From NCBI GenBank assembly GCA_963768655.1, contig CAVYIM010000004.1:480001-544000 (forward strand): a DNA stretch of 64,000 nt, in the 5' to 3' direction. The notes beneath the pieces were generated by a model. That model did not search any database. It saw only the letters and a list, made by a program, of their open reading frames with translations, and was not told where the DNA came from. Below, piece by piece: positions 1 through 64,000 of the stretch. The DNA comes from an uncultured Chloroflexia bacterium. Its GTDB lineage: Bacteria; Chloroflexota; Limnocylindria; Limnocylindrales; CSP1-4. The stretch's first letter is position 1; every line of letters starts with the position of its first letter. A program made the position numbers and the translations under genes.

Positions 1-640
1 CTCGAAGGCCGGCAACGATCTGGTCTCCGATCGGCGGGTCGGCGAAGAGTCCGATGGCCTGCGACGTCCTGCCGATGACCTCGTCACGGCTGTAGCCGGT
101 CTCAGCGAGGAACGTCCGGTTGACGTCGACGATCGTCCCGTCGCCGGCTCGAACGATGAGCATCATCACGCCGGCGTTCTGGAACGACGCCGCGAACCTG
201 GCCTCGCTGGCTCGAAGGGCTTCCTCCGCGGCTCGGCGGCCGCTGACATCCACAGCCGCCGCAAGGAAGCAGGGTTCGCCGGCCACATCGATCAAGGAGA
301 GCGAGCACGAGCACCAGCCGATCACGCCGCCCGCGAGCCGGACCTGAACCTCGACGTTGCGCACGGGCCTGTGGTCGAGGACCTCGGCGGCCAGGCGGGC
401 TCGGTCGGATTCGTTGACGTAGAAGCCCAACTCGGTGGCGGTCTTGCCCACGATCTCCGACCGGTCCAGGCCTACTGCCTCACAGTAGGCGTCGTTTACC
501 TCCAGGATCAGGCCGTCCCGCGTGCGCGATATCGCCATGAAGATTCCGGCGGTCTGGAAGGCAGCAGCGAACTTGGCCTCAGTGGCCTGAGCTTTGACTA
601 TTCGAGTGTCATCGGCCGGCTTGGTCTCGGCTCGATCCAT
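1..640 (-). CDS. PAS-domain sensor protein (5' part; runs off left edge)
   Basis: Manual translation from ATG at 640: MDRAETKPADD..EAKFAAAFQTAG..LEVNDAYCEAVGLDRSEIVGKT..AEEALRASEARFAASFQNAG..VDVNRTFLAETGYSRDEVIGRT; tandem PAS repeats. Missing from the ORF track because it has no stop in the window. Confidence 0.85.
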   Translation of the reverse strand, partial: MDRAETKPADDTRIVKAQATEAKFAAAFQTAGIFMAISRTRDGLILEVNDAYCEAVGLDRSEIVGKTATELGFYVNESDRARLAAEVLDHRPVRNVEVQVRLAGGVIGWCSCSLSLIDVAGEPCFLAAAVDVSGRRAAEEALRASEARFAASFQNAGVMMLIVRAGDGTIVDVNRTFLAETGYSRDEVIGRTSQAIGLFADPPIGDQIVAGLR

Positions 641-1101
641 TCTTGGCGAACTCCGTACGTCCCCCGTACGTCTGCGACCCGGCGACCCTTCTTGTCGCCG
701 CGATGGAATGCGGCACAGGACACGGCGATGGAGCACGAGTGGGCTGGGCAATCTTAGACCGCGATCCCACCGCATCCAACCGTCAAATGGGGGAGAGGCG
801 GCAGAGTGGTGGGCCGCCTAAAGCGGCGTATGACGCTCAACGGGGACTGGACTTGTGTGCCGACAAGGCCTCGCGCGTGGCGCTCGAGCCCGAGAGTTCG
901 CGCAGTGCCTCGGCCGAATCGGTCGGCGGTGTACGCGACAAGCGAGAGCCCTGGATCCGCCGGCAGCGGGACCGATTCGCACGCGAGCGTGAGCTCGCCG
1001 ACGAGCGGGTGCCGCAGCGCTTCGTGCCGGTGAGGCGGAAGCGCACAGGACGGCTCCGCGTGAGAAGCCCGGTGGGGCTGGGCACCCTCCCGACCTCGGG
1101 C

Positions 1102-1485
1102 TCAGGCGTCGCCGGCCCGGCGCAGGCGCTCGAGCTCGCGCCGGAGACGCTTGCTGGGCCGGCCTTCCCCGCGGATGCGCATGATCCCCGGTCCGACCTC
1201 CGTCACGGCCGGCGGGCTGTGGTCCACATAGCAGGTCGCGGCGGCGGGGGCCCCGACCCGCGACTCGATCGGCCGCACGACCTCGATGACGCGCTCGCGA
1301 TCCGCGATGCGCGCCTCCACCCGATCACCTGCGCGAACCTTGGTCGACGGCTTCGCCAGCAACCCGTTCACGAGGACGTGGCCGCCCTCGCACAGCCGGG
1401 TCGCGAGCGGGCGGGTCTTCACGAGGCGCACCGCGCACAGCCAGCGATCGATGCGCGTCTCGTTGGCATCGGTGGCATCACTCAC
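1102..1485 (-). CDS. RNA-binding S4 domain protein (Hsp15-like)
   Basis: RIDRWLCAVRLVKTR..GGHVLVNG..KPS..GDRV and C-terminal GRPSKRLRREL; GTG start chosen at 1485. Confidence 0.9.
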   Translation of the reverse strand: MSDATDANETRIDRWLCAVRLVKTRPLATRLCEGGHVLVNGLLAKPSTKVRAGDRVEARIADRERVIEVVRPIESRVGAPAAATCYVDHSPPAVTEVGPGIMRIRGEGRPSKRLRRELERLRRAGDA

Positions 1486-1559
1486 GCGACATATGTTCCC
1501 ACGGGTCGAGGAGGCGTCGCGGCGCCCATTGCCGCCTTGATGCCAGGGGAACGAAGCTC

Positions 1560-1611
1560 TTGCGTCTGTCAGGTGATGTGGTACTCTGTCGCATGTAAGG
1601 ACATCCTGACA
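1560..1611 (+). promoter_or_regulatory. Promoter and palindromic operator of the ArsR operon
   Basis: TTGCGT-N16-TACTCT followed by imperfect palindrome TGTAAGGA-CA-TCCTGACA (1594-1611) just upstream of the RBS. Confidence 0.55.
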
Positions 1612-1625
1612 GGTGAAGGAGAGCA

Positions 1626-1970
1626 ATGACACAAGATCGGCCGACCGGCGACGATCTGGTCGCGAAGCTGGCGGCACTGGCCAGTCCCACGCGACTACGG
1701 ATCATCGCCAGGTTGGTCGGTGGTCGTGACTATGTCAGCGGCATGGCCCGCGAGATCGGGATGAGCCGGCCGCTCCTTCACATGCACCTGCAGAGGCTCG
1801 AGGCCGCTGGGCTCGTCGTCGGTCATCTCGAGCTGTCCGAGGACGGCAAGGCGATGAAGTACTACGAGCTTGCGGATCTCGATCTCCACCTGACCCCGGA
1901 CAGCATCGCCGAGGCAGTCAAGACACTGACCAATGCGGATCCCGATGCGGATCCGGCGCACAAGGAGTAG
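1626..1970 (+). CDS. ArsR/SmtB family winged-helix regulator
   Basis: LAALASPTRLRII..YVSGMAREIGMSRPLLHMHLQRLEAAGLV..GKAMKYY; RBS AAGGAG. Confidence 0.9.
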   Translation: MTQDRPTGDDLVAKLAALASPTRLRIIARLVGGRDYVSGMAREIGMSRPLLHMHLQRLEAAGLVVGHLELSEDGKAMKYYELADLDLHLTPDSIAEAVKTLTNADPDADPAHKE

Positions 1971-1975
1971 CTCTG

Positions 1976-2224
1976 ATGGAATGGCTGGTATGGCCCGTCG
2001 TCATCGTGGTTGTTGGCCTCAGCATGGTCGGCCTGCCCGTGGCGGCTGACATGTACAAGGCCAGGCTCAAGGCGGGTCAGGAGAACGACCTGCGTCAGCT
2101 GGTCGACCGATACGAGCAATTGGCCGAGAAGACCATGGACGCGGAGCAGCGGGTCGCAGCGGACGTGGCGGATGTGCGCGCTCGTCTCGCCGCGGTCGAG
2201 CAGATCCTGCGGTCGGTGGGGTGA
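1976..2224 (+). CDS. Small membrane-anchored coiled-coil hypothetical protein
   Basis: N-terminal TM helix, coiled-coil tail ..RLAAVEQILRSVG; RBS; coupled to neighbours. Confidence 0.75.
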   Translation: MEWLVWPVVIVVVGLSMVGLPVAADMYKARLKAGQENDLRQLVDRYEQLAEKTMDAEQRVAADVADVRARLAAVEQILRSVG

Positions 2225-2739
2225 CGGCCGAGGTAGCCAACATGGAGACCGGGGAGGCCGGCGGCACGCGGACCCCGCGCCGGCCGCTGTCGTTTCGCGA
2301 GCGAGTCGTGCTGAGCATCCACCGCGGCCTGGACAAAGAGCTGTCTGGATTTGGCGTGTGGATGGTCCGCCGCAGCAAGGGGTCCATTGCCGATCGCTGG
2401 AAGGTCAAAGTGCTGGTGCTCACCACGATCGGCCGTCGGACGGGCAAGCGCCGAAGCGTCGTGCTCCAGTTCTGGCCCGACGGCGACTCGATGATCCTTG
2501 CCGCGGCCAACGGCGGTGAGTCTTCGAACCCCGCCTGGTATTCGAACCTCCTCGCCGATCCCATCGCAACTGCCGAGGTCCTGGGCCGAGTCCTACGCGT
2601 TCGTGCAGACACGTTGCCCGAAGACGAAGGGGCACGCTGGTGGCGATGGATCGCCGACCACGCTCAAGACTACGAACGCTACGAGCGTGCCACGGTCCGC
2701 CGAATCCCCATCGTTCGGCTCGTGCCGCTCGACGACTGA
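2221..2739 (+). CDS. Deazaflavin (F420H2)-dependent nitroreductase family protein (Ddn-like)
   Basis: VLVLTTIGRRTGKRR..AANGG..PAWYSNLLADP..YERYERATVRRIPIVRL; GTGA overlap. Confidence 0.88.
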   Translation: MTAEVANMETGEAGGTRTPRRPLSFRERVVLSIHRGLDKELSGFGVWMVRRSKGSIADRWKVKVLVLTTIGRRTGKRRSVVLQFWPDGDSMILAAANGGESSNPAWYSNLLADPIATAEVLGRVLRVRADTLPEDEGARWWRWIADHAQDYERYERATVRRIPIVRLVPLDD

Positions 2740-2763
2740 GACTGAGTCGAGAGAGGAGAATCC

Positions 2764-3117
2764 GTGCCCTACCTACTTCTGTTCTGCTCGGGCATCTGTC
2801 TCGACATGGCGAGCATTCACCTGTTCGACTTCGCTACCACCAGTCGCCATCCCATGATCCGAAGATGGCGATTTCCGAAGTTGGCCAGCACCATCTCGGG
2901 GCTGATCCAGCTCGCCGTCGCCGGATCTATCCTTCCCGCTCTTGATTGGCGCCTATCGGACGCGGCGAGCACACTCTCCGTCTTTGCGGGTTTTGCCTTC
3001 TGGGCGCTCTTCTCCGCAGCAGCGGCGGAGCGAAGAGCTCTCAGGCACACGGAACCCTCCGTGCTTATACGCGACCGGCTCGAAGGACTTCCCGCCAAAC
3101 CAGCATGTTCCGGATAG
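2764..3117 (+). CDS. Hypothetical membrane protein
   Basis: RBS GAGGAG, three hydrophobic segments. Confidence 0.55.
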   Translation: MPYLLLFCSGICLDMASIHLFDFATTSRHPMIRRWRFPKLASTISGLIQLAVAGSILPALDWRLSDAASTLSVFAGFAFWALFSAAAAERRALRHTEPSVLIRDRLEGLPAKPACSG

Positions 3118-3268
3118 ACGGCAGCTTGTGACGGCGGGCTCTGGGTTGGGATCCAGGCGGGTCGCGGTGGATCGGCACTCTCACTCTTGCCGCCCGTTGC
3201 GCGGGGATTGTTGCGCGATCCGGTCGAGCCGGTTCCGCTTCTTCCCGCCGCCACCCGCCAGTGCTGAG

Positions 3269-3380
3269 ATGTATACGCGAGCCAGGCCCACCGGTACGCC
3301 GCACGATCGACCCTGGGGCATCTACTCGGGATACTTCACCGATCCTGAGGGGCACCTCTGGGAGATCATCTGGAACCCCG
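3269..3380 (+). pseudogene. C-terminal fragment of a VOC/glyoxalase protein
   Basis: PHDRPWGIYSGYFTDPEGHLWEIIWNP is the typical VOC C-terminus; N-terminal half is absent. Confidence 0.6.
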
Positions 3381-3439
3381 ACGGCACACGAGCCGCGCCA
3401 AACGCACTCGGCGTCGATGACCCAAGGAAGGACGATGCG

Positions 3440-4015
3440 ATGCCAGAGCTCCTGATCGATTTCATCACCTCGCTCGATGGCTACGCGGCCGCTGACGGCT
3501 GGCCAGGCTGGTGGGGGCTCGAAGGCCCCGAGTACCTCGCGTGGCTAGGCGAGCAGCCAGAAGCGGACTACACGGTCCTCATGGGTGCCACCACGTACCG
3601 CCTCATGTCCCGATTCGCCGCCGAGGGTGAGCCCGGCACTGATGTCCTCGCCGGCATGTCAAAGGTCGTCTTCTCGACCACGTTGAGCGAACCTCTTTCC
3701 TGGCCAAACACGCGACTCGTGGCCGACAACCCAGTTGAGGTCGTGCGGGCAATGAAGCAGGCAGCCTCCAAGTCTATGCGCACGATAGGGAGCCTCACCC
3801 TGTGCCGCGCCCTCCTGAAGGCCGGCCTCGTGGACCGCTTTCGCGTCGTTGTCTTTCCCGTGATCACCGGACGCACCGGTCGCGAACGGATCTACGACGG
3901 CTATCCCGATGTCGCGCTAGACATGACCAGCAGCCGCACCTTCGATGGTCGCATCCAACTGCTCGAATACGTTCCGACGATTCTGGCAGGGCCGTCTGGC
4001 GCCAACAGGAGCTAA
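3440..4015 (+). CDS. Dihydrofolate reductase family (RibD C-terminal) protein
   Basis: MPELLIDFITSLDGY..LMGATTY..IGSLTLCRALLKAGLVDRFRVVVFPVITG; RBS AAGGAAGG. Confidence 0.9.
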   Translation: MPELLIDFITSLDGYAAADGWPGWWGLEGPEYLAWLGEQPEADYTVLMGATTYRLMSRFAAEGEPGTDVLAGMSKVVFSTTLSEPLSWPNTRLVADNPVEVVRAMKQAASKSMRTIGSLTLCRALLKAGLVDRFRVVVFPVITGRTGRERIYDGYPDVALDMTSSRTFDGRIQLLEYVPTILAGPSGANRS

Positions 4016-4214
4016 CACCAAAAAGACCTATCGGACTGTGTCCGGAGCTGAGCCATCGTCGCTGATGGGTTCCACGAGGACCCACTCGCCATAGGCTCGA
4101 CCCTGCGAATATCCCCAATCGGGCATACCTGGGGCCCACCAACGCCCTGGTGAGCGGAGAGGTCCAGGACAGCGGTTTCTGCGACGCGTAGAGGGGACCG
4201 GGCAACAGTCCGCC

Positions 4215-5099
4215 TCACTCCCGTCGATGGACCGACAAGAACTCCCAGATCAGGCGCGTTGCGTCGATAGTCGTGCTGATGCGGCCGAAGATGGGCGGGA
4301 TCCAGATCCGCGCGCTCGCGCCGGGCCAGGTGTGACCGCCGCCCTCTATCCGGTAGAAGTCGAGGTCGCTCAGTGGGTTGGAGCCTCGCCAGCGCCGGAT
4401 GGAGACGTCGGCGCCAAGCGTTTCGATCTCACAGGACGCCCCGACTCCGTTGACCGACCGCCAGAAGGCGGCCCATTCGTCCACGCCGAGGGATGGCCCC
4501 GCCGGGTGCCTCATCATGACTAGTCGGCTGAGCCCGCCTGGGCGGCCGCCGATGTACGGGGCCGAGCGATCGGCCGTGCCATGGAAGGAGATCACCGGTA
4601 AGGGCAGAGAAGGCCTGGCCCGCTCCGACACCGAGACACTCACCGTGCCCGCCACCTGGCCGATCCCGGCGATGAGATCGGGCCGCTCGCATGCGAATTG
4701 CCCGGCCATGGCCGAACCGTTCGACATCCCGACCAGGTAGACACGAGCGCGATCGATCGAGGTCCGGGCGTCCACGTCTTCTATGACTGCCTCAATGAAG
4801 CCGACGTCGTCCACCTCCGAGGTGGGCGCCCCCTGGCGTCCGTCGTTCCAGATCTCGCCGAGCGCCTCCGGCATGGCCAGGACGAAGCCTGCCTCATGGG
4901 CCAACGCCGAGAAGCCGGTCCAGAGGTCGAACCTTGCGGCAGGTATTCCCCGCCCGTGCAGCTGGACGAGCAGAGGACGCGGTCCGGCGGCTTCCGTCGG
5001 CGGCCCAGGGACGTGAAGCAGATACTGCCTGCCGTGCGAGTGGCCGGTCAGCCGGCATACGGCGAAGCTCGCTCCAGGCCTGTGATTGGGTTCGCTCAT
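4215..5099 (-). CDS. PHB depolymerase family esterase (LpqC-like)
   Basis: LHG, DDVGFI, RVYLVGMSNG nucleophile elbow, FHGTAD, IEGGGHTWPG. Confidence 0.85.
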   Translation of the reverse strand: MSEPNHRPGASFAVCRLTGHSHGRQYLLHVPGPPTEAAGPRPLLVQLHGRGIPAARFDLWTGFSALAHEAGFVLAMPEALGEIWNDGRQGAPTSEVDDVGFIEAVIEDVDARTSIDRARVYLVGMSNGSAMAGQFACERPDLIAGIGQVAGTVSVSVSERARPSLPLPVISFHGTADRSAPYIGGRPGGLSRLVMMRHPAGPSLGVDEWAAFWRSVNGVGASCEIETLGADVSIRRWRGSNPLSDLDFYRIEGGGHTWPGASARIWIPPIFGRISTTIDATRLIWEFLSVHRRE

Positions 5100-5706
5100 G
5101 CCGGCCAAGTTACCGCCACCGTCCAGTTTTCGTGGCCGCTGGCGTGCCAGATCCTGCCGTGACGGCGGCCACTGAGACTGCGCCGGCCCGCGTGACTGGT
5201 CTTCGTCGTAACGAGCAGGCGTTGGAGTGGGTCTCCTGACCAGCGGCAGCTTCGCGGGTTCTGTGAAAGGCTTCGTCGAAACCGCGTCTTCGCCAGACAA
5301 CGGATACGACCGCAGCCATCTCTACGGACGAGGAATAGCGGCTGCGGCGACATGGCCGGAGCAGTTAGCCCCTCCAGAGGGGCTGGGCGCTGTCACCGTC
5401 CGGATGGCACAGGCTGCCCATTCGGACGGGCTACCATGTACCACGACGCCGAACGCTCCACGAGCGCAGGCTGGCTGACCAGGCGGGCTCGCTGGAAGTC
5501 GCATTTGGAAGCCAAGAGCGTCAGCGCGTGATTACAAGCTGTGTGCTGAGCGTGAAAAGGTCAGAATCGGCTACAGTTGTACGCTCTACCAGCGTGGTGC
5601 CAAGCAGGTGTTCGTTGTCTGAGGACCTATCGACCACTCAGACCCTCGGTTCGTTAGGCCAGAGATCGCCATCCAGCGCGATAGCCTAACAAACGAAGGC
5701 AAACGG

Positions 5707-5782
5707 GCGGGAGTAGCTCAGTCGGTAGAGCGTCAGCCTTCCAAGCTGAATGTCGCGGGTTCGAGACCCGTCTCCCGCTCCA
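5707..5782 (+). tRNA. tRNA-Gly(TCC)
   Basis: 76 nt cloverleaf GCGGGAG/CTCCCGC acceptor, D arm AGCTCAGTCGGTAGAGC, anticodon arm TCAGC-CTTCCAA-GCTGA, T loop GTTCGAGAC, encoded CCA. Confidence 0.98.
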
Positions 5783-5907
5783 ACTCATCTCTGGCTTCTC
5801 CACGAGGCTCAGCCTGAGTCTCGCGTCGCAGGTCTGCTGCTTTGTCGCTATGCAGGCAGGCAGCGCGCTGGTACGTTCTGGGTGTCAACGTCGATGGGGG
5901 CGCTTTC

Positions 5908-6960
5908 ATGGACGACGAGTACGAACGCCTGGCCGCCGCTCTGGACCGGCTCGCGAACGGCTTTCCCCGCACCGAATCCGGCGTCGAGCTGCAACTGCTG
6001 CGCAGAATGCTGACGTCTGAGGAGGCGGCGCTCGCGGCTGTGATGACGGCCACGCCGGAGCCGGTCGCCAGGATCGCGGAGCGCGGCGGGATGAGCGCCC
6101 ACGGCGCCGCGGCCATTCTCAAGGACCTCGCCCGGCGCGAGTTGGTCTGGGTCAACTCGAAGCCTGGTGCCCGGGGATTCCGCCTCGCGCCGTTCGTCGT
6201 CGGCAGCTACGAGGCCTACATGCAGACCACCCCCGACGCGGAGTTCGCGCAGCTCGTCGAGGAGTACTTCAGCGGAGGCGGCGCGGCGCTGATGATGGCC
6301 CAGCCGGCGATCCATCGCGTGGTGCCGGCACGGGCGGCGGTCAAATCCGAATGGGTGCTGCCCTACGACGATGTCCGCGCGATCCTGCTCGGGGCCAGGT
6401 CGTTCGTCGTGGGCGACTGCGTCTGCCGGGTGCAGCAGGATCTGCTCGACAGCCGCCGCTGCGACTTCCCAGTCAAGGCGTGCCTGTGGTTCTCCAATTC
6501 GGAGGACCCGGGCCGTGAGGGCACCAGCTCGCAGGAGGAAGCTCTCGCTTTCCTCGATCACGTCGAGAAGATCGGGCTTGTCCATACGGTCAGCAACGTC
6601 ATGGAAGGCGTCGGCTACGTCTGCAACTGCTGCGCCTGCTGCTGCGGCCTGCTGCGCGGCATCGGCGAGTGGGGCATCGACCACTCCGTGGCCCAGGCCA
6701 ACTACTTCGCCCAGATCGACCAGGAATCGTGCACCGGTTGCGCCGTCTGTCTGGACCGCTGCCAGGTGAGCGCCATTTCGGAGCAAGGTGGTCAGTACCT
6801 GGTGGACCTCAGTCGCTGCATCGGCTGCGGCCTGTGCGTGTCGGGCTGTGGCGACAAGGCAGCGATCCTGCGGCCAAAGCCGCCGCAGGAGATAGTGCCG
6901 CCGCCTCTCGACTTCGCCGCCTGGGAGCAGCAACGGTTGCACAACCGCGGCCTCCTCTGA
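5908..6960 (+). CDS. 4Fe-4S dicluster protein with N-terminal HTH-like region
   Basis: CVCR, CNCCACCCG, CTGCAVCLDRC and CIGCGLCVSGC ferredoxin motifs. Confidence 0.9.
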   Translation: MDDEYERLAAALDRLANGFPRTESGVELQLLRRMLTSEEAALAAVMTATPEPVARIAERGGMSAHGAAAILKDLARRELVWVNSKPGARGFRLAPFVVGSYEAYMQTTPDAEFAQLVEEYFSGGGAALMMAQPAIHRVVPARAAVKSEWVLPYDDVRAILLGARSFVVGDCVCRVQQDLLDSRRCDFPVKACLWFSNSEDPGREGTSSQEEALAFLDHVEKIGLVHTVSNVMEGVGYVCNCCACCCGLLRGIGEWGIDHSVAQANYFAQIDQESCTGCAVCLDRCQVSAISEQGGQYLVDLSRCIGCGLCVSGCGDKAAILRPKPPQEIVPPPLDFAAWEQQRLHNRGLL

Positions 6961-7120
6961 CCCGAGGCGGAACTGGCTCGTTCAAAGGGCTCGCAGCATT
7001 CCAGCGGACCTCGGGCTGGGGAGCGACGGGAGGGTCGCCGAAGACGGGCGACGAAACACGATAACTGGACATGACATGCTCGCCCCTCTGAGCGCGGTGC
7101 TACTGCGCTCACACTCCCCG

Positions 7121-7167
7121 GCCTTCCAGGCTGAATGTCGCCGCGTCGAGAGCCGTCTGCCGCTCCA
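7121..7167 (+). repeat. Degenerate copy of tRNA-Gly 3' half (att-like remnant)
   Basis: 41/47 identity to 5736-5782 by manual alignment, from anticodon arm to CCA. Confidence 0.85.
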
Positions 7168-7431
7168 TATCCCTCCTGTGCGGCAGGCGGCGCTCGCAGG
7201 CTCTGATGGGCTGTCTCACCCCTCGGGCTGGGTTCCTGTGGAGCTCGACCTGGTGCCGCTCCAGGCGAGACACCCGGTGGCCAAGTCCGGCATGTTAAGC
7301 AGGATAGTCATACTATCGGGGCGACAGGCTGTGCCTCTCGGCCAGCAGAGCCATCCAGAGATCGGGTCCGTCGCGCAGGACCTCCGGTTAGACCTTCGCT
7401 AACGCGCGCTCACGTCGCAAGGAGGTCGTGG

Positions 7432-8850
7432 ATGCTACGTCCTGACTACTCGATCCAGCACGCCACGGCCGTCGTGGAGGAGGCGCGGCGCGATCGGCGT
7501 CTCGAGCACATCCGCGGGCTGCGGCTTGACGTGGTGTCGGAGAGCGACTCGGGCTGGAATCGGGCTCGCCGGGCCTGGAATCTCGCCGCCGATCAGCGTC
7601 CCCCGCACGTTGCCTTCCCCGAGACGGCCGACGACGTCGTCCAGCTCGTGAAGTTCGCCGCCGGCGAAGGGCTGCGGGTGGCGCCCCAGGGGACGGGACA
7701 TGGCGCGGGAGCACTGGGCGCCATCGAGGATGCCTTGCTCATCAGACCGTCTCGGATGCGCGACGTCGCGATCGACCCGGGCAAGCGCCGCGCCCGCGTC
7801 GGGGCCGGGGTGATGTGGGGCGAGGTCCAGGCGGCCGCTGCCGAACATGGCCTGGCCGGCCTGGCGGGCAGCTCACCCGAGGTCGGGGTGGTGGGCTACA
7901 CCCTGGGCGGTGGCCTGGGCTGGCTCGCCAGGCGCTATGGCCTGGCCTGCAACAGCGTCCTCGCCATCGACGTCGTGACTGCCGATGGTCTGCTGCGCCA
8001 TGTCGACCGCGAGCACGAGCCCGATCTCTTCTGGGCGCTCCGCGGTGGCGGGGGCAGCTTCGGCGTCGTCACTGCGCTCGAGTTCGCTCTGTATCCCGTG
8101 CGCGAGCTGTACGCGGGCGCGATGCTCTGGCCGCAGGAGCGCGCCACCGAGATCCTGGCGGCCTGGCAGACGTGGACCTCAGGTGTCCCCAACTCCGTCA
8201 CGTCAGTCGGCCGCCTCCTCAATCTGCCGCCCAGCCCGGAAGTCCCCGACGCGCTGCGGGGCCGCTCGTTCGTGCTCGTCGAGGCCGCCTGCCTCGTGAC
8301 CGAGGGCGAGGGCATCGAGCTGCTGCGCCCGCTTCGAGCGCGCGGGCCGGAAATCGACACTTTCACCATGCTGCCTCCGACCGCGCTCGGAGCGCTGCAC
8401 ATGGACCCGGTCGAACCGGTCCCAGTCGCGATCGACGGATGGCTCCTCGCGGACCTTCCGCCGGCGGCAATCGACGCCCTCGTCGAGGCGGCGGGTCCTG
8501 GGTCGGGATCGCCGCTGCTATCGGTCGAGCTGCGCCACCTGGGAGGTGCTCTGCTCGACGCTGCTCCGGAATCTGGGGCGCTGCCCTCGCTCGACGCCCG
8601 GTTCGCTATCGCCGAGATCAGCATGGTACCGAACGCGGACACGGCCACCGCCGTGCAGCGTCATGGCGCTCTCGTGCGGTCCGTGCTGGCACCGTGGGAG
8701 GCGGAGCGGAACTACCCCAACTTTGCCGAACGATCGTTCAGAGTGTCGGATTTCCACTCGCCGGCCACCGCCGAGCGGCTCGGCCGCGTCAAGGCTCAAT
8801 ACGACCCCCGAGACCTCATTCGATCGACGCATCCGATCCCAACGTCGTAG
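7432..8850 (+). CDS. FAD-binding oxidoreductase (berberine-bridge/VAO family)
   Basis: GTGHG, VGYTLGGGLGWL, DLFWALRGGGGSFGVVT, YPNF..RLGRVKAQYDP; RBS AAGGAGG. Confidence 0.92.
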   Translation: MLRPDYSIQHATAVVEEARRDRRLEHIRGLRLDVVSESDSGWNRARRAWNLAADQRPPHVAFPETADDVVQLVKFAAGEGLRVAPQGTGHGAGALGAIEDALLIRPSRMRDVAIDPGKRRARVGAGVMWGEVQAAAAEHGLAGLAGSSPEVGVVGYTLGGGLGWLARRYGLACNSVLAIDVVTADGLLRHVDREHEPDLFWALRGGGGSFGVVTALEFALYPVRELYAGAMLWPQERATEILAAWQTWTSGVPNSVTSVGRLLNLPPSPEVPDALRGRSFVLVEAACLVTEGEGIELLRPLRARGPEIDTFTMLPPTALGALHMDPVEPVPVAIDGWLLADLPPAAIDALVEAAGPGSGSPLLSVELRHLGGALLDAAPESGALPSLDARFAIAEISMVPNADTATAVQRHGALVRSVLAPWEAERNYPNFAERSFRVSDFHSPATAERLGRVKAQYDPRDLIRSTHPIPTS

Positions 8851-8869
8851 ACGCCCGCCTGTGCCGCGG

Positions 8870-8914
8870 CAGCCTAGCTGACTTTCGCGGGTTCGAGACC
8901 CGGCTGCCGCCCCA
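8870..8914 (+). repeat. Second degenerate copy of tRNA-Gly 3' half
   Basis: 8876-8914 is 34/39 identical to the tRNA 3' end, keeps GCGGGTTCGAGACCCG; anticodon loop deleted. Confidence 0.8.
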
Positions 8915-8945
8915 CTTCCCCCAAACCGCGCCCATCGAGGTTCGG

Positions 8946-9191
8946 TTATTCCACTCGTGAACGCGGCTGGTCGAACATCTGGATCAGGGTCAGAGATTGA
9001 TCGGCGTTGGCCCGAAGGGCGTCGGATAGGGCCGCCATTTCGTACTTCGCGGTGAATTCGGACGCGTCGGGCATGTCGGGGCCGGGAACGTCGGGATTGC
9101 CGGCGACGTCCGCGATCGACGGGCTGGGCTGGCTGTTCTCCAGCTCCCGGATCCGCGACACGAGTGCCCCGATCGGGCTGATGCCGTCCAT
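8946..9191 (-). CDS. Small hypothetical protein, C-terminus YjfB-like
   Basis: KYEMAALSDALRANADQSLTLIQM pattern; weak resemblance only. Confidence 0.5.
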   Translation of the reverse strand: MDGISPIGALVSRIRELENSQPSPSIADVAGNPDVPGPDMPDASEFTAKYEMAALSDALRANADQSLTLIQMFDQPRSRVE

Positions 9192-9397
9192 GCCCGAGCA
9201 CTCGGGCGAATCGGCGCTGTCTTTAGGGTTTTCCCCTAGAAACGTTGTCCCGGCGCACTGTCCCGCCATGCGCCTGAGGCCCCGACCCCCTTCTCACGAG
9301 ACGATCGGCCCGGCTGGATGAGGGGATCGCAGCTGAGCCCGTTCCACCCGGCGGTCCCGCGGCCTTTGCGTGGCCTGCCGAGCGGAGTGGTGTCACC

Positions 9398-10255
9398 ATG
9401 GCGGTCATGAAAGACTCGAAATCGACGCCGCAGCTCGCTCTCCCCTTCGCCAACCGCGCGCTGATGCCACGGCGCCGCCGGCTCCGGCCGGGCAGGGTCG
9501 CGATCATCCGCCTGTACGGGACGATCGGCGGCGGAGGTCGGGCGGCCGACTGGGTCGAGATCGTCAAGGAGCTGGGCCGCCGCAAGAGCGTGCCGGCGGT
9601 CGTGCTCGACATCGATTCACCGGGCGGCTCCGCCTCCGCCTCGGACTACCTGTACCTCGCCCTCAGGCGATTGGCCGAGAAGAAGCCGCTCGTGGCCCAC
9701 GTCCGTGGAACCGGCGCGTCGGGCTCGTACCTCGCCGCCATGGCCGCGCGGCGGATCATCGTCGCCCCGTCGTCGGTGGTGGGCTCGATCGGCGTCATCT
9801 CCGCGGGCCCGCGCCTGCCGAAGCTGCTCGACCGCCTCGGCGTGCGCGTCGAGGAGCATCGCGCCGGGCGTCTCAAGGGCATGGGTGCGCCGTGGCGCGA
9901 CGAGACCGACGAGGAGGGAAGCCGCGAGCAGCAGCTCGTCGACGCGTTCTATGAGCGGTTCGTGGATCGCGTCGTCGCCGGTCGCGGGCTGGAGCGGGCT
10001 CGCGTGCTCGAGCTGGCCACGGGCGAGGTCTGGCTCGGCAGCGAAGCGGTGCACCTGGGCCTGGCGGACGCCATCGGCGACCTGGAGGACGCGATCGAGG
10101 CAGCGGCCGCGATGGCGGGCGTGCCGGCCGAGGCCTCGCCCGTTCGGCTTCGTCGTCCGATGCTGGCCCGTCTTGCCGATCGGTTCGCGACGCGGCTCGC
10201 GACCTCGATAGCGGACGAGGTGGAGGCTCGGCTGCTGCGCGATCGCTTCATGTGA
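9398..10255 (+). CDS. sppA: S49 family peptidase (SppA, 36K type)
   Basis: IDSPGGS, ASGSYL, VGSIGVI, YERFVDRV..GR, TGEVWLG..GLADAIG. Confidence 0.88.
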   Translation: MAVMKDSKSTPQLALPFANRALMPRRRRLRPGRVAIIRLYGTIGGGGRAADWVEIVKELGRRKSVPAVVLDIDSPGGSASASDYLYLALRRLAEKKPLVAHVRGTGASGSYLAAMAARRIIVAPSSVVGSIGVISAGPRLPKLLDRLGVRVEEHRAGRLKGMGAPWRDETDEEGSREQQLVDAFYERFVDRVVAGRGLERARVLELATGEVWLGSEAVHLGLADAIGDLEDAIEAAAAMAGVPAEASPVRLRRPMLARLADRFATRLATSIADEVEARLLRDRFM

Positions 10256-10531
10256 GACGACCGCAGGTGGTTGGGATCAGCGGTCCGGAACGGCTACTGA
10301 CAGGTGAAGAAGGCCGTGAACGGCACGTCGTCGGTGCTGCCGGAGACGGTGCCGCTCGCCTGGTCGGCCGCTATCGTGACCCGGGCCCCGTTCGCACGGT
10401 CCCGCTCGCCGGCACACGTAAGTGGACCGGGTCGTCTGCTGGAGGTCGACGACCTGGGCGGTGAGAGAGATCCGAGCGCCGCTGCCGGTCGGGAGTCAGA
10501 CTCGGCGTCTCGGCATTTTGGGAGGATCGAC

Positions 10532-11734
10532 ATGAGGAAGGCCGCTGCCGGCGCAGCTCTTGTTGTTGTCGGCGTCGTCGTGATGGCCTGCGCGTCTGGC
10601 ATCCCGACACCTTCAGGGCGTGGAACGGCGATCGTGTCCACGAGCCCTCGCGCGACTGCTCCGAATGCCACCGCCTCGGCCGCGGTGCTTCCCGCGGCTT
10701 CACCGACGCCGGAGAGCGGCAAGTTCGCGGCAACCGGAGCGATGATCGACGCCCGATACGGCGCAACGGCGACGAGGCTCGAGGACGGGCGGGTCCTCAT
10801 CGCCGGTGGACAGGACTCGAACGGGAACCTCGCCACCTGCGAGCTCTTCGATCCGACGACCGGATCGTTCGTCGCCACAGGCTCGATGGCCGTCGCGAGA
10901 AGCGGCCATACTGCCACTCTCCTGCCCAACGGGCGAGTTCTCATTGCCGGTGGCAACACAGCGTCGGCCGAGCTGTACGACCCGAAGACCGGCACGTTCA
11001 GCCCCACCGGCTCGATGAGCACAGAACGGACGGACCACGGCGCGGCGCTCCTGCCCAACGGGCGAGTGCTCATCGTCGGAGGCGTCGGGGCGGGTTCGAT
11101 GCTCGCCTCCGCCGAGGTGTACGACCCGGCGACCGGCACCTTCCGCCCAACCGGTTCGATGCACAAGCCGCGCGGGCAATCGATGGACCAGCCGCCCGAC
11201 AGCCAGGCCGCCATCCTCCTCCATGACGGTCGTGTTCTGGTCGTTCTGGGTCGATCGGACAGCCCTGCCGATGGAGCGTCTCTCGAGGTGTACGACCCGT
11301 CGACGGGCAAGTTCACGCTCACTGGCCGGATGAAAACCGAGCGCCAGGACTACTCGGCGACGCTGCTGGCCGATGGTCGAGTCCTCGTAGCCGGGGGCGA
11401 CAATGGCGACACCGTAGCCTCGGCCGAGCTCTTCGATCCCGCCACAGGCAGGTTCAGCCCCGCCGGATCGATGAACCAGGCTCGTTTTGACCAGGCAGCC
11501 GTATTGCTCGCCGACGGACGCCTCATCGGTGGCGAGACCGGCGCCAACGACGGGGAAAGCGTGACGTCGTGTGAACTCTACGACCCGAGGACGGGCAGGT
11601 TCACCACGACGGATTCGATCGACCGAATCGACCCTACCGTAGCGCTGTTGGCCGACGGCCGCGTCCTTGTGGCGGGAGGCATCGGCAACGACTTCCCGGC
11701 CGGCACGACCTCCGCGCTGATCTACCAGCCCTGA
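10532..11734 (+). CDS. Kelch-repeat lipoprotein
   Basis: Signal peptide ending VMAC, Pro/Thr linker, repeated ATLLxDGRVLIAGG..SAELYDPxTGxF. Confidence 0.9.
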   Translation: MRKAAAGAALVVVGVVVMACASGIPTPSGRGTAIVSTSPRATAPNATASAAVLPAASPTPESGKFAATGAMIDARYGATATRLEDGRVLIAGGQDSNGNLATCELFDPTTGSFVATGSMAVARSGHTATLLPNGRVLIAGGNTASAELYDPKTGTFSPTGSMSTERTDHGAALLPNGRVLIVGGVGAGSMLASAEVYDPATGTFRPTGSMHKPRGQSMDQPPDSQAAILLHDGRVLVVLGRSDSPADGASLEVYDPSTGKFTLTGRMKTERQDYSATLLADGRVLVAGGDNGDTVASAELFDPATGRFSPAGSMNQARFDQAAVLLADGRLIGGETGANDGESVTSCELYDPRTGRFTTTDSIDRIDPTVALLADGRVLVAGGIGNDFPAGTTSALIYQP

Positions 11735-11783
11735 CCGACCAGAGGCGATCGACACCGGCACGTCTTCTTGTGCGTGGGCAGCC

Positions 11784-12002
11784 TCAATCCCTGGATAGGA
11801 TCAGCCTGACCCGATCGACGTTGTTCGGATACAGATCGGCAGGCACACACGACTTCCCAAGCTGCTTGAAGACCATGTGCCTGGCGCATTGGCTGTTGTC
11901 GCCCAGGCAGTATCTCTTCTTGAACAGGACGGCGACGCCGGCCATGTCCTTCATCTGGTCGTTGAAGAAGAGACAGCCACCGAGACATTCGCATTCGGCC
12001 AC
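11784..12002 (-). CDS. Small Cys-rich conserved hypothetical protein
   Basis: CECLGGCLFFNDQM..KKRYCLGDNSQCARHMV..VPADLYPN. Confidence 0.75.
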   Translation of the reverse strand: MAECECLGGCLFFNDQMKDMAGVAVLFKKRYCLGDNSQCARHMVFKQLGKSCVPADLYPNNVDRVRLILSRD

Positions 12003-12416
12003 CAGAATTACCCCCTACGGATTCCGTCCGTCTAGGTTTCGGCTTCCCAGTAGTGGGACTCAAGTCGGCCGGTTGGGCGCAGGCCGTGCACGGCGAACCC
12101 GGTCTCGGTCTCTGGATGAACGGTGCGGACGCCGACCACGCCAGAAATGGTGGGCGCCGGGCCTGGGGCGATGTCCGTGCGGAATTGTCCGCGCTTCTAT
12201 GCCGCCAAGGCGGGCGGCCGCGACCGCGTCATCGTGGATGATGAAGCGCCGGCCGGGCCAATTGGCTCCGTCGGTCGCGTCGGTCGCGGTGACCCGGGCG
12301 GGCGGCGACACGGGTGGCCGGCGCCGGCGGACGCGGCCTTTGACCGGCTGCCCAGTTGGCAAGGACCGGCCGGCAGCGTAGCCTGACCGGCACGAAACCC
12401 GCACTCTGGGGATCCC

Positions 12417-13319
12417 ATGCCATACGGACTCGGCCGCGTTCCATCTCCTGTCGACGCGCGTGACCACAGCCTGGCGCTTCACGCGCCGGCGGTCGCCGCG
12501 GCGGCTCCGCTTTCGTCGTACGCGCCGCGCTTCCTGTGGACCGTGCTGGACCAGGACGGCCTGCCGGCGTGCGTCGGCTATTCCGGCGCCCTCGGGCGCC
12601 AGATCGAGACCATGCTCGAGGCATCGGAGGCGCTCAACTTCGATCCCGACGACCTGTACAAGCTGTGCAAGCAGCAGGATGGCTCGCCGAACACGGACGG
12701 CACGTTCATCCGAGTCGCCTGCAAGGTGCTCAAGTCGCAGGGGGGCCTGATCAAGGCCGTCCTGCCGGGGCTGACCCCGGAACAGGCTCGTGCCGTCGCC
12801 CGGGCCCAGGCGCCGGCGCCACAGCCGGCTGCGGGGCAGCAGGGCTCAACTGGGCCGGCCTCCGGCGTTCCGGCCTCGGGCGTTCCCTCGAGCGAGAAAG
12901 CCGACGCCATCATGGCGCTGATCGCCTGGATCGAAGGGTGGCGGCGACCTCAGGCCGGCCCGTCTGCCCCTCCGGCGCCCGTCCACGTCGGCGAGCGAAT
13001 CAAGATTGCCGCATACGCGCGACTGCGGACGCTGACGGAGGTGAAGCAGACCATCGCCGCTTACGGCGATGCCTGGATCGGCAGCCCCTGGAGCAAAGCC
13101 TGGTTCACGCCCGGGCCCGACGGCGTGCTACCGGCGCCGGATCAGTCCGCCGGAGGTCACGCCTACAAGTTCGTCGGCTACGACGACTCGAAGAGCGCTT
13201 TCCTGATGCAGAACTCGTGGGGATCGAGCTGGGGGTTGCTCGGCCACGCCTGGATGCCCTACCAGTACGTGTTGCTCGGCGACACGATCGAATGGGAGGC
13301 CTGGCAGACGTTCTCGTGA
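12417..13319 (+). CDS. Papain-like C1 family cysteine peptidase
   Basis: DQxxxxACVG (Gln/Cys), GGHA (His), QNSWGSSWGxxGHAW (Asn). Confidence 0.88.
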   Translation: MPYGLGRVPSPVDARDHSLALHAPAVAAAAPLSSYAPRFLWTVLDQDGLPACVGYSGALGRQIETMLEASEALNFDPDDLYKLCKQQDGSPNTDGTFIRVACKVLKSQGGLIKAVLPGLTPEQARAVARAQAPAPQPAAGQQGSTGPASGVPASGVPSSEKADAIMALIAWIEGWRRPQAGPSAPPAPVHVGERIKIAAYARLRTLTEVKQTIAAYGDAWIGSPWSKAWFTPGPDGVLPAPDQSAGGHAYKFVGYDDSKSAFLMQNSWGSSWGLLGHAWMPYQYVLLGDTIEWEAWQTFS

Positions 13320-13364
13320 AACGTGCGGCCGATGGCCGAGGCGCAGTGGTTATGAGGCGATCCG

Positions 13365-14360
13365 ATGGACGAGGCGAGGTTCCGGGAGCGGCTTCAGGCG
13401 AGACATATCGGGGCTGAGGAGATCGACCGATCCGTTGCCATCGTGCGCCGGTTCGAGGAGTTCCTGCAGCAGTATCGCCCGGCGGCGACCGCAGATCGGG
13501 CCACGGCCGGGGACGTCGAGCGGTTCGTCGAGGAGCTTGCACCCACGTCCGATGTCTCTGCTGACGATCTCCTGGCGATCGCTCGCTATTCGCTCCTCAC
13601 GCACAACGACCAGGTGCTCGTCGCAGTGCTCGAGCGCATTGACGGCGCCGACGTTCCCGCGAATCTCACGCGCAAGCTCGCCGAGCTCGCCGGCGACGAG
13701 TGCCGAGACGACGTGTTCGCCGGGCTGGAGACGCCGGCGATCGGGGCGACGCCCGTCGAGAAGAACGCGTTCATGCGGCAACTGATCGAGCGGCTGACAG
13801 GCCGGGTCGACGACGCCACCGTCTCCGCGGTTCTCACGAGCGGGCTCCACTACGTGCCTAAGGAGAGCTTCGCGGAGGAGCGGGAACGCTACCTGGCCGC
13901 ACCCGACATCGACTCGTTCATCGAGCAAGAGCACCGCCGCTACATCGAATTCCTGGCCGGGCTCAAGGACGCGGGCGCTCTCTACTACACGCAGCCGATC
14001 ACCGACGACGTGCTCGCCTGGGTCCGCGACACGCCCAGCTGCGGTCCCGGCCTACGCGCCGGCGCCGAGATCCACGTCACGAAGATCCCGTACCAGGCGG
14101 ACAGGTACCTGCACGAGACGGACGAGGTCCGCAGGCGCAACCTCTGCTGCCACTGCCCGTGGGCACGCGAGTCGATCCTCCATCCCGGCACCGAAGTGCC
14201 GTCCCGTTTCTGCCAGTGCAGCGCGGGATTCGAGAAGCAGTACTGGGACGCCGTGCTCGACCAGCCCGTCCGGGTCGACGTGGTGAAGTCGGCCCTGCAG
14301 GGCGATCTCCTCTGCGAGTTCGTCGTCCTCCTGCCCGCAGACGTAGTCCGGGCGGACTGA
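13365..14360 (+). CDS. Hypothetical protein with DUF6144/V4R-like Cys-rich C-terminus
   Basis: CHCPWARES..FCQCSAGF..W..VLDQPVRVDVVKSALQGDLLCEF. Confidence 0.7.
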   Translation: MDEARFRERLQARHIGAEEIDRSVAIVRRFEEFLQQYRPAATADRATAGDVERFVEELAPTSDVSADDLLAIARYSLLTHNDQVLVAVLERIDGADVPANLTRKLAELAGDECRDDVFAGLETPAIGATPVEKNAFMRQLIERLTGRVDDATVSAVLTSGLHYVPKESFAEERERYLAAPDIDSFIEQEHRRYIEFLAGLKDAGALYYTQPITDDVLAWVRDTPSCGPGLRAGAEIHVTKIPYQADRYLHETDEVRRRNLCCHCPWARESILHPGTEVPSRFCQCSAGFEKQYWDAVLDQPVRVDVVKSALQGDLLCEFVVLLPADVVRAD

Positions 14361-14434
14361 CGGCGGTCAACGGGGCGCCCGGCCTGGGCTGGGCCGCGCC
14401 GGGAGGCGCAGGCCGCCAGTACTTGGCCCGACCG

Positions 14435-15871
14435 TCAACCGGCGGTCGGCACTCCGAGCCAGAAGCGGGTTCCGTCATCATTCGGGAAGAGGAAGCCCGT
14501 CGGCCCCAACGCCCCGCCGGACAGCACCGAATCGTCGGTTGGTGGTGGGTCTCCGGTCTGGTTGAGCTTGAGCAGCTTCAAGTTGCTGTCGAAAGCCCAG
14601 ATGTGCCCGCTTATGAGGATCCCATGCTGGCCGCTCGAGTAGAGCCAACCGCAAGGGTCTGCCGTCCACTCGGCGCTCACGCTTGTCCAGGACCGACCGT
14701 CGATGGAGGTCCAGGCGGAGCACGTCCCGGGGCCGGGCGTCTCGTCGGTCGCGAGCAGCGCGTGGTCGCTGATGCGCTGGACCGAGATGAGGTCCTCCGC
14801 CGAGGCTCCATTCACCTTGCCGCGCGTCCACGTGGTCCCGTCGGCCGACCACCATGTGGCGACCGCCGCAACCTCGGGATTGCCGCATTCGTCGGTACCC
14901 TTCCCGAACACAACCCCGTTCAGGACGAAGCCGCCTGAGAACGAGACCGCGCCGCCGACCGCGGTGTTCTTGAAGGTCGCGCCCGAGAGATCGGCTTGTC
15001 GCCATGTCAGCCCGTCGGTTTAGATCCACACAGCGTCGTGACCCCCGATGTTGCCGAGGGCGACATGACCGCTGGAGCTGCCCGAGATGTCGGAGACATA
15101 CCCTCTCGGGAAGGCGCTCGCGAGGTCCAGTCGATGCCAGGTTGCCCCGCCGTCGACTGATCTCCACCATGCATCCGGCCCCGGCCACGACGGGCATTCA
15201 CCTATCCCCCTCCTAGACCACACGAGCCCGGCCGCCAAGAGGCTGCCGGGTCCCTCGGCGAGGTACTCGACATAGACGAAGTAGTCCTCGTCTGAGGTGT
15301 CCCCGATCACCATCCCGGACGTGTCCAGAGCCTTCGCTGCGTGCCAATGCAGCCCATCGGCCGAGTACCACGGCACGAGAGTGGTCGTGTCCGGCTTGGA
15401 CACGAAGTCGAGATAGCCGCCGCTCCAGCCATAAAGGTCGAAGTTGCTCATCGGGTCGTCGTCATACGACCCCACCGGCGACACCACCGGCACGGTCGGC
15501 GCGTGTCCGCCCGGTACGGCGATCCAGTTCATTCCCGTCCAGTTTCCTGACGGCGCCGGCCCGACGCTTGGCAGAGGACCCTTGGGAGCGGTCGGCTCCG
15601 GAGTGTCGGTGGGCTCGGGCGTGTCAGTGGCGGTCGCGCTGAGGGTAGGGCTCGGCGAAACGACGGGCGTCTCAGTAGGCGACGCGGTAGGTGTGGCCAC
15701 CGGGGTCTCGGTAGGCGTCGCGACGGCGGGCGGCGTGGGTTCAGTTGTCGGGCTCGGAGTGGCTGCCGCGGTGCAGGCCGCCAGGCTGCCGCTGGTCAGA
15801 AAGACGGCCAGGAGCCGCGCTGCCCTGGCGTAGTTCCGGCGACCGCCGGATGACCCTGGGATCCTCTCCAT
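14435..15871 (-). pseudogene. Asp-box (BNR) repeat lipoprotein interrupted by in-frame TAA at 15020-15022
   Basis: Lipobox SLAAC, Pro/Thr linker, WxSxDGxxW repeats; both ORF-track pieces are in one frame (VWI*TDGLTW). Confidence 0.75.
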
Positions 15872-15994
15872 CTCTCCCCCAATCCGGCTCAGCTCGTGGA
15901 CCCGCTTGAGACTCCCGCCCCGGTCCGGCGGTGACGGCGGTGACGGCGGCCGAACGGACGGCCGAGGGCGGCCCGCGCCGGGAATCGCGGCCCT

Positions 15995-18541
15995 CTACGC
16001 GTCCGAGAGGACCCGCGCTACTGCGGTCATCAGCTCGTCACGGCCGAAAGGCTTGGCGATGAAGTGGAATGGGGCATCAGTCGTGATCGGGCCCAGGCCG
16101 GCGCCGTATCCCGACATCAGCACGACCCGCATCGAGGGCCGTTTCTGGAGCAACCTTTCCGCCAGCGCCTGGCCGTTGGCCCCGGGCATGATCAAGTCCG
16201 TGAGGAGCAGGTCGATCGGCGCGTCCAGGCCTTCGGCCAGGGCGATCGCCTCCGCCGGCGAGGCTGTGACCATGACCCGATACCCTGCCCGCTCCAGAGT
16301 AGAGACGACCAGTGCCCGGACCGCGGGCTCGTCCTCGACGACCAGGATCGTGGCCGCGGCGACGGTGTCCGAAACCACGGGCACGGGTCGGGCGAGTGGC
16401 TCAGGCGTGGCCTGGACGCGATGAAGCAGCACCGAGACCTTCGTCCCAGCGCCGGCCGTCGACTCTGCCCAGATCTCCCCGTTTGACTGGCGGACGATGC
16501 CGTAGACCGTGGCCAGCCCGAGACCCGTGCCCGCGCCGGCCTGCTTGGTGGTGAAGAAGGGCTCGAAGGCGTGAGCGAGCGTCTCGGCGTCCATGCCCAC
16601 GCCGGTGTCGACTACCGTCAGCAGCACAGCCGGACCGGACACGGAGCCCGACCCAAGGCCGTCCGCCTCGGGCACATGGCTCACTCCGATCTGGAGAGTC
16701 CCGCCCTCGGGCATCGCGTCCCGAGCGTTGATGGCCAGGTTCACCAGGACCTGCTCGAGCTGACCCGGGTCCGCCATGACGACCGCCGGCTCGCGGTCGT
16801 GCTTGAGCACGAGCTTGATCTGCTCGCCGATCAGCCGGTGAAGCATCTGGCCCACGCCGCCGACCACTTCGTTGAGATCCACGGGCCTCGGCGCCAGCAC
16901 CTGGCGACTGGCGAAGGCGAGCACCTGCCGCGTCAATTCCGCCGCCCGGGCCCCTGCCCGCCGGATCTCCCTGGCATCCTCGGCCAGCGGGCCGTCGCCC
17001 AGCTCGGTCACGAGCAGCTCGGCGTATCCGTTCACCGCCGTGAGCAGGTTGTTGAAGTCGTGCGCGATCCCGCCGGCGAGATGCCCCATCGCCTCCATGC
17101 GGGTGGCCTCGGCGAGCTGCGCCTCCAGCCGCCGCCGCTCGGTGACGTCGATGGCGGCGATTACGCGAGCCTTCCGTCCGTTGAACAGGATGTCGTGGCC
17201 GCTGACCTCGACATCGATGATCGTGCCGTCCTTGCGGCGGTGCCGCCAGAGATCGCTCGGCCGGTAGCCCTCGCCGGGTGCGGCGACGCTGGCGAGCATG
17301 GCGTCGATGTCCTCCGGCGGCCGAATGTCGGCCAGCGTCATCCCCAGGAACTCTTCTCGCGACCAGCCGTATCTGGCTACGGCGGCGTCGTTGACGGCCC
17401 CGAAGCGCAGCGTTTCGACGTCGAAGACCCACATCGGAATCGGGTTGCTTTCGAAGAGGTCCCGGAAGCGATGCTCGGACTCGCGCAGTGCCTCCTGGGC
17501 GGCGGCCTTCTCGCGCTCGGCCTCGAATTGATCGAGGGCGAAGGAGAGGTCGCCGGCCAGCTCCTCGAACAGGCGAACATCCTCGGCGTCGAAGTAGCCG
17601 GGCTGGCTCGAGTACAGAGCGAAGGCGCCGATGGGCTTGCCGCCCAGTCGCAGCGGAAAGGCGGCGGCGGTCCGGAAGCCATGGCCGGCCAGCTGCCCGC
17701 GCCATTGCGCCATTCGCTCGTCGCCCACGGCATCCTCGACGACGACGACCCGGTTCTCGCGGATCGCGCTGCCCACGGCCCCGCGGCCGGCCGGTTCGTC
17801 CCTGGTCGATACGACGACCCCATCCAGGACGGCCACGTCGAGGCCGGCTCGGGCGACCGTGAGTATTTCGCCGTTGGGCTCGACCAGGCCGATCCAGCAC
17901 AGTTCGAAGCCGCCCACTCCCGCGGCGATCCGGCAGGCATCCGCAAACAGGTCGTCGCGATCGTGGGCCCGGACGATCGCCTGGTTGGTCTCGCTCAGGA
18001 TGGCGTAGACGCGGTCCAGCTGGACTATTCGACGCGCTGCCTGGCGGAGTGCGGTGATGTCCCAGGCCGTCACCACGAAGCCCTTGACCGTGCCGTCGGG
18101 AGCCACATCCGGCTCCATCGCGACCTGCCGGTCCACGCTGACACCGTCCTCGACGAAGCTGACGATCTCCAGCATGGGTTGCCGCGTTGCCGCCGCCCGC
18201 ACGCCGAGCTCCCTCATCCAGCGGCTTCGGGTCGGTGGAATCCCCATCTCCTCCACAGTTCGGCCGATGACCTCGTCGAGCCGCAGGCCGAGCGCCTGAC
18301 TGAGGGCCGGCGTGGCGAACAGAACCCGGCCGTCCGGGCCGAAGTAGGCGATCTGGGCGCGTGTCAGCCGCAGGACAGTGCGCAGCTCAGGATCTGACAG
18401 GGCAGCGGCGTCAGCGGGCCCGGGGACGGGGAGGGGTGCGCCGTTCGCGGGCGCCGGCGCGGCGGCAGGAACGTCGTCAGGTTGGCCGCTTCCCCCTCCG
18501 GCGGCCCCGGTGGTGCGCTCGTGGCCTCCGCCTGCGCTCAC
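15995..18541 (-). CDS. Hybrid sensor histidine kinase PAS-GAF-PAS-HisKA-HATPase-REC
   Basis: LAGGIAHDFNNLL, NLAINARDAM, DTGVGM, FEPFFTTK, GTGLGL, C-terminal LVVEDE..DLLLTD..KPF. Confidence 0.95.
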   Translation of the reverse strand: MSAGGGHERTTGAAGGGSGQPDDVPAAAPAPANGAPLPVPGPADAAALSDPELRTVLRLTRAQIAYFGPDGRVLFATPALSQALGLRLDEVIGRTVEEMGIPPTRSRWMRELGVRAAATRQPMLEIVSFVEDGVSVDRQVAMEPDVAPDGTVKGFVVTAWDITALRQAARRIVQLDRVYAILSETNQAIVRAHDRDDLFADACRIAAGVGGFELCWIGLVEPNGEILTVARAGLDVAVLDGVVVSTRDEPAGRGAVGSAIRENRVVVVEDAVGDERMAQWRGQLAGHGFRTAAAFPLRLGGKPIGAFALYSSQPGYFDAEDVRLFEELAGDLSFALDQFEAEREKAAAQEALRESEHRFRDLFESNPIPMWVFDVETLRFGAVNDAAVARYGWSREEFLGMTLADIRPPEDIDAMLASVAAPGEGYRPSDLWRHRRKDGTIIDVEVSGHDILFNGRKARVIAAIDVTERRRLEAQLAEATRMEAMGHLAGGIAHDFNNLLTAVNGYAELLVTELGDGPLAEDAREIRRAGARAAELTRQVLAFASRQVLAPRPVDLNEVVGGVGQMLHRLIGEQIKLVLKHDREPAVVMADPGQLEQVLVNLAINARDAMPEGGTLQIGVSHVPEADGLGSGSVSGPAVLLTVVDTGVGMDAETLAHAFEPFFTTKQAGAGTGLGLATVYGIVRQSNGEIWAESTAGAGTKVSVLLHRVQATPEPLARPVPVVSDTVAAATILVVEDEPAVRALVVSTLERAGYRVMVTASPAEAIALAEGLDAPIDLLLTDLIMPGANGQALAERLLQKRPSMRVVLMSGYGAGLGPITTDAPFHFIAKPFGRDELMTAVARVLSDA

Positions 18542-18664
18542 AGGTCCTCTCCAGACATGCGGCTGCGCCCGCGTATACGGGCCACGATAGACGCCTCACG
18601 GGCACGCGGCAAGGACTCCGGTGGGAGGCCGCACCTGACGATGACGCCGAACGGGCAACGACCG

Positions 18665-19681
18665 TCAGGACCCGGCGACCGCCTTGAGGACGCGGCACGC
18701 CCGGAGCGTGACCCACTTGCTCGGCTGATTGGGCCGGTCTATGTCGATCGCCATCTTGCCCGCGTACGAGTACTTGTTCGGCCACCGACCATCTTCGTCC
18801 TGCCGGGCGACGACCCAGTCGATTGCCCGATCGAGGCGCCGATCGTCAGCCCTGCCGGCGTCGCACAGAGCCTCGAGCGTCTGCAGCAGGTCGGCGACGT
18901 ATCCGGACGGGAAGCCGAGCTTGAACCAGGCGCTCGCCGGCGCGGTGTTCGGGCCCATCGGGTAGTCGGCGACCGAGGGGTCGCGGCTCAGCAAGAAGGC
19001 CGCGCCCGCTTCGAGCGCACGCGCGACCGCCGGCGTCCGTCTCTCGGCGGGGATGCGAGCCAGTGCCAGAACGGCCTTCGTGGCTCCCCAGGCGCAGGGA
19101 TCGCCGTAGTTCATGCCGCAGCGGAAGCCCGGGCCCGCCGTGGTGGACCTGTAGTACGCGATCTCGCCCTCGCCGGTGATCGAGGCAGCCTGCCAGTCCA
19201 GCGAGCGCTGCACGCGCGGGTCGTCGAGCAGGCCGAAGCCGATCAGGGCCCTTAGCAGGTTGCCGTTCAGGCAATGCACCACGCCCGACGGCGCCGGTCT
19301 GGACAGCCCCGACGCCATCGCCCCGAAACCGCCGCCGATCGACTGCGAATGCTCGAGAACGTACTCGCAGGCCTTGCGAATCCGGGCGTCGCTGCCGTCC
19401 GCGCCGAGCTGGTCGAGGAAGATGACCTGCCACACCGTGCCGGTGTACTTGGGACCGTAGCCGTGTCCCGGCTTCGCCCACCAGCCCTCGGCGTTCTGGG
19501 CCGCCAGGATCGAGGCGATCGGATCGGCGCGCATCGCCGCGGCGCGGGCGGCGACCACTTCGGCGTCGTCGCCGCGCCTGTCCAGGAGCTGGCGCAGGGC
19601 CAGGTGCCGCACTGCCGGCGTCTCCTCCTCGAGCAGCCACGGCAGCGGGTCCGACTTGAGGCGATCCACCCATCCGCTCAC
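18665..19681 (-). CDS. Prenyltransferase/squalene-oxidase repeat protein
   Basis: QNAEGWW, QDEDGRW QW-like repeats; YGPKYTGTVW; PSKWVTLRA. Confidence 0.75.
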   Translation of the reverse strand: MSGWVDRLKSDPLPWLLEEETPAVRHLALRQLLDRRGDDAEVVAARAAAMRADPIASILAAQNAEGWWAKPGHGYGPKYTGTVWQVIFLDQLGADGSDARIRKACEYVLEHSQSIGGGFGAMASGLSRPAPSGVVHCLNGNLLRALIGFGLLDDPRVQRSLDWQAASITGEGEIAYYRSTTAGPGFRCGMNYGDPCAWGATKAVLALARIPAERRTPAVARALEAGAAFLLSRDPSVADYPMGPNTAPASAWFKLGFPSGYVADLLQTLEALCDAGRADDRRLDRAIDWVVARQDEDGRWPNKYSYAGKMAIDIDRPNQPSKWVTLRACRVLKAVAGS

Positions 19682-19691
19682 GGAGCGGAAT

Positions 19692-20579
19692 TTATCCCAG
19701 ACCGCGGCCGGCGGACGGCCGCTCGCGTTGCCGCAGGGCCACCAGCCGCCACGCCGCCAGCACCAGCGGCGGGCCCATGACGAGCGGGCCGACGACGGCC
19801 ACGCCGGCCGGCTCCACGCCGGAGAGCAGGTCCGACACGAGCATCAGGCCGTAGGCGGCGACCGGCAGGGCCGCGGCGCCCGCGCCCAGGGGACCGGCGG
19901 CGCCCGCGCCCACGAGATCGGCGGCGCCGAGAGAACCGGACGCCGCCGGCGCCGTCCGCTGTTCGATGGCCCGGTACGCCAGGTAAACGGTGAAGGTCGT
20001 CAGCAGCCAGCCGAAGAAGTTCTGGATCGGGATGCCGAAGTACGGGCCGCCGTTCTCCCAGATCCACGCCCGCGCCGACGGCCCCGACAAGATCGGATCG
20101 ACCACGAAATCCCACGCCGTCATGACCGCGGCGCTCACCGCGGCCAGGCGCAACAGCCACGTCGCCCCCGCCCGCGTCCCCGTCGCGTGTCCGCCCAGAA
20201 CCAGGTTCGCGATCACGTAGCTCGGATAGATCATCATGAACCAGGCCAGCGGGATCAGGTACGGGACGTTGCCGAGCTTCGGACCGAGATAGTCGGTGTA
20301 GTGGTAGGTGCCGAAGATCAGGCCGGTCGCCACGCCCACCTGCTCGTACGCCCAGGAGACGACGGCGCTCAGGCCGAAGAAGACGAGCGTCAGCCGCCCA
20401 CCGATCGAATACCAGGCGTGCGTCAGGCTGAATAGCGCCAGGATCGAAGTCAGGAGGGTCAGCTCGTCCGGGAGCTTGGGCAGCCGAATGAGGCCGATCA
20501 CGAGCAGGCGGACAACGCCGTCGTAGGCGAAGATCGCCAGCAGCACACAGGCGGCGACCAGAAGGATCCGGGTCCGCAT
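19692..20579 (-). CDS. Carotenoid biosynthesis protein (CruF-like hydratase)
   Basis: E.VGVATGLIFGTYHYTD.LGPKL.NVP..IPLAW, WDFVVDP, WIW..GGPYFGIPIQNFFGW. Confidence 0.85.
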   Translation of the reverse strand: MRTRILLVAACVLLAIFAYDGVVRLLVIGLIRLPKLPDELTLLTSILALFSLTHAWYSIGGRLTLVFFGLSAVVSWAYEQVGVATGLIFGTYHYTDYLGPKLGNVPYLIPLAWFMMIYPSYVIANLVLGGHATGTRAGATWLLRLAAVSAAVMTAWDFVVDPILSGPSARAWIWENGGPYFGIPIQNFFGWLLTTFTVYLAYRAIEQRTAPAASGSLGAADLVGAGAAGPLGAGAAALPVAAYGLMLVSDLLSGVEPAGVAVVGPLVMGPPLVLAAWRLVALRQRERPSAGRGLG

Positions 20580-20826
20580 CGCTCCTCCGGGCTCGAATTT
20601 GCGCTCAGCGCGGAGGCACGATACAGCGCCCCGCCCGGATTGGTGGCTTGAGGTCGGGTGTAAGGTGATTTGGGCTAGCGGTTCGGTTGGGTTTGGGTCG
20701 TTGGTGGGACCCCCCATGACCACGGTCCTATTGAACGGGGAGTTTCCCGGGCCAACCTTGACGCATCATGATTCGCCCAGCTTCTGTCGCGTCGCGATTT
20801 CCGTTTGCCCTTGGGGGAGGCCGTAA

Positions 20827-21975
20827 ATGAGCACCGCCCAGGAGGCGCCAGCCCTAATCCAGTACGCATGCGAGCGCTGCAAGACGCGGTTCGTCCTGCC
20901 GCCGTCTCGGCGTCGCCTGGGGTTCGGCGGCCGCCTCCACGCCTCCGGCATGGCGCTGAGCCGCAGTCTCCGCTACCACGAAGGGCTGGGCTCCAGCTAC
21001 GACGGCGCTCGCCGGCAGCTGCTGGCCAAGATGGACGACGACGCCTACCAGTCCTTCGTCCAGAGCTTCAAGTTCTGCCACGAATGCCGGCAGTTCGTCT
21101 GCTCTGAGTGCTGGAGCAACTCGCGCAAGACCTGCCTGGGTTGCTTCGCCAAGGCCGCGGGCACGGCCAACAGGCAGCGACCGCCATTCGCGCCCGAGGG
21201 CCCTTCGATCCCGCGGCCCGCCGCTGGGGCAGCCGCTGCCGGGACGGCCGCGGCTTTCAGCGCTGTTGCGGGGAGGACATCCGCCGCCACTCCTGCCGCG
21301 GGCAGAAACTCCGCGTTTACGCCCGCCGCCGGCAGAAACGCCGCCGTTACGGCGCCTCCCGCCCGGCGCCGCCGGCTCCGCACCGACGCCAGCCTGCTGG
21401 TCATGGGCGCGGCCGTCATCCTGCTGGCGGTGGAATTGGTCTTCATCCTGCCGGGCATCAGGGGCGGCAACTCCGGGGCCGGACCGACCGACCTCGCCGT
21501 GGTCAGCCCGACGGTCGCGTCGACTGGCACACCGGCGAGCGCGCCCACGCCGTCGGCCGTGATCGTGCCAACTGCCACGCCCACCGCTACGCCCACTCCG
21601 ACGCCGACTCCGACGCCCACACCGACGGCCACTCCCACTGAGACCCCTAGCCCGACCGCCTCGCCGACGCCCGTGGTGACGCCAAAGCCCACGGCGGCGC
21701 CAAAGCCCACGGCGGCGCCGAAGCCCTTCAAGACCCCGACGGTCAGCGGCAGTTCCACCGCGAGTTCGGTCACGTGCCGCTGGACCAACTACGACAGCCG
21801 CGCGTCGAGCGTTGCCTGGACGCTTTCGACCCCCACCAGCGGGCATCTCTACAGTACCAAGAAGGCCGGATCGGTTACTTGGACGATAACAGACCCGGGT
21901 ACTTTCGGCTGCCAAGTGTCGGCCACGTACGGAGGCAAGGTGTACACGTCGGATGTGGCGTCGGTCGCGCAGTGA
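20827..21975 (+). CDS. Membrane protein with N-terminal Cys-rich zinc-binding domain and Pro/Thr stalk
   Basis: CERC..CHEC..CSEC..CLGC, TM helix, (TP)n linker, small beta-rich end; RBS GGAGG. Confidence 0.8.
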   Translation: MSTAQEAPALIQYACERCKTRFVLPPSRRRLGFGGRLHASGMALSRSLRYHEGLGSSYDGARRQLLAKMDDDAYQSFVQSFKFCHECRQFVCSECWSNSRKTCLGCFAKAAGTANRQRPPFAPEGPSIPRPAAGAAAAGTAAAFSAVAGRTSAATPAAGRNSAFTPAAGRNAAVTAPPARRRRLRTDASLLVMGAAVILLAVELVFILPGIRGGNSGAGPTDLAVVSPTVASTGTPASAPTPSAVIVPTATPTATPTPTPTPTPTPTATPTETPSPTASPTPVVTPKPTAAPKPTAAPKPFKTPTVSGSSTASSVTCRWTNYDSRASSVAWTLSTPTSGHLYSTKKAGSVTWTITDPGTFGCQVSATYGGKVYTSDVASVAQ

Positions 21976-22151
21976 CGTTCCGATCTCCCGCCCGGCCCCT
22001 GGAATAGGCCGCTACCTGCCGATCGCCGGAGAGTAGCTGCGCAAAGAGCCGTGACAGCTCCCGCACGGCCACGCCCTCCCGTGCCGCGCCGGCGCTGCCG
22101 ATACGTCCACCAGCCGACTCGACGCCGAGCCGCGCAGCGGAGGGCATCGAG

Positions 22152-22310
22152 ATGCCAATCGCCTGGGATCCGGCGACCATGTCGAGCGGGGACCCGACCG
22201 TCGACCAGCAGCGTCGCCAGGTCATCGAGTGGCTGAACGACCTGTTCGCGGCGATGTCCGCGGAGCGGGCCGGGGCGGAGGTCGGGGCCGTCCTGGCCAG
22301 GCTGGACACC
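22152..22310 (+). pseudogene. Truncated bacteriohemerythrin
   Basis: MPIAWDPATMSSGDPTVDQQRRQVIEWLNDLFAAM matches a hemerythrin N-terminus; first His lost and remainder absent. Confidence 0.6.
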
Positions 22311-22432
22311 CGGAGCGATCCCGCCGAGCCTGTCGCTCTCCTATCCGGCGTAACTCCCACCTGGGGCAGGTCCGACCAGACACCGGGCGTCACGACCGGT
22401 GCTGCACTCACGCCGGGCAGGCGGAACGCGGC

Positions 22433-23941
22433 TCAGCCGTTCGGGGAGTAGATCGTCAGGCACGCCGCGATGACGCAGCGCTGCTCTGTCCGGCGGTAGC
22501 CGGCTGGGAGCGACGGGGGAGTGGCGCCCGGGTCGGCGACGAAGAAGACCGTGCCGCCGGCCGCGGCCACCTCGGCGGGCACGGCGTGGACGACGGCGTC
22601 GGGCGGGTAGGCGGCCGTGCCGAAATACCAGGGCGGGTCCGACGCGGCCAGGACGTGGAGGTCGGCGCGAACCGTCGGGCCGGCTTCTGCGAGCAGCACC
22701 AGATAGTGGTCCGGGTCGGCGGCGACGAGATCGTGTGAACCGGCGCGCGACTCTATCTCCGGCAGCAGCGAAGTGGTTTCGGGGTGGGTGATGACCGTGC
22801 CGAGGGCGAGCGAGGGCACCGCGACGGCGACCACCAGCGCGGCGGCGAGACGGCCAGGGACTGCGGCCAGCCCGACTCCTCCGAGGGCGAAGAGCGGCAG
22901 CCACATGACCCCGGCGTAGCGCGCCTCGAGGATCGGCTGCCACACGCTCACGACCGCAAGGACGACGACGCCGCCGCAGGCGAGCAGCAGGAAGACGGCC
23001 GCGCGGCGGGCTTCGGGTTCGAGCCGGCGCCAGCGCCAGGGGGCGGAAGCCACGCCGGCCAGGGCGACGGCGGCGAGCGCGACCGAGCCGGCGGCGACGG
23101 CGACGACCTGCAGCGCCAGCAGCACGTCGCGGGCGGGCACTCCCGATCCGACGGCCGGGCCGGCGAACAGCTGGCCGAATGTGCCGGCGACCGACTCCGG
23201 GCTGAGCGGCGGAATCCAGAACGCCTGCCCGGCGTGGCCGAGCTGGGCGCCGGCGAAGAAGAGCCACGGACCGATGCTGACGAACGCGATCGCTGTGGCG
23301 GCGCCGGCGGCGGCCAGCGCGCGGCGGCCCGGCCGGAGCCAGGCCATGGCGGCGAGCACGCCGAGCAGCGCAACCGCGGCGAAGTAGTCGGTCCAGACGG
23401 CCGCGGCCGCGGTGGCGCAGTACGCGACCCACAGCCGGGCGCGCGGCCTCTGGACCGCCTGCCACACGATCAGCGTCGCGGCGACGACCAGCGCTCCCGC
23501 CGCCGAGTACATTCGGGCGTTTTCGGAGGCAATGACCGTGGCCGGCAGGACCGCCCCGAACGCCGCGGCCCACAGTCCGGCGGCATCGCCGGCGACCCGA
23601 CGGGCCAGCGCGCCCAGCAGCGGGATCAGCGCGATCCCCGCCAGGGCGGGCACGAGCCGCAACGCCGCGGGACTGGCGTCGACCTGCGCGACGAGCCACT
23701 CCAGCACGTAGAAGAGCGGCGGCGCGCTGTCGCGGCTCACGATCCCGAGCATGTCGCCCAGCGGCCGGCCAACCGCCGCAGCCGTGAAGTCCTCGTCGAT
23801 GCCGAGCGGTTGTCGGGCCAACAGCGCCAGCCGCAGCACCGCGCCGGCGGCCGTGATCGCCGCCAGCGCCTGGTCGTAGCGGGGCCGGCCGAGGCGCGCC
23901 GCAAGCCGGACGCCGAGCGCCTCGACCCGGCCGGCGCTCAC
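22433..23941 (-). CDS. GT-C glycosyltransferase family 39 (PMT/ArnT-like)
   Basis: LGIDEDFT, DSAPPLFY, SENARMYS; polytopic. Confidence 0.85.
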   Translation of the reverse strand: MSAGRVEALGVRLAARLGRPRYDQALAAITAAGAVLRLALLARQPLGIDEDFTAAAVGRPLGDMLGIVSRDSAPPLFYVLEWLVAQVDASPAALRLVPALAGIALIPLLGALARRVAGDAAGLWAAAFGAVLPATVIASENARMYSAAGALVVAATLIVWQAVQRPRARLWVAYCATAAAAVWTDYFAAVALLGVLAAMAWLRPGRRALAAAGAATAIAFVSIGPWLFFAGAQLGHAGQAFWIPPLSPESVAGTFGQLFAGPAVGSGVPARDVLLALQVVAVAAGSVALAAVALAGVASAPWRWRRLEPEARRAAVFLLLACGGVVVLAVVSVWQPILEARYAGVMWLPLFALGGVGLAAVPGRLAAALVVAVAVPSLALGTVITHPETTSLLPEIESRAGSHDLVAADPDHYLVLLAEAGPTVRADLHVLAASDPPWYFGTAAYPPDAVVHAVPAEVAAAGGTVFFVADPGATPPSLPAGYRRTEQRCVIAACLTIYSPNG

Positions 23942-25485
23942 GGCGTCGCCGCCCAGACGACCGGCTTTCCGGCAGGATCCCAGGCTACCGGCTGCGCCCC
24001 GGCGGCGGCCGCAGGCCCCAGGGTCGATGCCAGATCCTCGAGGCTGAGCGCCAGGTAGATGGGATGCGCCGAGGGATCGGCCACCGTCGACCCGGGCGCG
24101 TAGATCGTCACCGGCTCGGAGGCGTCCAGGAATTCGACGTCCATCGCCGAATAGTCGTCCAGGATGACCGCCGTGCCCGGATGATCGGCGGCATATGAGG
24201 CCAGCGAGACGATCGGATAGCTAAAGGCCGCATAGCGGTCGGCTACCGGCCTGGTGAGGTACGCCCACCCGCTCCAGGCGGCGACCGCGGTCAAGGTCAC
24301 CGCCACGACGGCCATCGCCAGCCAGCACGCCCCGCGGCTCCCGCGCCGGCGCACCTGCTCCACGATCTCGGCGGCTCCGAGTCCGATCGCGACACCAAGG
24401 GGCGCCGCCAGACCGAGCGCCCGCAGGAAATGGGGAGAGCCGCCTTCGACGGCTACGAGCGGCGCGAGCAGGAAGACGGGCAGTGCCAGCAGGATCAGGG
24501 AGTGGCTCGGGTCGCGGCGCATCCGCCACAGCCGGGCCAGTCCGGCGGCCGCCACGACGGTGAGTGGCAGCGGCAGCAGCGGCAACCCCGCCACGTCGTG
24601 GCGCGCATTGGGGTCGCCCGTCAGCCCGAACATCGCCACCGTCCGCAGCACGTGCACGATCGGGTTCGAGTCCGCATTCACGTCCGGGTTCAGGGCACTG
24701 GTCGCCGCCGCGCGGCCGAAGTAGTTGCTCGGGTTCGTGACCGCCACGGCGATCATCGGCGCCGCCACGACCAGGAACGCCGCCGCGAACGGCACGATGC
24801 CGGCGCGCAGGCGCTCGTACGTGGGGCGGTCGGCGTGCCGTAGCCACACCAGCCACACGACCACGAGCACCGGCAGCAGCTTGAGCGGCTGGTACGTGTA
24901 CATCGCCGCGAGCGACGTCACCGCCCCGGCCAGGATCGCCATCCCGCGGCCCGGCCGCGTTGCCCAGTGAAGGAGCGCGATCAACGCCAGCGCCCCGAAG
25001 AACGGCACGATCATGTTGCGCATGCCGTCGCGGCTGACGCATACGAGCCAGAGCGAGCCCGCTGCCCAGGCCGCCGCCACGATCCCGATCCAGACCCCGA
25101 AGCGCCGCGCCAGGTGGCCGATCGCCAGCACGCCCGCGACACCGAACGCAGCCGCGGTCGCACGCAGCGCCAGCGCGCTCGCCCCGGCGAAGTTGAAGAC
25201 GCCGGCCACGACGTATGCGAAGAGCGCCTCTCGGCCGCCGTCGCTGGTAAACCAGACTCCGAAGTCGGCGTGGAAGCCGGGCTGGTGGAGCAGGCGCCAG
25301 GCGTCGAGCCCTTCGGCCGCCTCGTCGCCGTACAGTCCGCCGGGGTTGCCGGCGAGGTCGTAGAAGCGCAGGAAGATCGCGGCGGCGGCGATCGCGGTGA
25401 GAGCGGCGATGGCCGCCAGGGACGCCGGCGTCAGGAGCTGCCGCGCGCTCGCCTTCATCCGCGCCGCGAGTGCGCTCGAGAGCAT
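23938..25485 (-). CDS. GT-C glycosyltransferase family 39 (PMT/ArnT-like)
   Basis: LRFYDL..PGGLYGDEA..G.DA, GRE.LF.Y, SRDGMR, YTY; ATG overlaps upstream TGA. Confidence 0.85.
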   Translation of the reverse strand: MLSSALAARMKASARQLLTPASLAAIAALTAIAAAAIFLRFYDLAGNPGGLYGDEAAEGLDAWRLLHQPGFHADFGVWFTSDGGREALFAYVVAGVFNFAGASALALRATAAAFGVAGVLAIGHLARRFGVWIGIVAAAWAAGSLWLVCVSRDGMRNMIVPFFGALALIALLHWATRPGRGMAILAGAVTSLAAMYTYQPLKLLPVLVVVWLVWLRHADRPTYERLRAGIVPFAAAFLVVAAPMIAVAVTNPSNYFGRAAATSALNPDVNADSNPIVHVLRTVAMFGLTGDPNARHDVAGLPLLPLPLTVVAAAGLARLWRMRRDPSHSLILLALPVFLLAPLVAVEGGSPHFLRALGLAAPLGVAIGLGAAEIVEQVRRRGSRGACWLAMAVVAVTLTAVAAWSGWAYLTRPVADRYAAFSYPIVSLASYAADHPGTAVILDDYSAMDVEFLDASEPVTIYAPGSTVADPSAHPIYLALSLEDLASTLGPAAAAGAQPVAWDPAGKPVVWAATP

Positions 25486-26477
25486 CAGCCCCGCGCCGCC
25501 TGCGCCAGGCGATGCATCTTGCGCTCGACCTGGATCGTCTCGCCGTTTTCGTGGCCGTTGAACGGGTAGACCGCGATCTCCTTTGGTCCGGCGTAGTGGT
25601 TGTACGCGGCGAAGACCGTCGAGGGCGGGCAGACGGTGTCCATCAGGGCCACTGCGAACAAAGCCGGCGTCTTCGCTCGGGCGGCGAAGTTGAGCCCGTC
25701 GAAGTACGAGAGCGTCTCGAAGACTCGCTCCTCCTGGTCGCGGTGGACCTTGCAGTAGCGAACGATCTCGTGGTACGGGTCGCCGTCGGTGATCTCCGTG
25801 GCGCGACGCCAGTGGCACATGAACGGCACGTCGGTCAGGGTCAGCAGCAGATCCGGCATCAAGCCGGCCGCGGCCAGGGCCAGCCCGCCGCCCTGGCTGC
25901 CGCCGTTGACGGCCACGCGCGCCGGATCGACCAGCGGATTGGCCCGCGCCGCTTCCACGGCCCGAACGGCGTCGGTGATGAGCCGCCGGTAGTAGTAGGT
26001 GTCGGGGTCGAGGATGCCGCGCGTGGCGAAGCCCGGGTACTGGCCGGTGGCCGCGCCGGATTCCGGGTCCGGTGTGTCGCCGGCGCGCCACGAGCTGCCC
26101 TGGCCGCGGACGTCCATGACGAGATGCGTGTAGCCGGCGCTCGGCGGCAGGAGCCAGTCGATCGGCCGGCCGCGGCCACCGCCGTAGCCGATGTACTCGA
26201 CCACGCACGGCAGCCGGCCGTTCCGGGCGAAGGGCGAGCCGGCCACGTCGCGGGGCGCCAGGAACCAGCCCTTTATCGGTTGCCCGCCGAAGCCGGCGAA
26301 TGCTACGTCCCAGACGTCGATCGTCGTCAGCCCGGCGTCGAACGGCACGAAGACCGGCGCCAGCGGGTGCGCTCGGGCGTCGGCGAGAGTGCCGGCCCAG
26401 AAGGTGTCGAAGTCGGCGGGCTCCTCGCGCTCGGGCTTGTACACCCGCAGCTCGGCCAGGGGTAGATCGAACAGCAT
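25485..26477 (-). CDS. Acetylxylan esterase / cephalosporin-C deacetylase (CE7)
   Basis: [46 protein letters not shown]. Confidence 0.92.
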
Positions 26478-26543
26478 GCCTCGTCCTCCCGCCGAATTCG
26501 GCAGCGCGTCCGCTCGGCCGCCTCGACGGCCAAGTCTAGCGCC

Positions 26544-26650
26544 GCCCCGCCCAGCGCCGCGCCGGCTCGCCCCGCGCCGGCTCGCCCCGCCCAGCGCCAC
26601 CCGGCCCCGCCCAGCGCCGCGCCGGCTCGCCCCGCGCCGGCTCGCCCCGC
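26544..26650. repeat. GC-rich intergenic tandem repeat
   Basis: 47-nt block 26544-26590 repeated exactly at 26604-26650, built from ~15-nt units. Confidence 0.8.
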
Positions 26651-26895
26651 GTAATCCCCCACCATCGCCCGGGGCGATGCTAAGCGAGGTTCCTGCCAGC
26701 TCCTCCGGCTCGAGGCGCTGCTCGGGGCGTAGTGCGGGCCAGGTTCACGCACCGCAAGCGTGCCTCGGGTCGGCGCAAGGAGCCGGCCCGCCTTCTGCCG
26801 AGGCCGGACAGAGCGCGGTCGTGCCGTAGCATTGCCCGGGGTGATATTGGGTGAGGGAGCCGCGCCGCCCGGCTCGCCCGGGAGTCGCGGCAGTC

Positions 26896-28482
26896 CTACT
26901 GCACCCGCGCTTCGTGGCCCTTCCAGAACGGCTCGCGCAGCTCGGCCTTGAGGATCTTGCCGGTGCCGCCTTTGGGCAGAGCGTCGCGGAAGTGGATGTC
27001 GCGCGGGACCTTGAAGCGGGCGAGCTGCTGCTTGCAGTGGTCGCGCAGCTCCTTCACGGTGGCGGTGGCACCGGGCTTGAGCACGACGAGAGCGACAGGC
27101 GCCTCTCCGAGCGCCTTGTCCGGCGCGGAGACGACGGCGCATTCGAGCACGGCCGGGTGGGCCAGGATGGCGTTCTCGACTTCGACCGAAGAAATGTTCT
27201 CGCCGCCCCGGATGATGATGTCCTTGGAGCGGTCCTTGATCAGGACGTAGCCCTGTTCGTCGATGACGGCCATGTCGCCGGTGTACAGCCAGCCGTCGCG
27301 GATCGTGGCTTCCGTGGCCTCGGGGTCTTTGAAGTAGCAGTCCATGACGACGTTCGAGCGGACGACGATCTCGCCGATCTGCTCGCCGTCGGGGCGGACG
27401 TCGCGGCCGTCGGAGTGCAGGACCCGGATCTGCACACCCGGGAGCGGCCAGCCGGTCCAGGCCTGGCGTTCCTGGCGCTTCTCCGGCGGCTCGGATTCGG
27501 TGAGGAACGTCCGCGGCTGAGCGATCGTGAGAATGGGCGACGTCTCCGAGAGCCCGTAGCCGACGATCGCCTGGCAGCCAAAGACTTCCTCGAGGTTGCG
27601 GATCAGCGTCGGCGACGACGGCGCGCCGCCGGCGATCAGCTGGCGCAGGCTCGACAGGTCGTACTTGGTGCGGTCCGGGTGGTTGAGGACGGCGTTGAAG
27701 ATCCCCGGCACCGCCAGGACGCGGGTCACTTTGTGGCGCTCGATCGCCTGCATGAACGCCACCGGCTCGAACTTGCGCAACATGACGTGCTGGCCGCCGA
27801 CCATGGTCAGGAAGTGCGGCGTGCCCCAGCCGTTGACGTGGAAGAGCGGGACGACGTGGAGGACGACATCGTCCTGCGTGAACCCGAGGCCGATCTCCGC
27901 GTACATGCCGTGTAGATACAGCTCCCTGTGGGTCATCGAGACGCCCTTGGGGAAGCCGGTCGTGCCGCTGGTGTAGAAGAGCTCGGCGACACCGTTTTCG
28001 TCGATCTCGGGCGTGAGCGCATCGGGCGATCCGCCGGACAGGAATGCCTCGTATTCCTCGGAGGCCAGGCCGTCGGACGCGCCTTCCATGATCACGAAGC
28101 GAGGCTTGAGCGTCAGCTCGGCGGCCAGCACCTCGACCAGGGGCTTGAAGTCCTTGTGGAAGAAAAGGACCTTCGAGCCGGCGTGGCCGACGATGTAGGC
28201 GATCTCCCTGGGCGTCAGGCGGATGTTGATCGGGTTCAGCACCGCGCCGGCTTCGAGGACGCCGTAGTAGGCCTCGAGCAGCTGGTGGGTGTTGTAGGTC
28301 AGGAACGAGACCCGATCGCCGGGCTCGATCCCCGCCGCCACCAGGGCGTTGGCGAGTCGGTGCGTCCGCTCGCCGAACTGCCGGTAGGTGAAGCGTTTCT
28401 CCCCGTCGACGACCCCGACCTTTTCACCGAAATAGGCTTCCGCCCGGTCGCGGAATTCCAGCACCGAAAGGGGAACGAACAC
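26896..28482 (-). CDS. Long-chain fatty-acid--CoA ligase
   Basis: YTSGTTGFPKG, GYGLSET, GWLYTGD, DRSKDIIIRGGENISS, LPKGGTGKI; RBS GGAGG before GTG. Confidence 0.93.
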   Translation of the reverse strand: MFVPLSVLEFRDRAEAYFGEKVGVVDGEKRFTYRQFGERTHRLANALVAAGIEPGDRVSFLTYNTHQLLEAYYGVLEAGAVLNPINIRLTPREIAYIVGHAGSKVLFFHKDFKPLVEVLAAELTLKPRFVIMEGASDGLASEEYEAFLSGGSPDALTPEIDENGVAELFYTSGTTGFPKGVSMTHRELYLHGMYAEIGLGFTQDDVVLHVVPLFHVNGWGTPHFLTMVGGQHVMLRKFEPVAFMQAIERHKVTRVLAVPGIFNAVLNHPDRTKYDLSSLRQLIAGGAPSSPTLIRNLEEVFGCQAIVGYGLSETSPILTIAQPRTFLTESEPPEKRQERQAWTGWPLPGVQIRVLHSDGRDVRPDGEQIGEIVVRSNVVMDCYFKDPEATEATIRDGWLYTGDMAVIDEQGYVLIKDRSKDIIIRGGENISSVEVENAILAHPAVLECAVVSAPDKALGEAPVALVVLKPGATATVKELRDHCKQQLARFKVPRDIHFRDALPKGGTGKILKAELREPFWKGHEARVQ

Positions 28483-28672
28483 CAAAGACCTCCTCGTCGA
28501 TCTGGCCGCGGCGGCGTCTCGTGCGACGGCGGGAACGCCCACGTGACGCGGGACAAGATACCTGTCCGGAGCGGTCCATGAGAGGGTTTCGTGCGGGGGC
28601 GCGTCCGGTCGCCGGTGGGCGCGCGTCCGGTCGAAGGTGCGTGCGCGTCCGGTCGACCGGGCCCCGCTCGCG

Positions 28673-29482
28673 TCAGCGGGCGGGCGTCGCGCGCTCGGTT
28701 CGGGTGTCGAGCGCAGCCGCGACGAAATCGCCCCAGATCCCGTCGAGCTCCCCCGGCGTCGATTCGGTTCGCTCGGGATGGCACTGCAGGCCGGCGATCC
28801 ACCGGCCCCCGCGGCTTTCCAGCCCCTCGACCAGGCGCCCGGCCTCGCTGTATGCCCAGGCGCTCGGCCGAAGAGCCGGCGCCAGCTCGTCCAGGCAGAT
28901 GGCCTGGTGGTGGAAGGTGTTGACCTGAAGCTGCAGGGCGGCGTCCTCGGGATCCTCCGCGGCCAGACCGTCGGGGGAAGCGCCCGCCACCGCGCGACCC
29001 AGTCGGCTGCCCGGTTCGATCTCCAGGTCGTGAGTGTGGGCCGGCCCCTGCCCGTACGGCGTTCCGGCGTGGTCGGGCACGTCCTGGACCAGCTTTCCGC
29101 CGCAGAAGACGTTGATGGCCTGGAAGCCGCGACAGATGCCGAACACGGGCAGCGAACGGCGTTCGGCTGCGCGCCAGGCGGCCAATTCGAGGTCGTCGCG
29201 GGCCCGGTCGACATCACGGGCGTCGCCCGCCGTCTCCCCGTACATGGCCGGATCGATATCGGCACCGCCTGCCAGCAGCAGCCCATCCATCGCGTCGAGG
29301 AGGCGATCGCGTTCCGCGGGCGCTGTGCCCGTGTGGAGCAGCGCCGGCGTGCCGTGGTGGCGGGCTATCGCGGCCGCATAGAGCTCGTTCTTGTGAGCGG
29401 CCAGGTCCGGGTCGTCCGAGCGGCTCGGATCGGCCACGGTGATGACGATTAGGGGCGGCGCGGCTGCGGCACGATCTGGCAT
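28673..29482 (-). CDS. Gamma-glutamyl-gamma-aminobutyrate hydrolase family (peptidase C26)
   Basis: GGADIDP, FGICRGFQ, VNTFHHQA, QCHPE. Confidence 0.9.
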   Translation of the reverse strand: MPDRAAAAPPLIVITVADPSRSDDPDLAAHKNELYAAAIARHHGTPALLHTGTAPAERDRLLDAMDGLLLAGGADIDPAMYGETAGDARDVDRARDDLELAAWRAAERRSLPVFGICRGFQAINVFCGGKLVQDVPDHAGTPYGQGPAHTHDLEIEPGSRLGRAVAGASPDGLAAEDPEDAALQLQVNTFHHQAICLDELAPALRPSAWAYSEAGRLVEGLESRGGRWIAGLQCHPERTESTPGELDGIWGDFVAAALDTRTERATPAR

Positions 29483-29592
29483 GCCACGGAGGATACAGCG
29501 ACGGCGCCCCGCCCGGCCGCAGGCCGGGTCTGTGCCGCAGGCCGGATCTGTGCCTCGCGTGCGGCAAGTGCGTGCGGCAAGTCGGGGATGGA

Positions 29593-29627
29593 TGGCAGGG
29601 CCGCTTGGGGGGAAAGCGGCCCTGCCA
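29593..29627 (-). terminator. 14-bp hairpin just downstream of the MCP stop
   Basis: TGGCAGGGCCGCTT-N7-AAGCGGCCCTGCCA; no U-tract. Confidence 0.55.
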
Positions 29628-29638
29628 CGAGCGGAGCG

Positions 29639-31711
29639 TCAGGCGGATTCGACCCGCCGGGCCTCCGTGGGTACCTGCCAGTCAGTGACCCGGCGCCGCT
29701 GGATCACGTTGACCGCGCCGGCGTCGCCCGACTTGAGCCGGAATCGTGCCACCAATTCGTCGAGCTGCTGCGCCATCTCGGAGAGTGTCGCCGCGGATGC
29801 GACGACTTCCTCCGCCTGGGCGGACATCTCCTCGGTCGCCGCGGAGACTTCCTCGGCCGAGGCCGAGTTCTCCTGGCTGATCGCGGCGATCGATTCTACC
29901 GATTGTCCGACGACGTCCGCTGCGGACGACATCAGGGCGGCGGACTGGTTGGTCTCCTCCGCGATCTGGGCGATGCCGTCCGTCGCCGAAACCACGTCAG
30001 AGCTGAGGCCGCGGATCTCGACGACGACGGCCATCATGTCGTCGAGGACCACGTTGCGGGCGTCGGCCAGCTCGCGTATCTCCGTGAGCGCGCCGGAGGC
30101 CTGTTTGGCCAGCTCGGCCCCGGCGGCCACTTCGCCGGCCCCGGCGGTCATCGCCTTGACTGCGGCCTCGGTCTCGCGCTGTACGTCGCCGATGAGATCC
30201 GCGATCTCCTTGGTGGCGCGGCTCGAGCGCTCGGCCAGCTTGCGGACCTCGTCCGCGACGACGGCGAAGCCCTTGCCCTGCTCGCCGGCCCGGGCGGCCT
30301 CGATGGCGGCGTTGAGCGCCAGCAGGTTCGTCTGCTCGGCGATGTCGTCGATCGTCTCGACGATGGCGCCGATCTGGTCGGACTTGGCCCCAAGCTGAGC
30401 TACCGCGGCCGCGGTCGAGTCGACGGTGCTCTTGATCCGGTTCATACCGCCGGCCGTCTCGTCGACGGCCTCCTGACCCGCGGCCAGCGCGCCATTCACC
30501 CGATCGTTCAGCGGCGCGATCTCGTCGGAAGCCTCGATTGCCCTGTTGACGGCCTGAGTCGTCGCGTCGAGCGCGCGGGACGCGTCCCTGACACCCATTT
30601 GAGTGCTGGCGGCACCTTCTCCCACCCGCTCGATGATCCGGGCAAGGTCCCGGCTTGCGGCGCTGGTCTGCGAGGCGGCTCGGGCCTGCTCGCCGGCCCC
30701 GCTGGCCACCTGGCTGATCGTCTGAGCGACCTGTTGCGATGCCCGGCCGGACTGCGCGGCCGCAGAGTTGAGCTGGTCCGAGGCACCGGCCATGGCCTCC
30801 GACGCGACCTTGACCTCTCTCACGGTATCGGCCAGACCGCGGCGGGCGGTCTCGTAGCTTTCCATCGTCGACCTGAGCTTGGCCAGCATCCTGTTCGTGA
30901 CCGCCGCCGTCTCGCCGACCTCGTCGCTGCCGTACTTCTCGATGGGGCTCGTGACCGCATGGGCCTCGACCGTGAGGTCGTTGTGGGCCAGGGCCGCGAG
31001 ACCGGCCTCGAGGGCGGCGGCGCAGTTGTCGGTCAATGATGTGAGCGTGGCCTGGACGGCCCTGACGCCCTTGCGGATCGAGCCGGACACGATCACGGAC
31101 AGGGCCAGCCCCAGGGCCCCGGCGATCAGGAAGATGACGATGACGATCAGCCGGCTCTGTTCGAAGGTGGCCTGGGTCTGGCCGTCGATGGCAACGGCGT
31201 CGGCATCGGCCGCAGTTTCCAGACGGTCCAGGTAGCCCACCACATCGTCGAGGATGCCGGCGGCGGCGCCGGCCTCTGCCTCTGCCGCGGCCTGGTCCGA
31301 CCCGAGCTGGGCGGTGGCAAGAGCGCTGGCAAAGGCGGCCTGGTACTTACCCTCCGCAGCCTGGAAATCGGCCAGGTCGCTGCTCTCCTGGGCGCTGTGC
31401 GGGAGCGCCGCGTACACAGCCAGGGCTGCCGCGATCTCCTGGTCATCCGCCGCGATGGTCGTGTCGACGTCCGATTCCGCCGAAGTCGCGTTCCCGACGT
31501 AGACGCTCTCGTTCAGGGCGGCCTGTTTCTCAGCCAGGTCGGTGTCGATGGTCCCCAGCGCCTTGACGGCCGTGGTGCCCCGCGAATAGGCCTGGCCGGA
31601 CTGGGCGTTGACGTTGCCGAGGCTGACGACGGCCACGACGGCCATCAGAAGCGCGGCAAGCAGAAGCGTGCCGGAGGTGGCCATGAGCTTCGTCCGAACA
31701 GAGAGTCTCAT
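29639..31711 (-). CDS. Methyl-accepting chemotaxis protein (4HB sensor, HAMP, MA)
   Basis: Two TM helices, [38 protein letters not shown]. Confidence 0.95.
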
Positions 31712-31871
31712 CCATGCGACCCGAGATCGGCCGGGGGCGCGCTCGCACCTGTTTGTGCGCGCACGAAGGCGGACGCCGGCAGGTTCGCCTCGATTCGGTT
31801 ATCGGCTGGCCGCGGTCAGACTGAGTACGCGAAAGTCACTAAACCCGGGGCGATTGCGGTCCGGCGCCCGT

Positions 31872-31928
31872 GGCCGGGGCCCGGGGCCGGGGCCGGTGCC
31901 GAGGCCGGGGCCGGTGCCCGGGGCCGGG
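31872..31928. repeat. (GGGGCC)-like hexamer tandem repeat
   Basis: Degenerate CCGGGG/CCGGTG repeats between the VIT1 stop and the MCP upstream region. Confidence 0.6.
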
Positions 31929-31939
31929 CGCCCCTGCCC

Positions 31940-32710
31940 TTAGTGGACCGCGGTTCCGAGCAGCGAGCCGATGCCGAAGGTGACCGCCGCCGCCAGGCCG
32001 CCGAGGCCTGCCTGCCTGACGCCGGTCCATATAGCCCGGCGATGAGTCAGGCGGCTGACACCCAGGCCGACGGCGAAGAGTGCGATCCCGGATGCGGCGA
32101 TGCTGAGGGCGAAGGCAGCCTGCCCGCCGCCGAGGACCAGGAACGGCAGCAACGGCACGAAGGCACCCAGGGCAAACGCGCAGAGCGATCCGAACCCGGC
32201 TGTCACCGGAGAGCCCATCGTCTGGCCCGAGAGCCCGATCTCTTCCCGAACGAAGGTGTCGATCGCCCGCTCCGGATCCTTCATGATCCTGGTAACGATG
32301 AGATCGGCCTCGGCCCACGACAGGCCCTTGGCCTCGTAGATCTCGCGCAGGATGTCGCGTTCCTGCTCCGGCGTGTGGTGGAGCTGGTGGCGCTGCAGGT
32401 CGATCTGGTAGTCGAGCAGCTCGCGCTGCGATCGAACGGACACGTACTCGCCCACGGCCATCGAGAAGCCGCCCGCCAGCAGCCCGGCGACTCCGGCGAT
32501 GACGACCGCATGCGGGTCCTGGCCGGCCGCACCGGCGGCCCCCGCCACGCCCATGATCAGCGACAGGTTGCAGACCAGGCCGTCGGTCGCCCCGAACACG
32601 ACGGGCCGGACGATGCTCGCGCCTCGTGTCTCGTGTGGACTCGCCGGCGGCTCGCGGAGCGAGCGAACGCGCGCGACAATCGCGCTGCGCTTGGCTGTGA
32701 CGCGAGACAT
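31940..32710 (-). CDS. VIT1/CCC1 family iron/manganese transporter
   Basis: VVFGATDGLV, AGLLAGGFSMAVGEYVSVRSQ, GAFVPLLPF. Confidence 0.92.
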   Translation of the reverse strand: MSRVTAKRSAIVARVRSLREPPASPHETRGASIVRPVVFGATDGLVCNLSLIMGVAGAAGAAGQDPHAVVIAGVAGLLAGGFSMAVGEYVSVRSQRELLDYQIDLQRHQLHHTPEQERDILREIYEAKGLSWAEADLIVTRIMKDPERAIDTFVREEIGLSGQTMGSPVTAGFGSLCAFALGAFVPLLPFLVLGGGQAAFALSIAASGIALFAVGLGVSRLTHRRAIWTGVRQAGLGGLAAAVTFGIGSLLGTAVH

Positions 32711-32720
32711 CGATCCCTCG

Positions 32721-34046
32721 CTAGATGGGCCGGCCTTGCGGACCGGATTGTCGCGCATCCTGACGCGCCAGGCGAAGTGCCAGGGGGCGGGGCCACGGTC
32801 CGTCCGTGCCGGTCATCGGGTGCAGTGCGTCGGGCAGGCGGCGCGCGGCGACGACGGCGATCCAGCCGCAGTAGAAGAGAAGCCACATGTTCGGCCCTAT
32901 TGCCCCTACGCCGAGCACGAGCCAGACGGCCGTGCCGCTCTCCAGCATCAGGACCGCCGGCAGCGCGAAGACGAAGCCGTGCGGCCACAGCGACGGCGAG
33001 GCGACGATCGAGGCCAGGCCCAGAGCCGCCAGGCCGCGACGCCCGGAGAAGAGCAGGGCCGCCGCCACCACGCCGACGGAGAGCGTGACGAACACGGACC
33101 CGGGCATGAAGCGCGCTTCCGAGTAGCCGAACATCGAGATCACGGCCTGCTGCGAGTCGGACCGATAGCCGAGCCCGGCGACCCACGCCCGCCACGAGTC
33201 GAGTCCCACGATCGGCAGAGTCACTAAGGCAATCGCGGCGACGGCGGTCAGGCCCAGGATGAGTCCGCGCCAGCGCCTGGTGCGCACCAGCCACAGCGCC
33301 GGGATCGCGGACTGGATCTTGAAGAGGCCGTCGACCACGAGGCTCCCATTCGCTCGATACGCCAGCGCGAACAGCAGGAACGTCAGGCTGGCGACGTTGC
33401 CGGATTCGAAGCCGATCATCACCGGCGGGAAGGTCAGCAGCAGCGCGCTCCAGAGCGGTCGAAGGCCCAGCGCGCGAAACGAGCCGTAGGCGCAGGCGAC
33501 CATGAAGCCGACCCACGCCACCGCCACCGGCGGGTTCGGCAGCTTCGAGAGCAGCCCGAAGAAGGGCAGCAGCGGCGGGGGATAGAGGAAGAAGTCCTGG
33601 CCCGGGCTCGACGGCCAGACACTGACCGGCCCGGTCATGTACGGCTGTCCGCCCGCCAGCCAGCGCCCCGCCGATGCCAGGTACACGTCGAAGTCGTAGA
33701 GGTGGTTGGTCTGCTGCCAGAGCAGGACGTCGAACAGCAGCCAGCCGACGACGACCCACGTGACAAGCGTGACCAACCCCAGGCCGGGTCCGGATCTGCC
33801 GGCTGGAGTGAGGACCGATCGAACCCGCGCGACGGCGACGATGGCCGCGGTCGCGACGATCCACACGACCCCGAACGGCGGGCCACCGATCGGCTGCCCG
33901 AGCCGGTCCGCCAGCCCGGCGGCGATGATGGCCATGCCCACCGGCACCGCGGCGTTGACCGGGCCGACGCGTGCCCAGCGCAGGCTCGCCATCTCGGCGA
34001 CCCAGCCGCGCACGCCATCCACGAACGAAAGAAGGCCCTCAGTCAC
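32721..34046 (-). CDS. Glycosyltransferase family 87 (DUF2029) protein
   Basis: YDFDVY..GQPY, FLYPP, GNV, K motif, SP..WPH; polytopic. Confidence 0.8.
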   Translation of the reverse strand: MTEGLLSFVDGVRGWVAEMASLRWARVGPVNAAVPVGMAIIAAGLADRLGQPIGGPPFGVVWIVATAAIVAVARVRSVLTPAGRSGPGLGLVTLVTWVVVGWLLFDVLLWQQTNHLYDFDVYLASAGRWLAGGQPYMTGPVSVWPSSPGQDFFLYPPPLLPFFGLLSKLPNPPVAVAWVGFMVACAYGSFRALGLRPLWSALLLTFPPVMIGFESGNVASLTFLLFALAYRANGSLVVDGLFKIQSAIPALWLVRTRRWRGLILGLTAVAAIALVTLPIVGLDSWRAWVAGLGYRSDSQQAVISMFGYSEARFMPGSVFVTLSVGVVAAALLFSGRRGLAALGLASIVASPSLWPHGFVFALPAVLMLESGTAVWLVLGVGAIGPNMWLLFYCGWIAVVAARRLPDALHPMTGTDGPWPRPLALRLARQDARQSGPQGRPI

Positions 34047-34403
34047 CCGGCAATTCTAGGGTGCCCGACCGGCCTCGACCGGTTGCGCTCAGTGCTCACG
34101 GGGCTGGCCGGTACCAGTCCGCAGCCTCTTCATGGGCTCGAAGAGGCCGTTCCGTATGGGTTGGATCTCCACAGAACCGACTCAACCACCACCTGTATCC
34201 CGCCTCCGCCTGACTACATAACGGCTGAGCCGCTCCTTTTGCAACATGCGCCCGTCAAACGGCCCGGGCCGGCGATGTCGCCCCGAAGGCATCGACCACA
34301 GACCCTCAGGTTCAGGCGCACATTGAGGGCGAACGGTCACGCTCGATGCGCGCCTGCCGAACCGGTCGAGCGCGACGAGCGTCCCCGAAACGGGTTCTCG
34401 ACC

Positions 34404-34766
34404 TTACCGCCGAAGGTAGATCGCCCGTCGCTCGCAATCAGCGGCGATGGCAGAGAGACGGCCGATGAGCTCTGCTTCAGTCGGAACGGCGTCTTCTCTG
34501 CGCCCCGTGGCCAGCACTCCACGGGACGACGCGATGCTCACGATCTCGGTCTGAGCTCGGCTCGCGAAGGCCAGGTCCTCGCGTGCATCGTCCAGCTTCC
34601 GCTCCGAGTAGTACCTGGTCCACCGCGAAAGCTCCGCGAAGTCCACCTCGTCATGCGCGTCTCGCCACATGACCGAGTGCCGTTGTATGACGTCGTTGGC
34701 AGCGGCCGACAGGTCGTCGGCGGCCAGGCGAGCCCGTTCCTCGGCAGCATCGAAGTCCTGAGTCAT
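34404..34766 (-). CDS. Hypothetical protein
   Basis: RBS GGAGG before ATG, helical acidic composition. Confidence 0.6.
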   Translation of the reverse strand: MTQDFDAAEERARLAADDLSAAANDVIQRHSVMWRDAHDEVDFAELSRWTRYYSERKLDDAREDLAFASRAQTEIVSIASSRGVLATGRREDAVPTEAELIGRLSAIAADCERRAIYLRR

Positions 34767-34928
34767 TGTCCCAACCTCCCGACCCAGTCGACTATGGTGA
34801 CCGGGTCAACGTTCGTTCAATGTCGGCGGCCGGTCAAGGGCGGAGCGGCACTGCCTTCTGGCGCTGCGCCGAGGCGGAAGCCGCGCCTTCTGTGCCGCGG
34901 GGCGTTCGCATCGGCCTACCATGAGGGC

Positions 34929-37442
34929 GTGCTGAGCCGAGCCCGCATCTCCATCGCGCGACCCGGTCGCCCGCCACTCGGGGGACTGGCGATCGCGTGT
35001 GTCGGGCTCGTGCTGACGACGGTCCTCGCCGCGGTCATCGTTCACGCCCTCAAGGTGCCCGACGCCTCGATCGTCTACCTGTTGCCGGTCGTGGCCGTCG
35101 GCATGGCGTACGGCAGCAGACTCGCGATCGCAACCTCCGTCGCGTCGTTCCTCATCTACGACTTCTTCTTCGTGAAGCCGCTCTACACGTTCTCCGTCGC
35201 CGCGCCGGAGGAGTGGCTGGATCTGCTGCTCTTCCTGGTCGTGGCGATCGCCATCGGCCGGCTCAGCGCTATGCAGCTCCAGCGCCGGCGCGAAGCGGAA
35301 TTGCGCACCTCCGAGGCTCGCGCCATGTTCGCCATGAGCCGCGACGCCGCGAACGCGGCCACGGCCCTCGAGGCGGCGCCGCTGCTGGCCAGCCGGCTGG
35401 TGCGCCAGGCCGAGATGGACCGCGTCTGGGTCGGCCTGGGCGGGTCCGTCGCGGAGGAACGCGTGGTGGCCGACAGCCGGCCCGAAGAGCCCCGGCCGTC
35501 GCTGGTCTCGCGCTGGGTGATGCACTCGAGCTCCGCCGAGGCGCAGCCGAGCTGGACCAGGGTGCGAGAGACAGGCGGCGGCCGACTCCACGAGCACGTC
35601 CGCGAGCCGGGCCACGATGCCGGCCACGAGCCAGGGCACGATGCCGGCCACGAGCCCGGACATGAACAAGCGCACGAGCGCGACGAACCGGTGACCGTCT
35701 TCCGCGTCCCGATCCAGGCCGGCGGGGAGATCATCGGCTCCGTGTGGGCGACCCGCGTCCACGGCGATCCGTTCCCGGGCCGATCCCACACCCGGCTGCT
35801 CGCCGCCGCCGCCGATCAGCTCGGCCAGTCGGTCGTGCGTGACCGCCTCGCCGCCGAGGCCACTGCCGCCGAAGTCGCCCGCCAGGGCGACGCGCTCAAG
35901 TCGGCCCTGCTCGATTCGGTCTCGCACGACCTGCGCACGCCGCTGGCGGCGATCCGCGCGGCTGCCGGGAACCTCATGGATCCGGACGTCGACTGGACGC
36001 GCGACGAGGAGCGCGCCGCCGCCAGCTCGATCGACGCCGAGGCGCAGCGCCTCAGCCGCCTGGTCCGCAACATGCTCGACCTGAGCCGGATCGAGGGCGG
36101 AGCGCTGCACCCGTCGCTGGAGCTGTACGACCTGTCCGACCTGGTGGATCCGGTGGTCGAACGCCTGACGCCGGTGCTCGCGCCCGCGCTGGTGGAGGTT
36201 TCGATTCCGGACGACCTGCCGCCGGTGCGCGTCGACGCGATCTTCGTCGACCAGATCCTGACCAACCTGCTGGAGAACGCAGCCCGCTACGCCGCCGGCA
36301 AAGGGATCCGCGTCACGGCCGAATGCCCGTCCGACGGCAGGGTCGAGCTGACGGTCGAGGACGCCGGGCCGGGCGTTCCGGCTGCCGCGCTGACCCACCT
36401 CTTCGAGCGCTTCTACCGAGGGCCGCGGCGGCTGGGCTCGCGCAGCGAGGGCGGATCCGGCATCGGGCTGACGGTCGTCCGCGGCCTGGCGGAGGCGATG
36501 GGCGGTTCGGCGGAGGCGCGCCCCAGCGAGCTGGGCGGACTGGCGGTTGCGGTCAGGCTGCCGGTCGAAGCGACGGCACCGGCGGGCGAGGCGGAGGCCG
36601 AAGCCGCGGCGGAGCCGGCGGCCGGCGCGGTCGAACCGGCGACCGAACCCGCCGTCGAGCCGGCCGCGCCCGCGGGCGATTCGGTGGCACCGGCGGTCGA
36701 CCAGGTCGAGCTGGCAGCCGAAGCGGCCGAAATCGAAATGAGCGATGGCGGCGCTGTCGTCCTGATCGTCGAGGATGACGAAACGGCGCGGACCGCGATC
36801 GCCGGCAATCTGCGGGCGCGCGGCCACGAGGTCGACGAGGCGGGCGACGTGCGCGAGGCACTGCGGTTGTGGGATTGCCGCCGCCCGGACCTCATCCTGC
36901 TCGACCTGGGATTGCCCGACCTGGACGGCCAGGCGGTCATCCTGCGGGTCCGGCGCGAGGCCACGACGCCGATCATCGTCGTCTCGGCCCGGGGTCGCGA
37001 AGAGGATCGCGTCGCCGCTCTCGACGCCGGCGCCGACGACTACCTGACCAAGCCCTTCGGCCTGTCGGAGCTGCACGCCCGAATGCGGGCGGTCCTGCGG
37101 CGAGCGGCCGGTCCGGAGGCCGACACGGAGGGGCGGCTGCACCTCGGTCCCGTGGTCATGGACGTGCCGCGCCACGAGGTCAGCGTGGGCGGGACGCCGG
37201 TGGAGCTGACCCCGCGCGAGTTCGAGCTGCTCAAGATCCTGCTGTCGCAATCGGGGCGAGTCGTGACGGCGGGCCGGCTGCTCCGCGCCGTCTGGGGCAC
37301 GGCTTACTCGGACGAGGGCCACTACCTGCACGTCTACGTCTCGCGGCTGCGCCGCAAGCTCGCTGCCGCCGATCCGTCCGGCGCGGCCGCCAGGCTGATC
37401 GTCGCCGAGCCGGGCGTGGGCTACCGCATCGTCGCGGAGTAG
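34929..37442 (+). CDS. kdpD: KdpD membrane/GAF/kinase half in frame with KdpE response regulator
   Basis: DUF4118 TMs (YDFFFVKPLYTF), DSVSHDLRTPL H-box, HATPase, then from ATG 36738 REC + OmpR wHTH (HYLHVYVSRLRRKL..EPGVGYR); the fusion hinges on one A at 36736-36738. Confidence 0.85.
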   Translation: MLSRARISIARPGRPPLGGLAIACVGLVLTTVLAAVIVHALKVPDASIVYLLPVVAVGMAYGSRLAIATSVASFLIYDFFFVKPLYTFSVAAPEEWLDLLLFLVVAIAIGRLSAMQLQRRREAELRTSEARAMFAMSRDAANAATALEAAPLLASRLVRQAEMDRVWVGLGGSVAEERVVADSRPEEPRPSLVSRWVMHSSSAEAQPSWTRVRETGGGRLHEHVREPGHDAGHEPGHDAGHEPGHEQAHERDEPVTVFRVPIQAGGEIIGSVWATRVHGDPFPGRSHTRLLAAAADQLGQSVVRDRLAAEATAAEVARQGDALKSALLDSVSHDLRTPLAAIRAAAGNLMDPDVDWTRDEERAAASSIDAEAQRLSRLVRNMLDLSRIEGGALHPSLELYDLSDLVDPVVERLTPVLAPALVEVSIPDDLPPVRVDAIFVDQILTNLLENAARYAAGKGIRVTAECPSDGRVELTVEDAGPGVPAAALTHLFERFYRGPRRLGSRSEGGSGIGLTVVRGLAEAMGGSAEARPSELGGLAVAVRLPVEATAPAGEAEAEAAAEPAAGAVEPATEPAVEPAAPAGDSVAPAVDQVELAAEAAEIEMSDGGAVVLIVEDDETARTAIAGNLRARGHEVDEAGDVREALRLWDCRRPDLILLDLGLPDLDGQAVILRVRREATTPIIVVSARGREEDRVAALDAGADDYLTKPFGLSELHARMRAVLRRAAGPEADTEGRLHLGPVVMDVPRHEVSVGGTPVELTPREFELLKILLSQSGRVVTAGRLLRAVWGTAYSDEGHYLHVYVSRLRRKLAAADPSGAAARLIVAEPGVGYRIVAE

Positions 37443-38063
37443 GGGAGTCGGCCTCAGGGCGCGACCTCCGAGCCGCAGCGGGGTCCGCGGAGTTCGGCCG
37501 GCCGCCCGCCGGCCCGTCGTTCGCGCACAGGGCGGCGGTTCCGGTTCCCGGCGTCGCGGCGGACGTCGCCGCCGTCTCGCCGCCCGAACTTAGGGCCACT
37601 CCCCGGCCTGCGGCCGCACCGCAACGATGCTATCGCGGATGAGCTCGCACTCGGACTCGTCGGTACCACGCGGCAGCCGCGCCGAAAGTCGAGCTCGAGC
37701 GTGGACGCCGGCAGGCGGCGCCGCGTGTGGACTCGCCGGCAGGCGGGCCAGTTTCTTGCAGATACGCCTGTCAGGCGTGTTGTCCGCGATTGGAGCCGTT
37801 CCGGGCGAGCGGGACCGCTACCAAAGACTCCGATCCACGCTCGGGCGAGCGTGATGAAGCCCTGGCAAGGGCCGTGGATCGGTGCGCTGGGCACAGAGTC
37901 CGCGTCCAACACTCCCGCAGGGCGTAGATGACCGAATCCGGGCAGCCTCGGGGCTCGGGCGGCTTCGGCTCCCGCCCGCGGGTCGCCGCCGCGGGCCGCC
38001 GCCACGGGTCGCGTCCGGGGGCGGACCTCGAGATCTCCGCGCAACCCGAGCCGGTGGTCGAGC

Positions 38064-39413
38064 CTACGGCTCTGGCAACGGAGACGGCGCAGGGCACTTG
38101 GCGGCCATCACCGACCGGACCGGCGAGTCGGGCTTGATCACGCTCTTCAGCGCGGACCACGGGATGACGACCTCTCGCTGGTACAGGGAGGCGGCAGGCC
38201 ACGATGCCACCGTGGGATCCTGGAAGACGAGGTGCAAACCGTCACACTCCGGGTGCCACATCGCCGCCTCGAGGGCATCGGGCGCCGTTGCCGCGGCGTA
38301 GGCGCCACCGTCTGACGCCAGACCCATGATCTGCCGGGTTTGCGCCGAGAGGACGGCCAGGCCGTTCGCCGGGTTCGTGAACAGCTCGTCTACGCCGATC
38401 CTGTGCCCGTCCGAGAGATCGAACTCGAGGTAGGCCGTCCACTCCGGGATGGTCACCGAGGGGGCGGGATCCAGTGTCGGGTCCATGATCACGTTGATCC
38501 GAAGCCACCCCGGTAGCGAGGTGTCCGCCACCCACGAGCCGAACAGCTGACCGGTGCCGGTTTGCGGAAGCAGACGTCCTCTGAGCGTCGCCAGGTCCGC
38601 GGCGAGCTGAGCCGCCCACTGTTCGGCGGCCCCGGAGATTGCCTGGTTGATGGTGGCGTCCGTGGCCGTGCCGCCGGGCGTTCCAGACACCGTCGGGTAG
38701 TTGAAGTTCCATGTGACCACGCCTGTCGGATCGTCCCCCTGGTATCTGGTCGGGCAGACCGAGTAGCTCTGGTCCGTCGGCGGCGCTCCCTCGTACGTTG
38801 CGAACGAGCCGGGCCCGTAGATCCACCACAACGGAGCCGAGACGCTAGTGATCACAGTCGATGTCGAATCCTGGTCGGCGGCCACCAGAACTTCCGACGG
38901 ATATGTCGTCACCGCAAAGCTGCCCGTCTGACCGCAGGTCAGCTGGCCGACAACCTGCTCGCCGACGGTCACCGTCATGAGGCTTGCCCCGCGATTGACG
39001 GCCCAGATCCGCGTGGCGCCCGGTGGGAACGGGGTTGGGACCGGAGTTGGGCCTGGCGTGGGCGGCGTGGGAATCGGGGGCGGCCAGGGCGCTGCCGTGG
39101 CTTGCGCCGTCGCCGAGGCCGTGGCCGTCGCGCCGGGCCCGGTGAGCCCGAGGTCGGTCCGGCCGAGCTGCGCCCACGGCAGCGCAGCAAGTACGAAGCC
39201 GGCGATGACCATCGCCACGAGTGCGGCCGGGGCCAACCTGGCCAGGTCATGCCGGAGGCCGCGGCCGGCCACCCGCGTCTCGCCTCGGGCCCGGATCGAT
39301 CTGACGATCCGGCCGTGGAGCTTGACCGGGACCGGTGAGCCGGCCAGCTCTTCGTAGTAGGACGAGAGCGACCTGTCGAGCAGGCCGTCGTCGGGCGCGT
39401 CAATGCCGCTCAT
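38064..39413 (-). CDS. Putative anti-sigma factor with DUF3298/RsiV-like extracellular domain
   Basis: Coupled to ECF sigma; one TM, Pro/Thr linker, YPTVSG..INQAI..FDLSDGHRIGVDELF..VIPWSALK. Confidence 0.65.
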   Translation of the reverse strand: MSGIDAPDDGLLDRSLSSYYEELAGSPVPVKLHGRIVRSIRARGETRVAGRGLRHDLARLAPAALVAMVIAGFVLAALPWAQLGRTDLGLTGPGATATASATAQATAAPWPPPIPTPPTPGPTPVPTPFPPGATRIWAVNRGASLMTVTVGEQVVGQLTCGQTGSFAVTTYPSEVLVAADQDSTSTVITSVSAPLWWIYGPGSFATYEGAPPTDQSYSVCPTRYQGDDPTGVVTWNFNYPTVSGTPGGTATDATINQAISGAAEQWAAQLAADLATLRGRLLPQTGTGQLFGSWVADTSLPGWLRINVIMDPTLDPAPSVTIPEWTAYLEFDLSDGHRIGVDELFTNPANGLAVLSAQTRQIMGLASDGGAYAAATAPDALEAAMWHPECDGLHLVFQDPTVASWPAASLYQREVVIPWSALKSVIKPDSPVRSVMAAKCPAPSPLPEP

Positions 39414-39964
39414 CGAGGTCCCTCCGGCCGCGTGCGGGACGCGGCGAGTGCGCTGCGGAGTCTCTGGCGCGCCAGGTACAGGCGCGACTTGATGGTTCCC
39501 TCAGGTTGGCCCAGGCGTCGGGCGATCTCGGTGATTTCGAGGTCGCGCCCGAACCGAAGGGCGAGCACGATCTGCTCGTCGGGCGTAAGGGCGGCGATGG
39601 CTCGACCGAGCTCGTCGCGATCGGCCATCTCACTCGAGGTGTCCGGGCGGCTCGCCTCGGCCGCGGGGGTCAGCTCGCCGACTCGGTGGCGGGAAGCCTC
39701 TCGCAGCCGGTCGCGGCACTTGTTGGCCACGATCCGGGCGAACCAGGCGTCGAGCGCGTCCGGGTCGCGCAGGCTCGTGCGATGCTCCCAGGCTGCCAGA
39801 ACCGCATCGTGAGCGACGTCCTCCGCGGCGCACGGGTCGCGCAGCATCACGGTCGCCAGACGGTATGCCTCCGGCAGGACGCGCACGACGAACGCCTCCA
39901 TCGTCTCGACCGTCGTCAGGTCGACGACTTCCGCCCGAAGTCTCACGACGGCGTCTCCCGCCAC
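39410..39964 (-). CDS. ECF sigma-70 factor
   Basis: AEDVAHDA..AW, WFARIVANKCRD, EIARRLGQPEGTIKSRLYLARQRLR. Confidence 0.92.
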   Translation of the reverse strand: MAGDAVVRLRAEVVDLTTVETMEAFVVRVLPEAYRLATVMLRDPCAAEDVAHDAVLAAWEHRTSLRDPDALDAWFARIVANKCRDRLREASRHRVGELTPAAEASRPDTSSEMADRDELGRAIAALTPDEQIVLALRFGRDLEITEIARRLGQPEGTIKSRLYLARQRLRSALAASRTRPEGPR

Positions 39965-40013
39965 CGACTCTCCCAGCGCTCTTGCGGCCGAACACGGTCG
40001 GCCTCACGTGTAC

Positions 40014-40039
40014 GACGCGCCAGCGGCGCCTCAGGTTGA
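40014..40039 (-). promoter_or_regulatory. ECF-type autoregulatory promoter
   Basis: TCAAC-N17-CGTC about 50 nt upstream of the sigma start. Confidence 0.5.
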
Positions 40040-40205
40040 GGTTGGCGGCGCGGCCGCGTGAGCCCAGCTCGGTCCGGCGGGTAGAAGCGCGTTCCCTCGA
40101 TGTGCACGAGGCGATGGTAGTCAGGCGCCGGGCGCCGCGGAGCGCACCTGAGCGGGCCGCGGCCGGCCTTGCCGCCGCGGTCGGCTCTTCGGACGTGCCG
40201 CCGCC

Positions 40206-41360
40206 CTACGGCGTCTTTGCCGGCTGGCCGATGATGTGGATCTCCAGGCCCGGTACGGCGTCCAGCAATCGATCGGCCAGCGTGGGGCGGCCCAGGCCGA
40301 TGCCGCGGCGGGGTTCGTGGGCCAGGACCACGTGGCTGACGCGATGCTCGGCTATGACCTCAGCCAGCCCGCGGGCCAGGTCGGTGGCTTCGCCCCGCAC
40401 GACCTCGCCGCCCAGGTCCACCGCGTAGTCCACGTTGGCCTGCAGGTTCTGGCGGCGGTCGCGCGATTGCTGGATCGCGGGCGTCTCGATGGCCACGGCG
40501 ATCCAGGTGGCATGCAGCGCGCTGGCCAGAGACGAGGCGCGGCGAAGCGCTCGCCGGCAGGCGGGTGACTCGTCGACCAGGGCCATGACCCGCTCGGTGA
40601 CCGGCGGAATGGCGATGCCCTGGAGCGATACCGCGCCCTCCAGCTCCTGGTCCGCCCGCCCGGCCAGGAACCGCAGCGACAGGTCGCGCAGGGCCATCAG
40701 GTTGGGCTCGGTGAAGAAGCGCTCCAGGGCGATGACGGCTCGTTCCGGCGGATAGACGTTGCCGTGGCGCATGCGCTGGCGGAGCGCGTGCGGGCTCATG
40801 TCCACCAGCTCGATCTCGTCGGCGGCCCGGACCACGTCGTCGGGGATGCGCTCGTGAACCGGCACGCCCAGGATCGTCTCGACCGCGTCGGCGACGGACT
40901 CCACGTGCTGGACGTTGCACGTGCTGACGACCTCGATGCCGGCGTCGCGAATAGCCTCCACGTCCTGCCAGCGCTTCTCTCGAGGGGAACCCGGGACGTT
41001 GGTATGGGCCAGCTCGTCGACCAGGGCGACGGCGGGGTGGCGGGCGATGACCGCGTCGGCGTCCATCTCCTCGATGGCCACGCCGCGGTACTCCACGCGG
41101 CGGCGCGGGACGACCTCCAGGCCATCGAGGAGCGCCGCCGTGTGGCGCCGGCCATACGTCTCGACGAAGCCGACCACCACGTCCGTGCCGCGATCGTGTC
41201 GGCGGTGCGCCTCCTCGAGCATCTTGTAGGTCTTGCCGACACCGGGCGCCATGCCCATGTAGATGCGCAGCCGGGCCCGTTGCGGCTTCTGGTCGACCGC
41301 CAGGCGGGCGAGCATCTGGTCGCCTGTTGGCCGGCCGGGGTCGGCCGAGTCGGTGGTCAT
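40206..41360 (-). CDS. kdpD: Stand-alone KdpD N-terminal domain + USP domain
   Basis: GMAPGVGKTYKML Walker A, DELAHTN, KRWQDV, GNVY..RFF..NL.ALR; USP; no TM or kinase. Confidence 0.92.
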   Translation of the reverse strand: MTTDSADPGRPTGDQMLARLAVDQKPQRARLRIYMGMAPGVGKTYKMLEEAHRRHDRGTDVVVGFVETYGRRHTAALLDGLEVVPRRRVEYRGVAIEEMDADAVIARHPAVALVDELAHTNVPGSPREKRWQDVEAIRDAGIEVVSTCNVQHVESVADAVETILGVPVHERIPDDVVRAADEIELVDMSPHALRQRMRHGNVYPPERAVIALERFFTEPNLMALRDLSLRFLAGRADQELEGAVSLQGIAIPPVTERVMALVDESPACRRALRRASSLASALHATWIAVAIETPAIQQSRDRRQNLQANVDYAVDLGGEVVRGEATDLARGLAEVIAEHRVSHVVLAHEPRRGIGLGRPTLADRLLDAVPGLEIHIIGQPAKTP

Positions 41361-41370
41361 CTCAGGCCTG

Positions 41371-41952
41371 TCATTTCAGCAACCCGTCGAGATCGAGGTT
41401 CAGCTCCAGGACGCGTACGGTCGGCTCGCCGATGAACCCCAGGAACGGTTGCGTGGTGTGGCGAGCCACGACCGCCCGGACCGCATCCTCGGTCATGCCG
41501 CGGGCTTTGGCAACGCGCGGCACCTGGTACTCGGCGGCGGCCGGGCTGATGTCCGGATCCAGGCCGGAGGCCGAGGCGGTCACGAGCTCGATCGGGACCG
41601 GCGCGTCGCCGTTGGCCGCCCGTTCCGCGTCCACGCGCGCGGTGATCTCGGTTATCAGCGCTTGCGACGTGGACGAGAGGTTCGATCCGCCCGAGAGCGT
41701 CGGGTCGTAGCCGTTCGCTCCTGCCGCGGAGGGCCGGCCCCAGAAGTACTGCGGCGCGTCGAAGGCCTGGCCGATCAGGCTCGAGCCGACCGTCGTGCCG
41801 TCGACGACGATCATCGAGCCGTTGGCCTGGCTCGGGAAGACCGCCTGGGCGATTACCGTCACCACGGCCGGATAGATCAGGCCGGTGATGACCGTGAACG
41901 CCAGCAGGATCGACACCGCCGGCCAGAGCTGGGTTCGTACGAAGCTTCGCAT
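41371..41952 (-). CDS. kdpC: Potassium-transporting ATPase subunit C
   Basis: QANGS..GSSLIGQ..YFWGRPS, VTASASGLDPDIS, GEPTVRVLELNL. Confidence 0.96.
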   Translation of the reverse strand: MRSFVRTQLWPAVSILLAFTVITGLIYPAVVTVIAQAVFPSQANGSMIVVDGTTVGSSLIGQAFDAPQYFWGRPSAAGANGYDPTLSGGSNLSSTSQALITEITARVDAERAANGDAPVPIELVTASASGLDPDISPAAAEYQVPRVAKARGMTEDAVRAVVARHTTQPFLGFIGEPTVRVLELNLDLDGLLK

Positions 41953-41961
41953 CGTGGTCTC

Positions 41962-44187
41962 CTACGCCAGGTGCACGGCGGTGATCAGGAGATCGATCGC
42001 CTTGATGCCCAGGAACGGGGCGAAGATGCCGCCGACGCCGTAGATGAGCAGGTTGCGCCGCAACAGCTCCGCAGCCGGGGCCGCCCGGTAGGCGACGCCG
42101 CGGAGAGAGAGCGGCACCAGGGCGACGATGATCAGGGCGTTGAAGATGACTGCCGACAGGATGGCGCTCTGCGGATTCGACAGGCCCATGACGTTGAGGG
42201 AGTTCAGCTCCGGGTAGGCCACGACGAACATGGCCGGCAGGATGGCGAAGTACTTGGCCACGTCGTTGGCGATCGAGAAGGTCGTGATCGCGCCGCGGGT
42301 TATCAGGAGCTGCTTGCCGATGGCGATTACTTCGATCAGCTTGGTCGGGTCCGAGTCGAGATCGACCATGTTGGCCGCTTCCTTGCACGCGGAAGTGCCG
42401 CTGTTCATGGCCAGTCCCACGTCGGCCTGAGCCACCGCCGGGGCGTCGTTGGTGCCGTCGCCGGTCATCGCGACAAGGTGGCCGTCCGCCTGCTCGGCCC
42501 GAATTCGGGCGATCTTGTCCTCCGGCTTGGCCTGGGCCATGAAGTCGTCCACGCCCGCCTCGGCGGCGATCGTCCTGGCGGTCAGCGGGTTGTCGCCGGT
42601 GACCATGACGGTGCGGATCCCCATCCGGCGCAACTCGTCGAAGCGCGCGCGCAAGCCCGGCTTGACGGTGTCCTTCAGCTCGATCACGCCCAGGGGCCGG
42701 CCGTCGCGGCGAATGGCCAGTGGCGTGGCGCCGAGCGAGGAGATCTCGTCGGCGAGCGTGTTCAGCTCCGGCGGCGCCTCTTGGTCCAGGGCCGCCACGA
42801 TGGCGTCGACGGCGCCCTTGAGGACCACGGTGCCGTCGGTCAGGACCACGCCGCTGGTCCGCGACTCCGCGGAGAAGGGGACGACGGTAGCGATATCGGG
42901 CGACTCGGGAGTCGCCGTCCCGGCCGGCGCGGAGGGCGCCGCTTTGGCGCCCGAACCCGTGGCCGCGTCAAGCGCGGAGAGCCGCGCGCTGGCCAGCTCG
43001 ACGACCGATCTTCCTTCCGGAGTCTCGTCCTCTTCCGACGTGAGCAGAGCCGCCTCGAGCGCCTCGCGCTCGGTCGCGCCGGGCAGGGCCACGATCCGCG
43101 ACGCCAGCCGGTTGCCGAAGGTGATCGTGCCGGTCTTGTCGAGCAGGATCACGTCGACGTCCCCCGCCGCCTCGACGGCCCGGCCGCTCATGGCCAGGAC
43201 GTTGAAGCGGGCGACGCGGTCCATGCCGGCGATGCCGATGGCCGAGAGCAGACCGCCGATCGTGGTCGGGATCAGGCAGACGAGCAGGGCCACGAGGACG
43301 ACGATGCCCAGCGGCGCGCCGGCGTACAGCCCGAAGGGTCGAAGTGTGGCGGTCGCCAGCAGGAAGACCAGCGTCAGGCCGGAGAGCAGGATCGACAGGG
43401 CGATCTCGTTCGGGGTCCGCTGCCGCTTCGCGCCCTCGACCAGGGCGATCATGCGATCGAGGAAGGTCTCGCCCGGGTTGGCGGTGATGCTGATGGTCAG
43501 CGTGTCGCTGGTGACGGTGGTGCCACCGGTGACGCTGCTGCGGATGTCCGTGCCCGGCTCCTTGAGAACGGGCGCGGACTCGCCGGTAATCACCGCCTCG
43601 TTGACGTAGGCCACGCCCTCGATCACGTCGCCGTCGCCGGGGATCGTCTCGCCCTCGCGCACGACGACGATGTCGCCGCACCGCAAAGCCGATGAGCCGA
43701 CGTCCTCGAACGTGCCGTCGTCGCAGCGGCGGTGAGCCATCGTCTCGGAGCGGGTCTTGCGCAGGGTCGCCGCCTGGGCCTTGCCGCGGGCCTCGGCCAG
43801 GGCCTCGGCGTACGTGGCGAAGTAGACGGTGAACCACAGCCAGACCGCGATCTGGAGCTCGAAGCCCGTGCCCCGGCCCACTTCGCCGGGCGCCGCCTTG
43901 CTCAAGCCGACGAAGTCGGAGATGAGGATCACCGTCACGAGCGCGGCAGTCACTTCGACCACGAACATGACCGGGTTCTTCGCCAGCTCGCGCGGGTTCA
44001 TCTTGCGAACCGCCGGGCCGAGTGCGCCGCGGAGAAGCTTCGGGTCGAAGATGCCCCGGTTGTGGGGGCTGCCCGCGGCCTGCGCCTGGCGGGCTTCGCG
44101 AGCCAGGCGGCGGGTGCCGCGGGCGGTGTCGATCACGGAGAGCGAGAAGAGCTTGCGGCGGAGGCCGCCCGCGGCTTCGAACGCCAT
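41962..44187 (-). CDS. kdpB: Potassium-transporting ATPase subunit B
   Basis: [46 protein letters not shown]. Confidence 0.97.
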
Positions 44188-45917
44188 CAGAACAGCCTCC
44201 CGGCGTTGTTGAGGAGCTGGTCGACGATCGGGCCGAGGGCGAGCGCAGGGAAGAAGGTCAGCGCACCGACGATGATGATCACGCCAAGCAGCAGCCCGAC
44301 CCATATCGGTCCCGTCGTTGGGAAGGTGCCGAGCGACGGCGCGACGCGGCGCTTACCGGCCATGGAGCCGGCGATGGCCAGGATCGGCACCATCATCGCG
44401 TAGCGGCCCAGCATCATGGCGAATGCGCCGGTTACGTTGTAGAAGAGGGTGTTGCCCGACAGGCCGGCGAACGCGGAGCCGTTGTTGCCGGTCTGGCTCG
44501 AGAACGCATACAGGATCTCGCTGAAGCCGTGGGGGCCGCCGTTGAGCGGCCCGGCTTTGCCCGCCGCCGTGGCGGTTGCCACCGCTGTGAAGAAGAGGAT
44601 GCTGAAGGCCAGGAAGAGGACCACCAACATGGCCATCTTCATCTCGTAGGCCTCGATCTTCTTGCCGAGGAACTCCGGCGTCCGGCCGACCATCAGCCCG
44701 GCAATGAAGACGGCGATGATGGCGAACGTGAGGATCCCGTAGAGGCCGGCGCCGATGCCGCCCGGAGTGATCTCGCCGAGCTCGATGTTGAACAGCGGGA
44801 CCAGGCCACCGATCGGCAGGAAGCTGTCGTGCATGGCGTTCACCGCCCCGGTGCTCGTGCCGGTCGTGACCGTCGCGAACAGGCCGCTGGCGTCGGCCCC
44901 GAAGCGAGTCTCCTTGCCCTCCATGTTCCCGGCCGACTGATTGACTTCCTGGGCGACCGCCGCCGGAATCGAGGGGTTCGAGCGTTCCTCGCTCGACATC
45001 GCCACCAGCGAGCCTGCCGAGAGCACGATCAGCATTACCGCCAGGAGGGCCCAGCCCTGCCGGGCGTTGCCGGCCATGCGTCCGAACGTATTCGTGAGCG
45101 CGAATGGGATGATGAGGATCAGCAACATCTCGACCCAGTCCGAGAGCGTCGTGGGGTTCTCGAACGGATGGGCGGAGTTGGCGTTGAAGAAGCCGCCGCC
45201 GTTGTTGCCCAGCTCCTTGATGGCTTCCTGAGACGCGACCGGGCCGAGCGGGATCGTCTGCACGGCGCCCTGCAGCGTGTGGACGCTGATGGAGCCGGCG
45301 AAGGTCTGGATCACGCCCTGCGAGACGAGGAACAGCGCGGCAACGAATGAGATCGGCAGCAGGATGTAGAGAGTGCTGCGGGTGAGGTCGACCCAGAAGT
45401 TGCCGATCGTGGTGGCCGACCGCCGGACCAGGCCACGGGTCAGCGCGATCGCGACGGCGATGCCCGAGGCGGCCGAGGTGAAGTTGCGGACGGCGAGCCC
45501 GGCCATCTGGGTCAGGTACGTCATCGTCTGCTCGCCCGAGTAGTTCTGCCAGTTCGTGTTGGTGTCGAAGCTGACGGAGGTGTTGTAGGCGAGGTCAGGA
45601 GCCACGGGGCCGACCGGGACGCCACCCTGGCTCAGCGGCAGCGACGCCTGGAAGCGCTGCTGCAGGTAGAGGGCCAGGATGCAGATGAAGGAGAAGAGGA
45701 TCACCGACACCGCGTACGCGGTCCAGCGCTGCTCGACCTTCTCGTCGACGCGGAGGACCTTGTAGACGCCGCGCTCGACAGGACGAATGACCGGCGAGAG
45801 GAATACCCGTTCGCCCTCCATCACCTTGCGGATGTAGCCGCCGAGCGGGCGCGCCAGAAGGATGGCGACGGCGAAGAGGCTGACGGCCTGGAGCAGGCCC
45901 GCCGGCGAAGGGATCAT
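44187..45917 (-). CDS. kdpA: Potassium-transporting ATPase subunit A
   Basis: [51 protein letters not shown]. Confidence 0.97.
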
Positions 45918-46006
45918 CAGAACCTCTCCGCGCGGAGGAGGGTGAACAGCAGGTAGATACCCAACAAGAGGACGACTACGCCGCCCAGAACGTCCTGTCC
46001 GTTCAT
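45917..46006 (-). CDS. kdpF: Potassium-transporting ATPase subunit F (29 aa)
   Basis: MNGQDVLGGVVVLLLGIYLLFTLLRAERF*; TGATG overlap with kdpA. Confidence 0.9.
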   Translation of the reverse strand: MNGQDVLGGVVVLLLGIYLLFTLLRAERF

Positions 46007-46095
46007 CGGGCCAGCCGATCGCACAGCCAGATCAGGCCCAGGAAGAACAGCAGGCAGGCTGTCATCAGGGCGACCATCGCGAGGTCAAAAGCCAT
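46003..46095 (-). CDS. 30-aa hydrophobic peptide upstream of kdpF
   Basis: MAFDLAMVALMTACLLFFLGLIWLCDRLAR*; RBS GGAGGA; ATGA overlap with kdpF. Confidence 0.75.
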   Translation of the reverse strand: MAFDLAMVALMTACLLFFLGLIWLCDRLAR

Positions 46096-46501
46096 CGAAT
46101 CCTCCCTGGGATTCGACGTCTTCGCCGCTGCCGTCCCCGCCGCGGTGGCGCTCCACGATTTCGATGAGCGTCGGGACGGCGAACGGCTTGGGCAGGAAAC
46201 CGGCCACGCCGAACTCGCGCAGCCGGGCCGGCGGCACCGACGTGGCGCTGACCACGTACACGGGGGGCGACCCGGCGGCCCGCAGGCCGCCGCCGCGGAG
46301 CAGGTCCCAGCCCGATGCGCCGGGCAGGTTGATGTCGAGCAGCACGACCGTCGGACGGAAGCCGGAGCGGACCAGATCGACGGCCTCCTCAGCCGAGGCG
46401 ACCGCTCGGGCGTCGTGCCCACGGGCCCGCAGGTGCCGGACGACGATGCCGGCCAGGCCGCTGTCGTCCTCTACGAAGAGGACCCGCGCCGAATCAGTCA
46501 T
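46085..46501 (-). CDS. Single-domain response regulator
   Basis: VLFVEDD, VLLDINLPG, VVSA, FLPKPF. Confidence 0.88.
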   Translation of the reverse strand: MTDSARVLFVEDDSGLAGIVVRHLRARGHDARAVASAEEAVDLVRSGFRPTVVLLDINLPGASGWDLLRGGGLRAAGSPPVYVVSATSVPPARLREFGVAGFLPKPFAVPTLIEIVERHRGGDGSGEDVESQGGFDGF

Positions 46502-46793
46502 CTGTCGTGGCCGCGGCGTCCCTGGCGGGGCTATCGGCGGCTCGGCTCGTCGCGCTGACGCGGAGGTCGCCGCTGTCCTCCTCCGGCCAGAACGAGGCCT
46601 CGAGCGTGACGCCCTGCCGCGTGGCCGCATTCCTCAGACTCTGGGCCAGCTGCCGGCCGAAGCGCAGGCCGGTGAGTGTGACGCTGGTCGCCACGCCCGA
46701 GTGCACGAGAGCGATCGAAGCCCGGACGTCGGCGACCTCGCTCGCGAGTCGCTCCGTCGCTGGATCGAGCGTGGTCGCCCTGGTCGTGTCCAT
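46494..46793 (-). CDS. Hypothetical protein leading the kdp operon
   Basis: Overlaps the REC gene start; plausible codon usage. Confidence 0.65.
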   Translation of the reverse strand: MDTTRATTLDPATERLASEVADVRASIALVHSGVATSVTLTGLRFGRQLAQSLRNAATRQGVTLEASFWPEEDSGDLRVSATSRAADSPARDAAATTDD

Positions 46794-46849
46794 GGCCCCA
46801 GCATCGATCCGGGGGCCAAGAGGCCGGGGGGCCTCGGGAGCCGGAATCG

Positions 46850-46866
46850 CTAAACACGGTCTAAAC
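46850..46866 (-). promoter_or_regulatory. Putative KdpE binding site
   Basis: GTTTAG-ACCGT-GTTTAG direct repeat, 11-bp period, 57-73 nt upstream of the first operon ATG. Confidence 0.6.
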
Positions 46867-46936
46867 GACCTGGCCGGGGCTCCTGGTGAGCTGCGTCAGC
46901 CGGAGTCGCGGACAGCGGCGTTGCCGCCGATGCCCA

Positions 46937-48421
46937 TCAGTCGCAGACCGTGCCCACCTGGGTGGCGAGATTCTGCGCCTGCCGCGCGCGGCGAGCGGCG
47001 ACCTCCCGTGTCCCGGGAAGGAATAGCGCGGGAATGATGGCGAGGGCGGTGAGGCCGATTGACCACCAGAATGCGTTGTCGAATGCGGAGGCGCGGCCGA
47101 CAAGACCGCCGGCGGCTTGCGCGGCGAGCTGCGTCTGGAGGATCAGGGCGAAGACAGCCGCGCCAAAGGCGCCGCCAAGTTGCATCGTGATCCGAGTGGC
47201 GATACTGGCGTGAGCCACCTGGTCGGACCGCAAGCCTAGGTAGGCCGCAGCCATGATGGGGATGGTTACCGCTCCGAGGCCGGCGCCACGGACGACCAGA
47301 GAAGCGCCGAGAAGAAGCTCATTGCTGTTCACGCCGGCCTGCGTGTAGGCGAGCGTGCCAGCCACCGTGAGCAGAAAGCCACCGAGCACGATGGGTCGGG
47401 CGCCGATGCGGTCCGTTAGCCGGCCCGCATAGCCTCGGGTCAAGAGCATGCCCAAGCCCTGCGGGGCAAGCAGCAGACCGGCGGCGAGTGCGCTCTGCCC
47501 GCGCACCTGCTGCTCGTAAAGGGGCAGCAGCAGCATAGCCCCGTACACCGAGACACCCGAGAGAAACAGCAGGACGTTTGAGGCCGTGAAGGAACGCACC
47601 GCGAATAGCCGCAGGTCGAGGAGCGGCGGTCGCTTGGTGAGCAGCGCATGGAAGACAAAGCCACCGAGAAGCACGGCGCCGATAGCGACAGGCAGCAAGA
47701 CTGCAGAGTTGTCGAACCCACCATCACTGCCGGCCTGGGAGAGCCCGTAGATCATGGCGGCGAGACCGGGCGACAGCAAGGCCAAGCCAACCACGTCGAG
47801 GTACGAACTCCTCTGGGGCGCAGTTGGCGCCACGCCACGCCACGCCAGCACCAGGCCAGCCACGCAGAACGGGATGTTGACCCAGAAGATCCAGCGCCAC
47901 GGGAGCTGGCTCAGGATCAGGCCACCCAGGACCGGACCGAGGATCGGCCCCAGCAGCCCCGGAAGGCTGACCAGGGACATCATCCGCCCGAGGTTGCGCT
48001 CGCCTGCGGCATTGACCAGGAGGGTCAGCAGGACGGGCAGCATCAGGCCACCGCCGATGCCCTGCAGAACCCGGAAAGCGATGAGGACCTCGATGTTCCA
48101 GGCCAGGCTCGAGAGTATCGACCCGACCGTGAAGAGGGCGAGAGCGCCCATCCAGGTCTGCTTGGCGCCGAATCGATCCATCGCCCAGCCGCTGACCGGG
48201 ACCACCATCGCGAGTGCCAGCACGTAGGCGCTGATGACCCACTGGGTCGTTGACACCGACGCGCTCAACTCTCGCGACAGCGTATCGATGGCCACGTTGA
48301 CGATCGTCGTGTCGAACATGACCGCCATCGCCCCGGTGATCAGGATTACCGCAAGCTTCAGGAACGCCGGATCGAGCCCCTCGTTCTCTGCTGGCTCCTT
48401 CACGTGAGCGTTAGGCGTCAC
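46937..48421 (-). CDS. DHA2 family MFS efflux transporter
   Basis: DTTIVNVA, WVISAY, GWAMDRFG, RVLQGIGGG, GPILGPVLGG, WRWIFWVN. Confidence 0.93.
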   Translation of the reverse strand: MTPNAHVKEPAENEGLDPAFLKLAVILITGAMAVMFDTTIVNVAIDTLSRELSASVSTTQWVISAYVLALAMVVPVSGWAMDRFGAKQTWMGALALFTVGSILSSLAWNIEVLIAFRVLQGIGGGLMLPVLLTLLVNAAGERNLGRMMSLVSLPGLLGPILGPVLGGLILSQLPWRWIFWVNIPFCVAGLVLAWRGVAPTAPQRSSYLDVVGLALLSPGLAAMIYGLSQAGSDGGFDNSAVLLPVAIGAVLLGGFVFHALLTKRPPLLDLRLFAVRSFTASNVLLFLSGVSVYGAMLLLPLYEQQVRGQSALAAGLLLAPQGLGMLLTRGYAGRLTDRIGARPIVLGGFLLTVAGTLAYTQAGVNSNELLLGASLVVRGAGLGAVTIPIMAAAYLGLRSDQVAHASIATRITMQLGGAFGAAVFALILQTQLAAQAAGGLVGRASAFDNAFWWSIGLTALAIIPALFLPGTREVAARRARQAQNLATQVGTVCD

Positions 48422-48448
48422 GATGGGGTCCTTTCGTGGATGGTATTT

Positions 48449-48520
48449 ACTTGCCGCCCGGTAAGTGGCAGGATTGATGCGGCGGAAGATACGCGCTAGC
48501 TAACCTGCCGTCAAGTAAGT
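48449..48520. promoter_or_regulatory. Two TetR operator-like palindromes
   Basis: ACTTGCCG-CC-CGGTAAGT (48449-48466) and ACCTGCCG-TC-AAGTAAGT (48503-48520) between divergent MFS/TetR. Confidence 0.7.
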
Positions 48521-48553
48521 TATCCACCCGAGCGGTTCGGAGGATCGGACCAG

Positions 48554-49147
48554 GTGAGTCCCCGCCAAGCAGATACGCGCAAGCGCGCACTGGATGTCGC
48601 CCTCGAGCTCTTCGCCGAGCAGGGCTACGAGAAGACGTCGCTGCGGGAGATCGCCGAGCGACTCGACGTCACGAAGGCCGCGCTCTACTACCACTTCGCG
48701 TCCAAAGAGGCGCTCCTGGCCGGGATCGTAGACAGCCTGGTCGAGCCTGCAGACGAGCTCGTGGCCTGGAGCCAGACGCAGCCGCGCACGACCGAATTCC
48801 GCCAGGAATACTTGCGTCGGCTGGCTCAGCTACTCCAGGGCCAGTGGAGCCGCTGGATCAGCTTCGTGCAGCAGAACCAGCCGGCCCTGCGCGATCACGG
48901 CGAGGCCGGGCAGAAGATGCAGAGCCGCTTGCTCCTGCTCTGCGCTCCCATCATCGAACCCGACGCCGCTCTCCAGGATCAGCTGCGCTCGCTCCTCGGC
49001 CTGCTCGCTGTCTACCTCGGGAATCTCGCTCCCGCTTCGGCGCTGCTCCGATCACTTGGCTTCGAAGCTACGCCCGAGGAGCTGACCGCAGCTGCCATGG
49101 ACGTCGCACTCGAGCTCGTGGGCGAGCGAACTTCCCGACGGTCCTGA
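48554..49147 (+). CDS. TetR/AcrR family regulator
   Basis: ALELFAEQGYEKTSLREIAERLDVTKAALYYHFASKE. Confidence 0.95.
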   Translation: MSPRQADTRKRALDVALELFAEQGYEKTSLREIAERLDVTKAALYYHFASKEALLAGIVDSLVEPADELVAWSQTQPRTTEFRQEYLRRLAQLLQGQWSRWISFVQQNQPALRDHGEAGQKMQSRLLLLCAPIIEPDAALQDQLRSLLGLLAVYLGNLAPASALLRSLGFEATPEELTAAAMDVALELVGERTSRRS

Positions 49148-49303
49148 CGGCAGCGCGGCGGGCGTCCTTCCGTGTCGGCCCTCCATGGGGACCAGTCGTC
49201 GCTCCAGTCGGTGCGGGACCGCGACGGGTAGGCTGAACCTACCTGCTCCCCGTTCGGCGCCATCTGGTACCCGCGTCTGGTTCAGCGAATGAAGCCGACT
49301 GGG

Positions 49304-49330
49304 TGCAACTTTCGACCGGCGTCAGACGTA
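49304..49330 (+). promoter_or_regulatory. ECF-type promoter
   Basis: TGCAAC-N17-CGTA upstream of the 49353 gene. Confidence 0.55.
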
Positions 49331-49352
49331 CAGTTGGTGGGCGGCAAGCCCC

Positions 49353-49955
49353 TTGGATGCGGACAGAGCACCTGCCCCGAGCGACGCGGAAAGCATCCAT
49401 GCCGCCGACCGGCGGCGCCATGGATGGCCTCTCGGCCGGCTCGCTCTGACTGTGGGCGACCGCGGCGTGGCAAAGCTGGCGATTTTACTGGGGGCACTCG
49501 CGGTGGCGGCCGTTCTGCTCGGTGCCGTCGTGGTGATCCAGGGGGTCGGCAGGCAACCGGGCTCCCCGCCGGGAGCGGCGCCGTCACCCCAGGCGTCGGC
49601 AACAGCCACGCCGTCACCTCTGCCCAGCGGTGGGATTTCACAGACGATCGCAATTGCCCTTGCCCGTGGCAACGCCGGCATGATGGTCCAAGGGTTCGTC
49701 AGCGCCGTCGCCGGTCCATTCTCGGAACTCAACGAAGGCATCGGACCAGGCGCGGACATGGCCCCAACCCGGCTCGTTTGGGCCGTCACGCTCTCGGGAT
49801 ACGCCCAGCCCTGCCCGCCCAACGGAGCTACGTGTGAGCCGCCGAGGGTCGGCACCGTCACCTACTACTTCGACTACTTCACCGGCGCCTTCCTTGCCAG
49901 CTCCGGCTCATTCCCTGCGCCGCAGGCGACCGTCGCCATCACGGCGCGAGATTAG
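49353..49955 (+). CDS. Hypothetical membrane-anchored extracytoplasmic protein
   Basis: TM, Pro/Thr linker, LVWAVTLSG..CPP..C..YFDYFTGAFL; start uncertain. Confidence 0.7.
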   Translation: MDADRAPAPSDAESIHAADRRRHGWPLGRLALTVGDRGVAKLAILLGALAVAAVLLGAVVVIQGVGRQPGSPPGAAPSPQASATATPSPLPSGGISQTIAIALARGNAGMMVQGFVSAVAGPFSELNEGIGPGADMAPTRLVWAVTLSGYAQPCPPNGATCEPPRVGTVTYYFDYFTGAFLASSGSFPAPQATVAITARD

Positions 49956-49971
49956 TCGGGGCGAGAGGATT
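49955..49971 (-). repeat. att-like core resembling tRNA-Pro 3' end
   Basis: Reverse complement AATCCTCTCGCCCCGAC; identical 15-mer at 62870. Confidence 0.75.
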
Positions 49972-50091
49972 GAGGCCGAGATAACAAGCTAACCGTCGTA
50001 TGTCACGCGACCACGCTCTATCACGCCGGCCGGAGCTGATGGCAGAGCCCGCAGTCGCCCGACCGAGGCAGTCGGGTTCAAGCACCGCCCA

Positions 50092-51356
50092 TCAGGGTTT
50101 GAACAGTTCGGCGGAAGAGAAGGCTTCCTGACCGTCGCCTATGCCTCCCGCGATCAAGACGGTGCCGTCGGGCAGCAGGGTAGCCGTCTGATCGCTCCGG
50201 GCCTCGATCATCGAGCCGATCATGTGAAAGCCATTGGCCGGGTCGAACACTCCGGCCAACCGGACGGCGGCTCCAGAGAGGTCGCGACCTCCCTCGAAGA
50301 GGACGCGCCCATCGGGGAGAGGTGTGGCGGTGGAAGCGGACCACGCGAGCGGGGGGGAGATCGACCCGGACATTGTGACCGAATTTGTCGCGGGATCGAA
50401 CGTGACCAGGTAGTCGTAGGCACTCAAGAGTACGCGGCCATCCTTGAGCAGCGTAGCCGTGTCGGGTGCTCCCCAGGTGGTCGGGATCACGGACGGGAGC
50501 GCGAATGAGATCGAGGTGGACTTGGCGCGGCGGTGTCGTACAGATCCGCTCTTGGGACGCTGTCATCGCCGATGACCAGGATCTGGCCATTGGGCAGGAG
50601 AGTCGCCGTGGTGCCCCACATAACCGCTCGGCAGCGAGCCATCGAGCGTGAACTTGCCGGTCGCCGGGTCGTACATCTCAGCTCGGGTTTCACCGCCATT
50701 GAGCATCAGGACGCGCCCGTCAGGCAGGAAGTATCGCGCTGGCATCGGCGTGACCAACGGACATCGATCCCGTGGGCGTGAACTTGCCCGTCGCCGGGTC
50801 GTACAGCTCGGCCGTAACGCAAGCGGGTCTGTTCCCGCCGTCACAGGACCGGGGGTGCCCCACTCTTCCGAAGGCAGCCATAGCCACCGGCGATCAGGAC
50901 GCGGCCATCCGCCAGCAGCGTGGCAGTGGCATGGGAGCGAGCCGCCCTCATAGAGCCCGTGGGGGTGAACTTGCCGGTGCTCGTGTTGTAGGACAGCTCT
51001 GCGGACGAGACGACCTCGTCAAACGACGCGGTCTGCACGTCGCCTCCCCCGGCGATGAGGACCTTGCCGTCCTGGAGCAGTGTGGCGGTGGCGTCCATGC
51101 GCGCCCCGTGCATGCTGCTGGTCACGACGAATGTCGGCGTCGGCGTAGGCGTGGGCGTGGGCTTGGGAGTGGGCGTGGCGATCCAGCTGGCGGTCGGGCT
51201 GGCGGTCGAGCTCGGGCTCAGCGAGGGCGACGCCGTACTACCCCCGCAGCCAACGACGGCCACGATAAGGACCAACCCGGCCAAAAGTCGCCCGTCGAAA
51301 GCTGCGACCCAGGTCGATCCGCGGACTGGCTCTCCACGCTCCGTCCCCTCTGTCAT
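50092..51356 (-). pseudogene. Kelch-repeat lipoprotein, multiple frameshifts
   Basis: Lipobox VVGC, (TP)n, kelch repeats spread over ORFs 50841, 50563, 50487, 50092. Confidence 0.8.
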
Positions 51357-51434
51357 CTGAACGCCTTCAGGATGACGTATCGATGGAGCGCCCGTGACGC
51401 CACGGAAGGTGGCCGCAGAACGGGAGACAGGAGG

Positions 51435-51775
51435 TGGTGGGGACGACTGGAAGTAGCGCCGGCCGAGATAACAAGCCAGCCGGCGGAGGTCACGAGCGGC
51501 CGCTGCGAGACGACTGCCCGGCCGCTGAGTATTGAGCGCGAGACGAGGGGGGAGCTGATGGCAGAGCCGTCGCGGCCCGACCCAGTGAGTTGAGTTCAGG
51601 CGCGGCCCGCCATGGATTGAACAGCTCCGCCGACGAGACGGCGCCATTCTGCCGGTCGATGCCGCCCGCGACTGTCTCCCGCTGTCCATGCGAACCACTT
51701 GCAGGATGACGCATAGAAGGATTGCACGTGAAGCCGGGGCAGGTGGCACGGCCCTGAGTGGTGGGGACGAGAGCA
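51435..51775 (-). repeat. Internally deleted duplicate of the kelch unit, with degenerate att-like cores at both ends
   Basis: GGCCGAGATAACAAGC and GGAGCTGATGGCAGAGCC shared with 49974-50050; kelch end VAGGID..SSAELFNP; 51699-51770 resembles 51366-51446; cores at 51435 and 51759. Confidence 0.7.
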
Positions 51776-52020
51776 CAGGAGCCTATCTCCCATTCGTCGC
51801 GTCGGCAAGGCGACCGGATTCGTTCCAGGTCTACCGTCTCTCGGCATCAGCCACAAGCTGACGGTGCAACCGCAGAAAACCGTTTGGGACCATCGGACCG
51901 CCTCGTACCACTAACAATCCCAAGACTCCGGAGGTAGGGTTCGGCTAGAGACTCGGCGTAGCCAATGGGTCGGTTGGGCCGTAGGTGACCATCCCAGTCC
52001 GAGTCGACAAGGGGTCGCGT

Positions 52021-52600
52021 GTGGAAGAATCTCAGTTCTGCACTCGTTGTGGCGCGCTTGCTGCGCATGAAGATGCGTTCTGCGGCAAATGCGGAACGCC
52101 TCTAGGTCCGAGGGATGCTAGCCAAGAAGTCATCTCCGGCAACGGGATCGATTGCCGCGACCGGAGGGTCATCGTCGAAGCGTTCGATCTCGTCGTGGGC
52201 GAAGCTCCTCCTGACGGCCTTGGTTGTGATCGCGGTTCTGGTCGGGCAGCAGTTGGCTACTACCAATTCGGACGTGGCGCAGCGACGCCGACACCGACGC
52301 CCACGCCGATGGCAACGATGAGCGACGCCGCCAAGCTTTGGTGCGCGGCTAACGACGACCCGACGGCGGGAGACGATATCGTGGCCGCTGCTGCCGAACA
52401 GCTAGGGATCAAGGTCCCGCCGGAGGTGGCGAACATAGAAGCGGCAATACTGACGCGGTCCCGTACCTCCGGAGCCGTGCCGGTCCCCGATGATGTCGCC
52501 GAGGCTTTCATCGAGTTCTACCGTAATGGTGGCTTCCAGACCTGGCGAGATTTCTCCCGAATACGCGCAGGCCTGCATGGCAGCGTTTGGCTTGCGCTGA
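52021..52600 (+). pseudogene. Zinc-ribbon membrane protein (frameshifted)
   Basis: FCTRCG..FCGKCG; TM segment KRSISSWAKLL.. lies in a shifted frame; (TP)n. Confidence 0.7.
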
Positions 52601-52664
52601 CGCTCGTTATGAGATCGCCGCTCGGAAGGCGTTCGCGCCGATGATTGCCTAGGGGGTTGCGGAG

Positions 52665-53357
52665 TTGGATGTATCACGGTTCTGCACTCGGTGTGGCGCG
52701 CCTGCGGCGCCTGAGAATGCGTTCTGTGGAAGGTGTGGCGCATCCGTGAGGCCCGGAGATGACGGGCCGCTGTCCGCTGCCCTAACGGCGCCTGTCGCTG
52801 TCGCCGGACGGACCGCCCCGAAACGGTCGATTCCGACGTGGGCGAAGATCCTAACCATTGGCGTGGTGATTGCGGCACTGGTTGGCGTTGGCTCTTACGG
52901 TTACTGCCAGTTAGGGCGCGGTGCCGCTTCGCCCAGCCCAACACAGCTGCCTACCGCAACGCCGTCACCAATTCCCACCGCCGCTCCCATGCCGACGCCA
53001 GATATTGAGATGGAGGCCGCAGCCACTCATGTGGCCGATGCGATCGACAGCATCGAGGGAATGCCGCCATTCGATGAGGCCGATGACACCGCGTGGGTTG
53101 CCTTAGTCGCGACTCTTGCTGGCTCAGAGGCCGACTGGATCGAGCAACAGCCGCCCCGAATTCAGGGTCAGGCCGTAATCGCTGATGCCCACGATCATCT
53201 GCGCCACCTGGCCTCCAGCCCCGAAGTCTGCCTGTACGCCACGGGAGCAACAGAAGCTGCCCTCGGCTTCTGTTGGGATCTGCATTACCAGCCTGACCTC
53301 GTGTATCTCAAGGGCATGCTGCCAAGCCTGAGCGAACTGGCCGCGTCCGGCACCTGA
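52665..53357 (+). CDS. Zinc-ribbon membrane protein
   Basis: FCTRCG..FCGRCG, KRSIPTWAKIL TM, Pro/Thr linker, helical external domain. Confidence 0.8.
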   Translation: MDVSRFCTRCGAPAAPENAFCGRCGASVRPGDDGPLSAALTAPVAVAGRTAPKRSIPTWAKILTIGVVIAALVGVGSYGYCQLGRGAASPSPTQLPTATPSPIPTAAPMPTPDIEMEAAATHVADAIDSIEGMPPFDEADDTAWVALVATLAGSEADWIEQQPPRIQGQAVIADAHDHLRHLASSPEVCLYATGATEAALGFCWDLHYQPDLVYLKGMLPSLSELAASGT

Positions 53358-53365
53358 TCATTGGT

Positions 53366-53771
53366 TCAGCTGCCGGAATTGCTTTCTTCGTCGACTCGGC
53401 CTTGGTGAGCTTGACCTCTAGGAGTCCGAAGTTCGTCTAGGAGACGTCCAAGCCCCCGATACGCGGCGAGCGTGCGCCGGAATGCGGGAAGGACGAGCGG
53501 CCGTGCAAGCGTGGCCGCTTCCGCCTTGAGGTCGATCCGAGCCAGCTCCGCGCTCGTCAGAGCCACCAGGACGGTGCGGACGACCAGCAAACCGAAAGAG
53601 TGCCAACTCGGCAAAGGCTTCGACGGTCTCCCGAACCGCGAGCAACAGGACGCCCGCGAGCGTTCCGAGCAACGCAACCCAGACCTGCCTGTTCGAGAAG
53701 AGGCGGCTCAGTCGGATCATGTCGTCAGCATTGCGAGCCCGGCGACGCCTCGGGCGGGTCTGGTCGAGCAT
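53366..53771 (-). pseudogene. Hypothetical two-TM protein (frameshifted)
   Basis: Hydrophobic N-half in ORF 53418 continues in ORF 53366 frame. Confidence 0.4.
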
Positions 53772-53940
53772 CGCCGACCCCGTGCGCCCGGGTGCATGGA
53801 GCAGCCCGAGAGTGAGTGCCTTCGACGTGATCTGGCCATCCGAGTTCCAGGCGTGTTCGATCGTCACGGTCAAACTGACGCCAGCCGAGCGGCTGTAAAA
53901 CCGTGGCCTACAGGAGCGTCGGCAGTCGTACCATGAACAA

Positions 53941-54381
53941 ATGCCCGACCCAATCGCCACTGCGCTAATCGCTGGCCTGAGCGCGGTTGTCGGCGGTCTC
54001 ATCGCAGCAATCGGCAAGCCGTGGGGCCAGGACTGGGTGGCTCGCCAGGCTGAGAAACGCGCCGCGCAAAGAGCACGCGAGGCCGAATACAGGGTGCGTC
54101 TCGAACGTGTGCTGCAACTCCTCGGAATAGTCTCGGTCGAAGGATGGCCCACGCCGGAACACGAGCGAGAAGGGCACGAGCTACCCGCGGCGGCTTACGC
54201 TGTCAACGACCAATTGCTGATTGATGCGGTGACCAGAATGTCGGGTTTCTCTCGCACTTCTACCGAATGGGCCGCCGCTCGTAACGCTGCCAACCGGCGG
54301 GTCGGCGAACTTCTGAGTAGCCAACTGTTGGTCCCCGACCCTTTGGTTCGCGCCAAACTTGGAACGAAACTCGACGAGTGA
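53941..54381 (+). CDS. Hypothetical protein with N-terminal TM helix
   Basis: Hydrophobic start then helical domain; GTGA overlap with HNH gene. Confidence 0.65.
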   Translation: MPDPIATALIAGLSAVVGGLIAAIGKPWGQDWVARQAEKRAAQRAREAEYRVRLERVLQLLGIVSVEGWPTPEHEREGHELPAAAYAVNDQLLIDAVTRMSGFSRTSTEWAAARNAANRRVGELLSSQLLVPDPLVRAKLGTKLDE

Positions 54382-54918
54382 TCGTGACCACGAGACAGCC
54401 GGCGCCTTTCGAAAGCTACCCAGAGGGCGGACGCATGCTCCTCAGACGGCCGAAGTCCGGGGACGGCTCTGCCCGCGGTGGCTATGGCCGCGATGTCCTC
54501 GTTTGGTGTGGGTTCAGGTGCGCTTACTGCGGGCTCGACATAGAGCAGTTCGAGGGCTGGCTGCAACTGTCGGTGGGACCACGTGATACCACGGCAGGCT
54601 AAGGTGCTCGGCTATCCGAAGGACTGGCTGCGGAACCAGATCAACACTGTTGCGTGCTGCCGCCCATGCAACGACTTGTACAACCGAGAACAGCCCGCCG
54701 AACCCGCCCCGGCCACGCTCGAGGAATTCCTTGAGATCCGTTACGCCGCATTCCGCCGCCGCAAGGCCCACATTCTCGAACGTCGCGAGGCTGAGCGTGT
54801 CAAGTTCGCGAATACGTCCGCGCAACGGGCGACGGCGCTTAGCGGACCTAGCCGGGCATCTGGCTCTCCGCCGCATTCGCTGCGTTCAGCCCGATGCAAC
54901 CGCCGATCTTCGCCCTGA
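54378..54918 (+). pseudogene. HNH endonuclease (frameshifted)
   Basis: CAYCG..LSV/DHVIP..NTVACCRPCN; one extra G in GTGGGAC breaks the frame. Confidence 0.8.
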
Positions 54919-55294
54919 TCTGGTTGACCGTGTCCAACATGAGCTGACCCTTGTGTCGGCTCGCAGCCAAGTCATCCTTGAGCATCGGAAACACGATATC
55001 GGCTTGCGCCATGCAGTCCTGATCGGTGCCTCCGTCGCCCTTACGGAGTTGTACGTCGTGCTTCTCCACGAAGTTATCGATGCCGGCGGAAAGAAGAACG
55101 ACCAGCAGCACCCGAGTCCAGGTGTCCCGACAGTCGCGCTTGCATGAAACGACCACGATCCACCGCTCGTCCCGGGGCGGATGCACCACTCCGTGCGCTT
55201 TCGGCAGCACAACATCGGCAGGGTCAACGGTGAAGACGTCACCTGGCCGGAGAACGGTACCTTCGGCTCCCGCCGCGCTATCTGCCGGCGCCAC
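54848..55294 (-). CDS. PemK/MazF-like toxin
   Basis: RPGDVFTVD..ERWIVVVS..VLLVVLLS..HDVQL..GG...CMAQADIVF..G.L. Confidence 0.7.
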   Translation of the reverse strand: MAPADSAAGAEGTVLRPGDVFTVDPADVVLPKAHGVVHPPRDERWIVVVSCKRDCRDTWTRVLLVVLLSAGIDNFVEKHDVQLRKGDGGTDQDCMAQADIVFPMLKDDLAASRHKGQLMLDTVNQIRAKIGGCIGLNAANAAESQMPG

Positions 55295-55904
55295 TGAGTG
55301 CGCGGTTCACGAACGGTGCCATCGCCGCCAGAGCGTCCTTCTGTTTGGCGACCCTGTCTGCAAGCTCTTGCTGTCGTTCTGGCGTGGCCGTTTCCGGCTC
55401 TTCTGCAATTGCCCTAGGGTCAGTCATACGGTGAAAGTCGATAGGCGTGTCGATGAGCTCGTGCCGCGACGACGCTCTTCGATTTCAATGAGCCGCATAG
55501 GTGTAGTGGCATACGCCAGCCGCTTCACCTCGTCATCGGTAAGTCGAGACGTCAGCGCCAAGATGCGTCGAGCACTTGGATCGCGTCCTCGCTGAGCTGA
55601 GGCTCGAACCTCGGAGCAGGCCCTCTGCGGACCTCGGCACTTCGCGGCCGGAGTTGGTTTGCCGCTTCTCGTCTTCGGTCTCGTGCCCCTTCATCTCGCC
55701 TAGCGATGGAAGCATCGCCTTCGTCATGGGCCCGTACTTCTCGCGGACCCAGGTGGCATCGGTGATCGTCCGCCCCGTCTCAAGGTAGTGCTCCAAGTCG
55801 GCAAGGTACAGGAGCTTGTGGAGCCGCGTCATGCGAACTGACTCCGTCCTCAGCACGATGGCCAGGATTGCTTGTCTGAAGGGGGTCGACTCGGGCGCAG
55901 TCAC
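55278..55904 (-). pseudogene. Panacea (DUF4065/SocA) antitoxin, frameshifted
   Basis: TRLHKLLYLADLEHY..G.TIT...W....YGP; continuation ..VKRLAYATTPM.. to TAG at 55278 after ~3 shifts. Confidence 0.8.
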
Positions 55905-55941
55905 GCCTATATCGTAGCTGCCCCGCGCGAAGCTGCAACGG

Positions 55942-57530
55942 TCAATACTGCAAGGGCGTTCTAGACTCCCAGCGCGAAAGGGCGGTCGCCGACTGGCTTC
56001 CCCGGTCCATCCCTTTGAGACTATTCCGAGTCGTAGTCCTCTGGGGCCTCGGCAGCACGGCCAACAACTGCAGCTCTTCGGGCCTCGCGGCCGCCGCCCT
56101 CCCGGCTCGGCGGTGCGTCACGTTGGCACCGGTGACGTGCGGATAATCGACGCCCTGGCCGCCGAGCAACTGGCTGATCGTTCGAAGCTGAAGGCGGGGA
56201 TGTTTGCCCCAGGGCGACTCAAACCCGGCTTCTGCCGCTTCCGCTCGCATTCCCGTACTGGGCTCCTCGAATGAGAGCAGGACGCCGATCTCCGCCCGTT
56301 CGCGTTCAACGACTCCTCGCAAGTCGCGGACATAGTTCGGGACCAAGTGTCCGGCCTTGACGCTGAACACAATCTGACGAGTCTCGGAGCCGCCCTCATG
56401 GAAGTAGAGGCGGCCGTCGATCCCCTTGTCGCCGCCCTTCTTGTCGCTGCCGGCGATTCTGGCACCGACGAGCCCGAGAGCCCAAGCCTGGAACTGGAAC
56501 GGGTCATCTTTGGCGAGCACGCGCGCGTCGTCGACTGTCGTCGGCTCGCCGATCACGCGGTAGGTCTTGGCGATCTCCGGGCCGTAGCGATCGACGAGGC
56601 GGTGCTTGATCAGGCCGATGGAAAGATGAGTGATGTCGATGCCGATCCAACGGCGGCCGAGGGCTTGCGCCGCGTCCACCGTCGTTCCGCAGCCACAGAA
56701 CGGGTCGAGCACTTCGTCGCCAGGGTCGCTCGCCATCTCGATTATCCGGGCCAATAGGGCGACGGGTTTCTGCGTCGGATAGCCGAGCTTCTCGCGGCTG
56801 GCCGGTTGGAGCATTGGCATGCGCCACACGTCGTCAGCCATCCGGTGGGTTCGCTCTCTATGTACTGGACGTGCCCGTCCTCGCCCTTCGCGTTGACGAG
56901 CCTCTGCGTCTCGCCGTCCCAGGCGACGTTTGAGCATCTTCGCCGGGCCGCCCTCGCGAGCTTCCATGACCGGGTGAAACATGAACTCGCGGCTCTTCGA
57001 GTACCAGAAGATCAAGTCGTGGTCGGAGGCCAGCCGATGAATGTTGCCTTGCATCTTGTTGAAGTAGTGCCAGACGATCTCGTTCCGGAAGGCGGCCGGT
57101 CCAAAGACAGCATCGAGGAGCACCTTCAGGTAGTGGCTGGCGGACGGGTCGCAGTGGAGATACAGCTCCCGGTCGATTTCAACACTCGCCGCAGTTCGAC
57201 CAGCCGAGGTGCCATCATCGACAGGTAGGCGAGCATGTCGTTATCGCCTAGCACGGTCCGGAATGCCTGCATCGGCCAACGAACCTGACCGCCGCCGGAC
57301 TCGACCACCTCTTCATAGGCGGCTGGGCTGAACGTTCCATTCCACGTATCCTCGAATGCCTTGATCTGGGCGGCGGACCCCGTCGCCATGTTCCGCGAAC
57401 AGCACGTTGTAGTTCTGGTCCGACTTGAACGGCGGGTCAAGATAGACGAGATCGACGGACTCGTCGCGACGTATCGCTGGAGAACGTCGAGGTTGTCGCC
57501 GTAATAGAGGAGGTTCGGTTCCCCGCTCAT
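55942..57530 (-). pseudogene. N4/N6 DNA methyltransferase with C-terminal Mrr-like domain, frameshifted
   Basis: LYYGDNL, YLDPPF (shifted frame), NEIVW, YPTQKP, LDPFCGCGTT, DKGIDG..SVKAG. Confidence 0.85.
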
Positions 57531-57696
57531 CCGTCTCTCCAGCAGTTCGCCCGGTGCCAGGCGGGCCGCCTGGCCGTGTCCATCCTAGTCGACCCGTAGC
57601 CCGCGACGCAGATCCCTTGGGCGCGCCGACTAAACGACCGGCTGGCCGCGAGGGGGAACGGCCGGCCGGTCGGACACGTGGGGTAGGGTAGACGCC

Positions 57697-58726
57697 TCAG
57701 CCGTCGGTCGGGCGGCGAGACGGCAATTCGGGCCCCTCGGTGGCCGCCCTCGGCCGCCGCCCGTCTGCGCTGTGGGCCCAGCGGCAACGCTCCCCGCACC
57801 AGCGCTGGCCGCGCCGCTTTGGTCGGAACGTGTTGCCGCAGTGACCGCAGGGCCGCGGCGCCCGCCAGCTCGTCTGTAGCAGCGATCCGACAGAGGTGAT
57901 GGCCGGCCAGCTCGCCTCATCGAGCGTCTTCTGGTAGGCGGTGGCCAGCGGTCCGACGGCCAGGTCGAACCCTGCAGGCGCATGCCGTTCTCGGTCGGGG
58001 CCACGTGGGCAGAGACCTTGAGCAGCCGCTGCATGGGCCCGGCGAGGACGTAGCTCAGGCAGTACAGGGCCTGGATGTAGGCTCCGGCGCCTTTCCAGCT
58101 CGCGTCGGTCGGAACAGCCACGCCATACAGCCGAGCGAGGTTCGTTCCGGACATGGCCTGGTGATCAGGGTCGCGCTGGACATCGGTGAGAAAGCCCGGC
58201 TGGTAGTTCATCTGGCGCTCGACCTCGGCCCGAAGCTCGGCGCCGCGTAGCTCGCGGATCGCGCGGAGAATTGCCCGAGCCTGGGCGAAGTAGCGCAGGG
58301 CGAGCCCGATCTCTTCCACGCTCTCGCCCCGTTCCCGCCGGGCGGCTCGGACGCCAACAAATCCTTCGCTCTCACCCACGCGAGGATGGACGCTGCGTCG
58401 CCCGCTCCGAGGGCCACCAGCTCATCGGATAGGCCGGCACGATCCGACGGTCTCCAGATGCGGGCCGGCCCGTGCAGTTCCGGGGTGGTATCCACGATCC
58501 GACGGACCCACAACTCGCCCGAGGCGAGCTTGTACTCGCCGCGGCGCAGCCGGGTCCAGTTGCCGCGGGTGTCGGGCTGGGCGTACTTCGGCTCGCCGGC
58601 GAGTCGGAGCACCGGCCCTGGGTCCATGACGAACCTATCTACGGCGTCCTCGACGTCGTAGCTCTCCCCTACGGTCCAGCTCGTGGCGTCCAGCGCCGCG
58701 TCCGTCCCGGCCCTTGTCTCCGCCAT
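57697..58726 (-). pseudogene. Hypothetical protein with C-terminal CGNR-like zinc finger, frameshifted
   Basis: ORFs 58208 and 57630 join; third frame gives PCGHCGNTF..QRWCGERCRW. Confidence 0.55.
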
Positions 58727-58787
58727 GGCGTCCCTCGCTTAGTCCACGTGTTCGATTTCGTCCATGGTACCGGAGATAGTTCGCTCT

Positions 58788-59018
58788 ATGACTAGCAACG
58801 ATCGCTCCCAACGACCAACCGGACTCAACCTCAAGTTCGCCCGCCTCGCCCGTGGCGTCCAGGCGCGGGCGATCGCGGCCTCGCTCGGGGTCTCGCCGCA
58901 GCGGGTCTCGACCATCGAAGCCTCCCTCCACCCCAGCCCCGAGATGGCCGCGCGCTACCTGGCTGCGCTCGATGCCCTCGCCCCGGCGGGCGACCCGGAA
59001 GGGGGCCGCCGCCCATGA
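58788..59018 (+). CDS. XRE-type helix-turn-helix protein
   Basis: LKFARLARGV....IAASLGVSPQRVSTIE. Confidence 0.8.
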   Translation: MTSNDRSQRPTGLNLKFARLARGVQARAIAASLGVSPQRVSTIEASLHPSPEMAARYLAALDALAPAGDPEGGRRP

Positions 59019-59209
59019 ACAGCAGGCGCTGTCTCTCCTGTGGCGACCAGCTCGACATCACGAGCCGGTCGGATCGGCGGACCTGCTCGGATCTCTGCCG
59101 AAAGCGCAAGTCGCTGGCGGGGCAAGCTCAGCGTCGCGCACTGCGCCTCAGAGCCCACGCCCCGCGGCGTGGAGGCCGCCGAAGGTCCACTGGCTTCCTC
59201 GGGCGCTAA
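59015..59209 (+). CDS. Small zinc-finger protein
   Basis: CLSCG..RSDRRTCSDLCRKR; ATGA overlap. Confidence 0.6.
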   Translation: MNSRRCLSCGDQLDITSRSDRRTCSDLCRKRKSLAGQAQRRALRLRAHAPRRGGRRRSTGFLGR

Positions 59210-59233
59210 CTGTGAAGGAAGGGGCTCACAGCT

Positions 59234-60550
59234 GTGACAGACCCCGCGCACGCCCCGGAGCCGATGGGCGCGATCACTGGGCGGCTTGGTTTCCCGGAGC
59301 GAGCCATCGCGCCGGACCAGATACGGCCGGAGGTGGTCATCACGCACCTCTCGACGGTGAAGCCATTGCCACTCGAATGGTTGTGGCAAGGCTACATTCC
59401 GGCGGGGATGATCACGATCATCGACGGCGACCCAGGTCTGGGCAAGAGCATGCTGACGCTCGATCTGGTGGCCAAGGTGACTCGCGGATTGCCGATGCCG
59501 GGGAGCCGGCCTGAGTCCGCCGGAAGGCCCAGAGGCGCCGTCCTGCTCTCAGCTGAAGACGACCTCGCGCACACCATAGTCCCGCGGCTCATCGCTGCCG
59601 GGGCCGACCTGGACCGCGTGGTGGTCGTGAGTCTGCGGGAGCGCGACGGCACCTCCCGGGAGCCCATCATTACTCCGGCCGACCTTGAGGCAGTCGAGAA
59701 GGCCATCGTCGAGGTCGACGCCGCGATCGTCATCATCGATCCCCTGGTGGCCTACTTGCCAGCCACGGCCAGTGCCAATCGCGACCAGGACGTGCGTTGC
59801 ACCCTGGCACCCCTGGCGGACCTCGCCGAGAGAACCGGGGCCGCGGTCGTCGTGGTGCGGCATCTGCGCAAGGCGGCCGCCGACAACGCGCTGTACCGAG
59901 GCGGAGGATCGATCGCCTTCATCGGTGCCGCCCGGGTTGGGTTGCTCGTGGCTCTCGACCCCGACGACGAAACCGAACAGCGGCGCATCCTCGCCAGCCT
60001 CAAGAGCAACGTCGGACCCAAGCCGCCGAGACTCATCTTCACCGTGGAAGTCCATCCGGGCCAGCCTCAGCCCCGAATTGTCTGGCGTGGCGAGACCGAC
60101 CATCGCGCCGACGATCTCCTGGTCCCCATGGACCGTGGCGAACGGAGCGCCATCGACGACGCCAAGGAGTTCCTGATCGAGCTGCTCGCGGGCGGGCCGG
60201 TGCCGTCCCGCGAGGTCGAAAGGCAGGGCTTGGAGGCCGCCATCTCCAAGGCCAGCCTTGGGCGGGCCAAGACGCTTCTGAGGGTCAAGTCGACCAGACC
60301 CGAGGGCTTCACCGGGCCGTGGTTCTGGGCGCTGCCCGAGACGTACATGCGCAACGAAGGCCGTACATCCTCACCTCTCGAAGTTGAGGACGTACGGGCA
60401 GGCCTGAGGAGGTACGGGGCCGCCAGCACCGGCACGGCCGACGCCGCGGCGGACGGGCCGAGTGCCCGGTGGCATTGCCCGGCCGGGTCCGGGCACGCCC
60501 CGGCGACCCACCCCGACGGCACGATCTACTGCGGGACGTGCCATCCATGA
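59234..60550 (+). CDS. AAA_25/RepA-like ATPase (replication helicase-type)
   Basis: LEWLW.GYIP.G, GDPGLGKS, SAED, IIDP, VRHLRK, GGS, KSNVG. Confidence 0.88.
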   Translation: MTDPAHAPEPMGAITGRLGFPERAIAPDQIRPEVVITHLSTVKPLPLEWLWQGYIPAGMITIIDGDPGLGKSMLTLDLVAKVTRGLPMPGSRPESAGRPRGAVLLSAEDDLAHTIVPRLIAAGADLDRVVVVSLRERDGTSREPIITPADLEAVEKAIVEVDAAIVIIDPLVAYLPATASANRDQDVRCTLAPLADLAERTGAAVVVVRHLRKAAADNALYRGGGSIAFIGAARVGLLVALDPDDETEQRRILASLKSNVGPKPPRLIFTVEVHPGQPQPRIVWRGETDHRADDLLVPMDRGERSAIDDAKEFLIELLAGGPVPSREVERQGLEAAISKASLGRAKTLLRVKSTRPEGFTGPWFWALPETYMRNEGRTSSPLEVEDVRAGLRRYGAASTGTADAAADGPSARWHCPAGSGHAPATHPDGTIYCGTCHP

Positions 60551-61242
60551 GCAGCATCCGCCGGGCTGCGCCGGGTTTCGATCCAGCCAGAGACGACTCT
60601 TTCGTGCTGCCGACCCGCCAGCAGGCCGAAGATGCGGGCGCAAATGCCCTCGCCGCTCTCCTGCGCCGGGGCATCGAAAGGCACCTACGGGAACCCGGGG
60701 CCACATTCGATGACGCGCTTCGAGAAGCGGCCCGCGATGTCCTCCGAGGCTCGCTCGACGAGGCCATCAGGGGCCAGCGGGGCGGGTACTGCATGCGCGC
60801 GCCGACCGACCCGGTCCTCTATGCGATCGGACGTCTCGGCGCCGCTCTCGTGGAGCTGAGCTACACAGTGCGCAATCCGGCCCGCGCCGTTGCGGAAGCG
60901 GCCCGGCTGTTCGGCGAGTATTCCCGCCGCTCCGTCGCCATCAACATCGCTATCAACGCCGCCAGCACCGCCGCCAAGGCCGGGTCCACCCCGACCGATG
61001 CCCCGGACAGGCCCCTCGACCAACCGGCAAGGTCCGGGTCCGACCGCACCGACACCGCCGTCCTCGCCGGCAACCGCCCGGCAGAGCCCGTGTCCGGCCC
61101 GGCCGGGACCGCGGCCCTGGCCGGCAATCGGCCCTCAAAGCCCGAGTCCAGGTCCAGACGGGCCGCTGATGCTGTGCTCTCGATCACCAACGTCGCAGAG
61201 CCCGTGCCCAGCCGGGAAGCTCGGCCCGGGAGCCGGCGATGA
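60547..61242 (+). CDS. Hypothetical protein
   Basis: ATGA-coupled to the AAA gene; tail with repeated LAGNRP. Confidence 0.55.
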   Translation: MSSIRRAAPGFDPARDDSFVLPTRQQAEDAGANALAALLRRGIERHLREPGATFDDALREAARDVLRGSLDEAIRGQRGGYCMRAPTDPVLYAIGRLGAALVELSYTVRNPARAVAEAARLFGEYSRRSVAINIAINAASTAAKAGSTPTDAPDRPLDQPARSGSDRTDTAVLAGNRPAEPVSGPAGTAALAGNRPSKPESRSRRAADAVLSITNVAEPVPSREARPGSRR

Positions 61243-61391
61243 ACCGCCCGCGCCCGCCGGCACAGACCCCGGGCTCGTCCACCTCATCGGGCCGTGCCCG
61301 GACCATCGAGCCCGGTGATCCGCTGGTGCGGGCCCTGGCGGTATGCGTCCGCCAGGCCTATGCGCGGCGTCGCACCGGCAGAACGGACTAG
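61239..61391 (+). CDS. 50-aa hypothetical protein upstream of recombinase
   Basis: ATGA-coupled; MNRPRP..GDPLVRALAVCVRQAYARRRTGRTD*. Confidence 0.5.
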   Translation: MNRPRPPAQTPGSSTSSGRARTIEPGDPLVRALAVCVRQAYARRRTGRTD

Positions 61392-61412
61392 CGGAACGGA
61401 TGGCGTCGCGTT

Positions 61413-62908
61413 ATGACTAGCGTCATGCACCAGCTACCCCGCTTCCTGGACCAGATAGCCGGTCTGCGGGTGGCCCGCTGGCTCCGGGAATCCACGGTGG
61501 GCCAGTGGGACAACTGGGGGCCCGACTCTCAGCGCGAGCTTCAGGACCGGACCATCGCCCGTCACGGCCTCATCGATACCGGCCTCGTCTGGCAGAGCGC
61601 CAAGTCGGGCCGGACCGTGTACCAGAGCATCGAGTTCGGGGCCAGAGCGCCGCCGCGAAAGCCGGCAAGTTCGACATCCTGCTGGTCGGGTATGTCTCTC
61701 GGTTCCAGCGGAACCTCAAACAGACCCTGATCGCCGTCGACGAGCTTCATGCCCTCGGGGTTGCCGTCGTCTTCTGCGACGAGCGGATCGTCTCCTCGGA
61801 CCCCGAGCGCTGGGATGAGCTGGTCCGCGAGGCCCACGAGGCCGAGTCCTACAGTCGCAAGCTCGGCCGCCGGATCGGCGAAGGCCTCGCCGCCAAACGG
61901 CGCCGCCTGGGCGAACCCGGTGGCCAGCCCTCGTATGGATACATCCGGACCGGCAAGCCGCCGGTATTGGAGCCGGTCTCGGCCGAGCTGGAGCGGGTCA
62001 GGGCCGCGTTCGCCGCCGCTGCCGAGGGCATGACCGACCGCGAGGTCTCCGAGCGGGTCGGCCTCCCGTTCTACACCGTCCGGCACATCCTGACCAACCC
62101 GGTCTATGCCGGGCGCCTGCGGGACGGGACCCCGACCCGGGTCCCAGCGGTCATCGATCAACACACCTGGGACGCCGTCCAGCTCGCCCGGAGCCGGTTC
62201 AGCCGCCGGCATCCCGGCCGGCCCACGACCCGGCGTCCCTATGCGCTCTCCATGCTCCACTGCGCCGCCTGCGGCCGGCACCTAATCGGCCAGGCCGCCC
62301 GCTACCGCCACACCTTCCCGTGTCCCGAATGGCTCGGCGCCGCCCGGCCCGCACCGCGGGCTTTCCACAACTCGACCGACCATCGCCACAAGGGCGTGAG
62401 CTATCCCGCGGACTCGTATGAGAACTTGGTCCGCCAGGCCCTCGCTCACGTCAGCGCCAACGCCGAGCTGGCCGCCGTCGTCGTCGCGCGGCTCGCCGAA
62501 GACGAGACCGCACCCGATCCCGTCGCCCTGGCCCGCATCGAGCGTGACCGCGAAGCCGCCATGGCCCGCTACCGCCGCGACCGGGACACGGCCGCCCTGG
62601 AGGCGACCATGAGGTCGCTCGATCAGGAGGAGGCGACGGCCAGGGCCGCGCATACCGACGGGCTGACGTCAGAGGAGGCGATCGAGTCGCTGCGCGAGCT
62701 GCCGAAGCTCTGGGACGACGCCGAACCGTCGGGCCGCAAGCTCCTGGCCGAGGCTCTGTTCGAGCGGATCGATGTCCTGGCAGCCCGCAAGGTGAGGCTG
62801 CACCCGAGCGCATCTGCCAAGGCTCAGGGGTGGGACATTGCCTGGAATGGGGCTCGATTGGTTGTTATGGTCGGGGCGAGAGGAGTAGCGCCGACACCAT
62901 GCGGGTGA
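61413..62908 (+). CDS. Large serine recombinase (one frameshift near 61645)
   Basis: WLRES catalytic Ser, SGR, VSRFQRN, PSYGY, ILTNPVYAG, PAVID..W, LHCAACG zinc ribbon. Confidence 0.88.
62868..62884 (-). repeat. att-like core resembling tRNA-Pro 3' end including CCA
   Basis: Reverse complement TCCTCTCGCCCCGACCA; lies within the last codons of the recombinase. Confidence 0.75.
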
Positions 62909-63081
62909 TCGTTCGGGTCGGTGTCTCGACCGAAGGGCGTAGCCAACGGGCTGGCCTGAGGCTGCACGTCCTGCGAGCCTGGTCCCCAGCCCTCATCCGT
63001 CGGCCCAGCTGCCGCGTATCCATGGCAGGGCAATCGACGTGGCGCAAGCCATCCGGGCTCAGCGGCTAGGGGGAGGCGCAC

Positions 63082-63543
63082 ATGCGTTGCAGGGCGCTCG
63101 CGTCGCTGCTGTTGCTGGCTCTCGTTCCCGCGGCGTGCGCTCCAGGCACCGCCACGCCAGCTCCCCCGAGCCTGTCGGACGCCGTCCGCACGGCGAAGCT
63201 GGCCCTGCGCGTCTCGATGGCCAGGGAGCTGCCCTGGTATGCGGCCCTGATCCTTGGCGACGACGGGATGCCGGCGGTGGAGATCGCGCAAGGCGACGTG
63301 CTGTATGTGCCCATTGATCCGAGCCGTCTCAACCCCAGCGCTGGCGAGGTCGCCAACGCAGGGTCCTCGGCGGTGGCGGTCGGGGACATATGTTTCACGA
63401 TTGCCGGCGAATACCTGCCAGTTGGCGAGTCCGCCGACTCCCTGGGCATCGAGTGGGTTTTCATGCGCGCGGCCGGGAGCACCATCTACGAGTGCCCCGT
63501 GCATCCTCCCGGCATAACCATCCTCCCATCGCAGCGCCCATGA
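63082..63543 (+). CDS. Hypothetical lipoprotein
   Basis: RBS GGAGG, signal peptide ending PAAC. Confidence 0.7.
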   Translation: MRCRALASLLLLALVPAACAPGTATPAPPSLSDAVRTAKLALRVSMARELPWYAALILGDDGMPAVEIAQGDVLYVPIDPSRLNPSAGEVANAGSSAVAVGDICFTIAGEYLPVGESADSLGIEWVFMRAAGSTIYECPVHPPGITILPSQRP

Positions 63544-64000
63544 CCAGACGAGAGGGGATCGTGAAGAGGTCACCCTGGCGTAGGCGTCTTGGGGCTCGCG
63601 TCTACCGCGATGGTAGCTTGGGCAGGAGTTGCGCCGACACTTCACGGGTGAAGGTGCGGAGCGGAGCTGAAGCCGACCCTGAGCCCGCTTGCGCCATTCA
63701 ACCGGTCGTCGCTGTCGCCTGAGTGAAGCCTGTGTCCGGGGCGACAAGCGACGGCCCGCGTGCTCGCCCGAACGTCCAGCAGCCGGGGGAGCGGGACGTT
63801 TTCGGCTCAGGGTCCGTTGGTATGATCGCTCGGTGGAACCACTTAACCAACCATCCAACCTGCCCGGCTCTCAATGGCCGCCCCCTTCGATGGGCAGAAT
63901 GCCTGGACGCCAAGTGTGGCTCTATGCCGGGGTCGCTGTAGTCGCGTTCCTACTGGGGCTCCTATCCGTCTGGATAGGCCTTAGGATCGCGGTTGCGGCC

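Follow-up and report, generated by a model that had tools for sequence, protein, structure and literature searches.

A probable accretion array of large serine recombinase elements and att-flanked modules at a tRNA-Pro(CGG) locus

The stretch from 49246 to ~67058 very probably represents an accretion array at a tRNA-Pro(CGG) hot spot, built by elements that encode a large serine recombinase (LSR) together with small att-flanked modules. As an LSR family docks at the tail of tRNA-Pro, mobile elements as well as single-gene modules would pile up at this place. The array begins in the window, i.e., the whole analyzed stretch of 64,000 nucleotides, and continues past its end. The preliminary description had noticed tRNA-Pro-like cores next to the recombinase gene, an observation that we confirm, whereas its interpretation as an integron-like system is partly supported: judged by its anatomy, the array appears to have grown by accretion, from integrative elements together with modules flanked by att sites, rather than as an integron platform.

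Read on the opposite strand, the 17-nt core equals the final 17 nt of the tRNA-Pro(CGG) of the genus, which bears out the origin that had been proposed. ARAGORN called this tRNA in four of the 14 loci scanned (L025, L026, L030, and L032), where the core is identical to the 3' 17 nt and the last 25 nt read GGTTCAAATCCTCTCGCCCCGACCA. With at most three mismatches allowed, this 25-mer, which reaches into the T-loop, is present in 50 of the 51 genomes of the genus, in most of them repeatedly; the reversed 25-mer gave no match in any of the 51 genomes scanned. The nearest named relatives are MAGs labelled Ca. Limnocylindrales. As had been stated for the window, no tRNA is present at any of its cores, and no intact tRNA-Pro copy was found in the window's own assembly. 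The cognate gene, which had been predicted to the right, is absent from there, and the array ends instead in a truncated tRNA-like stretch beside a response-regulator gene.

The left flank of the locus is conserved. It comprises a TetR-family regulator (48554-49147, + strand; Pfam TetR_N 2e-19) and is, up to 49245, 85-91% identical in six relatives, with homology ending at this position. The last nucleotides before the break form the hairpin GGGTAGG-CTGAA-CCTACC(TG) at 49226-49245, which comparison with G046 and G018 identifies as the outer arm of the empty site, native to the locus and located immediately downstream of tRNA-Pro(CGG). In G046, the hairpin directly follows an intact tRNA-Pro(CGG) and is succeeded by a flank that matches 49150-49245 of the window, with nothing inserted, and in G018 the TetR flank and the hairpin are followed by a core and then by three more sites on the same strand, 1.2-2 kb apart. 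These comparisons show that the locus is the native tRNA-Pro site.

All four previously described cores were recovered at their places on the + strand with small corrections. Site S4 (62868-62884) carries the exact core TGGTCGGGGCGAGAGGA, and S1 (49953-49969) carries TAGTCGGGGCGAGAGGA, matching at 16 of 17 positions; its single mismatch lies outside the 15-mer starting at 49955, which is exact. The degenerate S3 (51759-51775, 14/17) was likewise found by motif scan, while S2 at the upstream end of a kelch module (51435-51451, 13/17) was counted by hand and is absent from the scan at three mismatches or fewer. The reported shuffling of flanks also holds, at slightly shifted coordinates, with GTAGCGCC occurring at 51453-51460 and 62885-62892 and GGCCGAGATAACAAGC at 51461-51476 and 49974-49989; accordingly, 51453-51477 (+) reads GTAGCGCC and then repeats the P' distal arm, GGCCGAGATAACAAGCC. 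The element-side P' arm itself (TTGAGGCCGAGATAACAAGC, 49970-49989, +), which reads as a decayed mimic of the tRNA T-arm, is the inverted-repeat partner of the recombinase-end arm (GATTGGTTGTTA(T), 62856-62867, +), a dyad that was read from the sequence; all 15 of the 15 close homologues compared have the latter arm in identical or almost identical form. On the other side of S4, the next unit begins with GTAGCGCCGACACCATGCGGGTGATCGTTCGGG (62885-62917, +), a member of the 'GCCGACAC...GGGTGA' arm family, which has homologous arms in G018, at its TetR-side site, and at C3:689807, C7:60119, and L039.

The scan for more cores returned at least five further degenerate sites to the right of S4, at 63612, 64313, 65423, 66420, and 67037 in window-style coordinates, the last four lying beyond base 64000 on the same contig, and through these five the array continues past the window to ~67058. 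The first of them, S5 (63612-63664, +), combines the degenerate core GGTAGCTTGGGCAGGAG with a conserved arm that is 85-89% identical to C4:546438-546484 and C7:60076-60122. Judged within the window alone, degenerate matches are weak evidence: three core matches with at most three mismatches compare with 0.78 expected, and six of 100 shuffles reached three. Across the genome, the 16-mer GGTCGGGGCGAGAGGA has eight exact and four one-mismatch copies, and three control patterns (the reversed motif and two scrambles) have no exact and zero to one one-mismatch copies. Core-bearing junctions also occur at at least ten non-tRNA loci of the window's genome, which a simple hot-spot model does not explain.

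The recombinase gene (61413-62908, +; Pfam Resolvase and Recombinase) reads through the core with its final codons. By comparison with three homologues, it is split by a 1-nt deletion near 61640 into the ORFs 61413-61730 and 61505-62908, and the window's copy is thus either dead or carries an assembly error; its paralogue on C3 is intact (79% nt identity). The Resolvase domain scores 51.7 bits against a cut-off of 23.3, S28, R26, R98, and R101 as well as three cysteines are invariant across 19 sequences, and the AlphaFold model (pLDDT 75) matches full-length serine integrases such as Bxb1, PhiC31, and others (E 1e-14 to 1e-11). The enzyme belongs to a lineage-specific LSR clade. Its proposed tie to the core proved to be firm: the 3' end of the LSR ORF contains the core in all 16 close loci (L039-L054), four of which (L041, L048, L051, and L053) abut an ARAGORN-called tRNA-Pro(CGG). 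Distant homologues (n=20, 30-51% identity) carry it in 16 cases, 15 times exactly and once with a single mismatch, at a point 20-390 nt short of where the ORF ends, and half of these 16 continue into tRNA sequence, as read by eye. Among the four without a core, one locus is cut by the contig end and three belong to the 42% subfamily.

The same P' arm lies 10-13.8 kb upstream of the LSR in five of five close copies (the window and four others). Three full LSR copies stand in tandem within one 81-kb array in G001, where the pairs on C6 are P' (29 and 722) with LSR (13838), P' (43069) with LSR (54832), and P' (68798) with LSR (81008) plus the tRNA; in the C3 paralogue, P' lies at 526359 and the LSR end at 516313, and the window's element has P' at 49970 or 51461 and its LSR end at 62867. 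As all five copies combine a core in the LSR ORF end with an upstream P' arm, the outer cores at 49953 and 62868 are the two junctions, of attL and attR type, of one 12.9-kb stretch. The outer two therefore do not punctuate cassettes; S2 and S3 seem to bound kelch modules. Two readings fit the stretch: one LSR element over its full length, or an 11.4-kb element with P' at 51461 and a kelch module of 1.5 kb stacked in front of it.

From these features we infer that the LSR clade uses the 17-nt 3' end of the tRNA as its attachment site. Each element of ~10-14 kb carries the P' arm (CTTGAGGCCGAGATAACAAG) at one end and the LSR gene, running through the core, at the other. Around the core, the two arms make up an imperfect inverted repeat (TTGTTAT-GG-TCGG ... 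CCGA-G-ATAACAA), and the tRNA itself contributes GGTCGG...CCGACC; both dyads centre near GGA at the T-loop edge of the core, where the crossover may be placed. Integration, presumably catalyzed by the LSR, would leave the LSR end beside the tRNA body and hairpin, core, and P' at the far end, and repeated integrations would push older elements outward. Further small recombinase-less units (lipoprotein, membrane proteins) stand to the right of 62884. In textbook LSRs, the hybrid tRNA-side junction is not used for further integration. As the tRNA-side junction would be hybrid after integration, tandem stacking would need relaxed specificity or another route.

The small units comprise both kelch modules and other single genes. 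A kelch-repeat lipoprotein gene that is frameshifted in the assembly (50078-51357, - strand; Pfam Kelch_4 3.4e-8, lipobox, tblastn) shares 83-88% nt identity with three tandem copies at C5:43082-47931. Next to it, nucleotide alignment revealed an internally deleted kelch unit (51478-51758, -) that retains the 3' end and the upstream region only. S2 and S3 probably bound these lipoprotein modules just behind the P' arm, and the S2-equivalent position in other kelch modules also holds a core-like site (C3:689807, two mismatches to the 16-mer). A more degenerate core-like motif is, however, also found upstream of kelch paralogues without an adjoining att arm, so that S2 and S3 could partly be family sequence. 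At the left edge, unit E0 (49247-49952, +) contains a membrane-anchored 200-aa ORF (49353-49955) with a TM stretch but no Pfam match and has a partial paralogue at C3:591497-591729 (78%); no core lies to the left of this leftmost unit. To the right of S4, unit E4 encodes a 153-aa lipoprotein (63082-63543, +; signal peptide with lipobox, GC3 0.82), likewise without a Pfam match, and E5 a 202-aa membrane protein (63689-64000, +) that ends past the window at 64297 and is a paralogue of unit E7 (67% nt).

These recombinase-less units look mobile, and the LSR may move them in trans. Of the earlier suggestion that the recombinase stacks surface-protein cassettes, site-bounded surface-protein modules are real, whereas their movement by this enzyme, the gene of which is frameshifted, is putative. 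Alternatively, the small units (kelch modules and those to the right of 62884) may be stumps of full LSR elements that remained after deletions from an internal core-like sequence to a flanking core and have no mobility of their own, which we consider a less probable but serious reading. It would fit the first-cargo position of the kelch modules just behind P', the cores of small units, which are far more degenerate than LSR-adjacent ones, their outer arms without the TTGTTAT motif of the LSR end, and the 21 of 51 genus genomes that have sites but no LSR homologue at E<=1e-30, many of these MAGs being incomplete. The tRNA islands that harbor tycheposons similarly hold remnants of degenerated elements and partial tRNAs (10.1101/2020.12.28.424599). 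Unit E7 (C4:546438-547058), in contrast, shares 98.4% identity with C7:60121-59502 over 621 bp; at the two loci its neighbours differ, and each breakpoint coincides with a site boundary, so that this small unit must itself have moved or been converted recently. Also difficult for stumps are the four P'-kelch-core' modules (49953-51451, C3:688273-689822, C5:159655-158200, and C6:99784), all trimmed at one shared upstream core-like site, and G001, where a 693-bp P'-bounded unit precedes the LSR element's own P', parallel to the window.

It is unlikely that cores and arms spread between similar short sequences by ordinary homologous recombination, by gene conversion, or as tandem duplicates, in a process that involves no site-specific recombinase at the small units. 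The 35-50-nt arms with 85-90% identity that flank many units could serve as homology, and the three kelch copies on C5 are plain tandem duplicates without att sites. The identity of E7, however, begins at the core/arm boundary and stops just past the unit's own core instead of inside shared arms, and its left-hand cores differ at the two loci, whereas the right-hand core has moved along with the unit, as a crossover at the core edge would predict. Moreover, the deleted kelch unit shares 87% identity with a copy on another contig (51460-51635 versus C6:99804-99980) and only ~74% with its neighbour (51551-51671 versus 50032-50153), so that the inner kelch copies are not explained by simple local tandem duplication, which had been named as a possible refutation. 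Further evidence for the mobility of modules comes from a vapBC-like unit ending in hairpin and core, which has a different right neighbour in all five genomes with a detected core; in a sixth, L074, no core was detected. Its flanks are not shared in any pairing of the six genomes. Against the main reading, its left end is not at a site in four of them.

A strict integron-like platform, with a resident serine recombinase taking up promoterless cassettes for expression at one tRNA-derived primary site, is very improbable and already contradicted by the anatomy. As in integrons, small units, mostly of one gene each, form arrays in which related sites delimit them, here near a recombinase gene, and the cargo between cores is not invariant but differs between genomes. 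The recombinase, however, sits inside a 10-14-kb mobile element with two ends of its own that recurs in tandem, units flank this element on both sides with genes in both orientations, and the kelch module brings its own conserved upstream region. Neither an IntI-type tyrosine integrase nor an attI/Pc platform with a common promoter is found in the array, and its sites are not known as folded attC. Although tRNA 3'-end duplication is typical of tyrosine integrases, the usual enzymes for integration at tRNA 3' ends, and the window's genome has nine regions with Phage_integrase matches (ten in all), it is scarcely conceivable that such an enzyme builds the arrays with the serine recombinase as mere cargo, given that C4:529-547 kb contains no Phage_integrase match and the LSR as sole recombinase gene, that in 32 of the 36 homologues examined the end of the LSR ORF contains the core (12 of these abutting tRNA-Pro sequence), and that the arm beside the core varies with LSR subfamily.

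Among known systems, SCCmec/Ccr and composite SCC arrays are similar in layout. Shared with the window are the large serine recombinase, the unusually long core (~15-18 bp) at a conserved gene's 3' end, and core-punctuated tandem arrays with recombinase-less pseudo-elements inside; here, however, the target is a tRNA gene instead of rlmH, the phylum differs, and the recombinase gene closes the element, its reading frame passing through the core. The CIMEs and the accretion-mobilization of streptococcal ICEs/IMEs likewise combine recombinase-less att-flanked units in tandem with an enzyme-supplying integrative element, but depend on tyrosine integrases and are experimentally defined, whereas trans-mobilization here is presumptive. 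In phiRv1/REP13E12 of Mycobacterium tuberculosis, a large serine recombinase also has several target copies per genome; the target is a repeated protein-coding element, with neither a tRNA-derived core nor cassette arrays.

Tycheposons of Prochlorococcus integrate into tRNA genes as back-to-back elements separated by partial tRNA copies, with newer elements pushing older ones inward and degenerate remnants present; LSR carriers are a minority (27/937; 910 tyrosine by the authors' count) (10.1101/2020.12.28.424599). Shared with the window are tRNA-site integration, back-to-back elements, partial tRNAs, remnants, and replication genes, but tycheposons are overwhelmingly of the tyrosine-recombinase type and use several tRNAs, whereas here one tRNA serves a whole diversified clade of LSRs, the ORFs of which overlap the core. 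Serine-recombinase integration into a tRNA gene has been published, in a paper that calls it rare; it involves another tRNA and another host phylum, and the passages available describe no arrays of small modules. The elements here furthermore differ from it in that no conjugation gene was recognizable by Pfam among the ORFs scanned.

The cargo of the 12.9-kb stretch includes two zinc-ribbon membrane-type ORFs (51985-53357, +; weak Pfam Zn_Ribbon_1), a SocA/Panacea-domain antitoxin-like ORF (55533-55904, -; PF13274 6.2e-9), and a fusion of an N6/N4 DNA methylase with an Mrr-type nuclease domain, split into two ORFs (55942-57530, -; N6_N4_Mtase 6e-33, NA-iREase1, Mrr_cat), the region of which is partly common to the G001 elements. 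The backbone shared with G001 covers 56635-59237 and 61222-62917; within it, a 249-aa ORF (-) and an HTH_3 regulator (+, 58764-59018; 4.7e-7) at 57630-59018 show 64-69% nt identity to the equivalent positions in two G001:C6 elements. An AAA_25 (RepA/DnaB-like) ATPase (59234-60550, +; 9e-37) is likely a replication module. The GC content of 0.62-0.65 over 51600-57400, as compared to ~0.70 at 40000-44000, is a foreign composition that counts for the reading as an element.

A diversified clade of large serine recombinases (LSRs) in Limnocylindrales-like Chloroflexota is dedicated to the 3' end of tRNA-Pro(CGG) and probably builds long arrays of elements and att-flanked modules. Within the window, the core shared by these sites occurs as an exact 17-mer, TGGTCGGGGCGAGAGGA, at S4 (62868-62884), with one mismatch at S1 (49953-49969, in which the 15-mer from 49955 is exact), and in degenerate form at S3 (51759-51775, 14/17 matching) and S2 (51435-51451, 13/17 by hand count). 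The four sites of the preliminary description are thus present, more were found, and the shuffling of their flanks was confirmed, as GTAGCGCC occurs at both 51453-51460 and 62885-62892 and GGCCGAGATAACAAGC at both 51461-51476 and 49974-49989. By themselves, the degenerate copies are not significant inside the window (3 at ≤3 mismatches vs 0.78 expected; 6 of 100 shuffles reached 3). Across the window's genome, the motif is far over-represented: a 16-mer core has 8 exact and 4 one-mismatch copies (three control patterns: 0 exact, 0-1 one-mismatch), and the 15-mer at ≤1 mismatch gives 15 matches vs 1 for its reversed control.

The assembled proline tRNAs of the window's genome (UGG, GGG) have only 11 nt in common with the core, ARAGORN placed a tRNA at none of the cores in the window or the whole genome, and an Rfam scan (E ≤ 1) of 9 core-bearing loci returned only an unrelated tRNA-His and two sub-threshold chance matches, so that core plus arms correspond to no known RNA family. 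The core is identical at 17/17 positions to the 3' end of the tRNA-Pro(CGG) of relatives, which bears out the tRNA-Pro origin proposed earlier, and the core copy on contig C3 of the window's genome prolongs the match into the canonical T-loop. The 25-mer GGTTCAAATCCTCTCGCCCCGACCA is found at ≤3 mismatches in 50 of 51 genus genomes, usually in several copies (reversed control: 0), and at 4 of the 14 loci scanned by ARAGORN (L025, L026, L030, L032) it forms the exact end of a 77-nt tRNA-Pro(CGG), the remaining 10 carrying the 25-mer fragment only. As in tRNA-targeting elements, the core therefore equals a host tRNA 3' end, with an intact tRNA at the junction in relatives. The assembly to which the window belongs is 88.6% complete and lacks an intact tRNA-Pro(CGG), the best match being a 25-nt fragment. 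A doubtful 69-nt ARAGORN call of tRNA-Pro(cgg) at C3:247196-247264 is coding-like, unrelated to the core and to the genus tRNA-Pro(CGG), and probably false, which leaves the assembly without this tRNA.

The proposed link between recombinase and core holds across the genus. In 16/16 loci examined (L039-L054, 43-90% identity; taken in from the genome collection, with L055 left out) the core lies at the 3' end of the LSR reading frame, adjoining an ARAGORN-called tRNA-Pro(CGG) in four of them. Among distant genus homologues (30-51% identity), 16 of 20 have the core 20-390 nt before the end of the reading frame, followed in 8 of these 16 by tRNA sequence as read by eye; of the four lacking it, one is truncated at a contig end and the other three belong to a 42% subfamily. 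Since the two sets come from overlapping collections, they cannot be counted as independent. At E ≤ 1e-30, 30/51 genus genomes contain LSR homologues, and the arm just outside the core varies by subfamily (GGTTGTTAT, GAGCTTGTTAT, TAGTACTTAT, GTGGGAAT and others).

In the window, the LSR gene (61413-62908) encodes Resolvase and Recombinase domains. The scores for PF00239 (cut-off 23.3) are 51.7 bits for the intact paralogue on C3 and 37.7 bits for the copy in the window, PF07508 is marginal (21.8 and 17.5 bits in the window and C3 copies, respectively; cut-off 21.1), and PF13408 gave no match in the recombinase. In an alignment of 19 sequences, R26, S28, Q32, R98 and R101 are invariant, as are three cysteines (285, 288, 305). 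The protein matches large serine recombinases in its catalytic part (resolvase-type N-terminus, Ser nucleophile and Arg residues) and also in its C-terminal part, where the class has a recombinase domain, a zinc ribbon and a coiled coil. A predicted model (pLDDT 75) aligned full-length (~530-610 columns) to the serine integrase structures 9y66, 9dxh, 9iu2 (Bxb1) and 9rah (PhiC31) with E-values of 7e-14 to 1e-11 (1e-14 to 1e-11 with other serine integrases included), at TM-scores that are low (0.2-0.35), as expected for flexible multidomain chains. Relative to three homologues, the window copy carries a 1-nt deletion near 61640 that splits the catalytic domain and marks either a pseudogene or an assembly error. 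Three island genes are frameshift-broken, namely the kelch gene (50078-51776), a methylase-nuclease gene (55942-57530) and the recombinase gene, reflecting either a decaying island or assembly indel errors. The last LSR codons traverse the core, the tail from the core onward has pLDDT <50 in the predicted model, and its length is set by the neighbouring DNA. As the reading frame crosses the putative crossover region into this disordered tail, integration would swap the last residues of the protein, an uncommon arrangement for this enzyme class.

Comparison with relatives shows that the window locus is the native tRNA-Pro locus. An MFS-TetR flank is common to relatives up to window position 49245, where homology ends. 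In relative G018, this flank is followed by a hairpin (GGGTAGG..CCTACC), the core and an arm homologous to 62885-62917, which lies right of S4 and belongs to the family GCCGACAC...GGGTGA; beyond the first core follow three further same-strand sites spaced 1.2-2 kb. In relative G046, hairpin and flank come directly after an intact tRNA-Pro(CGG); being contiguous, they identify an empty site, and the window DNA rightwards from 49246 is accordingly inserted. The inserted DNA is lower in GC (0.62-0.65 in 51600-57400 vs ~0.70 further left). Its left-most unit, E0 (49247-49952), has no core on its left side, and homology to relatives ends 5 nt short of the position of the core in G018; hence, a deletion or a different type of event made the joint at 49246. 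On the right, a DNA search with 62893-63990 in 40 relatives matched just a 40-nt arm motif, so that the empty site is not reconstructable from this side. The island is preceded on its left by genes for KdpB and KdpA (41962-45917) and followed on its right by a response regulator plus histidine kinase (67080-69868, in window-style numbering continued along the contig); together with the MFS and TetR genes, it may separate the kdp transporter from a kdpDE-like pair.

The boundaries of the elements can be read from relative G001, where an 81-kb same-strand array (G001:C6) terminates in an intact tRNA. Its sites are, in order, hairpin, core and P' (29; P' denotes the element-side arm behind the core, 49970-49989 in the window), P' (722), an LSR end (13838), a site at 39232, hairpin, core and P' again (43069), an LSR end (54832), core and P' (68798), and an LSR end with the tRNA (81008). 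An arm CTTGAGGCCGAGATAACAAG lies 11.8-13.8 kb upstream of each LSR copy in this array and 10 kb upstream of the C3 paralogue; in the window, the LSR end is preceded by such arms at 49970 (12.9 kb away) and 51461 (11.4 kb away), and an upstream P' arm accompanies 5/5 close LSR copies. Window and G001 elements share a backbone (56635-59237 and 61222-62917), and the cargo behind P' differs. Together, P' and the arm at the LSR end make up an inverted repeat, though an imperfect one (TTGTTAT-GG-TCGG ... CCGA-G-ATAACAA), and the tRNA has a dyad of its own (GGTCGG-19 nt-CCGACC), both read from the sequence and both centred near GGA at the T-loop edge of the core. Sites are alike left of the GGA point and divergent right of it, and crossover would presumably take place at this GGA. 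Serine integrases typically act on short att sites (~40-50 bp) in which imperfect inverted repeats surround a non-palindromic dinucleotide, and the dyads here are candidates for sites of this type.

S1 and S4 are the two junctions of the recombinase-bearing stretch, contrary to the suggestion that these outer cores punctuate cassettes. Immediately behind P', S2 and S3 delimit two kelch-lipoprotein modules, one of which carries an internal deletion. The stretch is compatible with two layouts: a single 12.9-kb element that has kelch genes as cargo and pseudo-sites inside it, or a 1.5-kb P'-kelch module stacked before an 11.4-kb element, the latter having a parallel in a 693-bp P' unit ahead of the first G001 element. 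The deleted kelch unit did not arise by simple local duplication, since it shares 87% identity with a copy on C6 and only ~74% with its neighbour. Further modules of P', kelch gene and second core are located at C3:688273-689822, C5:159655-158200 and C6:99784. On the cargo side of 10 P'-type loci fetched from relatives, no kelch gene occurs (one locus has kelch repeats on the opposite side), and none was found in 90 kb of G001:C6; P' is thus not kelch-specific. Kelch-repeat lipoproteins form a large paralogous family in the window's genome, comprising C5:43082-47931 and ~13 other loci; the former holds three copies in tandem that repeat every 1737 bp. Two of these copies are identical, and the joints between them are free of att sites. 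Most of the ~13 loci have no att association, and paralogues away from att sites carry a weaker version of a core-like motif upstream.

Right of the window element, the array continues with degenerate sites at 63612, 64313, 65423, 66420 and 67037 that share a conserved 35-45-nt arm (..GCCGACACT.TACGGGTGAAGGTGCGG), and the units between them carry genes for two lipoproteins and for two membrane proteins that are paralogous to each other. Site 67037 is followed by GGAGCCTCCGACCTC (13/14 to the tRNA T-arm) and then by the 3' end of the response-regulator gene. This junction of core, 15 nt of T-arm and response regulator (67037-67080) is kept in three relatives (G046:C231, G042:C105, G012:C39), and an intact tRNA is present at it neither there nor in the window's genome. 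The intact tRNA that had been predicted to the right is therefore absent, its place being taken by only a 14-nt T-arm-like stretch before the response-regulator gene; 67059-67073 may represent a tRNA fragment that is conserved in truncated form, or else mimic an arm, rather than being a freshly decayed gene. G046 does have an intact tRNA-Pro by the TetR-side hairpin, on a contig other than that of the response-regulator junction. As the response-regulator flank shows no homology to the tRNA-proximal flank of G001:C6, the upstream neighbour of the tRNA is not conserved across the genus.

The origin of the small recombinase-less units is the point at which readings diverge. E7, a 621-bp unit right of S4, is 98.4% identical to C7:60121-59502; identity begins at the core/arm boundary and stops just after the unit's own core, while the two loci have different left-hand cores and no neighbour in common, a pattern expected if the unit was inserted by a crossover at the edge of the core. 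A vapBC-like module (C3:687511-688288, ~780 bp; L071-L075) with a PIN domain and its own promoter-like start is 84-89% identical in the 6 genomes compared (at least 6 species), with unrelated flanks in every pairing, and its hairpin and core are followed by a different arm in 5/5 genomes with a detected core (in the sixth, L074, the core was undetected). The C3 kelch module fits exactly between this unit and another arm. Variable modular cargo, as described earlier, is borne out by comparison between genomes. Several features speak against mobility of the small units: their cores are degenerate, their outer arms have no LSR-end motif, the left end of the vapBC-like unit lies away from any site in 4/6 genomes, and 21/51 genomes have sites but no detected LSR (E ≤ 1e-30). 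Mobilisation in trans, to which the breakpoints of E7 and the differing flanks of the vapBC-like unit would point, has somewhat below even chances; deletion remnants and homologous exchange, taken together, are the more probable source. That the units (kelch lipoprotein, lipoproteins, small membrane proteins, vapBC-like pair) are true gene cassettes moved in trans by LSRs of the clade is rather unlikely; each unit would then carry one tRNA-mimic arm and its own core, and the tRNA-Pro LSR clade would excise and insert units in trans at any core-bearing junction. If true, this would be the equivalent of an integron, run by a serine recombinase and shuffling genes of the cell surface; it would extend over the tRNA-Pro locus and >10 secondary loci in each genome of an uncultured lineage that is widespread in soil and peat.

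Among known systems, the integron-like platform of the preliminary description fails on integrase type, platform and cassette form. Integrons combine an IntI tyrosine recombinase with attI and a cassette promoter, whereas no PF00589 tyrosine recombinase is encoded in C4:529-547 kb, the sole recombinase there being the serine recombinase in the mobile element. Their cassettes are promoterless, one-way and end in a folded attC; here, the genes of the units occur in both orientations, the kelch unit brings along a conserved upstream region of its own, and a hairpin stands by the core in some units only. SCC elements use Ccr recombinases and integrate at the 3' end of rlmH, the target here being tRNA-Pro(CGG). 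CIMEs are att-flanked, recombinase-less and in tandem with a recombinase-bearing element, and the small units are alike by structure, passive modules of this form being seen at 49953-51451, 62885-63628 and onwards. A further comparison is phiRv1/REP13E12. The system described here appears to operate like the accretion systems (SCC, CIME, tycheposon) and is not an integron. Tycheposons are described as tRNA-targeted elements parted by partial tRNAs, with degenerate remnants in their arrays and large serine recombinases in a minority of elements (10.1101/2020.12.28.424599). Integration into tRNA genes by serine recombinases is termed rare in PMC3218068, the cases named there being Mycobacterium AICEs in tRNA-Leu and phage phiRSM in tRNA-Ser. 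A literature search on Limnocylindr- recombinases or serine integrases at tRNA-Pro returned nothing on this system, as judged from titles and abstracts.

With at least four LSR subfamilies (30-90% identity) on one tRNA 3' end and both att arms readable from genomes, these bacteria offer natural recombinase/attP/attB triplets for specificity studies and tool development. The hosts are uncultured Ca. Limnocylindrales-like Chloroflexota that are abundant in peat and soil MAG sets, and the locus appears to be one of their main exchange routes for genes of surface lipoproteins, membrane proteins, toxin-antitoxin and restriction-modification systems; should the small modules move in trans, an integron-like cassette economy would operate under a serine recombinase.

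Other repeated or mobile sequence was also observed in the window's genome. A gene-less ~175-bp module consisting of the core, GTCGGGCC.AGGCTAACCCGCTCGTCGGGGATCTGGATCCC... and a second core-like site is present in 5 copies with 82-91% identity (C2:55289-55465, C3:516313-516138, C8:96110, C6:188401 and window-style 65423-65600), one of them 147 nt downstream of tRNA-His, and its arm recurs in relatives (L042, L098). A second mobile region, C7:57000-76900 (L067), encodes a canonical 580-aa large serine recombinase (Resolvase+Recombinase+Zn_ribbon_recom), a tyrosine recombinase, a ParB-methylase fusion, an AAA_25 protein and an IS256-like transposase, and contains the 98.4% copy of E7 as well as a core+P' site at 75361.
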